From: a bacterium | GTDB taxonomy: Bacteria > Babelota > Babeliae > Babelales > RVW-14 | Assembly: GCA_016699045.1 (NCBI GenBank) | Contig: CP064957.1 | Span: forward strand, 33,613-65,612 | Direction: 5' to 3' | Length of the DNA: 32,000 bases | Shown: in pieces, positions 1-32,000 of the stretch | Position numbering within the stretch: position 1 is the first letter of the stretch | Layout of the letters: each line of letters starts with the position of its first letter | The notes under the pieces: model-generated | The model's input: the letters and a program-made list of their open reading frames with translations, nothing else | Databases searched by the model: none | Told to the model about the DNA's origin: nothing | Made by a program: the position numbers and the translations under genes

Positions 1-504
1 GTTAATAATGCCGGCATAGCGCGCGATGCATTGGCTGTTCGCATGCGTGAGGCAGACTGGGATGCTGTGCTCGATGTTAATCTCAAAGGGGCTTTTTTAT
101 GTGCTCAGCAAGCTCTCAAGCGCATGATGGTTTCTTCTGTTTCTGATGGTGGGCAACGTCTGCCTTCGTACATTATCAACATGAGTTCAGTGGTAGCATT
201 GACCGGAAACGCTGGCCAAGTGGCGTATGCGGCGAGTAAGGCTGGCTTGATTGCGTTGACCAAATCGTTGGCGCAGGAATATGCCAATCGTGGTATTTTA
301 GTTAATGCGATAGCGCCTGGCTTTATTGAAACGCCAATGACGCAGCGGCTTTCTGAAGAAATAAAGCATAAAATTTTTGAACAGATTCCGCTTAAGCGGT
401 TTGGTACGGTTGATGATGTAGCGCAGATGGTTTTATTTTTGACCTCTGGCAAGGCTGATTATGTTACTGGGCAGGTGTTAAGCGTTAATGGCGGTATGTA
501 TTAG
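1..504 (+). CDS. fabG: 3-oxoacyl-[acyl-carrier-protein] reductase FabG, 5' end cut by the window edge
   Basis: Frame 1 is open from nt 1 (VNNAGIARDALAV...). It has SDR motifs NMSS, YAASKAG (Y-x3-K) and PGFIETPMT. Stop codon at 502-504. The gene lies directly upstream of acpP-fabF, the classical fab cluster order. Confidence 0.93.
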   Translation, partial: VNNAGIARDALAVRMREADWDAVLDVNLKGAFLCAQQALKRMMVSSVSDGGQRLPSYIINMSSVVALTGNAGQVAYAASKAGLIALTKSLAQEYANRGILVNAIAPGFIETPMTQRLSEEIKHKIFEQIPLKRFGTVDDVAQMVLFLTSGKADYVTGQVLSVNGGMY

Positions 505-656
505 ATTTTTCATAAAATAAAAAAATGAAATATTTCACAAAAAGATAAAAACAGAACATAGAAAAATTCTCAATTTTCGCTATTCTTTAATTCTTTTAAA
601 AGATTATAAAAATTCGTTATAAATAAGTAGATAACTCAAATTAAAGGAGCTGCCAC

Positions 657-905
657 ATGGCTTTTTCACGCGAAGATACTTTACAAAAGATACAACTTAT
701 CATTGCCGACAAACTCAGCATGCCACAAGAAAATATTAAACCAGAAGCTACATTTAAAGATCTTGGCGCCGATTCATTGGACATTGTTGAAATTATCATG
801 AGCTTTGAAGAAACCTTTGGCGTTGAAATTAAAGACGAAGATGCTGAACAAATTAAAACAATTGCACAAGCGGTTGATTTAATTCATAACGCTCGTACCA
901 AATAA
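657..905 (+). CDS. acpP: Acyl carrier protein
   Basis: An 82-aa acidic protein with the phosphopantetheine attachment motif DLGADSLD. AAGGAG ribosome-binding site at 644-649, 7 nt before the ATG. Located between fabG and fabF. Confidence 0.95.
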   Translation: MAFSREDTLQKIQLIIADKLSMPQENIKPEATFKDLGADSLDIVEIIMSFEETFGVEIKDEDAEQIKTIAQAVDLIHNARTK

Positions 906-913
906 CGTATGAC

Positions 914-2197
914 ATGCAACACGCACAGAAATATGAAGTGGTGGTTACCGGCCTCGGGCTGGTAACGCCCGTCGGCAACGATGTGGCCACATCGTGGTAT
1001 GCGCTGACCAACGGCATTTCAGGAATAGAAGCTTATCAGCCGCCAGTCGATGCGCCAGCGTATCAGCACAATGTTGCTGGCATGCCAATCGGTTTAGTAA
1101 AAAATATCAATAATCAGCTTGATGCCTTGCTACCAGCCAAGCTACGGGCTCGCAGTGAGCGTTTTACGCATTTAGCATTACTTGCCAGCGGCCAGGCCAT
1201 GGCCGATGCCGGCTTTGATACGCAGATTCCGCATGAACGCGAAAGCTTTGGCGTGTACGTTGGCGTGGGGATTGGTGGCTTGGGCACCGTGCAAGAAGCA
1301 TCTCTTGGCTATGCCCAAAAAGGTGACAATGGCGTATCGCCGCTCGTGATTCCCAAAGCAATTAACAACATTGCCGCTTCGTGGGTAGCCATGCAGTACA
1401 ACCTGCAAGGGCCTATGCTCGCCCTGACCAATGCCTGTGCTTCAGGAGCAGACGCCATTGGTTTTGCCTTTCGGGCCGTGCGAGATGGCTATGCAAACAT
1501 TATGCTGGCGGGTGGGGCGGAAGGCTGTGCCAATCCGTTGGCCATGACCGCTTTTGACAATATGCGGGCGTTAACGCGTTGGTCGGGCAGCCCTCAGAGC
1601 GCCAGCCGGCCGTTTGATGCCCAGCGAGCAGGTTTTGTGATGGGCGAAGGAGCCGGGATGCTGGTTCTTGAGCGCAAAGAGCATGCCGTTGCTCGAGGCG
1701 CCAAAATATATGCCGAGATTGTCGGATATGGTTCTCAGGCAGATGCTTACCATCTGACGGCCATGCACCCAGAAGGGCGCGGTGCTGTCCAAGCAATCAG
1801 GCATGCGCTGCGCGATGCCAACCTAGCGCCAGAACAAATTGATTATATTAATGCTCATGGCACCGGAACGCTTATGAACGATATGGTGGAAACGCAAGCA
1901 TTACAACAAGTTTTTGGGCCGCATGTCGACCCGGCAACGCCTGGCCACGCGCTCGTGAGCTCAACAAAGTCCATGACTGGCCACATGATTGCGGCCGCCG
2001 GTGGTGTTGAAGCAGGCATTTGCGTGCTGGCACTTGAACATCAGCTGGTGCCGCCAACCATCAACCTGGACAACCCAGACCCAGCCTGTTCGCTTGATTA
2101 CGTGCCGCACGTGGCGCGTGAAAAGTGCGTGCGGTATGCGCTGTCGAATTCGTTTGGGTTTGGTGGTGGGAATGCGGTTTTGGTTTTTAAGAAATAA
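914..2197 (+). CDS. fabF: 3-oxoacyl-[ACP] synthase II (KAS II)
   Basis: 427 aa with the active-site Cys context LTNACASGA, His motifs NAHGTGT and MTGHMIAAAG, and the C-terminal NSFGFGGGNA motif. Confidence 0.95.
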   Translation: MQHAQKYEVVVTGLGLVTPVGNDVATSWYALTNGISGIEAYQPPVDAPAYQHNVAGMPIGLVKNINNQLDALLPAKLRARSERFTHLALLASGQAMADAGFDTQIPHERESFGVYVGVGIGGLGTVQEASLGYAQKGDNGVSPLVIPKAINNIAASWVAMQYNLQGPMLALTNACASGADAIGFAFRAVRDGYANIMLAGGAEGCANPLAMTAFDNMRALTRWSGSPQSASRPFDAQRAGFVMGEGAGMLVLERKEHAVARGAKIYAEIVGYGSQADAYHLTAMHPEGRGAVQAIRHALRDANLAPEQIDYINAHGTGTLMNDMVETQALQQVFGPHVDPATPGHALVSSTKSMTGHMIAAAGGVEAGICVLALEHQLVPPTINLDNPDPACSLDYVPHVAREKCVRYALSNSFGFGGGNAVLVFKK

Positions 2198-2214
2198 TAA
2201 GTTTTGAGATAAAA

Positions 2215-2238
2215 AGGCCTACAATTTCTTGTAGGCCT
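2215..2238. terminator. Hairpin between convergent fabF and the 2267..4453 gene
   Basis: Stem AGGCCTAC (2215-2222) pairs with GTAGGCCT (2231-2238). An A-run lies upstream on the + strand, which is a T-run after the hairpin on the - strand. Confidence 0.5.
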
Positions 2239-2266
2239 TGATAATTAGTTGATATAAATTTTCTTA

Positions 2267-4453
2267 TTACTCTTCTGTTGGTGGCTGAACAACATAATGT
2301 TTCGAGAGATCGTGTGTTACTGGAATGGCCAGAGGTACTGTTATTTTTCCTACATTAAATCCAAATGATAATGCTGACAATCCCATCATAGCCTTTCTTT
2401 CTACTCCTAATATAACCGCGACACCCGTAATAAAGGAATGAAGTGCTGTCATTCCCGCAGGACCAATCTTCTCCATACCCTGATCAACGATGGTAAGTGC
2501 TGCCCCAATTTCCCCTAGTGGCTTTGACGTCCAGTCATACGCGTCTGCACCTTTGGATACGAGATGATAATCACGCCATTCAAGGGCTTTTGCTGTTTGT
2601 TCTGGAGTGAATACGGTTACTGTTTCGTCGGCCCAGAAACTGAAAGGATTCCACTTGTGTCTGGTACGAATAGTTACGTTATAATCGCCATTGCTAGTTC
2701 TTTCTATTGTTTTTACGATGGCAATTTTATCTGAGAATTCAGGTCTTAAAGGGAATGCTTCTTTTAATAGTGCTTCGAAATTAGGATCAACCGCTTTTTC
2801 AGCTTTTTCTCTCAGCTGTTTTTCTTCTTCAACTTGTTGATTAAGTTGTGAAATTTCTTCTTTATGTTTCTCTTGTGATTCTGTTTCGCGTTGCTCAGCC
2901 TGTTTCTTTAGTAGTTTTTCTTCTTCAAGTTGTTGTTTTAATGCAGCTAGTTCTTTTCTGCTTATCTCTTCCCTGTTTTTGCTTTCTTTAAGTTCTTTTT
3001 TTAAGGTGATTGCTTCTGGGTCATCTGACGATGTTTCGTTAAGATTTGCTTCTATTTTGTTAGTATTTTTGATGTCTTGAGCAAGTAATTTTTCAAGTGT
3101 TTTTATAGCGGCTTGCGTATGTTCTTCAAAAATACTTATCAAGCTATTCCATGCTTTTTTAACAGTTGACGGGGCATTATCACGAGCTACTTTTTCAGCC
3201 AGTTCGTTGATTCGTTGTTGTTCGTACTGTTGAGCTTTTGCGGCTTCTAAGAATTGAGAGTGTGCAATCCGTGCTGTTTCTTTTTCAGCTTGTTTAGTTT
3301 CTTCAACTGCTTTGATATCAAAACCAGAATGTTGTACTGGGTCGTAGAAGCTAGAACTATAGCCAGTAAATAAATTGCGAATGCTTTGAAAAAAACTAGG
3401 TTGAGGCGTCGCTACTTGGTTTTGGGCAAATTCCGTTGGTGTTTGGTTCATTGTGCGTTGTTGCATTAAATTTATAGCGTCAATTTTTACTACGTCAGGA
3501 GTTGGTTGCTCAGCTTCGGCAACTTGAACTACTTCTTTTACCGCTGTTTCAAGATCTTGTGAGGGACTTGATGTGGTAATATCTTTGACTTGAATTTTTG
3601 CTACGTCGCCGGTTCCGTTAATGGCTTCGGTTACGTCGACAGCCTCAACTTGTTGAGGCGGGTGCATGCTTGGGTCTTGAATTTTTACTAAAAGATTGAA
3701 GCCGCCCACCGCAACAGACATCAACATGATGCCCGTCAAAAATTTAGTAGCAATTGAAGGCTTTTCTTCTACCAGTTCAGGAGCTTCAGGCATAAAAGCT
3801 TCAAGTGTTGCGGAAAGGTCTTTATAGATCTCATGATCAGTAATTTTTTGGAGTATTAAATCAGCAGGTTCAAGAAATTGTTCCTCAAAATTTTCTTCGC
3901 TCATTTCTTTTTTTACCAACGGAGTTCCGTGTTCAATTAAGAGCCTGAGCTTAGGAATCATAAGTGCCTGTTCTTCTGCCGATTGATGTGCAGTAAAAAA
4001 GTGAGAACATTCATTCAAAAGTTTAAAAAAATCCTCGCTGGTCATTTCTGTTCTTTTCTGAGCGACAGCATTTTCAAGAGTCTTTGCAAGGTCTTGGTAA
4101 GCGTTGTTGCCAATTATTTCTTCAATTTCGCCAAGAAGCTGAGCCTGAATACTGTCAGAGACCAGTTCAATGCGGCTTTGCTTACATTCTTTTATGGCTT
4201 TTTCGATAAACGACTTTGTTTGATTAAGCGCTTCTTGCTGGTCACTCTGATCCATATTTTCGTAGTTGTCCGCATACGCGTTGGCGTATTCTTGAGCCAG
4301 CTTATGCTCGCGCTCTTTGATTTTTGCTTGTGCGAGTTGGGCAAATTTGTTAATTTCTTTGCCTTTTGATAGCGGGCTGGTAACGCAAAAAGCGTTGCCG
4401 GCTAGCATGAAAGCGGCTACAAGCGCTAAGCTAAGTGTGCGATTAAACTTCAT
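2267..4453 (-). CDS. Large secreted or membrane-associated coiled-coil protein (hypothetical)
   Basis: The long ORF probably starts at MKFNRTLSLALVAAFMLAGNAF (ATG at 4453, AAGGA upstream), which reads as a signal peptide. The N-terminal module QTKSFIEKAIKEC...SIQAQLL resembles QTQAFIDMALHAC...SIEIQLI of the 4646..5599 protein. It also has a central hydrophobic segment (FLTGIMLMSVAVGGFNLLV), a Glu/Lys-rich coiled-coil region and hydrophobic C-terminal segments. Confidence 0.8.
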   Translation of the reverse strand: MKFNRTLSLALVAAFMLAGNAFCVTSPLSKGKEINKFAQLAQAKIKEREHKLAQEYANAYADNYENMDQSDQQEALNQTKSFIEKAIKECKQSRIELVSDSIQAQLLGEIEEIIGNNAYQDLAKTLENAVAQKRTEMTSEDFFKLLNECSHFFTAHQSAEEQALMIPKLRLLIEHGTPLVKKEMSEENFEEQFLEPADLILQKITDHEIYKDLSATLEAFMPEAPELVEEKPSIATKFLTGIMLMSVAVGGFNLLVKIQDPSMHPPQQVEAVDVTEAINGTGDVAKIQVKDITTSSPSQDLETAVKEVVQVAEAEQPTPDVVKIDAINLMQQRTMNQTPTEFAQNQVATPQPSFFQSIRNLFTGYSSSFYDPVQHSGFDIKAVEETKQAEKETARIAHSQFLEAAKAQQYEQQRINELAEKVARDNAPSTVKKAWNSLISIFEEHTQAAIKTLEKLLAQDIKNTNKIEANLNETSSDDPEAITLKKELKESKNREEISRKELAALKQQLEEEKLLKKQAEQRETESQEKHKEEISQLNQQVEEEKQLREKAEKAVDPNFEALLKEAFPLRPEFSDKIAIVKTIERTSNGDYNVTIRTRHKWNPFSFWADETVTVFTPEQTAKALEWRDYHLVSKGADAYDWTSKPLGEIGAALTIVDQGMEKIGPAGMTALHSFITGVAVILGVERKAMMGLSALSFGFNVGKITVPLAIPVTHDLSKHYVVQPPTEE

Positions 4454-4580
4454 ACAACATCCTTTTTTTAACATTATTAAGCTTTTTAATGGCTTATCTC
4501 ATTTTCTTTAGTTTAGCACCTTGCTTAATTAAATGTCAAATAGAAAATATTACAAAAGGAGGAGCGGGTGGGAGTTGGGG

Positions 4581-4615
4581 AAAACAAAAAAGGGGCGTAC
4601 CAGATGGTACGCCCC
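4581..4615 (-). terminator. Rho-independent terminator of the 4646..5599 gene
   Basis: On the - strand, GGGGCGTACC-atct-GGTACGCCCC is a 10-bp GC-rich stem followed by TTTTTTGTTTT. Confidence 0.75.
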
Positions 4616-4645
4616 GGAATTATTGGTCAGATCAGTTAAATTACT

Positions 4646-5599
4646 TTATTTAGCAATAGGCAGCGTTGGACAATCATTGAAAAAGCTGCGAAGCCACGAT
4701 ACGCATTCAGGGCTTACTGCTTTTGCTTCAAGGCGTGCTAGTTCGGCAAGTCTGGCTGCTTCTGCTGCTGCTGCTTTAGCTGCTGCCTCGGCTGCAAGTC
4801 TTGCAGCTTCCGTTGCCGCTTCGGCTGCTTTTCTTCCAGCTTCTGCGCGGGCTTTGGCGGCCAGTGCGTCTGAAAGGCTGCTTGGGATTGCTCCCGCGGT
4901 CAAAAAGTTGATCACTTCTTTATAGTCAGCTATGCCGTTGCCATTTAAATCAAATGGATTAATGCCGAAATAATAATAAGCAACTGTAGCTGCTGCTGCT
5001 AGCGTACCGACCCCGGCAACAGCCGCGCCCTTGCGGGAAAAAACTGTTGAGGCCCAGCTTTTAGCAGAAACGGGGTTGGCTGGGTTGTCTGCAGTAAGAT
5101 TGGCGGTAAAATGGTTGGCCAGGCTTGCTACAACATTGGCAGGTGCCGATTCAGCAAAGTGTTTACCAGCGGGCGTTTCTTGCTTTATGGTTTGTATTTC
5201 TTCTTGCTTGATTGGTGGGATTATTTGGTGGTTGGCAAAGTTTGTCTTAAGATAATTTTTGAGCGCTTTGCGAGCTGCTAGGTTTTGGGAGATGCTATTA
5301 ATAAGCTGTATTTCTATGCTGTTTTTTACGTGTTCAAAGCTTGCTTGGTCGTTGCAGGCATGTAATGCCATATCAATAAAAGCTTGTGTTTGTTCAATCA
5401 TCGCTGCTTGGGTTGCTGCATCAGCGTTGGCATTAGCGTTAAAAGCTTCTTGATAGCAAAGAGCTATATTGAATGCGTTATGTTGCGTGACCGGGACCGT
5501 GCTCAGTGTTTTAAAAGATTTTGGCAATGCGGCACCAAGGGCCTGGCTAGCGAACATGAGTGCGCATGCAAAAGCTATGCTTTTATGAATAAAGTTCAT
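4646..5599 (-). CDS. Secreted protein, paralog of 6490..7917, with one EF-hand-like loop, an Ala-rich helix and a C-x11-C tail
   Basis: Signal peptide MNFIHKSIAFACALMFASQALGA with a GGAGGT ribosome-binding site. Other elements are the loop DLNGNGIADYKE, an Ala/Glu/Lys/Arg-rich segment, and the C-terminal CVSWLRSFFNDCP, which matches CVSWIRSWFNDCP in the paralog. Confidence 0.85.
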   Translation of the reverse strand: MNFIHKSIAFACALMFASQALGAALPKSFKTLSTVPVTQHNAFNIALCYQEAFNANANADAATQAAMIEQTQAFIDMALHACNDQASFEHVKNSIEIQLINSISQNLAARKALKNYLKTNFANHQIIPPIKQEEIQTIKQETPAGKHFAESAPANVVASLANHFTANLTADNPANPVSAKSWASTVFSRKGAAVAGVGTLAAAATVAYYYFGINPFDLNGNGIADYKEVINFLTAGAIPSSLSDALAAKARAEAGRKAAEAATEAARLAAEAAAKAAAAEAARLAELARLEAKAVSPECVSWLRSFFNDCPTLPIAK

Positions 5600-5685
5600 A
5601 ATAAATACCTCCGAAAAAACTAAGAAAAATAACCTCGCACAGGATTTATAACCTTCCCAAATGGCTTTGATACCATTATGTATCC

Positions 5686-5714
5686 AGGCTACCCCGGGGT
5701 AGTTTTGTTGTCAA
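5686..5714 (-). promoter_or_regulatory. Candidate sigma70-type promoter (TTGACA-17-TAGCCT) for 4646..5599
   Basis: A perfect -35 TTGACA (rc of 5709-5714) is followed by a 17-nt spacer and a weak -10. The same arrangement is conserved upstream of the paralog at 8001..8029. Confidence 0.4.
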
Positions 5715-5756
5715 ATGGTCTATAAAAAGTTGACTATTTGGGTTTATATGGGGTTT

Positions 5757-6059
5757 TTATGAGTGCTTGATTTTGGCTTTTTTCTCGTTTGAGAGCCTTA
5801 TGAGCTCATCCCAATCCCGGGCAATTAAAGCTTCTTTTTTCCTTCTGGTCCAGCCTTTGATTTTTCGTTCCGCAGCAAGAGCTTCATCGCGCGTAACAAA
5901 GTCTTGTACAAAAACAACCTCGATTGGCAAGCGAGTGCTGGTATAACCTTTGGTTAGGCCAAAACGATGTTCGGAAATTCTTTTTTCAATATCATCTGTA
6001 TGGCCGGTGTAGTAAGATCCGTCGCTACATTTGAGGATGTAAACATAAAATGGAAGCAT
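5757..6059 (-). CDS. GIY-YIG nuclease family protein (small UPF0213-like)
   Basis: The sequence MLPFYVYILKCSDGSYYTGHTDDIEKRISEH...ERKIKGWTRRKKEALI carries the GIY-YIG signature (YVY...YTG...R...E). I place the start at ATG 6059, because the ORF-track extension to 6200 is translated repeat DNA. Confidence 0.85.
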   Translation of the reverse strand: MLPFYVYILKCSDGSYYTGHTDDIEKRISEHRFGLTKGYTSTRLPIEVVFVQDFVTRDEALAAERKIKGWTRRKKEALIARDWDELIRLSNEKKAKIKHS

Positions 6060-6115
6060 AGTATTTTTTTTATACCAATAAGATACGAATTTATTTTTCT
6101 TATTACTAATAGTAA

Positions 6116-6233
6116 CCGTTCGTCCTGAGCTTGTCGAAGGATTTGAACGGTTTCCTTTGTGCTTGGTGTGCGAGCATATTCGTCCTTTGTCCTTCGACAA
6201 GCTCAGGACATACGGACTCAGAGCGAATGGCGG
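6116..6233. repeat. Type A GC-rich palindromic repeat, inverted pair
   Basis: CCGTTCGTCCTGAGCTTGTCGAAGGATTTGAACGG (6116-6150) faces TCCTTCGACAAGCTCAGGACATACGG...CTCAGAGCGAATGG (6190-6233). The same 12-mer core, CGACAAGCTCAG, recurs at 17389, 17524 (rc), 23681, 24179 and 24290 (rc). Confidence 0.85.
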
Positions 6234-6324
6234 ATTATAAATTTTTATACTTGCGAGGTATGTTTTTACTTTTCCTTACCTCTGGTGCTTTTTTTATCAC
6301 AGGTTCTTAATATAGCCGTCAGCC

Positions 6325-6418
6325 CTGCCTGCCCGGCGTAGTTTTAACGAAGACGGGAGTTTATCGAAGGGTAGGGCGTAGTAGGAAGCGAAGCGTCTCG
6401 AAGGCCCTTGCCCGGCCC
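6325..6418. repeat. Type B GC-rich hairpin repeat cluster
   Basis: GCCCGGCGTAGTTTTAACGAAGACGGGAG...CGAAGGGTAGGGCGTAG...GCGTCTCGAAGG. Related copies lie at 12461-12500, 13946-14080, 23795-23828, 24322-24349 and 24381-24407. Confidence 0.8.
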
Positions 6419-6433
6419 CAGCCTGCACAAGCA

Positions 6434-6464
6434 TAAAAAAAGGGCGCACCTTGCGGGACGCCCT
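6434..6464 (-). terminator. Rho-independent terminator of the 6490..7917 gene
   Basis: On the - strand, the stem AGGGCG...CGCCCT is followed by TTTTTTT. Confidence 0.7.
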
Positions 6465-6489
6465 TTTCTAAAAGTATGATCAAGTTGTT

Positions 6490-7917
6490 TTATTTTTGAA
6501 CTGGACAGTCGTTGAACCAGCTGCGAATCCATGATACGCATCCAGCGCTATTTGCTTTTTCACGAGCTGCTTGTTCAAGAGCTGCTATTCTTGCAAGTTC
6601 TTCTTGACGAGCTGCTTCTGCTGCTTTTTCACGAGCTGCTTTTGCATGTGCGTCTGCACGACTTGTTGGAAGTGATCCTTTGCCAAGTTCATACATAACT
6701 GCTTCTTTTGCTGCCACTGCAGCGTCTTTAATTTCGGTAACATCAGCTACGCCGTTGCCGTTAAGGTCTGCGTTAGCAAGTGTGTTGTACGCGCTGTTGT
6801 ATCCTGCAACCAACGTGCTGTACGCGCTGTTGTAAGCGTTATCAGCAGCTTCTTTTGCTGCTACAGCAGCATCTTTAATTTCGGTAACGTCAGCTACGCC
6901 GTTGTCGTTAAGGTCTGCGTTAGCAAGTGTGCTGTACGCGCTGTTGTATCCTGCAACTAAAGTGCTGTATGCGCTGTTGTAAGCATTATCAGCAGCTTCT
7001 TTAACATCGGTAATATCCGCTACGCCGTTGCCGTTAAGGTCTGTGTTAAAGTCTGTATTAATCAAAGCATTGTACGCTTCATCGATATCTGATACGCCGT
7101 TGCCGTTTGTATCAAGGTTAAGGATGCGAGCGCCGCCATCAAGCGCGTAAACTGTTGCGCCAACGATACCAGTGCCAAGCGCGATTGCTCCATATTTACC
7201 TAATTCTTGAGCGATTACTTGAGCTTTAACTTGAGTTGCTATGTCTTGTTTTACTGCAACTTGATCTTGAATTTGAGCTGCTACGTCTGTTGGTTTTACT
7301 ACTGGATCAACAACAACAGGAGTTTCCACGTTTGTTGTTGAAGTAAAGTTGTCTACCAAAGGAATGAATTGCAACAAGTTGGTGCTTGGTGTTGCAGGAG
7401 TTACTGCAACTCCTTCTTCGTCGATTTCTACTATTTCAACATTGTTTGGTTTAATAACGTCATCAACGTTGACTGCTGCTTGCTTGTTGCGTTCGATTTC
7501 CAATGCTGCTTGTCTTTCTTCTGCAACTGTTGCAAAAGTTGGATATTGAGCATCAAGAAGTGCTTTGATTTCTTGCGCTGCCGTAGCATCATTGAAGTGA
7601 GATCTGATAGTGCCAGCAATGAAAATATCAATGGTGATATTTTTCAAGCGTGCAAAGCTATGATCGTCTGTTGCTGTCAAAAGAAGTTTACGAGAAAAAT
7701 CTTGTGCATTTTCAATGATGAGTTTTTTTGTATCAGAATCAGCGCTTTTATGAGCAATTATTGCTTTCTGATACATACTTGCCGTTGCTGTGGCATTCTG
7801 GTTTGTTACATTACTTGCAGCAACTAATGAGATGTCTTCAGGCAAGGTTGCGCCAAAAACTTGGCCAGTGAACATGATGGCGAAAGCAAAAGCTGCCGCT
7901 TTAAGGGTGAGTTTCAT
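6490..7917 (-). CDS. Secreted repeat protein with four EF-hand/dockerin-like Ca-binding loops and a C-x11-C tail
   Basis: I place the start at ATG 7917 (MKLTLKAAAFAFAIMFTGQVFGA), preceded by GGAGGT. The four loops are DTNGNGVSDIDE, DLNGNGVADITD, DLNDNGVADVTE and DLNGNGVADVTE. The C-terminus is CVSWIRSWFNDCPVQK. It is paralogous to 4646..5599 at both the N- and C-termini. Confidence 0.87.
   Translation of the reverse strand: MKLTLKAAAFAFAIMFTGQVFGATLPEDISLVAASNVTNQNATATASMYQKAIIAHKSADSDTKKLIIENAQDFSRKLLLTATDDHSFARLKNITIDIFIAGTIRSHFNDATAAQEIKALLDAQYPTFATVAEERQAALEIERNKQAAVNVDDVIKPNNVEIVEIDEEGVAVTPATPSTNLLQFIPLVDNFTSTTNVETPVVVDPVVKPTDVAAQIQDQVAVKQDIATQVKAQVIAQELGKYGAIALGTGIVGATVYALDGGARILNLDTNGNGVSDIDEAYNALINTDFNTDLNGNGVADITDVKEAADNAYNSAYSTLVAGYNSAYSTLANADLNDNGVADVTEIKDAAVAAKEAADNAYNSAYSTLVAGYNSAYNTLANADLNGNGVADVTEIKDAAVAAKEAVMYELGKGSLPTSRADAHAKAAREKAAEAARQEELARIAALEQAAREKANSAGCVSWIRSWFNDCPVQK
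6701..6994. repeat. Tandem duplication, 2 x 147 nt (49 aa), inside the 6490..7917 CDS
   Basis: Hand alignment of the two copies (6701-6847 and 6848-6994) shows about 11 mismatches in 147 nt. A partial third copy follows up to about 7043. Confidence 0.9.
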
Positions 7918-8000
7918 AATAAATACCTCCAAAAAAAATGAGAATAATAACCTCACAAATGAACTATAACCTCCAAAATGGCTCCATAACCATTTCCATC

Positions 8001-8029
8001 AGATTACCGGGAGGGGGTTTTATTGTCAA
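8001..8029 (-). promoter_or_regulatory. Candidate sigma70-type promoter (TTGACA-17-TAATCT) for 6490..7917
   Basis: It has a perfect -35 and a 17-nt spacer, and occupies the same relative position as the element at 5686..5714. Confidence 0.4.
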
Positions 8030-8293
8030 ATGGGGTATTTAATGGTGTTTTTGTTTGTTTTTGGCCTGTTTTTATTTTGGTGTGATATGTATTTTTATGT
8101 TTTGAGGCTTTTTTATGGGAGGTTATTGGGCAATATTCCTTCTTTTTTTTGTTTTAAGTTTGTTAAACTTACCAATAAATTGAGTGTGAGGGTTTAGAAA
8201 AAGGTACAGGGAGGAGGTGATTGTTTGGACAAATGAATCAGGTTTTTTCGTTGGAATTTAATTATTTAATCGAATTTTTTATGAGGCAATTTT

Positions 8294-9130
8294 ATGAAAC
8301 AAAGTATTTTTTTGGTAGCTGGCCGCCTGGCAAGTAGGATCTTTTTTAGATTTTCTTGTGCTTTCATAATAGCTTTGCTCAGCTTTGCTCAGCTTTGCTC
8401 AGCTCAACAGCCACTCATCCCTCATGACCCCAATTTTTTGTCGTTGCCTAATAATGCGCGAACTGAGATCATTTCTCGCGAGCCTTTGATCATCTTGATC
8501 AATAATTTTATTACCGATGATGAGGCCAAAGCGCTCAAACAAGCAGCTCAACCTTTGCTCAAGAAATCGCTTGTTGTTGATGGTGAAAAGATTGATATTG
8601 AACATCCTGATAGAACATCAAGCTCGGCGTTTCTTACTATTGACTCATCCTCATCGCTTGCCTTGCCTATTACCAAGCGAGCAACTGATTTTCTGCGCAC
8701 TACGACAACACACGCCGAAGGGCTTCAAGTTGTCCACTACAAAAATCATCAGCGTTATGATACACATTTCGATTATTTTGATCGAACCCAGCCAAGCGGA
8801 CGAGCAGCAATTGGCGCCCGTGGTCAACGGGTTGCAACCGTTTTGGTTTACCTCAACGACGTGCAACCTGATTCTGGGGGTGAAACATTTTTCCCCAAAA
8901 TTGGCGAGGGGCTTAAGGTTCGGCCTCAAAAAAATATGGCTGTTTTTTGGTATAACGTTCTGCCCTCAGGGCTGGAAGATGGAAGAACGTTGCACGCTGG
9001 TCTTCCGATAACTGGCGGTGAAAAATATGCACTTAATATTTGGATTCGAGACCCTCGTCTTGTTAATCAGGTAAATGAAACCCCGACCTCGCTATTAGTG
9101 GCTGCAAACAACGAGCAAGCTGATAAATAA
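8294..9130 (+). CDS. Prolyl 4-hydroxylase-like 2OG-Fe(II) oxygenase with an N-terminal signal peptide
   Basis: Signal or TM segment FRFSCAFIIALLSFAQLCSA. Catalytic-type motifs are YKNHQRYDTHFDYF (H-x-D), GGETFFP, and RTLHAGLPITGGEKYALNIWIR (distal His plus a basic residue). Confidence 0.85.
   Translation: MKQSIFLVAGRLASRIFFRFSCAFIIALLSFAQLCSAQQPLIPHDPNFLSLPNNARTEIISREPLIILINNFITDDEAKALKQAAQPLLKKSLVVDGEKIDIEHPDRTSSSAFLTIDSSSSLALPITKRATDFLRTTTTHAEGLQVVHYKNHQRYDTHFDYFDRTQPSGRAAIGARGQRVATVLVYLNDVQPDSGGETFFPKIGEGLKVRPQKNMAVFWYNVLPSGLEDGRTLHAGLPITGGEKYALNIWIRDPRLVNQVNETPTSLLVAANNEQADK
8371..8404. repeat. Decanucleotide tandem repeat (AGCTTTGCTC x 3.4) in the signal-peptide coding region
   Basis: Perfect copies lie at 8371-8380, 8381-8390 and 8391-8400, followed by a partial AGCT. 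The unit length is not a multiple of 3. Confidence 0.9.
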
Positions 9131-9183
9131 GCAAAAGAACTGTAGATTCTATAAATGCAGCAATGATTGTCTTGCATGCAAAG

Positions 9184-9220
9184 AGCCCCCGGCCCTGCCT
9201 GGTCGGCAAGATCGGGGGCT
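9184..9220. terminator. GC-rich hairpin between convergent genes
   Basis: AGCCCCCG (9184-9191) pairs with CGGGGGCT (9213-9220). There is no clear T-run, so termination function is uncertain. Confidence 0.35.
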
Positions 9221-9247
9221 AGTTCGGATTGATAGTTTAACGTTGTG

Positions 9248-9580
9248 TTACTTGGCGGCGTTTGCAAGTGCATCAAATGCACCAGCGTCCATGTTTAGCT
9301 CAGCTTGTGCGGTTATTTTGAGTAGTGAGGCTATTTTAGGTGCTAATGGTACGTTTACTTTATTATTGTAATGGGCTCCAAGTATTGCTTCAACTGTTGA
9401 TGCTGTGTCAGGCTGTAGTTCGTTAATTAGGTTTTGTATAGATTGGATTGATTTCAATACGCCAAGCTGTGCCCGGGCAATATCTTTTGCAGGGACGCTG
9501 GCCGCTGCTGAGATCGAATTACTAAAAACAACCGAACAAGCAATTATTACACCAACGAAGATTGCTTTGATTTTTTTCAT
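9248..9580 (-). CDS. Small secreted protein (hypothetical)
   Basis: 110 aa with signal peptide MKKIKAIFVGVIIACSVVFSNSISAAA and an AAGGAA ribosome-binding site. It begins 15 nt downstream of the stop of the (PA)n gene, so the two are probably co-transcribed. Confidence 0.75.
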   Translation of the reverse strand: MKKIKAIFVGVIIACSVVFSNSISAAASVPAKDIARAQLGVLKSIQSIQNLINELQPDTASTVEAILGAHYNNKVNVPLAPKIASLLKITAQAELNMDAGAFDALANAAK

Positions 9581-9595
9581 ATTTATTCCTTATTA

Positions 9596-10654
9596 TTAAG
9601 CTGTAATTACGTTCCATGCGGTATCAAGTTTGGTATCTGCGGGATTTGTTAACTGATTATAAATTGCCTGTTCTAGCAAGAAGAGCTTTCTTATTTGTGC
9701 AGCGTCTAGCGCTTTGAAGATAGCCTTGTTATCAGATGATATTGTTCCAAAATTATCGGCAGTTCCAAATTTTATAAAATTTTTGCTGAAATCATCTGGA
9801 CTAACAAACCAAGTTTTTAATGCATATTGTGCTGAAGGTTCGCCTATAATCAGGGTTGCAAGTACGCCATTGTAAGCCAGTTCTCTCTCCGCGTCTGATA
9901 CGCTTGCATCAGCATAGATTTCATTCACTTTAGCCCAGAACTGGTCAGCTGTTCCCGTGCCAGCTCCGAGTACTGCGCTTGGCGTTGTTGATGGTGTTGT
10001 TGCTGGTGCTGGTGCTGGTGCTGGTGCTGGTGGGGTTGCTGGTGCTGGTGCTGGTGCTGGTGTTGCTGGTGCTGGTGCTGGTGCTGGTGCTGGTGCTGGT
10101 GCTGGTGCTGGTGCTGGTGCTGGTGCTGGTGCTGGTGCTGGTGCTGGTGCTGGTGCTGGTGCTGGTGCTGGTGCTGGTGCTGGTGGTGGTGCTGGTGCTG
10201 GTGGGGTTGCTGGTGCTGGTGCTGGTGCTGGTGCTGGTGCTGGTGGGGTTGCTTTTACTTTATTAACGTATTTTGCAAGTTTTTGTGCGTCGTTTGGATG
10301 CTGGGATTTGAGGGCTTGAGGCATTTGCTCATCATAAAATATAGCGTTTATAAGAAGTTTGAATTGAGGCTCTAGTAAAGAATTTTTCTTAACCATTTGG
10401 TGTGCCTTTTTAACGTCGTTGGCTATAGCTTTTGCAAGCGCTGCATTATTAATATGCAAAAAGGTTAAGGCTTTGGTTGCATGATGTTTGATTGTAGGAT
10501 TTTTGCCGTTTGCAAAATCATCAGCATACTTTGGTGCTAATCTTTTGTACTCTGCGATATTTTTATACGGTTGAGTGGTAGCCTGGATGGCAAGGCCTGT
10601 GGTGGCTACCAGGAAGATTCCCAGCAACGACTTTATACGATTGTGTGCTTTCAT
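9596..10654 (-). CDS. Secreted protein with a long (Pro-Ala)n low-complexity linker
   Basis: Signal peptide MKAHNRIKSLLGIFLVATTGLAIQA with a GAGGAG ribosome-binding site. A central run of about 80 aa consists almost entirely of PA dipeptides with occasional T or PP, flanked by ordinary N- and C-terminal domains. Confidence 0.85.
   Translation of the reverse strand: MKAHNRIKSLLGIFLVATTGLAIQATTQPYKNIAEYKRLAPKYADDFANGKNPTIKHHATKALTFLHINNAALAKAIANDVKKAHQMVKKNSLLEPQFKLLINAIFYDEQMPQALKSQHPNDAQKLAKYVNKVKATPPAPAPAPAPAPATPPAPAPPPAPAPAPAPAPAPAPAPAPAPAPAPAPAPAPAPAPAPAPATPAPAPAPATPPAPAPAPAPATTPSTTPSAVLGAGTGTADQFWAKVNEIYADASVSDAERELAYNGVLATLIIGEPSAQYALKTWFVSPDDFSKNFIKFGTADNFGTISSDNKAIFKALDAAQIRKLFLLEQAIYNQLTNPADTKLDTAWNVITA
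10001..10250. repeat. Hexanucleotide microsatellite (GCTGGT)n on the + strand, equal to (CCAGCA)n on the coding strand
   Basis: About 250 nt of the 6-nt unit. The perfect run spans roughly 10065-10186, with variant units (GGGGTT, GTTGCT, GGTGGT) on either side. Confidence 0.95.
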
Positions 10655-10710
10655 TTCTTTCTCCTCAAATTCTTGGGTTAATCGGTCTTTTTCTTCTAAA
10701 ACTAAACAAA

Positions 10711-10754
10711 TTTCTATGTGTCAATTTTAATTATAAAAAGCTGACACATAGAAA
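10711..10754 (-). terminator. Perfect 13-bp inverted repeat downstream of the 10765..12246 gene (terminator or operator)
   Basis: TTTCTATGTGTCA (10711-10723) and TGACACATAGAAA (10742-10754) are separated by 18 nt. On the - strand the hairpin is followed by ATTTGTTTAGTTTT. The distal arm also contains TTGACA upstream of the next gene. Confidence 0.45.
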
Positions 10755-10764
10755 GTCAATAATT

Positions 10765-12246
10765 TTAGAATGAAAAACCTGCTTTACCCCAAACGGCATA
10801 TTGTTCGACCGAGGAATTTTTAGGCGCAAATTCATAATAACCGCCAACGCCTATCGATGTTGGATAGCAGTCATTGATCTTGCATTTGTACGCAACACCT
10901 GCCGACAATTTATGAGTAATTTGTGATGGGGTTTTGGCGGCATCAACGTCAAGGTTGTCTGCAGTAAAGAATTCATCGCCAATCACAGCAAACCGATCAA
11001 CTGCGCTCTCTGAGTCTTGTCCTGGTTTAACAATACCAACTTGGCCGATCAAATCGTCAGTGTTTTTGACCCAGAGCGATTCTTGGTCTTTCCAGTACAA
11101 GTTGTAGCCAATTTCAACCACACAATGCTTGTTTTGGAATGAAAGGTTGAGTAATGCATCGATTTGGCTGTTTGGTTGGACGCGCATGTCGCGGGTCAAA
11201 ACGTTGGCAAGAGGGAAAAATGGCTTATTAACTTGGCCATTGCGAGCACCAAGGTAGTAGTGGCTCAATGGTTCTGAGTTGCCATCGGTAACGTTTTTAA
11301 GCCCGATGGTACGTGTTTCGGTGCCTTCAAACAAATATGAGTAGTTTAAGCAGCCGTCAACGCGTAATTTGCCTTGTTCGCCAGACCATACTTGTGCGCC
11401 GGCATAGATGTTGGCGCCAAGGCCTACATGGTGGCCGTTGCCATAAACTGGTTCAAAAAGATAGGTACCGCGTACTTTTGAGCCGGTTGGGATGGTAACA
11501 AATACTGAAACGAAAGCATGCGCTGTATCAGATTGGAAGTATTTGTAACCAAGTGCCAGGTCAAGGTCAGCAATTCCTGTTTTGCTACGGTCGCCGTCAA
11601 TTTTGCCAAAAGCAAGTGGGACTTGTTGGTTTAGCTCGCCAGTTGTTACGTTAACGTTACCAGCAAAAAAGTCTGCCAGGTCGTAGCTATCGTTGGTTTC
11701 GCTTTCAACAAGGACTTCATTGCCATCATTAATAGTCATTTCCATGTCGGTTTCAACATGAATGATGGGCATGCTTGCTTTGAAAAACAAGTTTTTGATT
11801 GGGGCATTGATATCTTGAATGTAGTCCAAACGGAAACCAAATACTTCGCGTTCTGGATTGAACGTAACATTGCCTCTAACAAATTGTGTGCTTTCGCCTC
11901 CGATGGCATGAATCAAATGGCTGCCGTCTATTTCAACACCATCTGTTGCTGGGTTGCCAACCGCAAAGCCGTTAGTGCCATTACCAAAACCAAAGTAAGC
12001 ACCAAGATCGTCATCGTTGGTCGATGCTTGCCAAAAACCAGTTATTTGAACGTGGCTGTTGATGCCATGCTTTTCTTTGTGTTGTTTGAAAAAGTGTGAA
12101 TGCCAAGTTGTCCATTCCATAGCGCTGTCAACGTTGGTTGGTCGTGGCATTAAAAATGTTTTACCTGAATATTGGCGGTCGTTGTCGGCATACAAGCTGC
12201 CGACGCACAATGCTAAAAGTGCGAGTATGCGAAGATGTATTTTCAT
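10765..12246 (-). CDS. Outer-membrane beta-barrel protein (porin-like), paralog 1
   Basis: Signal peptide MKIHLRILALLALCVGSLYA with a GGAGAAGGA ribosome-binding site. The C-terminus ends ...WGKAGFSF, with the terminal Phe typical of OMPs. Blocks shared with 18490..20037 and 21031..22602 include FL-x-PR, TGIADLDL, VTIPTG, GNGHH, LNYSYLFEGTE-RT-GLK and TPSQ. Confidence 0.8.
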   Translation of the reverse strand: MKIHLRILALLALCVGSLYADNDRQYSGKTFLMPRPTNVDSAMEWTTWHSHFFKQHKEKHGINSHVQITGFWQASTNDDDLGAYFGFGNGTNGFAVGNPATDGVEIDGSHLIHAIGGESTQFVRGNVTFNPEREVFGFRLDYIQDINAPIKNLFFKASMPIIHVETDMEMTINDGNEVLVESETNDSYDLADFFAGNVNVTTGELNQQVPLAFGKIDGDRSKTGIADLDLALGYKYFQSDTAHAFVSVFVTIPTGSKVRGTYLFEPVYGNGHHVGLGANIYAGAQVWSGEQGKLRVDGCLNYSYLFEGTETRTIGLKNVTDGNSEPLSHYYLGARNGQVNKPFFPLANVLTRDMRVQPNSQIDALLNLSFQNKHCVVEIGYNLYWKDQESLWVKNTDDLIGQVGIVKPGQDSESAVDRFAVIGDEFFTADNLDVDAAKTPSQITHKLSAGVAYKCKINDCYPTSIGVGGYYEFAPKNSSVEQYAVWGKAGFSF

Positions 12247-12407
12247 TATCTTTCCTTCTCCTTTTTGAATAGAACCTTTCTCCGTGCAGCCTTGAATATT
12301 TGCGTGATAATATTCTGGTACTGCGTACTTTACTACTTCGATCTGAGGTTATACAAAGGTTTTGGGGAGTGCAATATTTTTTATAAAAAATTGCTTTTTT
12401 GTTTGTT

Positions 12408-12586
12408 GATACGTATTTTTTGTTTTATTCTGATGTAACATCCCGATCGTGCTGAGCTTAGCCTGCCCGTCGTAGCTCGCAGAGCGTAGTCGGGTCGAAG
12501 CATGTGAAGTCAGGGCTTCAAAGTTCAAGGTAGCTTGAAGAAGAACAAAAAAGTTAGTTATGAAAAATCAGAGGCTGTAAGAAAAA
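12408..12586. repeat. Composite repeat block to the left of TA cassette 1
   Basis: GATACGTATTTTTTGTTTTATTCTGAT (12408-12434) recurs at 13815-13840. A type B hairpin, GCCCGTCGTAGCTCGCAGAGCGTAGTCGGG, lies within 12461-12500. The tail AACAAAAAAGTTAGTTATGAAAAATCAGAGGCTGTAAGAAAAA (12544-12586) recurs inverted at 13897-13940. Confidence 0.8.
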
Positions 12587-12628
12587 TTTATGTTATAGTG
12601 GTTCGGTAGAGAGTTTTTTTAAAAAAAG

Positions 12629-12934
12629 ATGGAAATTATGAATTATCAAGATATAGAGCCATACCGAAAAGATCTTATAAAAATTATCTTCCACTATTTC
12701 CCATCGTGCCAAATATATCTTTTTGGATCACGAGCAACGCAAACTAATAACCCACATTCAGATATTGATTTGGCGATTGATTGTGGCCGCGTGGTGCCAT
12801 TGCACGATCTTTCTGCTTTGATTGAGGCCATTGACGGACTTAATATTCCGTTTTACGTTGATATTGTTGATGTACGTAATACATCGCCGGTAATGGTTGA
12901 GCAAATTAATAAATGTGGGATTTTATGGAAATAA
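12629..12934 (+). CDS. Minimal nucleotidyltransferase (MNT, HI0073-like antitoxin component), pair 1
   Basis: The sequence IYLFGSRATQTNNPHSDIDLAID carries the G-S...D-x-D polymerase-beta-fold NTase motif, and VDIVDV supplies the third acidic residue. About 100 aa, overlapping the partner gene. Confidence 0.85.
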   Translation: MEIMNYQDIEPYRKDLIKIIFHYFPSCQIYLFGSRATQTNNPHSDIDLAIDCGRVVPLHDLSALIEAIDGLNIPFYVDIVDVRNTSPVMVEQINKCGILWK

Positions 12935-13362
12935 TGACAGGAATTGAAAAATTAATTATTAAACAAACAACAACCTTACAAGCGTTGGCAAGACTTAAAG
13001 AAGAATTAGAAACTTTAAGTAAGCTTGATAATAGTTCATCTGGTGATCAAAAATTAATACGTACCTATCGTAATTCTGTAACCAAACTTTTTGAAATTTC
13101 ATTCGATCTCTTTTGGAAATATGTTAAAGAATACCTTTGGGGCATGCACGGCATTGATCAACAATCTCCCAAAAATGTATTTCGCGAATGTTTTAAGCTT
13201 GACTTTGTCAGTCAGGCAGAAACAACTCAGCTCTTAACGATGGTTGATGAACGCAATAAGTTGGTTCATACCTACAATGAAGAAGTGGCAATTCTTATCT
13301 CGTACAACATTCCTCAGTATTATAACTTGATGAATCAGTTGCTTGATGCTATGAAAGTTTAA
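12934..13362 (+). CDS. HI0074-like NTase substrate-binding / HEPN-type protein (putative toxin component), pair 1
   Basis: R-x4-H motif in DERNKLVHTY, and homology to 20498..20926. ATG 12934 overlaps the upstream TAA as TAATG; in-frame upstream ATGs at 12913 and 12925 are alternative starts. Confidence 0.8.
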   Translation: MTGIEKLIIKQTTTLQALARLKEELETLSKLDNSSSGDQKLIRTYRNSVTKLFEISFDLFWKYVKEYLWGMHGIDQQSPKNVFRECFKLDFVSQAETTQLLTMVDERNKLVHTYNEEVAILISYNIPQYYNLMNQLLDAMKV

Positions 13363-13426
13363 GATAATAATTGAGGTCCGCATGATCAGCAGGGCAAAAA
13401 AGATATTTGGTGATCAATTGATAATT

Positions 13427-13816
13427 TTATGTTTTGATAAACCCACCAATTCCTTGCGCGGTAATTTTGTCTGCCAACGGAAATGTTGCATGATGCGGAT
13501 GTACCACATACAAATGGTCTAGTTTAAGATCTTGTAATGCGATTGTCATGGATGGGGTGTCGGTATATTTAATTTCAAAACCAAGTCGCTTACCATCTTT
13601 TATAATTAAAAGATCAAGTTCAGCACCGCTTTGCGTTGCCCAAAAAAAACATTCTTCAGGTTGTGCATGATACGTTTTGATAATTTCTTCGAGCACAAAA
13701 CCTTCCCACGAAGGGCCAAGCCGCGGGTAAACTTGCAATGCTGCATTGTCATTGATGCCCAAAAGTGCATGCAGCAGGCCGCTGTCGCGCAGATAAATTT
13801 TGGGCGATTTTACTGA
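13427..13816 (-). pseudogene. C-terminal fragment of a DUF4143-type AAA ATPase, 5' truncated
   Basis: KSPKIYLRDSGLLHALLGINDNAALQVYPRLG...FFWATQSGAELDLLIIKDGKRLGFEIK aligns with the C-terminal third of the intact ATPase at 14316..15488 (KSPKLYFYDTGLACWLL...VYFWRDSHGHEVDCLLDYGVDLVPIEIK). The P-loop part is absent, and homology ends at the repeat at 13815. Confidence 0.75.
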
Positions 13817-13896
13817 TACGTATTTTTTGTTTTTTCTGATTTTCTTTTTGTTCCTTTTCTAGCGAGCATTGCTCTTTTAGTACTAATTTTTTTAGC

Positions 13897-14095
13897 TTTT
13901 TTTACAATCTCTGCTTTTTTCATAACTAACTTTTTTTGTTTTGCCCCTTCGAGACGCCTCGCTCCTCAGGGTGAGCGGGAGCGCTTTTCTTTCTTTTAAT
14001 CCGTGCGCCCTGTTTGCCCGTCGCAGCTTTAGCGAAGTCGGGAGTTTGTCGAAGGGTAGGCCGTATGTCCTGCTTGCCCGGCGTTTCGACGTGTG
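13897..14095. repeat. Composite repeat block to the right of TA cassette 1, inverted relative to 12441-12586
   Basis: Positions 13897-13940 are the reverse complement of 12544-12586 with a few mismatches. They are followed by CCTTCGAGACGCC, a GCCCGTCGCAGCTTTAGCGAAGTCGGGAG hairpin and CGAAGGGTAGGCCGTATG, all type B family members. Confidence 0.8.
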
Positions 14096-14315
14096 CTTTT
14101 TTGGCAACAACTCCGTAGGCCTTTTTATGATTTGTCCTTGTAAATTGTCATTTCAATTTAAAAATTACAAGGATGGTGGGCAGTTGGAGTTTGTTGTTGA
14201 TGCAGTTAAAGCCTCTTTGGGACGTGTTTTTAAGCAGGGTTGTGTAATTATGTAAGTCGGGTTATAGTTTTACACAGGTAGCTTTAAGATGGTCTCTGGT
14301 GCTGAAAGGAAAAGT

Positions 14316-15488
14316 ATGTTTATCGAAAGAACCTTGAAGCCGGTGTTGCTTCACTACGCCTCAAAATTTGCTGTTGTTGCCGTTGTTGGTCCGCGGCAGT
14401 CTGGAAAAACGACGTTAACCAAAGAGGTGTTTGCCAATTATCGTTACTTCTCTTTGGAAGATCCCGATACGCTAGAAGCGGTGCGTAGCGATCCGCGCGG
14501 TTTTTTGGAACGTGATTATGGCACGCCTGGCATGATTATCGACGAATTTCAAAATGAACCGACTTTGTTGTCGTACATGCAAGGCATTGTGGACAGTAAC
14601 TATCGGCCTGGTTATTTTATTTTGACCGGTTCCCAAAACTTTTTGATGAACGAAGCGATTACGCAATCGTTGGCCGGTCGCGTTGCGTTACTCACGCTTT
14701 TACCCTTAACAGCTAACGAATTGCAGCAAAGTGCTTTGTTGCCAGAGCAGGTTGATGTCGCCATTTTTAATGGTGGCTATCCAAATATCTTTTCGCGTGG
14801 CATGAGTCCGAGTGAATTTTATCCGCAGTATACAAAAACGTATGTTGAGCGCGATGTTCGGCAGTTAGTGAATGTTGCAAAGCTGAGTGAGTTTCAACGC
14901 TTTATGCGGCTGTGCGCTGGCCGCATCGGGCAAATTTTTAATGCTTCGTCCTTGGCTGATGATTGCAATGTGAGTGTGCCAACAATCAATTCCTGGGTTT
15001 CAATTCTTGAAGCTAGCTATGTTTTATTTTTATTGCAGCCGCATTTTAAAAATTTTAGCAAGCGTCTCATTAAGTCGCCCAAACTTTATTTTTACGATAC
15101 CGGGCTTGCATGCTGGCTGTTAAAAATTGGTTCAGTTGAGCAGTTGCATGATCATTATTTGCGTGGCGGATTAATGGAATCGTTTGTGGTGGCAGAATTG
15201 TATAAAACATTTTACAACAAAGGCCTTGAGCCAACGGTTTATTTTTGGCGTGATAGCCATGGCCATGAAGTTGATTGTTTATTAGATTATGGTGTTGATC
15301 TGGTACCGATTGAGATTAAATCTGGGGCAACGGTTAATCAACGGTTTTTTGATAATCTTACATTTTGGCACACGCTTGCCGGCACTGATCGGTCGCAGGG
15401 CTATGTTGTTTATGCTGGTACTGAAAAGCATGAGCGCAGTTTCGGGACGGTAGTGAGTTGGCAGGATGTTAGTAGTATGGTGCGATAG
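14316..15488 (+). CDS. AAA ATPase with a DUF4143-type C-terminal domain
   Basis: Walker A motif GPRQSGKTTL, Walker B-like MIIDEFQ, and a C-terminal restriction-endonuclease-like block FWRDSHGHEVDCLL...IEIKSG. I place the start at ATG 14316 (MFIERTLK), after AAAGGAAAAG. Confidence 0.85.
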   Translation: MFIERTLKPVLLHYASKFAVVAVVGPRQSGKTTLTKEVFANYRYFSLEDPDTLEAVRSDPRGFLERDYGTPGMIIDEFQNEPTLLSYMQGIVDSNYRPGYFILTGSQNFLMNEAITQSLAGRVALLTLLPLTANELQQSALLPEQVDVAIFNGGYPNIFSRGMSPSEFYPQYTKTYVERDVRQLVNVAKLSEFQRFMRLCAGRIGQIFNASSLADDCNVSVPTINSWVSILEASYVLFLLQPHFKNFSKRLIKSPKLYFYDTGLACWLLKIGSVEQLHDHYLRGGLMESFVVAELYKTFYNKGLEPTVYFWRDSHGHEVDCLLDYGVDLVPIEIKSGATVNQRFFDNLTFWHTLAGTDRSQGYVVYAGTEKHERSFGTVVSWQDVSSMVR

Positions 15489-15495
15489 TTTTTCA

Positions 15496-15526
15496 AAAAA
15501 AAGAGCTAGGCATGAGGCCTAGCTCC
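15496..15526 (-). terminator. Rho-independent terminator of the 15548..17224 gene
   Basis: On the - strand, GAGCTAGGC-ctcat-GCCTAGCTC is followed by TTTTTTTT. Confidence 0.7.
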
Positions 15527-15547
15527 GTGAGTGTTGTAAAGGTTCTT

Positions 15548-17224
15548 TTAGTTAGATGCTTTTCGTCCTGGAGGTAAGCCTTGGTCAGTTCTTCTGCGTG
15601 AAGGTGCGGCTGGCTGTTCAGGAGCTGCGGCTGCTGGTTGCTCGGTTGTGGTGCCTTGATCTGGTGACGATGCTTGAGCTTGTTGAGCAGCTACTGCGGC
15701 ATTGTATTCTGCGAGTTGTTTATTATACTCAGCCATTTTTTGTTGATAATCAGCTTCAGCGGCGGCGGCAGCATCTGTAGCAGCTTGGTCTGTTGTTGTG
15801 GCTGCAGGTTGGGCTGCGGCTGCTGGTTGCTCGGTTGTGGTGCCTTGATCTGGTGACGATGCTTGAGCTTGTTGAGCAGCTACTGCGGCATTGTATTCTG
15901 CGAGTTGTTTATTATATTCGGCCATTTTTTGTTGATAATCAGCTTCAGCGGCGGCGGCAGCATCTGCAGCGGCTTGGTCTGTTGTTGCGGCTGCAGGTTG
16001 GGCGATTAGCGTTGCTTCGTCTAGTGCCATTTGTTGTTCGACCGCGGCTTGTTCTGCTGGTTCGGTAATGACTATTCTTTTTGTAGAGATTTTTGATGGG
16101 ACAATGCCGGTATTTTTTGGTGCTGCATCGGTTGTTTCATCGATCGCTTGATCATCGGCGCTTGCTTGGTCATCTGGTACTATTTGAGCTTTTTTGGCTA
16201 CCGCGTCTTGGTGCTTCTTTCTTTTTCCAGGTTTACCTTTTATTTTTTTGCCTGCTTGTTTATGAGGTTTTCTGGCTGGATATTTTTTTGAACTGATCAC
16301 TTTTTGTTTGCCACCGTGTTTTGGTTTAACGCCTTGTTTTGCGCGTGCATGGTCGGCAAGTGTTTTCTTTTCTTCAGGCGTTAATTTTTTAGGGTCTTTG
16401 AGCAATAATGCCTTGATGGCTTTTTTATCAGCCTTTTTTTGTTCTAAGCGCTCAAGCATTGCCGTTTCTTGTTCCGTCAACGTGGTGCCGGCAGCTTTTT
16501 TTGCTTGAAGATCTTTAAGATATTGGTCGGCGATCATATTTTTTTCTACGCGCTCGCGCTCGCGTTCAATTTTGCTTTGTATGTTGCCGCCTTTTATTTT
16601 AGCGCGTGGCTGTTGAAGCTTAGCGCGTGGATGTTGGAGTCTTTTTTTGACGTGGTGTTTTTTTTGCTTATGCCCACCCTTGCCGCCGCCTTGGCGTCTG
16701 TTTTTGCGATTCATTATTTCTTGCATGATATGGTCGTTTGCTGCAAGTTTTTGCATTTTGTTTTTTTTGTTTTTTTTCAAAAATTTTGGACGTCTTTTTT
16801 GTTTGCTTTTACCACGAGCGATACGTTTTTTATGACGTCCGCCAACGCGTCTTTTGTGTGTTTTGCGTCCGACATTTGGTCTGCGTTGTCGGCGTTGTTC
16901 TGGTGCTTTTTGTTCTTCTTCTTTTGCTTGAGCAACGGTGCGATTAATTTCTTTGCGCAAAAGTTTAAGAAAGCGAGCAGGGATGGCGCCAGGGATTGCA
17001 TGAACTTTTTGTTTTGGCTGAACAACTTGCACTGTGGCATGGGTTTTTTTAGCTTTATGTCCTTTTTTTCCAGGCGCATGTTTTTTGGAGCCTTTTTTTT
17101 GATGCGGTGCTTTTGTAGGCAACGTATCGGCGGCTGTCCACGCCGTAGCAGGATTTAACAAAAGTAAGAGGGTGAGTAGATGCAAGGCGCGTAAGGCAGA
17201 GGGTCGTTTTATGGAACGTGACAT
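15548..17224 (-). CDS. Secreted, extremely Lys/Arg/His-rich protein with an Ala/Gln-rich tandem-repeat C-terminus
   Basis: I place the start at ATG 17224 (MSRSIKRPSALRALHLLTLLLLLNPATAWTA), with AAGGAG 6 nt upstream. Basic tracts include KKGSKKHAPGKKGHKAKKTH and RRQRRPNVGRKTHKRRVGGRHKKRIARGKSKQKRRPKFLKKNKKNK. The C-terminal part contains two 63-aa repeats. Confidence 0.85.
   Translation of the reverse strand: MSRSIKRPSALRALHLLTLLLLLNPATAWTAADTLPTKAPHQKKGSKKHAPGKKGHKAKKTHATVQVVQPKQKVHAIPGAIPARFLKLLRKEINRTVAQAKEEEQKAPEQRRQRRPNVGRKTHKRRVGGRHKKRIARGKSKQKRRPKFLKKNKKNKMQKLAANDHIMQEIMNRKNRRQGGGKGGHKQKKHHVKKRLQHPRAKLQQPRAKIKGGNIQSKIERERERVEKNMIADQYLKDLQAKKAAGTTLTEQETAMLERLEQKKADKKAIKALLLKDPKKLTPEEKKTLADHARAKQGVKPKHGGKQKVISSKKYPARKPHKQAGKKIKGKPGKRKKHQDAVAKKAQIVPDDQASADDQAIDETTDAAPKNTGIVPSKISTKRIVITEPAEQAAVEQQMALDEATLIAQPAAATTDQAAADAAAAAEADYQQKMAEYNKQLAEYNAAVAAQQAQASSPDQGTTTEQPAAAAQPAATTTDQAATDAAAAAEADYQQKMAEYNKQLAEYNAAVAAQQAQASSPDQGTTTEQPAAAAPEQPAAPSRRRTDQGLPPGRKASN
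15623..16000. repeat. Tandem duplication, 2 x 189 nt (63 aa), inside the 15548..17224 CDS
   Basis: By eye, copies 15623-15811 and 15812-16000 differ at only about 5 positions. Confidence 0.9.
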
Positions 17225-17374
17225 CGTGTCTCCTTCGATTAGGATTTTTTCAAAAACTACGTTAATCAAGACCCTAGCATGTGGCTAATTTGAAATGGAA
17301 GTATTTTGAAAAATGGGAAAAAAGAGCACTAAAAAAAGCCGATCAGTGAATTATGTTTTTAGTACTTTAAGGTG

Positions 17375-17549
17375 CCGTTCAAATTCTTCGACAAGCTCAG
17401 AACGAACGGCTGCAATGCCAAGGGCTCATAAAAGACAAGAAAAAGAGCTTTCAAAAATTTACACAGTAAAAAATCTAAAGTACTGCCGTTTAGTTTAAAA
17501 AAGATTCATATCCGCCGTTCGTTCTGAGCTTGTCGAAGAATTTGAACGG
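17375..17549. mobile_element. MITE-like element with perfect 35-bp terminal inverted repeats of the type A family
   Basis: CCGTTCAAATTCTTCGACAAGCTCAGAACGAACGG (17375-17409) is the exact reverse complement of 17515-17549. The 105-nt AT-rich spacer has no coding capacity. Confidence 0.75.
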
Positions 17550-17583
17550 CCGTATAAATCAAATGGTGTGAATTGGCAAATAA

Positions 17584-17617
17584 CAAAAAAAGCCGATCTG
17601 AACGACCGGCTTTTTTT
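17584..17617 (-). terminator. Rho-independent terminator after the MNT-HEPN operon, part of a 67-nt repeat
   Basis: The AGCCGATC...GACCGGCT stem is flanked by an A-run and a T-run. A near-identical copy lies at 18435-18467. Confidence 0.7.
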
Positions 17618-17644
17618 CGTGAAAGGTTATGATTGGTTATCTTT

Positions 17645-18055
17645 TTACTTTTCGAAAAGAGGTAAGTTATTTTTCGGCAAAGCCGTAACTTTTTTTTCAA
17701 CAAAATTTAAAATCTTGTTGGCCATGCTAATTGCTTGTTTAATGTCTTCTTGATCTACAAAAAAACGGTCGTCAGGATAGCGCGAATAAACGCCATACGG
17801 ATTTAAAAAAAGTGCTTCGTTTTCAAGGGTTTTAAACGATGAATCTGCTTGAGCACATTCTTCTAAAATTTTTTCGAGATCATGACTTTTTAAAACAGGT
17901 TTTTTGCAAAAAACTAAATATGTTTTGAGTGCTTTTTCGGCACATTGATGTGCAAGATAAACAGTAACGTCTCCTACCTCTTCATTGCTCGATGACATTT
18001 TTGCAACTATTAAATCGTTTGAGGCTTTTCTCAGCCAGTCTTTAATTCCTGGCAT
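17645..18055 (-). CDS. HEPN domain protein (putative toxin of an MNT-HEPN pair), pair 2
   Basis: The sequence reads ...AHQCAEKALKTYL...KSHDLEKIL...YSRYPDD, which is classical HEPN-domain-like. Its ATG overlaps the upstream NTase gene by 14 nt. Confidence 0.75.
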   Translation of the reverse strand: MPGIKDWLRKASNDLIVAKMSSSNEEVGDVTVYLAHQCAEKALKTYLVFCKKPVLKSHDLEKILEECAQADSSFKTLENEALFLNPYGVYSRYPDDRFFVDQEDIKQAISMANKILNFVEKKVTALPKNNLPLFEK

Positions 18056-18362
18056 AAATTACCTTCCCTTTATTTTTAACTTGGTAAGGCAGCGTTGTGT
18101 AGTCAGACGTTCGTGCATCAAATTCTTCTTGCGTGTATACCAATAAATCTTTAGATATACTTAAACCCCATAATGCCTTCATACCGGCAAACGCTCGATG
18201 TTGCGGGCGTTCATTTGAAGATTCTACAATTACCAATAAATCTAAATCGCTATCGTCGTGAGGGGTGCCCCACGCATAAGAACCAAAAAGATAAATAGTT
18301 GTAGGTTGGTAAACAGCAACCAGTCTGTTTTTTACTTCTTCAATAACTTCTGGGCTAATCAT
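18042..18362 (-). CDS. Nucleotidyltransferase domain protein (MNT antitoxin component), pair 2
   Basis: IYLFGSYAWGTPHDDSDLDLLVIV carries the G-S...D-x-D motif. I place the start at ATG 18362 (MISPEVIEEV), because the ORF-track extension to 18518 runs through the terminator repeat. Confidence 0.82.
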   Translation of the reverse strand: MISPEVIEEVKNRLVAVYQPTTIYLFGSYAWGTPHDDSDLDLLVIVESSNERPQHRAFAGMKALWGLSISKDLLVYTQEEFDARTSDYTTLPYQVKNKGKVIYARN

Positions 18363-18434
18363 GGTTTTATCCTTTTCTGGCGCTTTAAAGACGTTTTTGT
18401 CAGTGTAAATAAAATGGTACGAATTGGCAAATAA

Positions 18435-18467
18435 CAAAAAAGCCGATCTGGATGACCGGCTTTTTTT
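18435..18467 (-). terminator. Rho-independent terminator of the 18490..20037 gene, second copy of the 67-nt repeat
   Basis: On the - strand, AGCCGGTC-atccagat-CGGCT is followed by TTTTTTGTT. Confidence 0.7.
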
Positions 18468-18489
18468 AAACGAGAGAGCGTGAATTTTT

Positions 18490-20037
18490 TTAGAATGCAA
18501 GACCAGCTTTGCCACCAATTTCCCAGTTGCTCAGTGCTGCATTGTCTGAAGCCCATTCATAATGCGTGTGGAAGCCAACCAAAAGTGGTACTTGGAACGT
18601 TTGCGATTGATATGAAACGCCGGCATAAATTTTGTTGCTCAATTGCGATGGCGTTTCTGCAGTTTGGGTGGTGATGTTGCTATCGACAAGTGGCACTTGC
18701 AGTTCACCAACAGAAATTCCTGAGCCGCTTGCGGTAGCACTTGGCGTTACAATGCCCCATTTGTTTGCGGTTGTACCAAAAATTGGTGTATTTTTTTTGC
18801 GATCAACATCTTCTTGATCGCGGTAGTACAGGTTGTAGCCAAGATCGATAGTAAAACCGCGGTTGTGGTAGGCAAAAGCAAGAATCATGTCGAGCTGGCT
18901 GCCGGGAGTGACATCGCAATCAACCGTCAATTTATTAGCGGCAGGAATCAAAATTGTGGCTGCGCCAGTAACTTGACCAACAAGTGCATAATGGCCCCAA
19001 GGAATTATGCTGCCATCGGTATTTTTTAAACCGAGCGTTCTTTGTTCAGTGCTTTGAAATAGATAGCGATAGTTTAGGGCGCCGTGAAATGAGAAGTTGT
19101 GTTGGTTGTGTTGCCACATGATGGCGCCGCCATCAAGGCCGGCACCAAAACCCCAGTGAGTGCCATTGCCAACGATTGCTTGAAAAAGTTTTTCGCTTTT
19201 TACATCATCGCCAGTTGGGATAGTAACGCCCACGTTGACGGCCAAGCGATAGTTTTCGTGGTACAAGCAGTAGTAACCAAGCATGAATTCGATGTCGGCG
19301 ATGCCGCTTGAACTATCATCGTTATTCGTTTTACCAAATTTTAAAAACTGCAGAGCAGCTTGCGCATTGGTAGCGTCGTTGTTGGCGCCGGTGCCATCAA
19401 AATAATTTTTCAAAGCGTTGGTAACTGATGTTGCAACAACGGCAGCTGTGCCAATGTTGATGGTTGCCGCATTGTACACTTCGGTAAAGTTGGCATTAAT
19501 ATTATTTTCAACATTAACAATTGGTACGTTGAGTGAGAAATAAAGACCATTCAGCGCTTTGTCTAAATTTTGGTGATGATTGAGCGTGATGCCGTACGCA
19601 CGTTGTTGTGGGTTGAGGGAAAGTTGTACAAGCTCGGTTGGTGTGCCGCTGGCAATGCCTGCGGAGTAGTGTACAAAGTGGCGGTAGTTTAAGGTTTGTG
19701 CGGTAACCGGGGCGTTGCCGCTATTTGAGCCAAAGTTGAAATTATTTTCTTTAAGTTGGTTTGTTGGTGGGTTGGTTGCTGGTGCAAAATATTCGCCCGC
19801 CTCATCTTTGTCTGTTGATGCCTGATAATAACCAATTACTTGCAAGCAACCGTTGTAACCCTTGTTTGTGCCTTCTCGATGCATTAAGTTTTGCCAGCCG
19901 TTTACATTTTCAAGCGCCAAATTAACGCCGTGTGATCGTGGATTTAAAAATGTTTTATTGTGCGCATCGTCTGCGTGCACGTGCGCTATGGCTGCCAGTG
20001 CGGCGATGATAAGACTTTTTTGTATGACGTTCTTCAT
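18490..20037 (-). CDS. Outer-membrane beta-barrel protein (porin-like), paralog 2
   Basis: Signal peptide MKNVIQKSLIIAALAAIAHVHA with a GGAGAG ribosome-binding site. The C-terminus is ...GGKAGLAF. It is strongly similar to 21031..22602 along its whole length. Confidence 0.82.
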   Translation of the reverse strand: MKNVIQKSLIIAALAAIAHVHADDAHNKTFLNPRSHGVNLALENVNGWQNLMHREGTNKGYNGCLQVIGYYQASTDKDEAGEYFAPATNPPTNQLKENNFNFGSNSGNAPVTAQTLNYRHFVHYSAGIASGTPTELVQLSLNPQQRAYGITLNHHQNLDKALNGLYFSLNVPIVNVENNINANFTEVYNAATINIGTAAVVATSVTNALKNYFDGTGANNDATNAQAALQFLKFGKTNNDDSSSGIADIEFMLGYYCLYHENYRLAVNVGVTIPTGDDVKSEKLFQAIVGNGTHWGFGAGLDGGAIMWQHNQHNFSFHGALNYRYLFQSTEQRTLGLKNTDGSIIPWGHYALVGQVTGAATILIPAANKLTVDCDVTPGSQLDMILAFAYHNRGFTIDLGYNLYYRDQEDVDRKKNTPIFGTTANKWGIVTPSATASGSGISVGELQVPLVDSNITTQTAETPSQLSNKIYAGVSYQSQTFQVPLLVGFHTHYEWASDNAALSNWEIGGKAGLAF

Positions 20038-20213
20038 AAACTACGCTCTCCATAAACTTAAAAGACCGGTGTTTTTCAAAACTACATCATCAGCAACGTT
20101 AGCATGGTGGGGGTGGCAAAGGGAAGTATTTTGTTCTTTGTTTTGAAAGAGTTGTTTGTTACCCTGTTATTATCGTTGTTGTAGGCAATAATTTTTATGA
20201 TACGATTGGGCTT

Positions 20214-20516
20214 ATGAAAGAATTAGATATAAAAACAAAAGAAAAGATAATAAATATTGTGCATGCGCTTATCGCTGATGCTGATATTTATTTGTTTGGT
20301 TCGCGAGCAACTGGGCAGCACCATGCCCACTCAGATATTGACCTTGCACTCGATGCTGGAAAAAAATTGGATCGGTTGGTAGTTGGCGAGGTTAAAGATT
20401 TACTGAGCGCTTCAAATATTCCCTATAAATTTGATGTTGTTGATGTGCATAATGTTGGCGATGATTTAAAAAGAGATATTATGAAAGAGGGTGTTTTATG
20501 GGCAAAGAGAAAGTAA
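20214..20516 (+). CDS. Minimal nucleotidyltransferase (HI0073-like), pair 3
   Basis: IYLFGSRATGQHHAHSDIDLALD plus FDVVDV, a clear paralog of 12629..12934. Confidence 0.85.
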   Translation: MKELDIKTKEKIINIVHALIADADIYLFGSRATGQHHAHSDIDLALDAGKKLDRLVVGEVKDLLSASNIPYKFDVVDVHNVGDDLKRDIMKEGVLWAKRK

Positions 20517-20926
20517 CTAAAAAAATAGATCATTTTGAAAAAGCTTTAAAAACATTGAACACGGTTCTGGTAAGATTTGAAGAAGTGACGCCAGATTACA
20601 AAGATTATCTTTTTATTCGCGATTCACTTATTCAGCGCTTTGAATATTGTACTGATATGTTTTGGAAAGTTCTTCGTGAGTTTATTATAGAAAAGCATGG
20701 CGTTGATGTGCTGGCAAGTCCCAAGGCTGTTCTTAAAGAAGCATTTGATGTGTATTTGATTGATGAAAAGCAATATACGCAGTTATTGACATCCGTTAAT
20801 GATCGGAATTTAACGTCGCATGCGTATCAAGAAGATGTTGCATTGCAGATTGTTGAATATGTTGCTGATTCTTACCAGCTCATGAAAATAATTATCGAAA
20901 AGATAAATCAAGAAATAAATCTTTAG
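20498..20926 (+). CDS. HI0074-like NTase substrate-binding / HEPN-type protein, pair 3
   Basis: R-x4-H motif in NDRNLTSHAY, plus SLIQRFEYCTDMFWKVL. It overlaps the upstream gene by 19 nt. Confidence 0.82.
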   Translation: MGKEKVTKKIDHFEKALKTLNTVLVRFEEVTPDYKDYLFIRDSLIQRFEYCTDMFWKVLREFIIEKHGVDVLASPKAVLKEAFDVYLIDEKQYTQLLTSVNDRNLTSHAYQEDVALQIVEYVADSYQLMKIIIEKINQEINL

Positions 20927-20973
20927 CGCGAGTCCGCACGATTCAGTAAAGCATTTTATTAAAAATGAGTAAT

Positions 20974-21005
20974 AAAAAAAGCCGGTCAGTACGACCGGCT
21001 TTTTG
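20974..21005. terminator. Bidirectional terminator between convergent genes
   Basis: GCCGGTC-agtac-GACCGGC is flanked by AAAAAAA upstream and TTTTT downstream. Confidence 0.7.
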
Positions 21006-21030
21006 AAAAATAGCTTATGCGTGGAGTGCG

Positions 21031-22602
21031 TTAGAACGCAACGCCAGCCTTCGCGCCAATACCCCAGTTGCTAATACCGGTATTGTCTGAAGCCCATTCA
21101 TAATGTCCGTTAAGACCTACAAACAATGGCACATCCCAGCCGTAGGTTGCGTAAGCAACGCCAGCATAGATTTTGTGTGTGAGTTGTGATGGTGTTTCTG
21201 CATTGTCGGTGGTAACGTTCTTTGAGTCAACAAGAGTAAGTCCGTTAACAAAGGAGGAACCGTTATTTGCTATACCAACAGAAGTATTTACATCTGGATT
21301 TACAATACCCCATGAGTTAGGACCAGCTGTAAGTTCACCAAAAATGGCTGTTGAACCTTTGCGATCAACATCTTCTTCTTCACGGAAGAACATGTTGTAA
21401 CCAAGGTCGAACGTGAAGCCACAGTAGTGGTACGCAAAAGCAACGATCATATCAAGTTGGCTGCCTGGTGTAACGTCGCAATCAACGGTCAACATGTTTG
21501 CAGCTGGAACCAAGGTTACAGCGCCGCCAGTAGCGTTTGATTTGCCAACAAGTGCATAATGGCCCCAAGGAATGATGTTTCCTGCAGCGTCTTTCAAGCC
21601 AAGAGTTCTCTTTTCTGTGCCTTCAAACAAATAGCGATAGTTCAATGCTGAGTGGAAGGTCAAGCTGTGATCGCCATCGTGCCACATTGTTGCGCCGCCG
21701 TCAAAGCCTGCACCAAGTGCCCAATGATCGCCGTTACCAACAAGAGCTTCGAAAAGCTTTTTGCATTCTGCATCATCGCCGGTTGGGATGGTGAAGCCCA
21801 TGTTCACTGCCAAACGGTATTTGTTTTTGTACAAGAAGTAATAACCAAGAATGAAGTCGATGTCTGCAACGCCTGTTGAGCTGTCTTCATTGTTTTTAGC
21901 ACCAAACTTCAAGAATTGAAGAGCTGCTTGTGAGTTGTTTGCTGCATTATTTGAGAAAGTACCGTCGAAGTAACCTTTTAATGCATCAAGAGCTGAAGGT
22001 TGTGGAGCAAGGAGTGGATTACCAACTTCACCAAGAGCTGCCACTGGAACCGCGCCAGCTGCATATTCTGGATCAATGCTGTTTTCAACGTTTACAATTG
22101 GCACATTGATCTTGAAGTAAAGACCTTTAAGTATTTTGTCTAAATCTTGATGATAGTTCAAGGTAACGCCGTAAGCACGTTGTTCTGGGTTGAGGCTGAG
22201 TTTGACTGTTTCGCCAACTGCAATATCTGTTCGTTGATGTACGAAATTACGGAAGTTCAAAGTTTGTGTCACGGCGGTGTTGCCAGCAGCTGATCCAAAG
22301 TTGAAGTCGTTGTCTTTGAGTGGGTTATCTACTGGGTTAGTTGCTGGAGCAAAATATTCGCCCAATTCTTCTTCATCAGTTGAAGCCATGTAATAACCAA
22401 TCACTTGAAAGTTACCGCCAAATGTATCGTCGGCACCTTTGCGGTGAATCAGTTTTTGCCAGCCGTTCACGTTTTCAAGCGCAAGGTTTACGCCGTGTGA
22501 ACGAGGGTTTAAAAATGTTTGGTTGTGTGCGTCGTCGGCTTGTACGTTTGACATGACTGCCAAAGCAGTAAGCAAAAGACTATTTCTTATTACTTTATTC
22601 AT
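21031..22602 (-). CDS. Outer-membrane beta-barrel protein (porin-like), paralog 3
   Basis: I place the start at ATG 22602 (MNKVIRNSLLLTALAVMSNVQA), with GGAG 9 nt upstream. The ORF-track start at 22617 is a GTG. The C-terminus is ...GAKAGVAF. Confidence 0.82.
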   Translation of the reverse strand: MNKVIRNSLLLTALAVMSNVQADDAHNQTFLNPRSHGVNLALENVNGWQKLIHRKGADDTFGGNFQVIGYYMASTDEEELGEYFAPATNPVDNPLKDNDFNFGSAAGNTAVTQTLNFRNFVHQRTDIAVGETVKLSLNPEQRAYGVTLNYHQDLDKILKGLYFKINVPIVNVENSIDPEYAAGAVPVAALGEVGNPLLAPQPSALDALKGYFDGTFSNNAANNSQAALQFLKFGAKNNEDSSTGVADIDFILGYYFLYKNKYRLAVNMGFTIPTGDDAECKKLFEALVGNGDHWALGAGFDGGATMWHDGDHSLTFHSALNYRYLFEGTEKRTLGLKDAAGNIIPWGHYALVGKSNATGGAVTLVPAANMLTVDCDVTPGSQLDMIVAFAYHYCGFTFDLGYNMFFREEEDVDRKGSTAIFGELTAGPNSWGIVNPDVNTSVGIANNGSSFVNGLTLVDSKNVTTDNAETPSQLTHKIYAGVAYATYGWDVPLFVGLNGHYEWASDNTGISNWGIGAKAGVAF

Positions 22603-23136
22603 ACTTATCTTCTCCACAAATTTATTAGTTTAACATGGTAACGTTTGTTTTGTTGAACAAGAACGTTTGCGTGAATGTGCTTGGTAGAAGCGATTGATGC
22701 CGTTGGCAAAAAAACGTCCATCAATAACATTTTTTTTTAGGGCTTCCTCCTTTCTTCATTGACTACCTTTTGAGATCTTTCTACCTACTCAAATCACGTA
22801 AAAACAGTAGCGTGTTGCGTGTGTTTAACGTGTGCGTATTGACTTAGAGTTGGTGATTTGCTTGACTGGTGCTGTATCTTTATGCGGCACCAATTTTACC
22901 CCTCAACAATCTCATGTTGATAGACTAACGATCCTCAACTAATATATCAAGTATTTTTTCACAGAAAGCTTGAATAGGCCTGCTGATCGATAAAATGGAG
23001 GTTAATTTTTTCTGTTTTTTTAATTTCAAACGTACACAGTTTTGAAAAAAATATCAGATGAGCCGATAAAGTATTAGAATGTTTTTGGTTATGATGTGAA
23101 TATAAAATTTTTTAAAATTTTTTTATCAAAGAGGGA

Positions 23137-24837
23137 ATGATGAGTAATTTTTTGTCTTGGGTCGTCTGTGTGCAAATTATTGGTGAGTCGTTGCCAATTA
23201 GTAGCTCTTCGCACGTGCGCTTGCTTATGATGCTTGTGTCATTGGTTGGTGGGGCAGCTTTTTTTGGACAACCAATCCCTGATTTTTTGGATCATTTTTT
23301 GCATGGCTCAATGGTCTTGATTATTATATTTTTTTTTCGACACGTGTGGGTGCCGATCTTTTGGCGACTTGTTGATGTGGTGCGTGCGTATGCGTTTCGC
23401 GTGCGTGTGCGCGATAGCCAGCGGGCGTTGGCTTGTGTGTGCCTGTGGCTGATTTTTTATGTTGGTTGTGCGAGTGTGATTACCGCACTTTTTTATAGTG
23501 TGATTAAAGTTATTTTGAAGTACAATGCGGTGCTGGCGCATGAAGCTACCATGCTTGTTGGTTTGTGTGTGACAGCAGGTTTGCTGTGGTCTTTGCGGTA
23601 TGTGGACCTTTGTCCTTCAATCTTTCAGTCTTCGCTAAAGCTTCGCCGGACTTCGTCGACAAACTGCTCCTTCGATCCTTCGACAAGCTCAGGACGTACG
23701 GAGCTCAGGGCGAACGGGCTTCAGGATAAGTGTGACGGGTGTAAAAAGTCTTGTAACGTAGAGAAAAATATTCACGCTCTCTCCGTTCGCCCTGCTTGTC
23801 CGTCGAAGCTTGTAGAGCGTAGTCGGGAGCTTGCCACGCCCTTTAAAGCCACGAAGGGCGAAGAATGGGTCGAAGGGTCTTGTGTTTCTAAAAAAAATGC
23901 AGCTCAGAGCGATCTTAGTAAGTGTGAATATGCTTCTCGTTGTTCCAAGGCCTGTTCTCAAAACCTGAGGGACAAAGAACAGGACAATTTTGAGACGAGC
24001 AAAAGAACCTTATGTTTTAATGAAAAGCGCAGAATAGAATTGAATCAGCGACAAGCGCAAGGTGAACGGACTGATTGCGTATGTGATTCTTGTGATTATG
24101 TGTCTCATTGCAAAAAAAAGGTATGTCCGTGCTTGCCTGTTGAAGAGTCTGGGGTTGCTGAGAAAAATGAAGACCCTTCGACAAGCTCAGGGTGTACGGG
24201 GCTCAGGGTGTGTGGGTCTTTGAATAAGCAAGAAAAGCGTAATGGGGAGTCTTTTTGTTCTTTGGCTTTCAATAACAAATCCGTATGCCCTGAGCTTGTC
24301 GAAGGGTCTGCCTGCTCTGCGTGCCCGTCGAAGTGTCAACGAAGTCGGGATCTTGTCTATTCGACACAGTCTGTCGACTTGTCCGGCGAAGCTTTAGCGA
24401 AGTCGGAAGGGTTGAGGGGCGAAGATCAAAGAGCGAAGACGGAAGAAAAAAAACTCACAAGTTTTAAAATCTACGCCATTCTCGGTCTGGTTCAAGGCCT
24501 CGCACTGCTGCCCGGCATCTCGCGTTTTGCCAGCACGTACGTTGCTGCTCGTTGGCTTGGCTTTTCAACACGACGCGCTTTTCAGGTGTGCTTTTTGCTC
24601 GAGCTACCAATTGTGCTTGCAGCGTTTTTAGTGCTGGGTGTTGGCGGGGCGTGCAGGCAGCATGGCTGGGCAGTGGTTGGTGAACCGAGCGTCATGCTCA
24701 CCATAGTTGGTGCAACGGTTGTTGGTTATGGAGCTCTTTGGGCAGCCTGGTGGTTGGCAGAGCGGCGCTTATTGTGGCTGTTTTCAGTATATCTACTGCT
24801 GCCCATCTTGACTGTGCTATACTTAATTTTTCAATAA
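23137..24837 (+). CDS. uppP: Undecaprenyl-diphosphate phosphatase (UppP/BacA) with a repeat-derived in-frame insertion of about 277 aa
   Basis: The N-terminal box is IIGESLPISSSSHVRLL (compare E-x-x-x-E-x-LP-x-SS-x-x-H of BacA). The C-terminal box is LPGISRFASTYVAARWLG (compare PG-x-SRSG) and is followed by TM helices. The recognisable halves (about 163 and 127 aa) add up to a normal UppP length. Confidence 0.85.
   Translation: MMSNFLSWVVCVQIIGESLPISSSSHVRLLMMLVSLVGGAAFFGQPIPDFLDHFLHGSMVLIIIFFFRHVWVPIFWRLVDVVRAYAFRVRVRDSQRALACVCLWLIFYVGCASVITALFYSVIKVILKYNAVLAHEATMLVGLCVTAGLLWSLRYVDLCPSIFQSSLKLRRTSSTNCSFDPSTSSGRTELRANGLQDKCDGCKKSCNVEKNIHALSVRPACPSKLVERSRELATPFKATKGEEWVEGSCVSKKNAAQSDLSKCEYASRCSKACSQNLRDKEQDNFETSKRTLCFNEKRRIELNQRQAQGERTDCVCDSCDYVSHCKKKVCPCLPVEESGVAEKNEDPSTSSGCTGLRVCGSLNKQEKRNGESFCSLAFNNKSVCPELVEGSACSACPSKCQRSRDLVYSTQSVDLSGEALAKSEGLRGEDQRAKTEEKKLTSFKIYAILGLVQGLALLPGISRFASTYVAARWLGFSTRRAFQVCFLLELPIVLAAFLVLGVGGACRQHGWAVVGEPSVMLTIVGATVVGYGALWAAWWLAERRLLWLFSVYLLLPILTVLYLIFQ
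23623..24453. repeat. Nest of type A and type B palindromic repeats inside uppP, bounded by inverted type B copies
   Basis: The core CGACAAGCTCAG occurs at 23681 and 24179, and reverse-complemented at 24290. Type B hairpins lie at 23795-23828, 24322-24349 and 24381-24407. CTTCGCTAAAGCTTCGCCGGAC (23629-23651) is the inverse of the copy at 24381-24407. Confidence 0.85.
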
Positions 24838-24853
24838 GCGAAAGGAGCGTTTT

Positions 24854-25147
24854 ATGATTGAAGAGCAGTACAAAGATCGGCTTGTTGCCATCATTTCAAA
24901 ACACCTGCCGGGGTGTTCAATTTATATGTATGGTCCGTGGGCTCAAAGTCAGGGTTGCTTGCCGATGCCGATTGGTGTGGCGCTTGATGATCGTGCACAA
25001 GAAATTGATATCGCGGTACTTGGCACTATTTTAGACGACCTTCATGAATCAACTATTCCGTATTGTGTTGAGCTTGCCGATATGAATGATGAGTATGATG
25101 ACATTGTGAAAGAAGTAAAAAAGGGTTTTGTGGTATGGAAACAATAG
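24854..25147 (+). CDS. Degenerate MNT-like protein with NTase catalytic motif lost, pair 4
   Basis: It aligns with 20214..20516, but IYLFGSRATGQHHAHSDIDLALD has become IYMYGPWAQSQGCLPMPIGVALD (GS to GP, DID to PIG). AGGAG ribosome-binding site 16 nt after the uppP stop. Confidence 0.75.
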   Translation: MIEEQYKDRLVAIISKHLPGCSIYMYGPWAQSQGCLPMPIGVALDDRAQEIDIAVLGTILDDLHESTIPYCVELADMNDEYDDIVKEVKKGFVVWKQ

Positions 25148-25578
25148 CATGTCGGCACCAGCAACGGTTGCATGAAAAACTTAAAGCGTTGGAAGAGGTT
25201 TTGTATGATATCAATCATGTAAGCGAATGGTGCGATGAACAGGACCAGGTAAGAGCTACCAAGCTTGCACACATGATGCACGATTCTTTAACCAAGCGCT
25301 TTGAATATTGTGTTGATGAGTTAAGTAACTATTTAGCAGCGCGCGTCCAAAAACCAGGGGCAATGAGTCGCGCAAAAAATATGCGCGATGTGGTTCGGTT
25401 GGCCGTACATGCAGGCGTTTTAACACCTCAACTTGGGGAGCAAGCGCTCGTGATGCTTTCGATAAAGAATAGTATTAGCCAGCTTGAACGTGCTGACCGA
25501 GAACCGTTTGTTCAAGATGTTAGCAACTATTGCAATTTGATGAAAACTATTGTTGAAAAACACGATCTGCAAAAATAA
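25135..25578 (+). CDS. Degenerate HI0074/HEPN-like protein with R-x4-H motif lost, pair 4
   Basis: SLTKRFEYCVDEL aligns with SLIQRFEYCTDMF of pair 3. The motif position NDRNLTSH reads SIKNSISQ (R to K, H to Q). It overlaps the upstream gene by 13 nt. Confidence 0.72.
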   Translation: METIACRHQQRLHEKLKALEEVLYDINHVSEWCDEQDQVRATKLAHMMHDSLTKRFEYCVDELSNYLAARVQKPGAMSRAKNMRDVVRLAVHAGVLTPQLGEQALVMLSIKNSISQLERADREPFVQDVSNYCNLMKTIVEKHDLQK

Positions 25579-25679
25579 TTTTTGTTAGAAATTTTAAAGT
25601 GTTGAAAAATTTTTAACAAAAGCGCTATGCTTAACAACAGGGGAAGTAGGGAATCGTTTTTTTGTGGAGAGGGGATACT

Positions 25680-28241
25680 ATGTGGCGCAAGAAAAAATTT
25701 AAACGGGTTACTATGCGCGCTTTTTTGGATCGGCAAAAACAGCTTTTTAAAGCGAGTGCTGGAACCAAGTCTGCGTGGTATCACCAAGAAGTTTTGGGTG
25801 TTGGTTTAACGGGTTTATTTATTTTTTTAGCACTAGCGCTTTTTTCCTACAATCCGCAAGATCAAACGTTGTTGAGTACTGGATTGCGCATTGGTGCTGT
25901 TTCCAACTGGGCAGGAGTTATTGGTGCTCATGTAGCGGCCGTGCTTGTTTATTTTTTCGGTTCGGCTGTGTATGTTTTGTTGGCATGTGTTATGGTTCCT
26001 GCTTATCTTTTTTTAGCGCAAGGCTCTGTTTGTGCTACGCGCATCCGCTGTGTTTTTTTACCGCTGTTATTGTTAGCAAGCGCGGGTTTGTGCAATCGAT
26101 ATGGCTTTGATGTTACGAGTAGTTATGCCGGTGGCTTGTTGGGTTATGCGGTATGTAGTTTGCTTGAATTTCCTTTTGGTTATGGCGGGACCGCGATCAT
26201 TTTGTGGTCGTTGTTGTGGATGAGTGTTTCTACGATTGGTCAAATTTCGCTGTTGAGCATGCTGAATAATGCGGTGCAGTATGGCTACTGGGCAACTAAG
26301 TATACCGTGTTGGCAGTGAGTCGCACGGTGCATTTGGTTGCGGTTAAAAGCTACTGGGTTTTTTGTACTGTGTTTGCTCGTGGCAAGCAATATCGCGAAG
26401 AGAATGAAGCGTTTGAACCGGAAGATGTTTTTGCGCAAACGTATAGCGATGGTTTTGTGGTGCCGTTAGTTAACGAAGATTCTTTTAACGCTGTCTTTGC
26501 AGAAAAAACAGAGCAGGGCGAAGGCGTTGCGCATGCGGCGCCAAAGAACGTGAATGTTTATGAATGGGATGCTTATGCGCCACCAGTAGCTGGTGTTGGG
26601 GCTCACGTGGTGGCAACAGACCTTGAGCAGCGTGAAGCTTTGATTGCCAAATTTGCTCATAAAAATATGAGAATGTTTGTGCGACATGAAGCCGCGGCGC
26701 CTTTGCGTGAGCGCTTGTTTTTGCCCAATACCGTTTTGAAAAAAAATATCTTTACTGGTCCGTTGGCCGCGTATGCGCGTGTGCTTGAAGCAATTAGTTT
26801 ATATGAACATGCTCGAGTACTGCAGGCTAAAAAATTTACGCTTCCTGAGGTAAGTTTATTTGATACACATAGCGATGGGCAGATTGACCAACGAATTCAA
26901 GATGAGGCGTTAGCTCGTGGAAAAAAACTTGAAGAAAAGCTTCAGCATTTTGGCGTAAAAGGCCGCGTGACCAACATTAAGCCAGGACCTGTGATTACGT
27001 TGTTTGAGTATCAGCCAGAAATTGATAGTAAAATTAGTAAAATTACGGCGCTTGAAGATGATTTGGCGATGGCGCTTTCAGCATTGAGTATCAGAACTAT
27101 TGCACCGATTCCTGGTAAGAATGCGGTTGGATTTGAAATTGCTAATCCAACGCGTGAGAGTGTTTATTTTGCAGACATTGTGCGTTCTGAAGATTTTGAA
27201 AATTTTCAAGGCGAGTTGCCGCTAATTTTAGGTGTTGACGTGGTGAAAACGCCGGTCATTGTTGATTTGGCAAAAATGCCTCACTTGCTGATTGGCGGGA
27301 CGACTGGTTCTGGTAAATCGGTTGGCTTGAACGGCATGTTGGCAAGCTTGTTGTGCAAATGTACGCCAGAACAACTGCGCTTAATTTTAGTAGATCCAAA
27401 ACGTCTTGAGTTTACGCCGTACGCCGACATTCCTCATTTGCTTTTCCCAATCGTTACTAACCCTGCGCGTGCTACGGGTGTTTTAAAGTGGGTGGTACAA
27501 GAAATGGAAGAGCGCTATGAACGTATGGCCGGGCTTGGGGTAAGGAATGTACTTGAGTATCAACGAGCAGTAGCGCATGGCATGCGTGATCAAGAAGGGC
27601 ATGTGTTAAAGCCAATGCCGTTTATTGTGGTGATGATTGATGAGCTGGCAGATTTGATGATTGTTGCTGGCAAAGATGTTGAAACGAATATTGTGCGGAT
27701 TGCGCAAATGGCACGAGCTTCTGGGATTCATATGATTGTGGCAACGCAACGGCCATCGGTTGATGTGGTAACGGGTTTAATTAAAGTGAACTTTCCTAGC
27801 CGTGTTGCGTTTCGTGTTTCATCAAAAGTTGACTCGCGCACCATTTTGGACCAACAAGGCGCTGAAAAATTATTGGGCCGCGGAGACTTGTTGTTTATGA
27901 GTTCTGCTTCAACTAATTTAAAGCGCGTGCATGCGTCGTACATTTCTGATCAAGAGATTCAACACTTGGCATCGTTTTTGCGTGAACAGCGCAAGGCGCA
28001 GTATCTTAATTTGCATGAGGTTTTGGAAGTTGCCAATGAAGATGGACGTGGTGATGCGGAAGATCAATTGTTCCCAGAAATAATTGATTTTTTAAAGACT
28101 ACGAGCGAAATTTCAATATCCATGTTGCAACGTCGCTTTCGAATTGGCTTTAACCGCTCTGCACGGATTATTGAGCAGCTTGAAATGAGTGGTTTGATTG
28201 CGCCGGCACAGGGTAGTAAGCCGCGTAAAGTTATTCGTTAA
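25680..28241 (+). CDS. ftsK: DNA translocase FtsK/SpoIIIE
   Basis: N-terminal TM helices, Walker A GGTTGSGKSVGLN, Walker B VVMIDELADLM, the ATQRPS motif, and a C-terminal gamma winged-helix region (MLQRRFRIGFNRSARIIEQLE). I place the start at ATG 25680, after GGAGAGGGGA. Confidence 0.93.
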   Translation: MWRKKKFKRVTMRAFLDRQKQLFKASAGTKSAWYHQEVLGVGLTGLFIFLALALFSYNPQDQTLLSTGLRIGAVSNWAGVIGAHVAAVLVYFFGSAVYVLLACVMVPAYLFLAQGSVCATRIRCVFLPLLLLASAGLCNRYGFDVTSSYAGGLLGYAVCSLLEFPFGYGGTAIILWSLLWMSVSTIGQISLLSMLNNAVQYGYWATKYTVLAVSRTVHLVAVKSYWVFCTVFARGKQYREENEAFEPEDVFAQTYSDGFVVPLVNEDSFNAVFAEKTEQGEGVAHAAPKNVNVYEWDAYAPPVAGVGAHVVATDLEQREALIAKFAHKNMRMFVRHEAAAPLRERLFLPNTVLKKNIFTGPLAAYARVLEAISLYEHARVLQAKKFTLPEVSLFDTHSDGQIDQRIQDEALARGKKLEEKLQHFGVKGRVTNIKPGPVITLFEYQPEIDSKISKITALEDDLAMALSALSIRTIAPIPGKNAVGFEIANPTRESVYFADIVRSEDFENFQGELPLILGVDVVKTPVIVDLAKMPHLLIGGTTGSGKSVGLNGMLASLLCKCTPEQLRLILVDPKRLEFTPYADIPHLLFPIVTNPARATGVLKWVVQEMEERYERMAGLGVRNVLEYQRAVAHGMRDQEGHVLKPMPFIVVMIDELADLMIVAGKDVETNIVRIAQMARASGIHMIVATQRPSVDVVTGLIKVNFPSRVAFRVSSKVDSRTILDQQGAEKLLGRGDLLFMSSASTNLKRVHASYISDQEIQHLASFLREQRKAQYLNLHEVLEVANEDGRGDAEDQLFPEIIDFLKTTSEISISMLQRRFRIGFNRSARIIEQLEMSGLIAPAQGSKPRKVIR

Positions 28242-28267
28242 AAAATAAGTTGATTAAATCAAAAAGG

Positions 28268-28298
28268 GCGGCTTCAGAAAATGAAGCCGCTTTTTTTT
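28268..28298 (+). terminator. Rho-independent terminator of ftsK
   Basis: GCGGCTTCA-gaaaa-TGAAGCCGC is followed by TTTTTTTT. Confidence 0.8.
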
Positions 28299-28400
28299 AA
28301 ATCCATGGTCGAAAAAGACGGTTGCTTTTAAAGCTGTATGGTTAAAAATTACGGAAGAGGGCTGGGAATGTCAATATTTTTACAAAAAGCTGTTATTTCT

Positions 28401-28429
28401 TTGCGTGGGTTGATTTTATAGCGTATAAT
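28401..28429 (+). promoter_or_regulatory. Candidate sigma70 promoter (TTGCGT-17-TATAAT) upstream of murF
   Basis: Consensus -10 at 28424-28429, a 17-nt spacer, and a 4/6 match at the -35. A second candidate is TTGACA at 28528-28533 with TAAATT 16 nt downstream. Confidence 0.3.
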
Positions 28430-28618
28430 CCAAGGCTTGTTTCAGAAAATGAGCAGGAGAGGCGATCAATTTTCTTTTTTGAAAAAATTTTCAAAGGTCA
28501 AGAAGTTGTCAATTTTTTAAGCAAATCTTGACAAACATGAGAAAAAAAGTAAATTTTGCCTGTAGGTACGTGGTTATTTTGTTGCGCAGTATAGGGCCGT
28601 TCACGAAAGATTTAGGGC

Positions 28619-30031
28619 ATGTGGGTTAGTAAAGATTTTTTACGCGAAGCGCTTGGGGATGCATCATTACACATTGGCAGACAGGCGTGTGTTGATGGTG
28701 ATGTTTCTTTTTCTATCGACAGTCGTTCAACGCAAGAACAGCAATTGTTTGTTGCCTTGCCAGGTAACCGTGTTGATGGGCATGATTTTATAGATCAAGC
28801 AATTACGAATGGGGCCTGGGGGTTGTTGATCAGTAAGCGAGCTGTCTTTGATTCCCTGAGTGAACGAGTCAAAGAACGGTTGGTTGTGTTGTTGGTTCCT
28901 GACACGCAACAAGCAATGATTGCCCTTGCCAAGGCATGGCGTGCGCAGTTAACTATACCTGTTGTTGGTATTACTGGTTCGGTTGGTAAAACTTCGACCA
29001 AAGAAATGCTACGTTCTATGTTGCGCTATGCCGGTGTGCCAGCTGCCGTTTCGTATGGCAATCAAAATACCTTGCTGGGCATTGCGCTCAATATTTCACA
29101 TGTTCAGCGTGAGCACAAAGTTGCGGTTTTTGAAGTGGGTATTAATGATCGAGGCGAGATTGAATCACAAATTGATTTATTGCGGCCAACAATTGGCGTA
29201 ATAACATTTATTGCTCATGCACACGCGCTTGGTCTTGGTTCATTGCACGAAATTGCTTATGAAAAAAAGAAAATGTTTCGCTACTTTTCACCAACCAATA
29301 TCGGTATTATTTGTGGCGATCAAGATTTGTTAACGGATAGCAGCTATGGACACCCTGTTGCAAAATTTGGTTTTAAAACAAAAAATCAAGTTCAGGCTCG
29401 CAAGGTGCGGGTGATTACCAATGTTGATGGTTCTCTTGCAACGCAATTTGTTTTAAAATGGTATGGGAAAAAAGTTACCGTAACTATGCCCGGTAACCAT
29501 TTGGGCATGGTTAATAATGCGTTAGCGGCAAGTACCATTGCCTATTTTTTAAACATTCCGTTTGAGGCGGTGGTGCAAGGCATTGAGCAGTATGAAGGTT
29601 TTGCGCATCGTTTTGAAATTAAGGATATTCGTGGCAAGCGTGGCCGCGTGATTAGCGATTGCTACAACGCTAATCCTGAAAGCATGCGAGCGGCATTGAT
29701 TGCTTTTGATCAAATGCCTACGGTTGGGGCAAAAATTGCCGTGATTGGTACCATGCTTGAGTTGGGAGAAAAACAAATTTATTGGCATCGTCAGATTGGT
29801 CGATTAGTCAATCGACTTCCTTCAATACAAACGGTTATTTTGGTGGGTGAGCTTGCCTGGCAGGCGGCCCTGTCGTTGGCGCCTGGGATTCAGGCAACCA
29901 AGGTGGCTGATTGGCAAGAGGCTTCTGCCATTCTTAAAACAATGCTCGGTGGGCATGATCAGTCGCTTGTTTTGGTCAAAGGTTCCCGCGGAATTAATTT
30001 GACTAAAATGGTTGAACAAATTGTTGAATAA
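28619..30031 (+). CDS. murF: UDP-N-acetylmuramoyl-tripeptide--D-alanyl-D-alanine ligase
   Basis: Mur ligase P-loop GITGSVGKTSTKEM, the MurF-typical DCYNANPESM, and the C-terminal VLVKGSRG. Confidence 0.9.
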   Translation: MWVSKDFLREALGDASLHIGRQACVDGDVSFSIDSRSTQEQQLFVALPGNRVDGHDFIDQAITNGAWGLLISKRAVFDSLSERVKERLVVLLVPDTQQAMIALAKAWRAQLTIPVVGITGSVGKTSTKEMLRSMLRYAGVPAAVSYGNQNTLLGIALNISHVQREHKVAVFEVGINDRGEIESQIDLLRPTIGVITFIAHAHALGLGSLHEIAYEKKKMFRYFSPTNIGIICGDQDLLTDSSYGHPVAKFGFKTKNQVQARKVRVITNVDGSLATQFVLKWYGKKVTVTMPGNHLGMVNNALAASTIAYFLNIPFEAVVQGIEQYEGFAHRFEIKDIRGKRGRVISDCYNANPESMRAALIAFDQMPTVGAKIAVIGTMLELGEKQIYWHRQIGRLVNRLPSIQTVILVGELAWQAALSLAPGIQATKVADWQEASAILKTMLGGHDQSLVLVKGSRGINLTKMVEQIVE

Positions 30032-30058
30032 GCTTTCTTAGTTTCTTTAATTGCCGGG

Positions 30059-30087
30059 TAAGGGCGATTTAAAAAGCCTTATTTTTT
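30059..30087 (+). terminator. Weak hairpin plus T-run after murF
   Basis: TAAGGGC...GCCTTA is a 6-bp stem with one bulge, followed by TTTTTT. Confidence 0.3.
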
Positions 30088-30114
30088 CGATTTAGATCGA
30101 ATTTTATGTTCTCT

Positions 30115-30143
30115 TTGTCATTTTTTAAGCTTCTTGCTATAAT
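30115..30143 (+). promoter_or_regulatory. Strong sigma70-type promoter (TTGTCA-17-TGcTATAAT) for the 30189..31166 gene
   Basis: A 5/6 match at the -35 (30115-30120), a 17-nt spacer, an extended -10 TG, and a perfect TATAAT at 30138-30143, 45 nt before the start codon. Confidence 0.6.
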
Positions 30144-30188
30144 GTAATATTATTATTGCAGGAGTAATTTTATTACTTTAGAGGTTGT

Positions 30189-31166
30189 ATGGTAGTTAAA
30201 AAAATGCTGTTTTATATGGTTTTTGCGTTGCTGAGTGCTCAAGCAACTGATGCAATGGTTGGTGAGCCACCAGCAAAGCGCCGACGCATTGATCCAGAAG
30301 CAAGCTCTTTTTGCTCATCTCAAGCGATTGATTTGACCAAAGAGGGTGACATTATTGAATATCAGTGTTTACAACAAAATAAACCTAATGCTAAAAGTTT
30401 TAATAAAAATAAACGTGTTCCTCACGCGCTTTATTGTGGTTATTATGCACTATTTTTTGCGCGTGCTTTTATTGAAGAAACTGCGGAGTTATTGCCTGAG
30501 GTTGTTAATGATCTTGGACGCTTGCGTGCTACTATTAAACCGTGGGAAAAACATTTAAAATATAAAAGTAATTTAAGAACCGATGATTTTGACGGAACAT
30601 GTGACGATACGGAAAGTGGTTTGCTTAATAAGTTTAAGCTTAATGAGGGCATTATTGTTATTGATTCTCTTGATGTACTTGAAGGATGGTTGCGAGGCCG
30701 TGGTCAGTATTTAACGCGTGAAATAATTGATCAGCGTAAGCGATTTGAGTCTGGCGAAAAAGTTGCGTTTGTAGTTAACACCGGCGGGCATTGGGTTGCT
30801 TTTGGCGTACGAGCCGTTGATGGTATGTTCAATATTTTTCGATTTGATTCGTTAAAAAATCTTGATTTAAATCAAGAGCGTGCAGGGCGTTGGTTGTGTC
30901 TCTTTCTTGAAAAATTTACCAGCGAACAGTTAGCAGATATGCTGCTGGTTGGCAGTCGTTTAGCATATATTGCTAATCATTCTGAAAATGTAAGAGCGGA
31001 TTTGCGTACTTATTTTAATGCCATTCAATCAAAGCGGCCAATGTCTCATGAGCGTTTTATTGAGCTTGTAGAGCCTTATGGCTTTGCTCGGGATGTTCTT
31101 TCGACGTTGTTTGAATTAGAGAAAGTAGCGCCGGCAAGTTCGTTCAACTTTTGTGGAATTTTATAA
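30189..31166 (+). CDS. Secreted candidate effector: NLS-like motif plus a papain-fold Cys/His/Asp peptidase-like domain, possibly a Josephin-like deubiquitinase
   Basis: Signal peptide MLFYMVFALLSAQATDA, then PPAKRRRIDP. A candidate nucleophile sits in PHALYCGYYALFFA (C83), followed by NTGGHWVAFGVRAVDGMFNIFRFDSL (H201, N215/D220). This resembles the Josephin block EHWFTVRKLGKQWFNLNSL. Confidence 0.45.
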   Translation: MVVKKMLFYMVFALLSAQATDAMVGEPPAKRRRIDPEASSFCSSQAIDLTKEGDIIEYQCLQQNKPNAKSFNKNKRVPHALYCGYYALFFARAFIEETAELLPEVVNDLGRLRATIKPWEKHLKYKSNLRTDDFDGTCDDTESGLLNKFKLNEGIIVIDSLDVLEGWLRGRGQYLTREIIDQRKRFESGEKVAFVVNTGGHWVAFGVRAVDGMFNIFRFDSLKNLDLNQERAGRWLCLFLEKFTSEQLADMLLVGSRLAYIANHSENVRADLRTYFNAIQSKRPMSHERFIELVEPYGFARDVLSTLFELEKVAPASSFNFCGIL

Positions 31167-31247
31167 TTGTACAAAAAACTTATGAGTTAAGTAATTTGAA
31201 CTAAATAAGTACGGTGTATTAATAAAATTTTTTTAGATTCTTAGAAA

Positions 31248-31278
31248 AGCGTCATCAGAACATGGTGGCGCTTTTTTT
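31248..31278 (+). terminator. Rho-independent terminator of the 30189..31166 gene
   Basis: AGCGTCATC...GGTGGCGCT forms a 9-bp stem including two G-U pairs, followed by TTTTTTT. Confidence 0.65.
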
Positions 31279-31407
31279 ATAGTAAGTGGTATGTGTAAGA
31301 TTCGATTGTTTTCCCCATTTATTTTTCCTTTCTTGTTTGAACATTTTTTATTGAGCTAGAATAGAAAGAAAAATATCAGTAGTCGTTACGCATAAAGGGA
31401 GAGAGTA

Positions 31408-31941
31408 ATGCAAAATAATTTGCCAGATCTATGGTCAAATGAAAATCTTCGTAATGTTATGTTAAAGTTGCCGCATAAAATATTACACAATCGAGAAGTG
31501 TCTGGTCTTGCTCAAATTATTTTACATGAGCTTGGGCCCCATTTAGGTTTTAAGCGCGCAATGTATCTCATCGACAACCCAGATTTTTCCTGCCTAAAAG
31601 GAGTTGCTGGCTTTTGTCAAAATGAGTGTAAGTATCATCAACAAGATTTGTGGCAAAATCCGCATGCGTTTGGTGTTGATATGGAGCAGGCTGCTTTTCA
31701 TGATCAAATTCAAAAATTTTATCACGATAATGTTGTTCGCAAAGATGGTACCTGCTGTCCTGAAGCGCTTGCTGAGTTGGGAAAAAAAGTTGGCCTTACC
31801 AATCCTCACGTTTTTACGTGGCCAATGCGGCATGATAATACGGGTATTTTATTGTATGATCCTGAGGAAGCGGGTGTTTGTAAAAATCATCCAGAAGTAC
31901 TTGATCATGCAAGTGCCTTGTTAGGCTTGTGCTCGGTTTAA
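31408..31941 (+). CDS. Hypothetical Cys/His-rich protein, possibly GAF-like fold
   Basis: A 177-aa ORF with AAGGGAGAGAG upstream. I recognised no confident motif. Scattered Cys and His residues include CLKGVAGFCQNECKYH, GTCCPE and GVCKNH. Confidence 0.55.
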   Translation: MQNNLPDLWSNENLRNVMLKLPHKILHNREVSGLAQIILHELGPHLGFKRAMYLIDNPDFSCLKGVAGFCQNECKYHQQDLWQNPHAFGVDMEQAAFHDQIQKFYHDNVVRKDGTCCPEALAELGKKVGLTNPHVFTWPMRHDNTGILLYDPEEAGVCKNHPEVLDHASALLGLCSV

Positions 31942-32000
31942 GATTATAAATAACGAATAATCGTTTTTTCTCGATATAGTATTGTTTTTTCTGTCGTGAG

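Follow-up and report, generated by a model that had tools for sequence, protein, structure and literature searches.

A predicted exported prolyl 4-hydroxylase of uncultured bacteria, encoded near a young Pro-Ala repeat protein

The bacterial DNA analysed here (the window, 32,000 nucleotides) encodes a peptidyl prolyl 4-hydroxylase (P4H) and, two genes away on the opposite strand, a protein with a central Pro-Ala tract (the PA protein). The reading we favour, with a probability of roughly 0.55, is that the P4H is an old exported enzyme for Pro-rich envelope segments, that the tract was made by slippage, and that the adjacency of the two genes is specific to the genome of the window. The enzyme most likely modifies exported Pro-rich proteins generally, with the Pro-Ala tract at most an opportunistic substrate.

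The P4H gene (8294..9130, plus strand) encodes 278 amino acids of the P4Hc/PF13640 type, and PF13640 was the sole match of the ORF in a Pfam scan (E = 9.7e-16). The closest solved structures, as found by phmmer against the PDB, are the enzymes of Bacillus anthracis (3itq/5hv0, 3e-31), Chlamydomonas (2jig, 3.5e-25), human C-P4H (7zsc, 7.8e-24) and PBCV-1 (5c5t, 2.2e-14). The AlphaFold model (pLDDT 91.3) is folded as a double-stranded beta-helix of the 2OG-oxygenase kind and lies nearest to P4Hs, which make up the top 34 Foldseek matches throughout (3gze, 2jig, 5hv0, 7zsc, 6tp5, 5c5t). Its best match and superposition is 3gze_A (E = 2.8e-21, TM 0.82 normalised to target, 32% identity), an algal enzyme with bound (Ser-Pro)5.

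The catalytic residues are Y149, Y155, H158, D160, T182, H234 and K244. The iron triad H158-x-D160...H234 is invariant in a 64-sequence alignment, as are K244, ten residues past H234, Y149 and T182; Y155 (RYDTH158, three residues ahead of the first His) is kept in at least 90% of 12 sequences. Following PMC9676403, the residues map to Tyr134, Tyr140, His143, Asp145 and Lys237 of Chlamydomonas P4H-1 (Cr-P4H), where Tyr140 in the betaI-betaII loop touches the substrate proline, and to Tyr421, Thr467 and Lys511 of C-P4H-II, Lys511 being the 2-oxoglutarate-binding lysine and the other two the conserved Tyr and Thr. The Pfam family, the PDB relatives and the invariant residues all agree with the H-x-D...H...K arrangement of P4H type given in the preliminary description. 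Sequence and model together identify the product as a collagen/plant/viral-type peptidyl P4H with a complete set of catalytic residues and predicted activity.

Other oxygenase assignments were rejected. PHD2, Dictyostelium PhyA and P. putida PPHD, representing the HIF-PHD and Pseudomonas PPHD types, matched the model only at Foldseek E ~1e-10 with 17–20% identity, and PHD-type enzymes were missing among the phmmer PDB matches at E <= 0.01. A free L-proline hydroxylase is disfavoured by PF13640 as the only Pfam match and by PDB matches that include no free-proline enzyme. A non-prolyl hydroxylase is ruled out by the phmmer and Foldseek relatives; profile and structure searches group the oxygenase with peptidyl P4Hs of the collagen/plant/viral type, so the non-prolyl grouping that the preliminary description had named as a refutation did not turn up.

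Residues 1–37 of the P4H (8294..8404, plus strand) form a putative export signal or signal anchor. The N-terminus, MKQSIFLVAGRLASRIFFRFSCAFIIALLSFAQLCSA followed by QQP, combines a basic n-region with a hydrophobic core, whose Kyte-Doolittle maximum over 10 residues is 2.75, and with a small-x-small site, putative cleavage falling between CSA and QQ; residues 2–36 are a helix in the AlphaFold model. The signal peptide of the earlier description is thus retained, as judged from hydrophobicity and the modelled N-terminal helix rather than by a dedicated predictor. An export-type segment is present in every P4H of the clade described below, whereas Bacillales and other P4Hs are without one. The P4H is apparently exported, or anchored with its catalytic domain outside the cytoplasm. 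Outside the cytoplasm, a periplasmic 2OG oxygenase would need a supply of both Fe(II) and 2-oxoglutarate, a demand that we counted against an exported role, and a literature search on exported or periplasmic bacterial P4Hs found nothing relevant. The signal-peptide coding part of the gene also contains a 10-bp tandem repeat, AGCTTTGCTC (8371..8404, plus strand, 3.4 copies, TRF 100% matches, score 68), and adding or losing a single copy of it would put the P4H out of frame.

The PA protein gene (9596..10654, minus strand, 352 aa) has an SD sequence, GAGGAG, ahead of its ATG and encodes a signal peptide, a helical N-domain of ~110 aa, the Pro-Ala tract and a C-domain of ~120 aa. The protein is apparently exported by crude, hydrophobicity-type criteria. 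Second in the operon is a 110-aa gene (9248..9580, minus strand) whose predicted exported product is possibly a lipoprotein (VIIAC; KD10 = 3.04). An operon converging on the P4H gene had been described, and the convergence stands; direct adjacency of the PA gene does not, the 110-aa gene being the immediate neighbour and the PA gene two away. Between the convergent P4H gene and PA operon lies a G+C-rich, terminator-like hairpin (9184..9220), followed on the minus strand by CTCTTTGC; the interval 9131–9250 folds at -41.6 kcal/mol (z = -3.0 versus shuffles).

The promoter-like site 5' of the PA gene, TTGACT-18-TATAAT (10730..10759, minus strand), matches 11 of 12 consensus positions and had the top score in the scanned region, a consensus match only. 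An OMP-like protein of 493 aa, with a signal peptide and the C-terminus ...GKAGFSF, is encoded 5' of the operon (10765..12246, minus strand) and has two further paralogs in the window. The region is dense in exported proteins, and inference from neighbourhood is therefore weakened in both directions. Searches for tRNAs and Rfam families gave no match.

The Pro-Ala tract occupies residues ~137–218 of the PA protein, in good agreement with the ~80 central residues of PAPAPA first described for this signal-peptide protein. Its ~82 residues comprise 43 Pro, 38 Ala and few Thr, the protein has 38 Pro-Ala dipeptides, and the tract is well beyond chance. At the DNA level it is a (CCAGCA)n hexanucleotide microsatellite (9992..10245, minus strand; TRF period 6, 42.8 copies, 90% matches) in which Pro is written CCA in all 43 cases and Ala GCA in all 38, with a longest perfect run of 20 units. 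CCA makes up 43% of Pro codons and GCA 34% of Ala codons in the remaining window genes. A single codon serves each residue, the perfect run is 20 units long, and the tract is missing from both known homologs, one of which comes from a very close relative. We therefore take it to be young, a recent and strain-specific product of DNA slippage. An off-frame artefact was considered and rejected: the opposite-strand ORFs 9957–10319 and 9979–10266 are mirror images of the repeat, without the start context, signal peptide or conserved flanking domains of the minus-strand ORF.

The PA protein family is small, hypervariable and fast-evolving. An exhaustive HMMER search of 1.84 billion representatives found only two homologs, P0177 and P0178, while a word-indexed search with the protein minus its tract gave no match among 5.8 billion proteins, and neither Pfam nor NCBIfam has a family for it. 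Neither the homologs nor the Pro-rich neighbours described below had any match in Pfam or the PDB. The signal peptide and N-domain are 65% identical to P0177, and both homologs have a ~300-residue Ala/Thr/Lys-rich domain at the position of the tract, P0178 showing only KATTPPLPPRGG at the junction. The P0178 locus (L094) derives from a very close relative; its flanking OMP fragment, upstream of P0178, is identical at 56 of 57 residues to the C-terminus of the window's OMP-like protein. The product 3' of the PA-family gene in L094 is 34% identical to the 110-aa protein (E = 7e-09), so the two-gene PA operon is conserved. The contigs of PA homologs (L094–L096, ~2 kb) end 33–38 bp past the small downstream gene, before any P4H position. 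The AlphaFold model of the PA protein, built from three sequences, shows no more than helical ends (pLDDT 40).

The P4H has a different history. Its tight clade, bacterial throughout and drawn from metagenomes only, has ten members at 45–62% identity and an NJ bootstrap of 100. The gene is old and conserved within what is a small group of uncultured Gram-negatives. Outside this clade the NJ bootstraps are below 30, the deep nodes leading to it included; the Bacillales P4Hs fall in a separate group in this tree, which neither supports nor contradicts a eukaryotic or viral origin. A scan of GTDB genomes with the clade profile matched only a Burkholderiaceae MAG at 40% identity, hence there was no complete clade genome for co-occurrence counts. 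The metagenome scan added one clade member, L010; the remaining 79 loci were marine sequences with 28–39% identity, mostly of high GC, and were left out of the statistics because raw ORF scanning gives spurious Pro-rich frames at high GC.

Orthologs of the P4H occupy at least six other gene contexts: between SSB and LpxB (L001, L002 and L007), between an epimerase and MutL (L003–L006), and in L008, L010 (with GyrA), L090 (with an ankyrin gene) and L091. BLAST found no gene in common with the window at these loci except the P4H; none of the contexts has a PA-family gene nearby, and the P4H-PA adjacency is not conserved in any. Ankyrin-repeat proteins are encoded on relatives' contigs, and these, together with the 1.45-Mb contig, hint at a host-associated lifestyle.

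Pro-rich neighbours unrelated to the PA protein occur at two of these loci. The gene diverging from the P4H in L010 encodes a repeat protein of >400 aa, 31% of it Pro, with a membrane or signal anchor, and the convergent one in L008 encodes a protein that has a signal peptide and a KPEPTPKQEPAPQLPAEP...PKPEPAKK hinge. Exported Pro-rich proteins thus flank the P4H in 3 of 7 contexts, counting the window, and across these loci just three genes reach 10 or more Pro within a span of 30 residues, each of them no more than two genes from the P4H. Such genes are scarce in the window itself (1 of 26 other genes). The association is statistically weak, with hypergeometric p ~0.03 including the window and ~0.17 without it, on short contigs and at a threshold set post hoc; the P4H-PA adjacency in the window's genome could still be functional.

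On our preferred reading, the exported P4H would use Fe(II), 2-oxoglutarate and O2 to convert Pro to 4-Hyp, a role we infer, where exported envelope proteins have Pro-rich segments extended in the manner of polyproline II. The PA operon, downstream of a conserved OMP gene, would encode a fast-evolving exported protein in which CCAGCA slippage in the window's strain replaced the relatives' ~300-residue domain with a Pro-Ala spacer of ~82 residues, roughly 25 nm long if drawn out completely in the polyproline II form (~3.1 A per residue). The two genes would not be a co-evolved module, nor would the tract explain the enzyme's existence. The tract may be hydroxylated opportunistically, because the two products are predicted to share a compartment and related P4Hs accept Pro-Ala.

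The preliminary description had instead proposed a dedicated pair, in which the P4H exists for its (Pro-Ala)n neighbour and turns it into a surface linker that would be rich in hydroxyproline, possibly glycosylated and similar to extensins or AGPs, and that was suggested as a possible mimic of host surface proteins. The convergent genes two apart, the apparent export of both products, the scarcity of Pro-rich genes in the window and the algal (Ser-Pro)5 enzyme as best structural match are in its favour, and the biochemistry then cited agrees with published work: PBCV-1 P4H hydroxylates Pro-Ala-Pro-Lys repeats and prefers Pro ahead of Ala (PMC3634087), and (Ala-Pro)n in tobacco becomes (Ala-Hyp)n with arabinogalactan (Tan et al. 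2004, as cited in PMC4132260). Yet the P4H is old and kept in at least six other contexts, none syntenic and none with a PA-family gene nearby, whereas the tract is a recent microsatellite expansion missing in both homologs, one from a near-identical relative, and Pfam found no glycosyltransferase among the window ORFs scanned. Because the tract is recent and missing in relatives and the adjacency is not conserved, a dedicated pair is unproven, and we consider it unlikely. We consider it more improbable still that the PA gene is a degenerating or non-functional allele with neither a substrate nor a spacer role, its central domain deleted and the gap filled by a runaway repeat. The missing ~300-residue domain, the uninformative model and the absence of the exact PA product from the protein collection, where other window proteins are found, would fit such decay, but the ORF is intact and in frame through the 254 bp repeat, conservation in the signal peptide and N-domain is good, the SD is strong and accompanied by a promoter-like site, and the downstream partner gene is retained.

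Alternatively, the two genes may be unrelated neighbours, with the tract an unmodified semi-rigid spacer and the P4H acting on another envelope protein, on a host protein once the enzyme is secreted, or on an EF-Tu-like target. The unconserved adjacency and the slippage origin of the tract are consistent with this, and an exported neighbour is expected by default because the region is packed with exported proteins. Furthermore, modification of EF-Tu is reported, in the title of PDB entry 5v7y, for the B. anthracis P4H, whose structure is among the closest ones solved, and the relatives' ankyrin-repeat proteins hint at host association, where secreted effectors are common. A cytoplasmic target such as EF-Tu, however, fits poorly with the export signal of the P4H, Pro-rich exported proteins are again its neighbours in L010 and L008, and P4Hs of the P4Hc type accept a broad range of Pro-rich peptides of polyproline-II form (PMC3634087, PMC9676403), so that zero modification would need explaining if enzyme and tract share a compartment. 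We regard this alternative as possible but doubtful.

A broader, tentative reading, to which we give limited credence, is that a clade of uncultured, probably protist-associated Gram-negatives uses an exported P4H, possibly of eukaryotic or giant-virus ancestry, for hydroxyproline-rich envelope or surface proteins, a bacterial counterpart of plant and algal HRGPs in which new Pro-rich substrate genes repeatedly arise or settle beside the P4H. Its substrates would include the (Pro-Ala)~41 protein, the L010 protein with its >400-residue Pro/Ala/Val/Thr repeat and the L008 Pro-rich hinge protein. Bacterial P4Hs are uncommon, as first noted: by 2018 only two peptidyl enzymes were on record (PMC6219649). 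What these act on in nature is debated, and post-translational hydroxyproline is barely documented in bacteria. Hydroxylation of (PA)n or PT/PV repeats by the P4H would establish hydroxyproline-rich envelope proteins in bacteria and provide a bacterial, disulfide-free, monomeric P4H for producing hydroxylated Pro-rich polymers; if there is no hydroxylation, the locus is a P4H homolog beside a slippage-generated spacer.

Among known systems, Chlamydomonas reinhardtii P4H-1 (2jig, 3gze) and the plant type-1 enzymes share with the window P4H a monomeric catalytic domain of ~220 residues with the DSBH fold, the iron-, 2OG- and substrate-contacting residues, and an N-terminal signal or anchor to a non-cytoplasmic compartment, predicted in our case; a signal anchor of plant type 1 P4Hs is mentioned in PMC11275109. 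By analogy, the substrates may likewise be non-collagen Pro-rich polyproline-II segments. The window enzyme differs in its bacterial host and in lacking the Cys195-Cys230 disulfide of Cr-P4H, because the mature protein has no cysteines. Unlike in the plant and algal systems, Hyp-glycosylation machinery was not seen nearby: Pfam detected no glycosyltransferase domain in the scanned window ORFs, many of which have no Pfam match at all. The B. anthracis P4H (3itq, 5hv0, 5v7y), the best solved sequence match (E = 3e-31), is also a bacterial single-domain peptidyl P4H; Bacillales enzymes, reported active on collagen-like peptides and EF-Tu (PMC6219649; title of PDB 5v7y), differ in being without an N-terminal export signal.

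PBCV-1 P4H is of the same family (phmmer E = 2.2e-14, Foldseek 1.1e-14), although less identical than the algal or Bacillus enzymes. A relative with 40% identity, P0010, is encoded on a giant-virus-like contig, and in the viral-looking L027 a P4H is flanked by APTPAPTTR-repeat genes, paralleling the arrangement of an enzyme beside Pro-rich proteins. In contrast to chloroviruses, the window is bacterial chromosome with FabF, FtsK, MurC and BacA.

TonB, the OmpA hinge and E2 lipoyl-domain linkers are Ala-Pro or X-Pro rigid spacers of bacterial proteins. The PA protein resembles them in having two folded ends joined by a long tract in which Pro alternates with X and which should be stiff and extended, but its ~82 residues of nearly pure Pro-Ala are far longer and more uniform, of near-perfect microsatellite origin and not kept in its own family. 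The repeat also lacks the conservation in its family that would match extensin and AGP substrates, although the protein is like them in being of exported type and in its repetitive Pro-X motifs of the kind that P4Hs accept.

The oxygenase encoded at 8294–9130 (+, 278 aa) has a single Pfam match, PF13640 (E = 9.7e-16), and all of its matches to PDB sequences at E ≤ 0.01 are prolyl 4-hydroxylases (P4Hs), namely B. anthracis P4H (3e-31), Chlamydomonas P4H-1 (3.5e-25), the human C-P4H alpha-2 catalytic domain (7.8e-24), PBCV-1 P4H (2.2e-14) and P4H-TM. Six residues, Y149, H158, D160, T182, H234 and K244, are invariant in an alignment of 64 sequences and map to the Fe(II) triad and the 2OG-binding Tyr, Thr and Lys (PMC9676403). 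A further tyrosine, Y155 (at least 90% conserved in a 12-sequence alignment), is the counterpart of the betaI-betaII-loop Tyr that touches the substrate proline in Cr-P4H (PMC9676403). The AlphaFold model is confident (pLDDT 91.3) and its top Foldseek match is 3gze_A (E = 2.8e-21, TM 0.82 normalised to target), an algal enzyme with bound (Ser-Pro)5; PHD-type enzymes scored no better than ~1e-10, at 17–20% identity. The enzyme thus does not group with non-prolyl hydroxylases, and its best sequence and structure matches, like its residues, are those of a peptidyl P4H, in line with the P4H type given in the preliminary description. By every sequence and structure criterion tested the protein belongs to the P4Hc family, its catalysis being a prediction, and alignment and model together show a predicted active site that is complete and of the type binding extended Pro-rich peptides.

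Basic residues occur at the P4H N-terminus together with a hydrophobic core and a CSA|QQ site; residues 2–36 form one single helix in the AlphaFold model. A comparable N-terminal hydrophobic segment is present in every member of the P4H clade (the window protein and its close orthologs), and none was found in the Bacillales, Vampirovibrio and Nannocystaceae homologs compared. Prediction of the enzyme as exported or signal-anchored is well supported by sequence and model but not proven. Signal-like N-termini are also carried by the PA protein (352 aa, with a Pro-Ala centre), a 110-aa protein and an outer-membrane-protein-like (OMP-like) protein encoded nearby; the signal peptides previously claimed for P4H and PA protein both stand as predicted export-type N-termini. 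A perfect 10-bp tandem repeat, AGCTTTGCTC x3.4 (8371–8404, +), lies within the P4H signal-peptide coding region; as one unit more or fewer would shift the frame, it could serve as a slipped-strand on/off switch. The ortholog N-termini differ from this repeat-bearing one.

The P4H has ten close relatives (45–62% identity), all from metagenome assemblies, plus the ortholog at metagenomic locus L010. In a neighbour-joining tree, which left out L010, the ten database sequences (window P4H and nine relatives) form one clade with 100% bootstrap. Its neighbours in the tree are zoosporic-fungal and algal sequences, sequences from giant-virus contexts and unidentified ones, with the Bacillales and proteobacterial homologs in another part; this deeper placement is tentative, at bootstraps <30. 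No clade genome turned up in a scan across GTDB; many uncharacterised bacterial P4H homologs of 280–310 aa are present in databases. The nearest outgroups (loci L092 and L097) differ in origin: P0010 (40% identity) lies on an NCLDV-like contig with Evr1/Alr, SNF2, TFIIS, kinase and glycosyltransferase genes, and P0071 (38% identity, signal peptide) on a bacterial one that also encodes MreB, DciA, MurG and an ankyrin protein. The P4H family appears to be common to protist-associated microbes.

The interval holds three genes and was correctly described as an oxygenase gene facing a minus-strand operon with the PA gene (9596–10654, −; GAGGAG Shine-Dalgarno). The adjacency claimed for the pair stands, with one adjustment: the PA gene is close to the P4H gene and convergent with it, but the direct convergent neighbour is the 110-aa gene (9248–9580, −), downstream of the PA gene, which lies one position further. 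Between the convergent genes is a G+C-rich hairpin (9184–9220, folding z = −3.0). The region's best promoter consensus match, TTGACT-18-TATAAT (10759–10730, −), falls just upstream of the PA gene, between it and the OMP-like gene (493 aa, 10765–12246, −).

The PA tract (residues ~137–218) contains 43 Pro, 38 Ala and a few Thr, and its DNA is a period-6 repeat of 42.8 copies with a longest perfect run of 20 units. Every Pro is encoded by CCA and every Ala by GCA; in the other window genes these make up 43% of Pro codons and 34% of Ala codons. One codon per residue within a period-6 repeat is a signature of replication slippage and not of codon-by-codon selection. The tract is slippage-generated and strain-specific. 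Outside the tract, the PA protein had no match in a word-indexed search of 5.8 billion proteins, and a search of 1.84 billion representatives gave only two: P0177 (65% identity to its N-domain) and P0178 (41% identity to the N-domain, plus further matched stretches). Both homologs have a ~300-residue Ala/Thr/Lys-rich region precisely at the tract's place (junction sequence KVKATTPPLPPRGG in P0178 versus KVKATPPAPAPAP in the window protein), and this absence of the tract speaks against a conserved repeat resembling those of HRGPs. The P0178 contig (L094) begins with an OMP fragment (positions 1–174), 56/57 identical to the C-terminus of the window OMP (10765–10935), and its last gene is homologous to the 110-aa one (34% identity, E = 7e-09). 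The operon of OMP, variable protein and small protein is thus kept in a very close relative, where the middle gene has diverged strongly and lacks the PA tract. The PA locus is conserved but hypervariable, with a fast-changing gene beside a conserved OMP gene. If fully polyproline II, the tract would form an extended spacer of ~25 nm. The contigs with PA homologs run only 33–38 bp past the small gene, short of any P4H position.

The OMP-like protein is one of three ~500-aa paralogs (10765–12246, 18490–20037 and 21031–22617, all −) that have signal peptides, carry ...GKAG(F/L/V)(S/A)F at the C-terminus and had no Pfam or NCBIfam match; loci L003 and L004, which carry P4H orthologs, have genes weakly similar to them. 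Two further paralogous exported proteins (4646–5599 and 6490–7956, −) share a C-terminal CVSW(L/I)RS(F/W)FNDCP and DxNGNGxxD calcium-loop-like motifs, the second gene containing a 147-bp tandem repeat (6701–7002, 2.1 copies). An extremely Lys/Arg-rich exported protein of 573 aa (15548–17269, −), with a duplicated Ala/Gln-rich C-terminal repeat, had no family match, and its gene coincides with an AT-skew extreme (−0.53). Within 13 kb are three MNT-HEPN (nucleotidyltransferase/HEPN-type) toxin-antitoxin-like pairs and one lone HEPN-like gene (12629–13362, 17645–18518, 20214–20926 and 25135–25578), near a GIY-YIG gene (5757–6200), a DUF4143 ATPase (14289–15488) and a DUF4143 fragment (13427–13762).

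Six other context types were found around the P4H gene of relatives, and the window arrangement, which conserved adjacency of the pair would predict, was not among them. These were SSB/P4H/LpxB (L001, L002, L007), sugar epimerase/P4H/MutL (L003–L006), a Pro-rich hinge protein and then Maf beside P4H (L008), Pro-rich repeat protein/P4H/GyrA (L010), P4H/ankyrin protein/RecT (L090), and P4H followed by four genes without a Pfam match, the first encoding an exported 289-aa protein (L091). In BLAST of all window ORFs against those of L001–L008 only P4H was common, along with weak OMP-family matches, hence the P4H–PA adjacency is not conserved. In L003 (678–2518, +) an NAD-dependent sugar-nucleotide epimerase/dehydratase gene is followed on the same strand, after 36 bp, by the P4H ortholog (47% identity), a neighbourhood that is the only hint of a glycosylation link.

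Pro-richness was scored as the maximum Pro count per 30-residue window in every called gene of the clade loci. Only three genes reached at least 10/30, all no more than two genes from P4H and mutually unrelated: the window PA protein (17/30, position +2), the convergent neighbour in L008 (10/30; signal peptide, E/K coil, KPEPTPKQEPAPQLPAEP...PKPEPAKK hinge and C-domain) and the divergent neighbour in L010 (13/30, 31% Pro overall, >400 aa of APTPAPTPVVVAPKPSPLPVLPTPPAPIVAPVAVP-type repeats after a hydrophobic N-terminus). With syntenic loci counted once (7 contexts, 69 other genes, 22 of them within two positions of P4H), a hypergeometric test on these short contigs, with the ≥10/30 cut-off set after inspecting the data, gave p ~0.03 with the window and p ~0.17 without it, the window having been picked for this feature. 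At this low power the counts merely hint at exported Pro-rich proteins as the class of P4H substrates, and they are not evidence for the window pair itself. An independent parallel is seen at L027 (7716–15303, GC 0.52; also L029), a probable giant-virus contig, where four genes flanking a P4H of 31% identity encode APTPAPTTR or poly-Pro repeat proteins with a common C-terminal domain.

Bacterial peptidyl P4Hs are indeed uncommon among published enzymes, with two reported by 2018 (PMC6219649), and our literature search returned no report of an exported one. Pro-Ala is also a biochemically plausible substrate, as proposed: PBCV-1 P4H hydroxylates (Pro-Ala-Pro-Lys)n and favours Pro before Ala (PMC3634087), and in tobacco (Ala-Pro)n is converted to (Ala-Hyp)n (Tan et al. 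2004, as cited in PMC4132260). Enzyme class, export signals and this plausibility agree with the proposed enzyme–substrate pair, but its dedicated character does not hold, as neither adjacency nor repeat is conserved, and we infer that a conserved P4H cannot have evolved for a young PA tract. The enzyme would hydroxylate exported Pro-rich segments, and the PA tract could be modified opportunistically because it would share a compartment with the enzyme. A tentative reading, to which we give roughly one chance in four, is that members of this clade produce envelope proteins rich in hydroxyproline and that genes for such Pro-rich substrates recur next to the P4H gene. The window P4H would work most like the monomeric P4Hs of algae and plants and, unlike the B. 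anthracis enzyme, it bears an export signal.

Follow-up and report, generated by a model that had tools for sequence, protein, structure and literature searches.

The uppP (bacA) gene described here raises the question of how an enzyme that recycles a cell-wall lipid comes to carry 281 additional codons in its middle, and of what those codons are. The gene lies in the window, the 32,000-nucleotide stretch of DNA that was analysed, whose host, an uncultured bacterium, is placed in the Babeliales by its closest proteins and by synteny.

The uppP gene and the extent of its insert

The initial annotation had recognised UppP in the first and last parts of a 566-residue open reading frame, separated by a hydrophilic, Cys-rich and stop-free stretch in the linker between the two halves of the enzyme, and the present analysis bears out this outline. 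The observation holds; the limits of the insert, first placed at 23623-24453, are better set at 23602-24444, giving the following features:

23137-24837, + strand: uppP/bacA open reading frame, 566 aa, identical to NCBI QQR49268.1
23137-23601, + strand: N-terminal enzyme half, aa 1-155, with QxxxE and the PISSSSH box, its last codons being the conserved SLR; dN/dS 0.25-0.29
23602-24444, + strand: in-frame insert, 843 nt or 281 codons; mean hydropathy -0.78, no TM-like window, net charge +6, 24 Cys, mostly pLDDT < 50
24445-24834, + strand: C-terminal enzyme half, aa 437-566, with the LPGISRFAST box; dN/dS 0.14-0.19

Pfam BacA (PF02673) matches the 566-aa frame in two stretches with 93.7 bits (gathering score 33.4) and E = 2e-26, the UppP signature boxes QIIGESLPISSSSH and LPGISRFAST are both present, and a profile of the Dependentiae UppP family matches E. 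coli BacA (PDB 5OON) at 2e-11. Specifically, the catalytic-box consensus (E/Q)xxxE...PxSSSxH plus PGxSRSxxT appears as Q13-E17, PISSSSH and LPGISRFAST, with Phe rather than Ser after the Arg, and Q13, E17, S22, S23, H26, P459, G460, S462, R463 and T467 are invariant in a 10-sequence UppP alignment. Like E. coli UppP/BacA (PDB 5OON, 6CB2), the protein belongs to this Pfam family, has the two catalytic boxes and shows the same predicted pattern of helices. Its NCBIfam equivalog score of 60.6 bits falls far below the cut-off of 217.5, and by its sequence the enzyme is a member of a diverged Dependentiae branch with PGISRFAST in place of PGxSRSxxT. The UppP core regions are modelled by AF2 with pLDDT 70-94, and a Foldseek search with the whole model returns BacA 6FMT and 5OON as best matches (probability 0.99-1.0, E = 0.16-0.37), over 124 columns only, at 2.9 Å and in the C-terminal half, because the insert breaks the alignment. 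As judged from the dN/dS values, which span 0.14-0.29 across the two halves, both are under purifying selection and the gene is alive.

Profile alignment to BacA 5OON sets the insert against E. coli Lys140-Thr153 on LKPKEPRAPGLDDMT, the α5-α6 loop, which comprises 14 residues in E. coli compared with ~290 here, and which in the E. coli enzyme is cytoplasmic and positively charged (PMC5861054). The maximum 19-residue hydropathy of the insert is 0.43, as against 2.4-2.6 for the enzyme cores, leaving the topology unaffected, and the predicted structure is mostly disordered (pLDDT < 50 for residues 173-269 and 311-426). The frame is open throughout these 281 codons, with no stop compared to 6-24 in each of the other five frames, which is far above chance (0 of 20000 dinucleotide shuffles; Poisson P = 3.6e-6).

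The hairpin family inside and outside the insert

The repeat found in the insert recurs in four intergenic clusters of the window. Palindromic features are listed without strand, those of the insert first:

23605-23666: outer palindrome, left arm, pairing with 24367-24427 over 55 bp in the minimum-free-energy fold; nested-hairpin motif reversed at 23626-23646
24367-24427: outer palindrome, right arm; nested-hairpin motif at 24386-24406
23668-23877: inner palindrome 1, 210 nt; hairpin unit loop TTCGACAAGCTCA (23679-23691) and CTCAGGGCGAACGG (23704-23717)
24007-24122: inner palindrome 2, 22-bp stem; degenerate, with 65-71% similarity to the core unit and no significant match to the intergenic copies
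24171-24309: inner palindrome 3, REPIN-like doublet; 30-bp arms, 93% complementary; loops at 24177-24189 (+) and 24291-24303 (reverse-complemented)
24317-24357: further copy of the nested-hairpin motif, GCCCGTCGAAGTGTCAACGAAGTCGGG
6109-6410: intergenic repeat cluster; doublet (6116-6142 reverse-complemented, and 6190-6235) and extended unit 6315-6405
12449-12500: intergenic copy of the nested-hairpin motif
13945-14085: intergenic palindromic element of the same hairpin family, CCCTTCGAGAC...CTCAGGGTGAGCGG / CCGTGCGCCCTG(nested hairpin)TTTGTCGAAGGG
17374-17550: intergenic REPIN-like doublet; 44-nt arms, 93% complementary; 89-nt spacer

The repeat unit folds into a hairpin whose 13-nt loop, TTCGACARGCTCA, does not vary and whose stem covaries; the covariation score of 0.45 compares with 0.18 in shuffles (0 of 500 reach 0.45) and 0.06-0.17 in slid controls. 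At up to three mismatches the 19-mer CCTTCGACAAGCTCAGGAC has eight copies in the window (0.00 expected), three of them in the insert and five intergenic, and the copies at 23675-23701 and 6116-6142 share 96% identity. For a second motif, GCGAAGCTTTAGCGAAGTCGG, no copy is expected and three are present, at 14021, 24386 and, reverse-complemented, 23626. Although these had been taken for two separate kinds of repeat, a single hairpin family accounts for them better, the second motif being a hairpin nested in the loop of the first. Doublets in the window measure 100-210 nt, and five of the six reading frames of the hairpin unit contain no stop. Among the open-access papers searched, none was found on palindromic repeats in Dependentiae.

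Within the insert, the fold (-341 kcal/mol, z = -15.9) consists of an outer 55-bp stem around three inner palindromes, in agreement with the multi-copy nest first proposed. The three copies of the core CGACAAGCTCAG lie exactly where the initial annotation had placed them (23681, 24179 and, reverse-complemented, 24290), and the inverted terminal copy that it described corresponds to 47-nt arms at 23605-23651 and 24381-24427, which are 83% complementary. In inner palindrome 1, the hairpin unit and CTCAGGGCGAACGG pair with an extended reverse unit (23783-23877) whose own loop holds a nested hairpin (23797-23829). The claim that the insert is built of the intergenic repeats was, however, over-stated: it stands for the 233 of 843 nt (28%; 33% at a softer cut-off) that are significantly similar to them and not for the remainder. 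The centre of the insert (23834-24170, ~340 nt) is palindromic with no demonstrable identity to an intergenic repeat, and could have another origin.

Origin of the insert

The comparison with relatives suggested for this locus places the insert as lineage-specific on the loci compared, since ~59 other Dependentiae uppP genes are without it; shorter palindromes stand at this site in two syntenic orthologues and in one distant lineage. The span from first to last matched codon is 199-326 codons in 59 of 61 Dependentiae loci, and 350 in L001. Both syntenic orthologues, L001 and L081, have inserts that are different, much shorter and contain 0-1 Cys: L001 carries a single 235-nt hairpin element with 58-nt arms directly after the SLR codons (z = -7.1), and L081 a related element at the same site. 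The distant lineage L162, whose UppP is only 31% identical, has a palindrome of its own in the same loop. Taken as a natural series of 0, ~60, ~90 and ~280 extra residues at one site, these genes offer material for the study of how protein sequence arises from non-coding repeats. One further candidate for a long uppP, L063, was rejected, as its halves lie in different frames with 27 stops and the pairing is spurious; L030 was not counted as a same-site case, its extra sequence being in a different loop and showing no clear palindrome. A further uppP with a repeat-like linker (SFDKLRTSAG, KLRRTGR), P0004, is known from its peptide alone.

We consider it probable that the insert consists of nested, non-coding selfish palindromes tolerated in a permissive loop, of which only frame-preserving states survive. 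Palindromic repeats would have landed one inside another in the codons of the short cytoplasmic α5-α6 loop; two inverted units form a doublet resembling a REPIN or a MITE, and the loop of a unit can host a further hairpin. Since UppP needs its two halves joined in a single polypeptide and its topology unaltered, only states free of a stop, a frameshift or a new membrane helix would survive, hence the 281 open codons, and such in-frame survivors are attainable because the unit is stop-free in five of six frames. Hairpin copies in other Dependentiae genes are also in frame and are read in different frames (LRQAQG, PSTSSG, PELVEG, VVSLSNH), which fits a passive filter against stops; the hit in L076 is apparently a coincidence. 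In the common ancestor shared with two related Babeliales species the site was probably filled already, and nested insertions then enlarged it. The complementarity of the arms, 83% for the outer and 93% for the inner, is compatible with an outer element older than the inner ones, an order that, like the translation and neutrality of the insert, we infer. The product would be a UppP with a long, mostly disordered and slightly basic cytoplasmic loop, most likely a tolerated passenger and not a new domain. At this scale a polytopic membrane enzyme has been doubled without breaking, and a single cytoplasmic loop apparently accepts up to 280 extra residues, which is useful for engineering or tagging BacA, an antibiotic target.

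Alternatively, the repeat-derived segment might be a functional Cys-rich cytoplasmic module, for instance a domain that binds metal or senses redox state, or a docking arm, with the frame kept for the sake of the peptide. We regard this as unlikely, although the Cys content of the insert is striking (24 of 281 residues, or 8.5%, as opposed to 0.75% in the 14 other proteins of the window) and its 24 in-frame TGY codons compare with ~9 expected from base composition and with 4 and 14 in the other two frames. The model contains one helix of 44 residues (264-307) at moderate confidence (pLDDT 64-80), and several CxxC, CxC and CxxxC spacings can be seen in the translation. However, several of the Cys arise from the reading frame of the nested-hairpin motif, in which TTGCCCGTCG gives xCPS, seen twice, and two more resemble CGY-to-TGY changes relative to sister copies on direct reading, so that the excess points to a compositional origin. 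By codon count, a neutral passenger does not account for the whole of the excess. A role for the peptide is further opposed by the pLDDT below 50 over most of the insert, by the dissimilar, Cys-poor inserts of both orthologues and by an exhaustive HMMER search, which among 1.84 billion proteins (1.84e9) returned its own protein and two unrelated repeat proteins only; the latter weak matches (P0011, P0012) were rejected as homologues, being unrelated tandem-repeat proteins. The initial annotation had held that a conserved domain would overturn its reading, and by this search the insert is not one.

It is improbable that the long allele is anything other than the functional gene, either as an assembly artefact or as a decaying copy whose work is done by another undecaprenyl-pyrophosphate phosphatase. 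The genome is known from a single assembly (cluster size 1), repeats are a classic source of misassembly, and E. coli tolerates the loss of BacA owing to overlapping PAP2 phosphatases, as is established and summarised in PMC5861054; given this redundancy, the description of uppP as normally essential is an assumption. On the other hand, artefact or decay would not hold 281 codons open (P ~4e-6) in register with the C-terminal half, nor would it account for the dN/dS of both halves or for in-frame palindromes at the same site in the independent genomes L001, L081 and L162. The arms, moreover, are imperfect (83-93% complementary) and enclose unique spacers, unlike chimeric inverted duplications.

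Finally, removal or bypass of the insert, by intron or intein splicing or by cutting of an mRNA hairpin to yield two polypeptides that assemble, is likewise improbable: the predicted 55-bp outer RNA stem joining the halves would be a good double-strand RNase substrate and UppP is composed of two structural repeats, but these are interlocked and not consecutive (PMC5861054), making a two-piece enzyme less plausible, the window has no match to any Rfam family, intron or other, at the gathering threshold (and 23500-24550 only chance-level matches at E <= 1), Pfam at E <= 1 finds BacA alone in the 566-aa protein and no Hint/intein domain, no intrinsic terminator or promoter was found inside the insert, regional counts being no higher than in shuffles, and an excised insert would leave its open, in-register frame without selection.

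Known repeat systems and a GIY-YIG nuclease gene

The palindromes in uppP had been likened to the Rickettsia palindromic elements, and the analogy holds for behaviour, in that palindromes occur between genes and in frame within them, and is not claimed as membership of that family. To our knowledge, in-frame selfish palindromes have so far been treated as a Rickettsia curiosity; the copies described here bring in-frame colonisation of genes to another phylum of host-dependent bacteria. Rickettsia palindromic elements are described as single elements of ~100-150 bp, intergenic as well as in frame in genes (Ogata et al. 2000, 2002, as summarised in PMC10969869). Both systems involve short selfish palindromes placed between genes and in frame in unrelated protein-coding genes, the gain of a stretch of peptide where the fold allows it, and a host-dependent bacterium with a small genome. 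They differ in sequence family and phylum (Dependentiae/Babeliales, not Rickettsia), in the nesting here of several elements that, over 843 nt (281 aa), double a polytopic membrane enzyme, in the occupation of the same loop in several lineages, and in the association of the unit with a GIY-YIG nuclease gene.

A second comparison is with REP and REPIN-RAYT systems (Bertels and Rainey; Nunvar et al.). REPs are extragenic by definition, whereas the copies here also lie inside uppP and other ORFs. Features in common with REPIN-RAYT (Bertels and Rainey 2011, PMC3116915) are a hairpin unit of conserved sequence, inverted doublets (6116-6215, 17374-17550 and 24171-24309), a small nuclease gene between two inverted units and the lack of an obvious target-site duplication. 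The flanked gene here, however, encodes a GIY-YIG protein of the UPF0213/YhbQ type and not an HUH/Y1 (IS200/IS605-like) tyrosine transposase. Bacterial MITEs with in-frame fusions, such as ERIC, BOX, QMITE1 and the Anabaena MITEs (reviewed in PMC10969869), resemble the present elements in their terminal inverted repeats, small size, lack of a transposase of their own and occasional read-through in a host ORF, as exemplified by the element of L001. Unlike MITEs, the family has yielded no parent insertion sequence with a DDE transposase, its only gene-bearing relative carrying the GIY-YIG nuclease, and no target-site duplication was evident by eye at L001, L162 or the window junctions. As no pair of empty and filled sites was found either, mobility is deduced from dispersal alone. 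That the stem covaries and the loop stays invariant suggests that a folded strand is recognised and not the ends of a duplex.

The nuclease gene of the window is as follows:

5760-6059, - strand: UPF0213/YhbQ-type GIY-YIG nuclease gene, directly adjoining the doublet 6109-6235

Its product matches PDB 1ZG2 (E = 4e-17), 1YWL (E = 1e-13) and Pfam GIY-YIG (9e-18). The gene stands beside a doublet and not within one. A decayed GIY-YIG gene at the centre of the insert was considered and rejected, the best tblastn match having E = 0.11 over 26 residues in an insert-only database. We know of no established role for UPF0213/YhbQ, a widespread family with solved structures, so that the hairpins that bracket its genes in many environmental bacteria offer a testable function. 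No link of GIY-YIG or UPF0213 to REP-like repeats, and no flanking pair of conserved hairpins or dispersed-repeat association of UPF0213/YhbQ, is described in the open-access papers searched.

Such a nuclease may mobilise the hairpins. We tentatively entertain, as a possibility short of an even chance, that the hairpins belong, as non-autonomous members, to a mobile system not described before, in which the ~95-aa UPF0213/YhbQ GIY-YIG nuclease is the enzyme. Such a system would parallel REPIN-RAYT in function with another nuclease fold, and in Dependentiae it would enter coding sequence in frame and give rise to new stretches of protein, with the uppP nest as its extreme. The nuclease link suggests a second, independent REP/RAYT-like system and hints at the route by which the hairpins spread. 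Metagenome GIY-YIG loci contain 150 motif matches in 241 kb, compared to ~1.5 expected by our own calculation. The loop motif is absent from 33 of 72 evaluable loci, and 31 of the 72 have a reverse copy at most 100 nt upstream together with a forward copy at most 100 nt downstream of the gene (median 12 nt on each side), an orientation violated once. Rfam matches at four canonical loci were at chance level only (E <= 1). The GC content of the loci and bacteria with the gene-bearing unit ranges from 34% to 71%, suggesting horizontal spread. In L050, perfect 40-nt arms enclose the GIY-YIG gene, and the smallest gene-bearing unit comprises a hairpin, the nuclease ORF and an inverted hairpin within ~380 bp.

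An in-frame nest of palindromes within uppP

The uppP/bacA gene encodes the same protein as NCBI QQR49268.1, found on a 1.45-Mb MAG contig, and its Pfam BacA/UppP match (93.7 bits vs. a gathering threshold of 33.4) is split into two stretches.

23137–24837, + strand: uppP/bacA ORF, 566 aa, Pfam BacA/UppP

Residues 1–155 and 437–566 can be aligned to other UppPs and together make 285 aa, a normal UppP size, whereas the intervening 281 codons (23602–24444) cannot. Both catalytic boxes (QIIGESLPISSSSH and LPGISRFAST) are undamaged, with key residues invariant in an alignment of ten family members. Its nearest relatives, 351 and 374 aa long, come from Candidatus Babeliales (Dependentiae/TM6); NCBIfam UppP equivalog models score far under threshold (60.6 vs. 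a cut-off of 217.5 bits), and the protein is a diverged, Dependentiae-type UppP. The related Babeliales locus L081 is syntenic with the surroundings of the gene (uppP, a nucleotidyltransferase/HEPN pair, ftsK, Mur ligase). Relative to two orthologues, dN/dS is 0.25–0.29 in the N-terminal half and 0.14–0.19 in the C-terminal half; therefore, uppP is not decaying.

The insert contains no in-frame stop, compared with 6–24 in each of the remaining five frames, and an open frame arose in none of 20,000 dinucleotide-preserving shuffles (Poisson estimate 3.6e-6). Orthologue comparison shows it to be lineage-specific: among 61 Dependentiae genomes in which both halves were matched, the distance from first to last matched codon is 199–326 codons in 59, and 350 in L001, a second related Babeliales locus. 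One Dependentiae locus (L063) was dropped from this comparison as a spurious pairing of halves. When the insert peptide was run against 1.84 billion representative proteins in an exhaustive HMMER search, the only hits were the parent protein and two unrelated tandem-repeat proteins; judged from these sequence comparisons, the insert does not represent a conserved domain. A word-indexed search missed even the identical parent protein, which the exhaustive search recovered at 3e-179; negatives from word-indexed searches should not be trusted for low-complexity, repeat-derived peptides. The initial annotation had described an in-frame repeat insert between the enzyme halves and ascribed its open frame to selection; the observation is confirmed and the interpretation supported.

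The repeats that it listed are present where it placed them and lie far above chance in the window, with eight occurrences of the 19-mer core (0.00 expected) and three of a second motif (0 expected). Folded as a single strand, 23596–24450 reaches –341 kcal/mol (z = –15.9), with the following elements:

23605–23666 paired with 24367–24427: outer stem, 55 bp
23668–23717 paired with 23783–23877: inner palindrome 1, 210-nt span
24007–24035 paired with 24095–24122: inner palindrome 2, 22 bp
24171–24200 paired with 24280–24309: inner palindrome 3, 30 bp

Since the outer stem encloses the inner palindromes, "nest" is an accurate term. Arm complementarity is 83% for the outer stem and 93% for the clearest inner pair, which would fit an outer element that predates the inner ones. 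The further claim that the insert is built from the window's intergenic repeats holds in part. These repeats form four clusters:

6109–6410: intergenic repeat cluster
12449–12500: intergenic repeat cluster
13945–14085: intergenic repeat cluster
17374–17550: intergenic repeat cluster

Strict matches to the clusters cover only 233 of the 843 insert nucleotides (28%; 33% at a softer threshold), and by similarity comparison the centre (23834–24170) is not demonstrably the same repeat. Comparison of copies places the second motif (GCCCGTCG...CGAAGTCGGG) as a hairpin within the loop of the core unit, as at 14008–14058 (CCCTG[...]TTTGTCGAAGGG), and differing hairpins occupy the same place in two other Dependentiae loci (L016 and L162); the repeats are therefore best read as one family with nested variants.

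The encoded peptide and occupancy of the same loop in relatives

A family profile alignment agrees with the claimed linker position, placing the insert on LKPKEPRAPGLDDMT of E. coli BacA. This is the α5–α6 loop Lys140–Thr153, which is extended, positively charged and cytoplasmic (Workman et al., PMC5861054). The peptide is hydrophilic, as annotated (mean hydropathy –0.78; best 19-residue window 0.43 vs. 2.4–2.6 in the cores; net charge +6), and for this reason should leave UppP topology unchanged. AlphaFold2 predicts the cores at pLDDT 70–94 and insert residues 173–269 and 311–426 below 50, with one long helix at residues 264–307 (pLDDT 64–80). The top Foldseek matches are BacA structures, covering the C-terminal half alone.

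The reported Cys richness is also borne out (24 of 281 residues vs. 0.75% among other window proteins), and raises the possibility, albeit a weak one, of an exapted Cys-rich domain, with a selected metal-binding role as a minority reading. Base composition predicts ~9 TGY codons; the insert carries 24 in frame, and 4 and 14 in the other two frames, with TGA counts over the three frames of 0, 4 and 12. The reading frame of the nested hairpin accounts for part of the excess, as TTGCCCGTCG gives xCPS, twice. By direct reading, sister copies have CGY at the positions of two core-unit Cys codons (CGTACGG to TGTACGG; CCGTACGCCC to CCGTATGCCC). These changes suggest, without proving it, that Cys arose as CpG-rich repeats decayed from C to T within an AT-rich genome, with CGA-to-TGA changes purged.

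The same loop is occupied in other genomes. L001 has one palindromic element of 235 nt with 58-nt arms as its linker, starting directly after conserved SLR codons; in L081, the linker comprises a related left arm and a core-unit doublet, translated PSTGSG...PELVEGS. Because CCGGACTTCGTC... and CTCAGGGCGAACGGG are common to the L001 arm and the left portion of the insert in the window, the site was probably already occupied in a common ancestor and then expanded in the window genome. L162 carries its own ~200-nt palindrome in this loop, though its UppP is just 31% identical to that of the window, and the linker of another uppP protein (P0004) reads SFDKLRTSAG at the peptide level. This recurrence would be explained either by separate insertions screened by selection or by an old occupancy that was lost repeatedly. 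That the long allele is an artefact or pseudogene is contradicted by the same kind of insert in independent genomes, by the open, in-register frame, by the imperfect palindrome arms, and by purifying selection on both enzyme halves, even if the allele is known from a single assembly. An intron, intein or RNA cleavage site yielding two half-proteins would not need an open frame, and for the first two neither a Hint domain nor an Rfam match was found.

Unit copies were pooled from the window, Dependentiae loci and metagenome loci. The 13-nt loop (TTCGACARGCTCA) is invariant, and the short stem closing it varies by compensatory substitutions (CC/GG, GG/CC, TGC/GCA, ...). Across 60 sequences, the three innermost stem pairs are 88–92% paired with 14–25 double-sided changes each, and the covariation score is 0.45 vs. 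0.18 when shuffled (0 of 500 reach 0.45) and 0.06–0.17 for slid partners. Rfam holds no family matching the unit. By direct reading, just one of its six frames contains a stop, and its translations in Dependentiae ORFs are varied (PSTSSG, PELVEG, LRQAQG, SFDKLR, VVSLSNH), which fits a passive anti-stop filter as opposed to selection for one peptide. In-frame units occur in a Lys/Gln-rich, secreted-looking protein (LRQAQG twice in L001:2–1081, – strand; LRQAPG in L081:3026–4801, – strand) and in a 765-aa protein of another Dependentiae locus (L011:6492–8786, + strand; VVSLSNH and an RRTGR-type segment); therefore, in-frame colonization is not limited to uppP. The likeness drawn to Rickettsia palindromic elements stands for the behaviour of the uppP insert, not for family membership.

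Hairpins are associated with a UPF0213 GIY-YIG nuclease gene

Beside, and not within, the unit doublet at 6109–6235 lies a nuclease gene; no unit copy was found downstream of it.

5760–6059, – strand: GIY-YIG gene, UPF0213/YhbQ-type, 100 aa (Pfam 9e-18; closest structures UPF0213 proteins 1ZG2 and 1YWL)

Such a gene occurs in 3 of 82 Dependentiae sequences (the window, L050 and L016), all three among the eight with the core motif (chance ~6e-4 by our calculation). In L050:2838–3464, perfectly complementary 40-nt arms with the unit enclose the gene, and a second 60-nt pair lies outside. We also sampled 80 metagenome loci encoding GIY-YIG relatives (51–72% identical; locus GC content 34% to 71%); these contain 150 copies of the 14-nt motif over 241 kb, compared to ~1.5 expected by our calculation. 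Orientation could be scored in the 72 with sufficient flank: 31 have a reverse copy ≤100 nt upstream and a forward copy ≤100 nt downstream (median 12 nt on each side), 8 have a one-sided copy and 33 lack the motif, with the orientation rule violated once. The hairpins are thus associated with the nuclease gene, and the nuclease may mobilize them. The repeats structurally resemble REP/REPIN, but differ in the defining features of nuclease type and extragenic location; REP around RAYT genes share the gene-between-units layout, with an HUH transposase in place of the GIY-YIG nuclease. Our search of open-access literature found no description of a hairpin-bracketed UPF0213 GIY-YIG gene and, if confirmed, this association would be more novel than the uppP insert itself.

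Other features of the window

The repeat cluster at 13945–14085 sits between an AAA_14/DUF4143 ATPase gene (14289–15488, + strand) and a fragment of another (13427–13762, – strand); three genes of this kind lie within 21 kb in L081. Four nucleotidyltransferase/HEPN (MNT-HEPN-type toxin–antitoxin-like) pairs occur in the 32 kb (12629–13362, 17645–18518, 20214–20926 and 24854–25578), with a common 39-nt conserved stretch (repeat D18 of the window self-comparison); one lies directly downstream of uppP and is kept in L081. Two paralogues of ~520 aa each without a Pfam match (18490–20037 and 21031–22617, both – strand) share ~75% DNA identity along most of each gene (repeats D2, D4, D5, D8, D9 and D13), and L081 has three similar genes (517–580 aa) at the matching place. 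Within a 352-aa ORF without a Pfam match (9596–10654, – strand), 9929–10297 holds 22 overlapping copies at 12- and 9-nt spacing, a 3- to 4-codon period. Two large ORFs without a Pfam match (15548–17269 and 6490–7956) carry long in-frame tandem repeats at 15624–16001 and 6701–7048; one has two 189-nt copies that are 97% identical, and the other has two 147-nt copies that are 93% identical, with a third partial copy. Finally, three copies of a 35-nt A-run/GC hairpin/T-run (AAAAAGCCGATCTGAACGACCGGCTTTTT; 17581–17615, 18431–18465 and 20970–21004) resemble bidirectional terminators deployed repeatedly between genes.

Follow-up and report, generated by a model that had tools for sequence, protein, structure and literature searches.

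An MntA/HepT-type gene pair with replaced catalytic motifs is retained under purifying selection between uppP and ftsK in one genus of Babeliales

Results

Organization of the uppP–ftsK locus

The window analyzed here is the whole 32,000-nucleotide stretch of contig CP064957.1 (positions 33,613–65,612), which belongs to a 1.45-Mb genome assembled as one contig. The gene pair under study, pair 4, sits on the + strand between uppP and ftsK and consists of two small overlapping genes, one encoding a nucleotidyltransferase-like (NT-like) protein and the other a HEPN-like protein. The features of the locus, in window coordinates, are as follows:

23137–24837, + strand: uppP, 566 codons, with its TAA stop at 24835–24837
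24838–24853, + strand: 16-nt spacer between uppP and the NT-like gene, with a ribosome-binding site (RBS) AGGAG at 24843–24847, 6 nt 5′ of the ATG
24854–25147, + strand: NT-like gene, 97 aa, MntA/HI0073-fold protein without the catalytic residues
24932–24976, + strand: former GSX10DXD nucleotidyltransferase motif, reading G27-P28-X10-P39-I40-G41
25070–25072, + strand: E73 codon, aligned with the third Mg-binding Asp (Shewanella MntA D71)
25135–25147, + strand: 13 nt shared by both ORFs (ATGGAAACAATAG), the way genes of this family are usually coupled
25135–25578, + strand: HEPN-like gene, 147 aa, five-helix HepT/HI0074-fold protein without RX4HXY
25282–25308, + strand: retained α2 block D50-S-L-T-K54-R-F-E57-Y58 (family version DSxIQRFEY)
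25465–25488, + strand: former RX4HXY motif (Y-loop), reading K111-N-S-I-S-Q116-L-E118
25579–25679, + strand: 101-nt spacer between pair 4 and ftsK, with a promoter-like site at 25602–25631; the ftsK ATG is at 25680

An earlier note on this DNA had reported two open reading frames overlapping by 13 nt, the first starting 16 nt behind uppP with an AGGAG site of its own, and all of this is borne out. The same 13-nt overlap is found in 39 of 69 family pairs, and the 16-nt spacer with its RBS does not vary across three species of the genus. A scan of the uppP/pair 4 junction detected no terminator-like site, which, with a spacer this short, makes co-transcription of pair 4 with uppP plausible. On the other side, the spacer at 25579–25679 is ~95% identical in the three species, which are close to saturated at synonymous sites. 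Immediately 3′ of the stop lies an AT-rich 7-bp palindrome, and the spacer also has a promoter-like TTGAAA-18-TATGCT; it probably serves as promoter and leader of ftsK and is under constraint.

The uppP gene itself spans 566 codons here versus 352–376 in the two sister species and about 260–350 elsewhere, the surplus coming from a repeat-rich insertion that keeps the frame and encodes peptide motifs such as STSSGRTELRANG and PELVEGS. A 79-codon antisense ORF runs over the junction of the pair-4 genes (25042–25281, − strand) and is also open in a sister species (G001, L012:1795–2034); most likely it is no gene but a by-product of conserved coding on the opposite strand.

Relationship to HI0073/HI0074-type modules

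The gene order of pair 4, MNT 5′ and HEPN 3′ with an overlap, is that of MntA/HepT modules. Within its own genome, the NT-like protein matches five intact paralogs (E-values of 1e-15 to 3e-7, 25–37% identity) and the HEPN-like protein matches four (E-values of 2e-6 to 0.4), with at most 25% identity to any paralog. Among 1.84 billion representative proteins, intact relatives of the HEPN-like protein are found with a best E-value of 4.7e-7. Standard domain models respond poorly to pair 4: PF08780 (NTase_sub_bind) scores 20.4 bits on the HEPN-like protein, under its cut-off of 31.8, and neither TIGR01987 (HI0074) nor any other NCBIfam model matches it; the NT-like protein has no match at E ≤ 1 in Pfam (PF18765 Polbeta, PF01909 NTP_transf_2) or NCBIfam (NF047752 MntA_antitoxin). 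Pair 3, from the same window, passes PF18765 (52.6 bits), PF08780, and TIGR01987.

The pair-4 orthologs were also compared, profile against profile, with 65–66 family members from which pair 4 had been left out; the HEPN-like protein matched at 99.0% probability (E = 4.7e-18) and the NT-like protein at 99.5% (E = 9.5e-23). Because of these values, the homology of pair 4 is clear despite the sub-cut-off Pfam and NCBIfam scores, and its kinship with pairs 1 and 3, which the earlier note had asserted, is correct. E-values from HMMs built on Babeliales alignments that include pair 4 were not counted as homology evidence.

Searches of the solved structures with the single sequences of both proteins returned nothing useful, and family profiles were required. 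On the HEPN side, the family profile matches 1wwp, 1wty, 8xdj, 1jog (HI0074), and 5yep_B (HepT), and on the NT side 1no5 (HI0073), 5yep_A (MntA), and 8xeh_E, with E-values of 4.8e-23 to 8xdj and 7.3e-13 to 1no5. AlphaFold2 models computed from family alignments average a pLDDT of 87.0 for the HEPN-like and 91.7 for the NT-like protein. Foldseek pairs the HEPN-like model with the HepT/HEPN toxins 6m6u_D, 8xdj, and 1wwp (TM about 0.6) and the NT-like model with HI0073 (1no5, TM 0.82), followed by MntA. The models are compatible with a nucleotidyltransferase fold and a five-helix HEPN fold, although the retention of fold is partly imposed by the method because active relatives dominate the underlying alignments. 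Judged by sequence, we assign pair 4 by descent to the HI0073/HI0074-type modules (MntA/HepT, type VII, class-I HEPN/MNT).

Replacement of the AMPylation motifs

In Shewanella MntA, the GSX10DXD motif with D39, D41, and D71 binds ATP and Mg2+ (PMC7641770), and the tyrosine of the RX4HXY motif is the AMP acceptor (PMC7641770, Yao et al. 2020). We read the corresponding columns of pair 4 from MAFFT alignments of Babeliales sequences, from 73- and 72-sequence alignments, and from the profile-profile comparisons, all of which agree. The last place YGPWA...LPMPIxVALD of the NT-like protein on FGSRA...SDIDiAlD of the family, and MLSIKNSIxQxE of the HEPN-like protein on MixxRNxTSHxY. Counted over about 70 intact relatives from many phyla, the replaced columns are:

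NT-like P28: Ser in 68 of 69 relatives
NT-like P39: Asp in 69 of 69
NT-like position 41 (Gly, Glu, or Ala by lineage): Asp in 69 of 69
NT-like E73: third Mg-binding Asp, in 67 of 69
HEPN-like K111: Arg in 70 of 70
HEPN-like Q116: His in 68 of 70
HEPN-like E118: AMP-acceptor Tyr, in 70 of 70
HEPN-like position 64 (Ser or Asn): Trp in 69 of 70
HEPN-like position 65 (Asn or Gly): Lys in 70 of 70
HEPN-like M83: Pro in 68 of 70

In place of GSX10DXD and the third Asp, the NT-like protein reads GPX10PXG and E73, and in place of RX4HXY the HEPN-like protein reads KX4QXE in all five lineages that carry the pair. The changes first noticed at this locus, from G-S...D-I-D to G-P...P-I-G in the NTase partner and from R-N-L-T-S-H to K-N-S-I-S-Q in the HEPN partner, therefore fall in the catalytic columns, both in the alignments and in the profile-profile comparisons. 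The list grows by two, the AMP-acceptor Tyr, now Glu, and the third Asp, also Glu. Chance can hardly account for a joint change of all these columns, 97–100% conserved in relatives, that is fixed in five lineages. At position 41 of the NT-like protein, once catalytic, Gly, Glu, and Ala interchange freely. That the motifs are intact and were merely misaligned at first reading has virtually no chance of being right and is refuted, as MAFFT and the pair-4-free profile-profile alignments place K111, Q116, E118, P28, P39, and G41 in the motif columns and an alternative GS...DxD or Rx4–6H pattern is absent from both sequences.

Each of the substitutions GS to AT, DXD to EXE, and Tyr to Ala or Phe abolishes AMPylation in Shewanella (PMC7641770), and because these are much milder than the changes in pair 4, loss of AMPylation is supported. 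The same motif was probed in the Legionella MNT with G36A/S37T and D48E/D50E variants (PMC11586414). Judged from the replaced columns, pair 4 lacks every element of the AMPylation circuit, on the donor as well as the acceptor side.

Other conserved positions persist, namely D50, S51, R55, F56, E57, N112, and R84 in the HEPN-like protein and G27, A30, A43, P69, D76, and W95 in the NT-like protein. R84 aligns with R73 of the Legionella HEPN, a key residue for MNT binding and tetramer formation (PMC11586414), and this equivalence fits continued partner binding. With a pI of 4.4 and a charge of about −9 (family median −2.3), the NT-like protein is more acidic than any other of the 72 family members, and its phosphate-binding arginines have been lost.

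Conservation and selection across the genus

We compared pair 4 among the source genome (G000), two further species of the same genus (G001 and G002), and three contigs from metagenomes or sequencing runs (L156, L157, and L158), five distinct lineages in total. In all five, the pair occupies the same position between uppP and ftsK with the same ORF lengths, the same 13-nt overlap, and the same ablated motifs, and the number of frameshifts or stops is zero. Pair-4 orthologs are 82–88% identical in amino acid sequence, versus 58–84% for active pairs, 68% for the ftsK N-terminus, and 58% for uppP. The dN/dS values, calculated by the Nei–Gojobori method and including for pair 4 unsaturated comparisons (dS 0.2–0.6), are:

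NT-like gene of pair 4: 0.00–0.10
HEPN-like gene of pair 4: 0.05–0.12
Active-pair orthologs in the same genomes: 0.09–0.22
ftsK N-terminus: 0.09–0.18
uppP: 0.30–0.33

Fisher tests of non-synonymous against synonymous differences in pair 4 give p-values of 1e-13 to 1e-28, and the NT-like genes of G000 and L156 differ at 11 synonymous and 0 non-synonymous positions. Pair 4 is thus under strong purifying selection as translationally coupled genes. Constraint on single residues can be resolved no further because the pair is confined to one genus.

The earlier note had offered decay and exaptation as alternative accounts of the lost motifs. Plain early pseudogenization, with both frames open only because too little time has elapsed, could claim the loss of both canonical motifs and an NT-like protein no longer recognized by Pfam and NCBIfam models, but it is highly improbable: the orthologs carry neither frameshift nor stop in five lineages whose synonymous divergence reaches 0.8–2.2, and the dN/dS of 0.00–0.12, the Fisher tests, and the 11-to-0 count in the NT-like gene all refute decay. 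Synteny and a host-level GC content, described below, speak against it as well, and the part of the original proposal that is supported is exaptation.

A HEPN ORF on a short contig of G001 (L045, G001:C2:1–2458; ORF at ~717–1139, − strand) is orthologous to the active pair at 1.084 Mb of G000. It reads NRDLIVSNY where RNLTSHTY is expected, is 45% identical to its ortholog with a dN/dS of 0.22, and has no NTase partner that could be found on that contig. In contrast to pair 4, it looks like a genuinely drifting copy.

Insertion history and distribution

In at least 19 other Babeliales genomes, drawn from many genera and families, ftsK directly follows uppP (with a 93-nt spacer in the nearest genus), and none of these genomes has a member of the HI0073/HI0074 family beside uppP. 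Of 261 searched genomes of the order, which represent 145 genera, 3 carry pair 4, all in one genus. Given the adjacency elsewhere and the presence in a single genus, the module entered the genus ancestor directly 3′ of the uppP stop and 5′ of the region with the ftsK promoter. In a word-indexed search of 5.8 billion proteins, all relatives of pair 4 that were recovered had 82–98% identity, and an exhaustive search of 1.84 billion representative proteins found none between 33% and 82%; because of this gap, a half-dead intermediate that would order the losses is lacking.

Maximum-likelihood analysis of 99 concatenated pairs puts pair 4 on a stem of 2.14 changes per site, the longest internal branch of the tree (next longest 0.89, median 0.125). 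Divergence within the pair-4 clade is 0.2, versus 0.36–0.47 for active ortholog pairs of the same species. The history of pair 4 is a burst of change followed by constraint. At 0.430, its GC content ranks at the 75th percentile among the genome's 882 long ORFs; it has been brought to host level and matches core genes. The five motif-intact pairs (pair 1 at 12629–13362 and another at 20214–20926 of the window, and three others at 419734–420461, 1084574–1085262, and 1156831–1157555 of genome contig C1) have GC contents of 0.345–0.380, at the 2nd–18th percentile, and this AT-richness fits mobile or recently acquired DNA.

The three genomes with pair 4 hold 5, at least 5, and 2 active pairs, and pair 1 is kept nearby in all three. 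The set of active pairs differs among these genomes while pair 4 is constant.

The pair-1 orthologs of G001 and G002 (L036, G001:C32:51260–54673, and L038, G002:C15:177645–181058) have genes with 100% identical DNA inside 3.4 kb at 95.4% identity, whereas the pair-4 region is only 83–86% identical between the two genomes. This difference suggests that the lineages recently exchanged DNA around an active pair, or that the assemblies were cross-binned.

Residual catalytic potential of the HEPN-like protein

By sequence, the closest characterized homolog of the HEPN-like protein is the HEPN of L. pneumophila (8xdj, profile E-value as above). Its R98A and H103A mutants are reported to be still RNase-active and toxic, whereas loss of either Mg2+ ligand in the dimer cleft, by Q44A or E47A, abolishes RNase activity and toxicity (PMC11586414). 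These two ligands align with the Gln and Glu of the IQRFE block of the family, which are K54 and E57 in pair 4. Lysine cannot ligate Mg2+. It stands in the Q44 column in 11 of 70 otherwise intact relatives, and E57 is invariant in pair 4.

The initial view that both active sites are lost thus holds for the canonical motifs, as the profile alignments confirm, and needs qualifying for the RNase center of the HEPN partner, where E57 is kept beside K54. Because RX4H is dispensable and E47 (equivalent to E57) essential in Legionella, the HEPN-like protein could still cut RNA. Because each published mechanism is without at least one required residue, Arg and His in one and Gln in the other, it is probably, though not certainly, non-catalytic. 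The data fit well with the RX4HXY motif being conserved in this branch mainly as a loop shown to the transferase. Such a loop would have become dispensable as a block after AMPylation was lost, while the α2 block kept its role.

Pair 4 might then be a toxin–antitoxin system with a changed mechanism, a Mg2+-dependent RNase neutralized by stoichiometric binding of the NT-like protein alone, in a shift from type VII to a type II-like mode. We consider this unlikely. The behavior of the Legionella mutants, the invariance of E57 within a wholly retained α2 block, and the occurrence of Lys in the Q44 column of otherwise intact relatives all speak for it, as do the unusual acidity of the NT-like protein, which an RNA-mimicking cleft blocker might share, and the coupled, antitoxin-first gene order. 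The obstacle is the lysine, no Mg2+ ligand, at a position where an alanine alone killed activity and toxicity in Legionella; both known catalytic solutions miss a required residue, and W64, K65, and P83, which are 97–100% conserved in the family, are gone too. Fixed synteny, core-like GC, and constraint above that of the active paralogs suggest a host gene rather than a selfish module.

Discussion

We consider it reasonably likely that pair 4 is an exapted, non-enzymatic two-protein complex that serves the host and is co-expressed with uppP. The HEPN-like protein combines loss of Rx4–6H with retention by selection, as do exapted, non-catalytic HEPN proteins. After a class-I HEPN/MNT module had inserted between the uppP stop and the ftsK promoter region in the genus ancestor, a burst of change stripped the AMPylation circuit, removing GSX10DXD and the third Asp from the NT partner and the Arg, His, and Tyr of the Y-loop from the HEPN partner. 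Strong purifying selection has acted ever since on the translationally coupled pair, which is probably transcribed with uppP. With the α2 cleft block (DSxxKRFEY) and the presumptive partner-binding R84 kept, a HEPN-like oligomer may still bind its very acidic NT-like partner, and the complex would act as a binding or regulatory unit of the host (RNA- or nucleotide-binding) rather than as a poison–antidote module.

A different use of the same proteins, along the lines suggested in the earlier note, would be as a decoy, sponge, or dominant-negative factor that buffers the toxins of the two to five active pairs, either by co-assembly of the dead HEPN with active HepT or by binding of these toxins to the dead, acidic NT-like protein. 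HEPN toxins work as dimers or tetramers with composite clefts (PMC11586414), and all three genomes with pair 4 also hold active pairs, pair 1 always being close by. We regard such buffering as quite unlikely. With no more than 25% (HEPN-like) and 37% (NT-like) identity to the paralogs and a branch of 2.1 changes per site, mixed oligomers are unlikely to form; the turnover of the active pairs beside a constant pair 4 is a further, mild argument.

It is also conceivable, if decidedly unlikely, that pair 4 is a "pseudo-toxin–antitoxin" locked in the neutralized state, in which the invariant E118 mimics the AMPylated Tyr, the acidic NTase fills the RNA cleft, and the complex is a hub for toxins or RNA targets. 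In that case K54 and E118 may be joined, without metal, by a salt bridge that spans the HEPN dimer. If true, such a complex could soak up or sense HepT-type toxins or the RNAs they target, whether the cell's or introduced by mobile elements, an obligate intracellular parasite would be immune to the toxin family from which the pair descends, and doubly dead MntA/HepT pairs would be a recurrent functional class.

The preferred reading, a non-enzymatic complex in the service of the host, can be set against known systems. The HEPN-MNT pairs of L. pneumophila (8XDJ, 8XEH, 8XEO) and H. influenzae HI0073/HI0074 (1NO5, 1JOG) form the PF08780/TIGR01987 branch. Pair 4 shares with them the two small folds, an NTase gene followed by an overlapping HEPN gene, the FE(Y/F) block of α2, and the Arg equivalent to R73. 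Unlike them, it has replaced GSX10DXD, the third Asp, RX4H, and the acceptor Tyr, carries Lys at the Q44 equivalent, and holds one fixed position under strong constraint, where they are patchy and AT-rich. Shewanella oneidensis MntA/HepT (5YEP, 6M6U, 7BXO; PMC7641770), whose folds are homologous and give the top Foldseek matches, exemplifies the ancestral scheme, in which the MNT AMPylates the RX4HXY tyrosine; every residue proven there by mutagenesis to serve AMPylation or to accept AMP is absent from pair 4.

Non-catalytic HEPN domains are known from MtlR, from Swt1, and from fusions to active nucleotidyltransferases of the KNTase and GlnE type (PMC3710099, Anantharaman et al. 2013), and "domestication" of MNT-HEPN modules is an accepted idea (PMC3710099). 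Like the MtlR- and Swt1-type domains, which are binding or regulatory, the HEPN-like protein has lost Rx4–6H and kept the domain, with no sequence relationship between pair 4 and MtlR. In those cases, however, the transferase is active or the HEPN domain stands alone, whereas pair 4 keeps separate, coupled genes with both partners disabled. A literature search found no paper on a separate two-gene pair in which both partners are disabled and kept under selection.

Toxin–antitoxin modules are usually regarded as selfish, mobile, and short-lived. Known MNT-HEPN domestications keep at least an active transferase; in pair 4 both enzymes are probably disabled, and yet its constraint is tighter than that of neighboring housekeeping genes, in a 1.45-Mb genome ill able to afford ballast. 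This suggests a non-enzymatic use of the MntA/HepT scaffold. With active paralogs in the same genome for comparison, the pair is a clean natural experiment and an evolutionary test of which part of an HI0074-type HEPN is catalytic, the AMPylation loop having proved expendable and the α2 block not.

Departures from the motifs are also seen elsewhere in the family. An unrelated pair in the metagenome-assembled genome "bacterium SI047_bin97" (L118:2073–2812) is partly degenerate in both partners, with GF for GS in the NTase and RNLTTN for RNxTSH in the HEPN protein. Single replacements in HEPN proteins were observed at two further loci, His to Tyr in L096 and Arg to Ser in L030 (G019).

Follow-up and report, generated by a model that had tools for sequence, protein, structure and literature searches.

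A leader-bearing protein of a Babeliales parasite as a candidate cysteine protease with CE-like catalytic blocks in Cys-first order

Our analysis suggests, with a probability that we put at about 55%, that a gene of a Babeliales (Dependentiae) intracellular parasite encodes a Sec-exported, DUB/ULP-type cysteine protease directed against the protist host, most likely built on a permuted CE-like core. The gene lies in a window of 32,000 nucleotides (contig CP064957.1 of assembly GCA_016699045.1, positions 33,613 to 65,612), within which no further copies of the catalytic domain were found. It probably represents a new and very small host-targeting protease family rather than a true Josephin, because its sequence blocks resemble those of CE-clan enzymes of the Ulp/SENP/SseL type and stand in the opposite order. 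Directly supported are the conservation of residues, the pattern of similarity, the conservation of the export leader, the synteny and the accelerated evolution. The observation behind the original prediction, that of an effector aimed at eukaryotes, was confirmed, together with the triad, leader, promoter and terminator on which it drew, whereas Josephin membership, a conserved nuclear localisation signal (NLS) and a YopT-type fit were not supported.

The open reading frame was present exactly as first described (Table 1). We favoured the start at 30189 over the ATG at 30204, with which the database protein P0001 begins, because the Shine-Dalgarno-like AGAGG stands 4 nt before the former. A strong promoter belonging to the gene itself (TTGTCA-17-TGcTATAAT) had been proposed and was borne out, including its extended -10 element, at a distance of 45 nt from the start codon. 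The same was true of a terminator of its own, whose hairpin was not equalled in stability by any of 200 shuffles. The neighbouring gene encodes a MurF with 88% identity to that of a Babeliales MAG. The analysis supports an independently transcribed gene, a leader-bearing product and an obligate intracellular lineage; Babeliales are obligate parasites of protists (PMC6561590). The N-terminal leader (MVVKKMLFYMVFALLSAQATDA) was also found as proposed, with a maximum Kyte-Doolittle 11-mer of 2.25 and a counterpart in 9/9 family members, among which a junction Ala-Met or Ala-Gln recurs at the leader end. As the leader was called from hydrophobicity and its recurrence in the family, Sec export is a prediction.

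Table 1. Positions in the window of the gene, its expression signals and the predicted elements of its product
Feature	Position	Strand	Basis or remark
Sigma-70-type promoter, TTGTCA-17 nt-TATAAT, extended -10 TG	30115..30143	+	11/12 match
Shine-Dalgarno-like AGAGG, 4 nt 5' of ATG	30180..30184	+	direct sequence reading
CDS, 325 aa, stop codon included	30189..31166	+	present exactly as first described
N-terminal Sec-type leader (predicted), aa 1-22, MVVKK-LFYMVFALLSAQ-ATDA, junction before M	30189..30254	+	hydrophobic leader throughout the family (9/9)
Variable, probably disordered linker, aa 23-54, with PPAKRRRIDP	30255..30350	+	pLDDT <50, length and sequence variable among relatives
KRRR within linker	30276-30287	+	query and P0002 only
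Catalytic papain-fold-like core (predicted), aa 55-243	30351..30917	+	conserved region in exhaustive HMMER hits; AF2 pLDDT 80-91
Cys83 codon, predicted nucleophile, hCGyYAL, start of helix 83-96	30435..30437	+	invariant in 9/9 relatives
His201-Trp202 codons, predicted general base and aromatic gatekeeper	30789..30794	+	invariant; invariant Asn197 upstream
Asp220 codon, predicted third triad residue, [FYA]DS motif	30846..30848	+	all members; P0006 with 1-residue shift
C-terminal extension, helical, aa 244-325, optional in family	30918..31163	+	low-confidence helices; missing from P0004
Intrinsic terminator, 15-bp hairpin and U-run	31243..31278	+	dG -19.1 kcal/mol, z -5.3

Comparison across the family singled out C83, G84, Y86, A87, N197, H201 and W202 as invariant residues, with D220 retained. 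C83, within HALYCGYYALFFA, had been described as the single candidate nucleophile; it is indeed the sole cysteine invariant across all relatives, but not the sole cysteine, five more being present (C42, C60, C138, C237 and C322). H201, within GGHWVAF, follows exactly 118 residues later and is matched by the catalytic His in alignments with CidB, SseL, SENP1 and ataxin-3, and D220, within FRFDSL, aligns to SENP1 Asp550 and ataxin-3 Asn134. Because C83 and H201 are invariant, D220 is retained and C237 is not conserved, the proposed order of a Cys-His-Asp triad holds, and we predict that these three residues are catalytic. An aromatic gatekeeper directly after the catalytic His (H-[FYW]) is typical of DUB and UbL proteases of clans CA and CE (PMC7391069), and W202 occupies this place in all relatives.

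In Pfam, PDB and hhalign searches the core showed similarity to the His/Asp blocks of both Josephin and the CE clan. The order Cys, His, Asp/Asn and its spacing (118 + 19 residues, against 105 + 15 in ataxin-3) would suit a true but highly divergent deubiquitinase of the Josephin type (MEROPS C86), in which C83=C14, H201=H119 and D220=N134 in co-linear alignment with ataxin-3; a kinship with the bacterial Josephin DUBs and "clippases" of Simkania, Burkholderia and Parachlamydia would then be possible. Such enzymes (SnJOS1/2, BpJOS, PcJOS), which act as deubiquitinases or ubiquitin C-terminal clippases, are already known as effectors of intracellular bacteria, in a study that neither found nor mentioned the present family and from which Dependentiae are absent (bioRxiv 10.1101/2024.07.24.604956). 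In the model built with AF2, Cys stands at a helix N-terminus, as in ataxin-3 and JOSD1/2 (C86, PF02099); His precedes Trp, Asp replaces Asn, and the motifs N-x-x-x-HW and N/D-S-L are common to both, as is the helix that follows. Against PF02099, which has a gathering score of 26 bits, the query obtained 13.0 bits (E 0.093, profile positions 69-129 only) and 5/7 members produced matches, the best being P0004 with 23.3 bits (profile positions 99-148 only) and the best single Pfam E-value of any family member, 6.2e-5; none of these matches reaches the cut-off or spans the whole domain. Around the His, the resemblance exceeds chance at the level of the family, and the query alone is not significant. 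The proposed Josephin-like signature was seen in the His/Asp half, which resembles the CE-clan families (CidB, SseL/ElaD, Ulp1/SENP) at least as well, and family membership was not supported, every score being sub-threshold and every match confined to that half.

Profile-profile comparison led to the same picture. With hhalign, the family aligned co-linearly to Josephin, its Cys, His and Asp being paired with the Cys, His and Asn of that domain and LCLFLEKF, in the next helix, with LALFLAQL (score 22.5, P 0.012), but the Cys half added nothing to this score (22.5 vs 21.4, P ~0.01) and when used alone aligned to the wrong Josephin region. Differences of that size are within noise, since a Josephin score moved by +2.3 bits in a shuffled control. 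The Q-x-x-x-x-C block of Josephins and the similarity of their Cys-helix (LCAQHCLNNLLQ) were not found in the query, in which the stretch leading to C83 (K-R-V-P-H-A-L-Y-C) has neither Gln nor Asn at -5 or -6. When the predicted structure was compared by Foldseek, the Josephin structures 1YZB, 3O65 and 6PGV (ataxin-3, ATXN3L and JOSD2), all in the library, were absent from the best 50 hits, an absence that depends on a model built from only 7 sequences. Entries of SnJOS, BpJOS, PaJOS and PcJOS appeared neither in the Foldseek list nor in the PDB profile search (E<=10), which returned CE enzymes instead. Finally, the Josephin and C48 profiles show no relationship to each other (P 0.42), and resemblance to Josephin therefore does not account for the CE signal. 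Taken together, these findings make a true Josephin unlikely, in spite of its fitting residue order.

The block x-N-x-G-x-HW ... [YF]DS around the predicted His/Asp hairpin was similar to CE-clan profiles, at sub-threshold scores. The PDB profile search returned the ULP domain of Wolbachia CidB (7FIU, E 0.0076) and SseL (E 0.074), the NCBIfam ElaD/SseL DUB model matched with E 0.0078, and members of the family matched C48, ElaD-SseL and Josephin in Pfam (best E 6.5e-4 for PF22102 and 0.012 for PF02902), all native Pfam and NCBIfam matches falling below curated cut-offs. In none of the databases did the native protein obtain a significant match. The His half alone matched C48 with P 7.5e-4 in hhalign. 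The beta-hairpin block N-x-G-x-H-W ... [FY]-D-S-L is common to the query and to SseL/ElaD (MEROPS C79; PF22102), CidB and Ulp1/SENP (C48; PF02902), and the NTGDHW of SseL is almost identical to the NTGGHW of the query. Also shared are a helix after the Asp, a C-G-aromatic opening of the catalytic helix and the aromatic residue after the His. These DUB/ULPs, which are used as bacterial effectors, were the best neighbours of the query in both sequence-profile and Foldseek searches.

The order of residues, however, differs from that of the clan, which is defined by His, Asp/Glu/Asn, (Gln) and Cys, whereas in the query the modules are reversed and the invariant Cys lies upstream of the His. A native-order triad H201-D220-C237 was considered and rejected: C237 is the only candidate downstream of the His, and P0004-P0007 have Arg, some other residue or a gap in its place. 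The query also lacks the oxyanion Gln found 6 residues before the Cys in CE enzymes, with a conserved His at -4 and a QQN motif about 20 residues upstream, and nothing detectable in it corresponds to the substrate-tunnel helices ("WLND") at the N-terminus of Ulp/SENP. A spacing suited to YopT-type C/H/D peptidases had been suggested as well; C58 was rejected, since none of the 7 members gave a Pfam match to it at E<=10.

We then swapped the two halves in silico ([153-244]+[59-152]). The Pfam C48 score rose from 15.9 bits in native order, where only the His block is matched, to 21.3 bits, against a cut-off of 20.7, and the alignment now covered profile positions 77-187 with the Cys included. 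The C48 score also increased in P0003, P0004 and P0007. Negative results came from controls consisting of the His half only, of a reversed or shuffled Cys half, of the ataxin-3 Cys half grafted on, or of ataxin-3 itself permuted. In hhalign, the family score against C48 rose from 28.4 to 38.3 (prob 70%), and H201, D220 and C83 fell on H533, D550 and C603 of SENP1, the last placement being repeated in the Pfam C48 alignment. The Cys half alone landed on the Cys region of SENP1 (P 0.008); the Cys block appears to match the Cys block of the CE clan only, and only once the halves are swapped. The signal is modest, at +8 to +10 bits, and was obtained with a C48 profile of 4 sequences, verified against Pfam. 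Its nominal P of 4e-5 was set aside, because in a column-shuffle null 1/200 shuffles reached 38.3, which gives an empirical p of ~0.01. Two comparisons did not extend the match: the ElaD-SseL HMM stopped short of the Cys in permuted constructs, and with a tandem-duplicated C48 template and the native query hhalign kept the His-block path only (28.5) and left the junction unbridged, because the N-terminal 80 columns of SENP have no counterpart. Collectively, the profiles suggest that both halves fit the CE clan (Ulp1/SENP, SseL/ElaD, CidB) better than Josephin, in swapped order.

The predicted structure is consistent with this arrangement. In the usable AF2 model, built from 7 sequences (an earlier one from 3 sequences had a pLDDT of 35), the core helix starts at C83 and a beta-hairpin carries H201 and D220. 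Seven of the first 12 PDB entries in Foldseek belong to the CE clan, namely CidB (prob 0.91), Lem17, AvrA, SseL, 5LNB, SENP8 and PopP2, although no hit had E<=0.001, and the CE-clan matches had E >=0.065, TM ~0.2 and partial alignments. Nothing significant was obtained against viral structures, among which the CE-clan protease S273R of ASFV had E 0.12.

In a permuted CE-like core, Cys83 at the helix N-terminus would act as the nucleophile and His201, with which a beta-strand begins, as the general base, oriented by Asp220 in the next strand. Trp202 would be the aromatic gatekeeper and allow no residue but Gly at P2, as in the Gly-Gly tails of ubiquitin, NEDD8 and SUMO. We infer both this fold geometry and the nature of the substrate, ubiquitin or a Ubl. 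The core would be a circularly permuted relative of Ulp1/SENP, SseL/ElaD and CidB, in which the "Q..CG-helix" module of CE enzymes has moved ahead of the "N-x-G-x-HW ... DS-L" beta-hairpin module; it is because of this swap that Cys before His would look superficially like Josephin. A precedent is provided by EschOTU, a bacterial deubiquitinase of the OTU family that is circularly permuted, its catalytic modules being opposite in order to those of the other members, and by the engineered vOTU^P, in which permutation was experimentally compatible with folding and DUB activity (PMC7396840). As the query would be, EschOTU is of the papain-fold DUB type with catalytic modules in reversed order. 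It would be the mirror case, a Cys-first (CA) enzyme turned His-first, whereas the query appears to be a His-first (CE-like) enzyme turned Cys-first; the acid stands 2 residues after the His in EschOTU and 19 in the query, and the two have no sequence relationship.

A bolder version, which we put forward tentatively, is that the protein might be the founding member of an undescribed class of Ub/Ubl-specific cysteine proteases, in which a CE-clan core underwent a second permutation back to Cys-first, confined to one Babeliales clade and deployed through Sec against protists. The substrate-binding surface would then be new, because the "WLND" module is missing, and an unusual specificity or cleavage mode would be possible. 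If confirmed, the permuted CE-like protease would constitute a sequence family of bacterial Ub/Ubl proteases that Pfam, NCBIfam and PDB lack, a natural Cys-first version of a CE-type core, relevant to the long-standing problem of how circular permutation links clans CA and CE, and the first concrete candidate for an effector mechanism in Dependentiae/Babeliales. These bacteria are widespread, almost unstudied parasites of protists, with a huge "secretome" that consists largely of ORFans. Small divergent DUBs/ULPs with odd substrate-binding modules, such as clippases, are also useful as tools.

In exhaustive searches the family comprised ~9 sequences, all from one Babeliales (Dependentiae) clade. 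Among 1.84 billion representatives only 5 clusters were found, to which paralogues retrieved from contigs were added. When the domain profile was used in a further word-indexed search for homologues, P0003 alone was returned, and a scan of metagenome contigs for the family led back to one organism that was already known. The source organism is uncultured and the family tiny. In three genomes the gene occupies a slot between ftsK-murF and a gene for a 177-aa protein, in 1 or 2 copies, and most members of the family lie in this murF-adjacent position. Between genomes the gene is 42% identical, compared with 80-88% for its flanking genes, and its dN/dS of 0.25-0.44 is 4-fold higher than theirs (0.06-0.11). 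The value of 0.25 against the 92% orthologue indicates a functional gene under purifying selection. The gene evolves in an effector-like manner, diverging fast relative to its neighbours and changing in copy number, with variable, Ser-rich linkers and, in one relative, fusion to a metallophosphatase.

A Sec leader by itself delivers a protein to the periplasm only, and passage onward to the host cytosol is presumed here. The place that the gene keeps immediately after murF in three genomes, beside ftsK and uppP, could reflect a role in the cell envelope, with the product a periplasmic or envelope papain-like hydrolase of a bacterial substrate (e.g. a cell-wall peptidase) instead of a host effector. 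A leader says little in favour of an effector, since 44% of Babeliales proteins carry one, with an enrichment in putative effectors (PMC6561590). We nevertheless consider an envelope hydrolase improbable: the gene is served by a promoter and a terminator of its own, and the His-Trp gatekeeper, invariant in the family, is a typical trait of proteases specific for Gly-Gly. A Pfam match at E<=10 was lacking for NlpC/P60, CHAP and further papain families, which were rejected on that ground, and likewise for amidase families. The fast divergence, copy-number change, Ser-rich linkers and phosphatase fusion are moreover atypical of housekeeping envelope enzymes.

CE-clan folds include acetyltransferases of the YopJ type. 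That the protein is a CE-like enzyme of this kind (YopJ/AvrA/PopP2), in which that same triad of Cys, His and acid would transfer acetyl groups to host proteins, is the least probable of the readings, given that YopJ-family Lem17, AvrA and PopP2 do occur in the Foldseek list (E 0.09-0.3) and that CE-clan members with the HW motif, e.g. lpg1949, can be acetyltransferases (PMC7391069), but that the Foldseek probabilities of these matches are low (0.1-0.47), no Pfam match to the YopJ family (C55) was found at E<=10, the nearest sequence matches are the DUB/ULP members CidB, SseL/ElaD and Ulp1, and NTGGHW with FDS is near-identical to the NTGDHW of SseL and the YDS block of Ulp.

Outside the core, conservation is lower. 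The motif PPAKRRRIDP, proposed as an NLS, is present at aa 27-36, but its conservation was not borne out, KRRR being restricted to the query and its 92%-identical relative P0002. We rejected the NLS as a conserved feature: a 66% homologue has PPIEWPHIE in the place of the KRRR motif, and [KR]{4} occurs in 4/25 long ORFs of the window. Any nuclear targeting would thus be putative. The linker is conserved neither in length nor in sequence, and the position of the Cys accordingly varies from residue 50 to 469 among relatives. In the C-terminal extension, the motif S-x-E-x-F-[IL]..L...G...D.L..LFE is partly conserved in P0005, P0006 and P0007.

The open reading frame under study, gene X, encodes a 325-aa putative secreted cysteine protease and was found as quoted in the original prediction, with all features described there. 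Its promoter, TTGTCA-17-TGcTATAAT, matches the consensus at 11 of 12 positions, and the terminator is a 15-bp hairpin with a U-run (dG -19.1 kcal/mol, z -5.3, 0/200 shuffles equally stable); both signals are real. AGAGG lies 4 nt upstream of the ATG. ftsK and murF are located upstream of the gene, and MurF is 88% identical to that of a 'Candidatus Babeliales' MAG, followed by TM6/Dependentiae MAGs. Members of the Babeliales live as obligate intracellular parasites in protists; Chromulinavorax, a cultured relative, has Sec signal peptides on 44% of its proteins, and ORFans and putative host manipulators are over-represented in that set (PMC6561590). The Sec leader of gene X fits this general export route of the lineage, and we infer delivery beyond the periplasm.

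A word-indexed search for relatives returned three close proteins, namely its own entry (100%) and two at 92% and 66% identity. When 1.84 billion cluster representatives were scanned exhaustively with HMMER, no more than five clusters matched (P0003-P0007). With tandem paralogues added from the relatives' contigs, the family totals about nine sequences. It is without a Pfam or NCBIfam model or a solved structure, and the bacterial DUB literature, as far as searchable, does not mention it. The slot ftsK-murF-[X]-(X2)-177aa-heparinase-like-aaRS is common to three genomes, with one gene X copy in the window and two in each of the others. Compared with the sister genome (L083), X is 42% identical and its flanking proteins 80-88%; dN/dS of X is 0.25 with the 92% orthologue and 0.44 with the sister genome, whereas murF, ftsK and the 177-aa gene show 0.06-0.11. 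These comparisons indicate that gene X is functional yet fast-evolving. Copy number turns over, linkers are highly variable and partly Ser-rich, and the catalytic Cys moves from residue 50 to residue 469 among relatives; such a pattern is as expected for a host-interface gene. In a fourth relative, P0007, a 751-aa fusion joins a leader, a calcineurin-like metallophosphatase (PF00149, E 8.8e-20) and the Cys/His/Asp domain, suggesting from its sequence a bifunctional secreted enzyme.

Directly downstream of X in all three genomes lies a conserved, leaderless 177-182-aa Cys/His-rich protein (84% identical in L083, 43% in the relative's locus L084; dN/dS 0.06), with no match in Pfam or NCBIfam. 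An AAA_14/DUF4143 ATPase gene, between ftsK and murF in L083, lies about 12 kb off in the window, which suggests that it is mobile or rearranged. Within the optional C-terminal extension of gene X, a helical motif of ~25 aa reads S-x-E-x-F-[IL]-x-L...G...D-[VL]-L-x-x-L-F-E; it recurs in P0005 (twice; its C-terminus), P0006 and P0007, P0004 lacks it, and it could serve as a small binding module.

C83, G84, Y86, A87, A91, W119, N197, H201 and W202 are invariant across all relatives, and D220 is kept throughout as [FYA]-D-S. C83 had been called the single candidate nucleophile; the protein has other cysteines, of which none but C83 is conserved. An ordinary His-Asp-Cys enzyme of the CE clan (the His-first proteases) with C237 as nucleophile was ruled out, as C237 is not conserved; with C83, H201 and D220 retained, the proposed Cys→His→Asp order stands. 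In an AF2 model from seven sequences (core pLDDT 80-91, pTM 0.63), C83 begins helix 83-96, H201 starts strand 202-210 and D220 ends strand 213-220, a predicted layout that is canonical papain-type by secondary-structure positions. In Cys-first and His-first DUB/UbL-protease families, an aromatic 'gatekeeper' after the His contacts ubiquitin Gly75 and limits substrates to Gly-Gly tails (PMC7391069); W202 is the putative equivalent. In all protease readings, His201/Asp220 would activate the Cys83 thiolate and Trp202 would gate a Gly-Gly tail.

Native-order matches were all sub-threshold and all fell on residues ~160-230. The query matched Peptidase_C48 (E 0.012), ElaD/SseL (0.059) and Josephin (0.093) in Pfam, and the ElaD/SseL DUB in NCBIfam (0.0078). 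Across seven members, Pfam Josephin was matched in five (best 6.2e-5), ElaD/SseL in four (best 6.5e-4) and C48 in three. Searched against PDB sequences, the family profile picked up the ULP/DUB domain of Wolbachia CidB (7FIU, E 0.0076) and also SseL (0.074), but no Josephins. Foldseek gave no significant match to the model; its leading, non-significant matches were all CE clan (CidB, prob 0.91; Lem17, AvrA, SseL, deSUMOylase, SENP8, PopP2), and no Josephin ranked in the top 50, with ataxin-3, ATXN3L and JOSD2 present in the library. A non-significant HMMER sub-alignment placed the N-terminal CGyYAL on the C-terminal catalytic NCGIWAYENA of CidB, which suggested circular permutation.

We then moved the His/Asp half in front of the Cys half. 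Against the Pfam C48 HMM, the query's score of 15.9 bits became 21.3, past the cut-off of 20.7, with an alignment over profile positions 77-187 that takes in both the His block and the catalytic Cys block; P0003 rose from 14.6 to 16.7 bits, and P0004 and P0007 from no match to 18.1 and 13.0 bits. The His half alone gave 13.1 bits, the C48 match was gone with the Cys half reversed or shuffled, a grafted ataxin-3 Cys half gave 13.9 bits without extending the alignment, and permuted ataxin-3 had no C48 match.

By hhalign, a nine-sequence family alignment was compared with a C48 profile (SENP1, SENP2, Ulp1 and SENP8, which Pfam recognises as C48 with 45-167 bits) and with a Josephin profile built on 22 orthologues of ataxin-3. 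After permutation, H201, D220 and C83 align to SENP1 H533, D550 and C603. When the columns of the Cys half were shuffled 200 times (28.5 ± 1.2), one shuffle reached 38.3, so the significance of the Cys-half contribution is about 0.01, not 4e-5. hhalign did not bridge the junction of a tandem-duplicated C48 template, since nothing in the family corresponds to the N-terminal helices of SENP.

Scores of hhalign comparisons in native and permuted order
Query	Profile	Score	P
Family, native order	C48	28.4	1.7e-3
Family, permuted	C48	38.3 (prob 70%)	4e-5, nominal
Permuted, Cys half reversed	C48	28.3	1.7e-3
Permuted, Cys half shuffled	C48	28.2	1.8e-3
His half alone	C48	27.4	7.5e-4
Cys half alone (on SENP1 catalytic-Cys region)	C48	21.8	0.008
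Family, native order	Josephin	22.5	0.012
His half alone	Josephin	21.4	6.6e-3
Cys half alone (wrong region)	Josephin	18.0	0.031
Josephin, native or permuted	C48	12.8	0.42

Taken together, the His/Asp hairpin appears generically 'DUB/ULP-like', common to Josephin and the CE clan, and the Cys module appears to resemble only that of the CE clan. The most economical reading of these alignments is a CE-like core, circularly permuted into Cys-first order. Such a core is plausible because the CE clan itself is viewed as a permutation of the papain fold (PMC7391069), and EschOTU, an OTU permuted in nature, and an engineered permuted vOTU are both active DUBs (PMC7396840). The Josephin resemblance of the original prediction holds for the hairpin in five of seven members, but below threshold, with an apparently CE-like Cys module and no Josephin in the PDB-profile results or the Foldseek top 50; a very divergent Josephin is a live, though less probable, alternative. 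A YopJ-like acetyltransferase, which would also belong with the CE clan, is less likely still, as is a periplasmic housekeeping hydrolase. The suggested YopT/C58 peptidase found no Pfam support.

The NLS-like motif is present as described, but KRRR is limited to the query and its 92% relative, is missing from the 66% homologue, and four-basic-residue runs occur in 4 of the 25 long ORFs of the window. Nuclear targeting is thus possible for the query allele and is not a family trait. Bacterial Ub/Ubl-protease effectors are already well known as a functional class, and permuted DUB folds already have precedent. Resting on weak remote-homology signals and a seven-sequence model, gene X is nonetheless an appealing candidate, open to testing, for a new class of DUB/ULP from an unexplored phylum.

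Three paralogous leader-bearing ORFans of ~500 aa (30-62% identical mutually; no Pfam match) alternate with toxin-antitoxin-like modules; they possibly form a growing family of surface or secreted proteins. Two further leader-bearing ORFans, neither with a Pfam match, resemble each other at their N- and C-termini (37-40% identity), and a stand-alone GIY-YIG nuclease-domain protein lies amid ORFans. A 2OG-Fe(II) oxygenase of the prolyl-hydroxylase-type superfamily (PF13640), which also bears a leader, is possibly another host-directed enzyme. A 566-aa ORF matches undecaprenyl-diphosphatase BacA/UppP only in its C-terminal third (aa ~433-554); the sister genome's BacA gene encodes 351 aa, and the ORF is either over-extended upstream or a fusion. 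HEPN, nucleotidyltransferase (MNT) and 'NTase substrate-binding' (HepT-like) toxin-antitoxin-type genes are unusually dense for a 1.45-Mb reduced genome.

Coordinates of gene X, its parts and other genes (window positions unless a locus or aa is named)
Feature	Position	Strand	Remark
Promoter	30115-30143
Gene X	30189-31166	+
Hydrophobic leader	aa 1-22		Sec-type
Basic motif PPAKRRRIDP	aa 27-36		read in sequence
C83	within HALYCGYYALFFA		read in sequence
H201	within NTGGHWVAF		118 residues C-terminal of C83; read in sequence
D220	within FRFDSL		read in sequence
C-terminal extension	30918-31163 (aa 244-325)
Terminator	31243-31278
177-182-aa protein	31408-31941	+
177-182-aa protein	L083 11059-11592
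177-182-aa protein	L084 10042-10590
P0007	L085 5546-7801
AAA_14/DUF4143 ATPase	14289-15488	+
AAA_14/DUF4143 ATPase	L083 4790-6139	-
~500-aa ORFan	10765-12246	-
~500-aa ORFan	18490-20037	-
~500-aa ORFan	21031-22617	-
Further ORFan	4646-5599	-
Further ORFan	6490-7956	-
GIY-YIG protein	5757-6200	-
2OG-Fe(II) oxygenase	8294-9130	+
BacA/UppP ORF	23137-24837	+
HEPN/MNT/HepT-like	12913-13362	+
HEPN/MNT/HepT-like	17645-18055	-	overlapping HEPN+NTase pair, 17645-18518
HEPN/MNT/HepT-like	18042-18518	-	same pair
HEPN/MNT/HepT-like	20498-20926	+
HEPN/MNT/HepT-like	25135-25578	+
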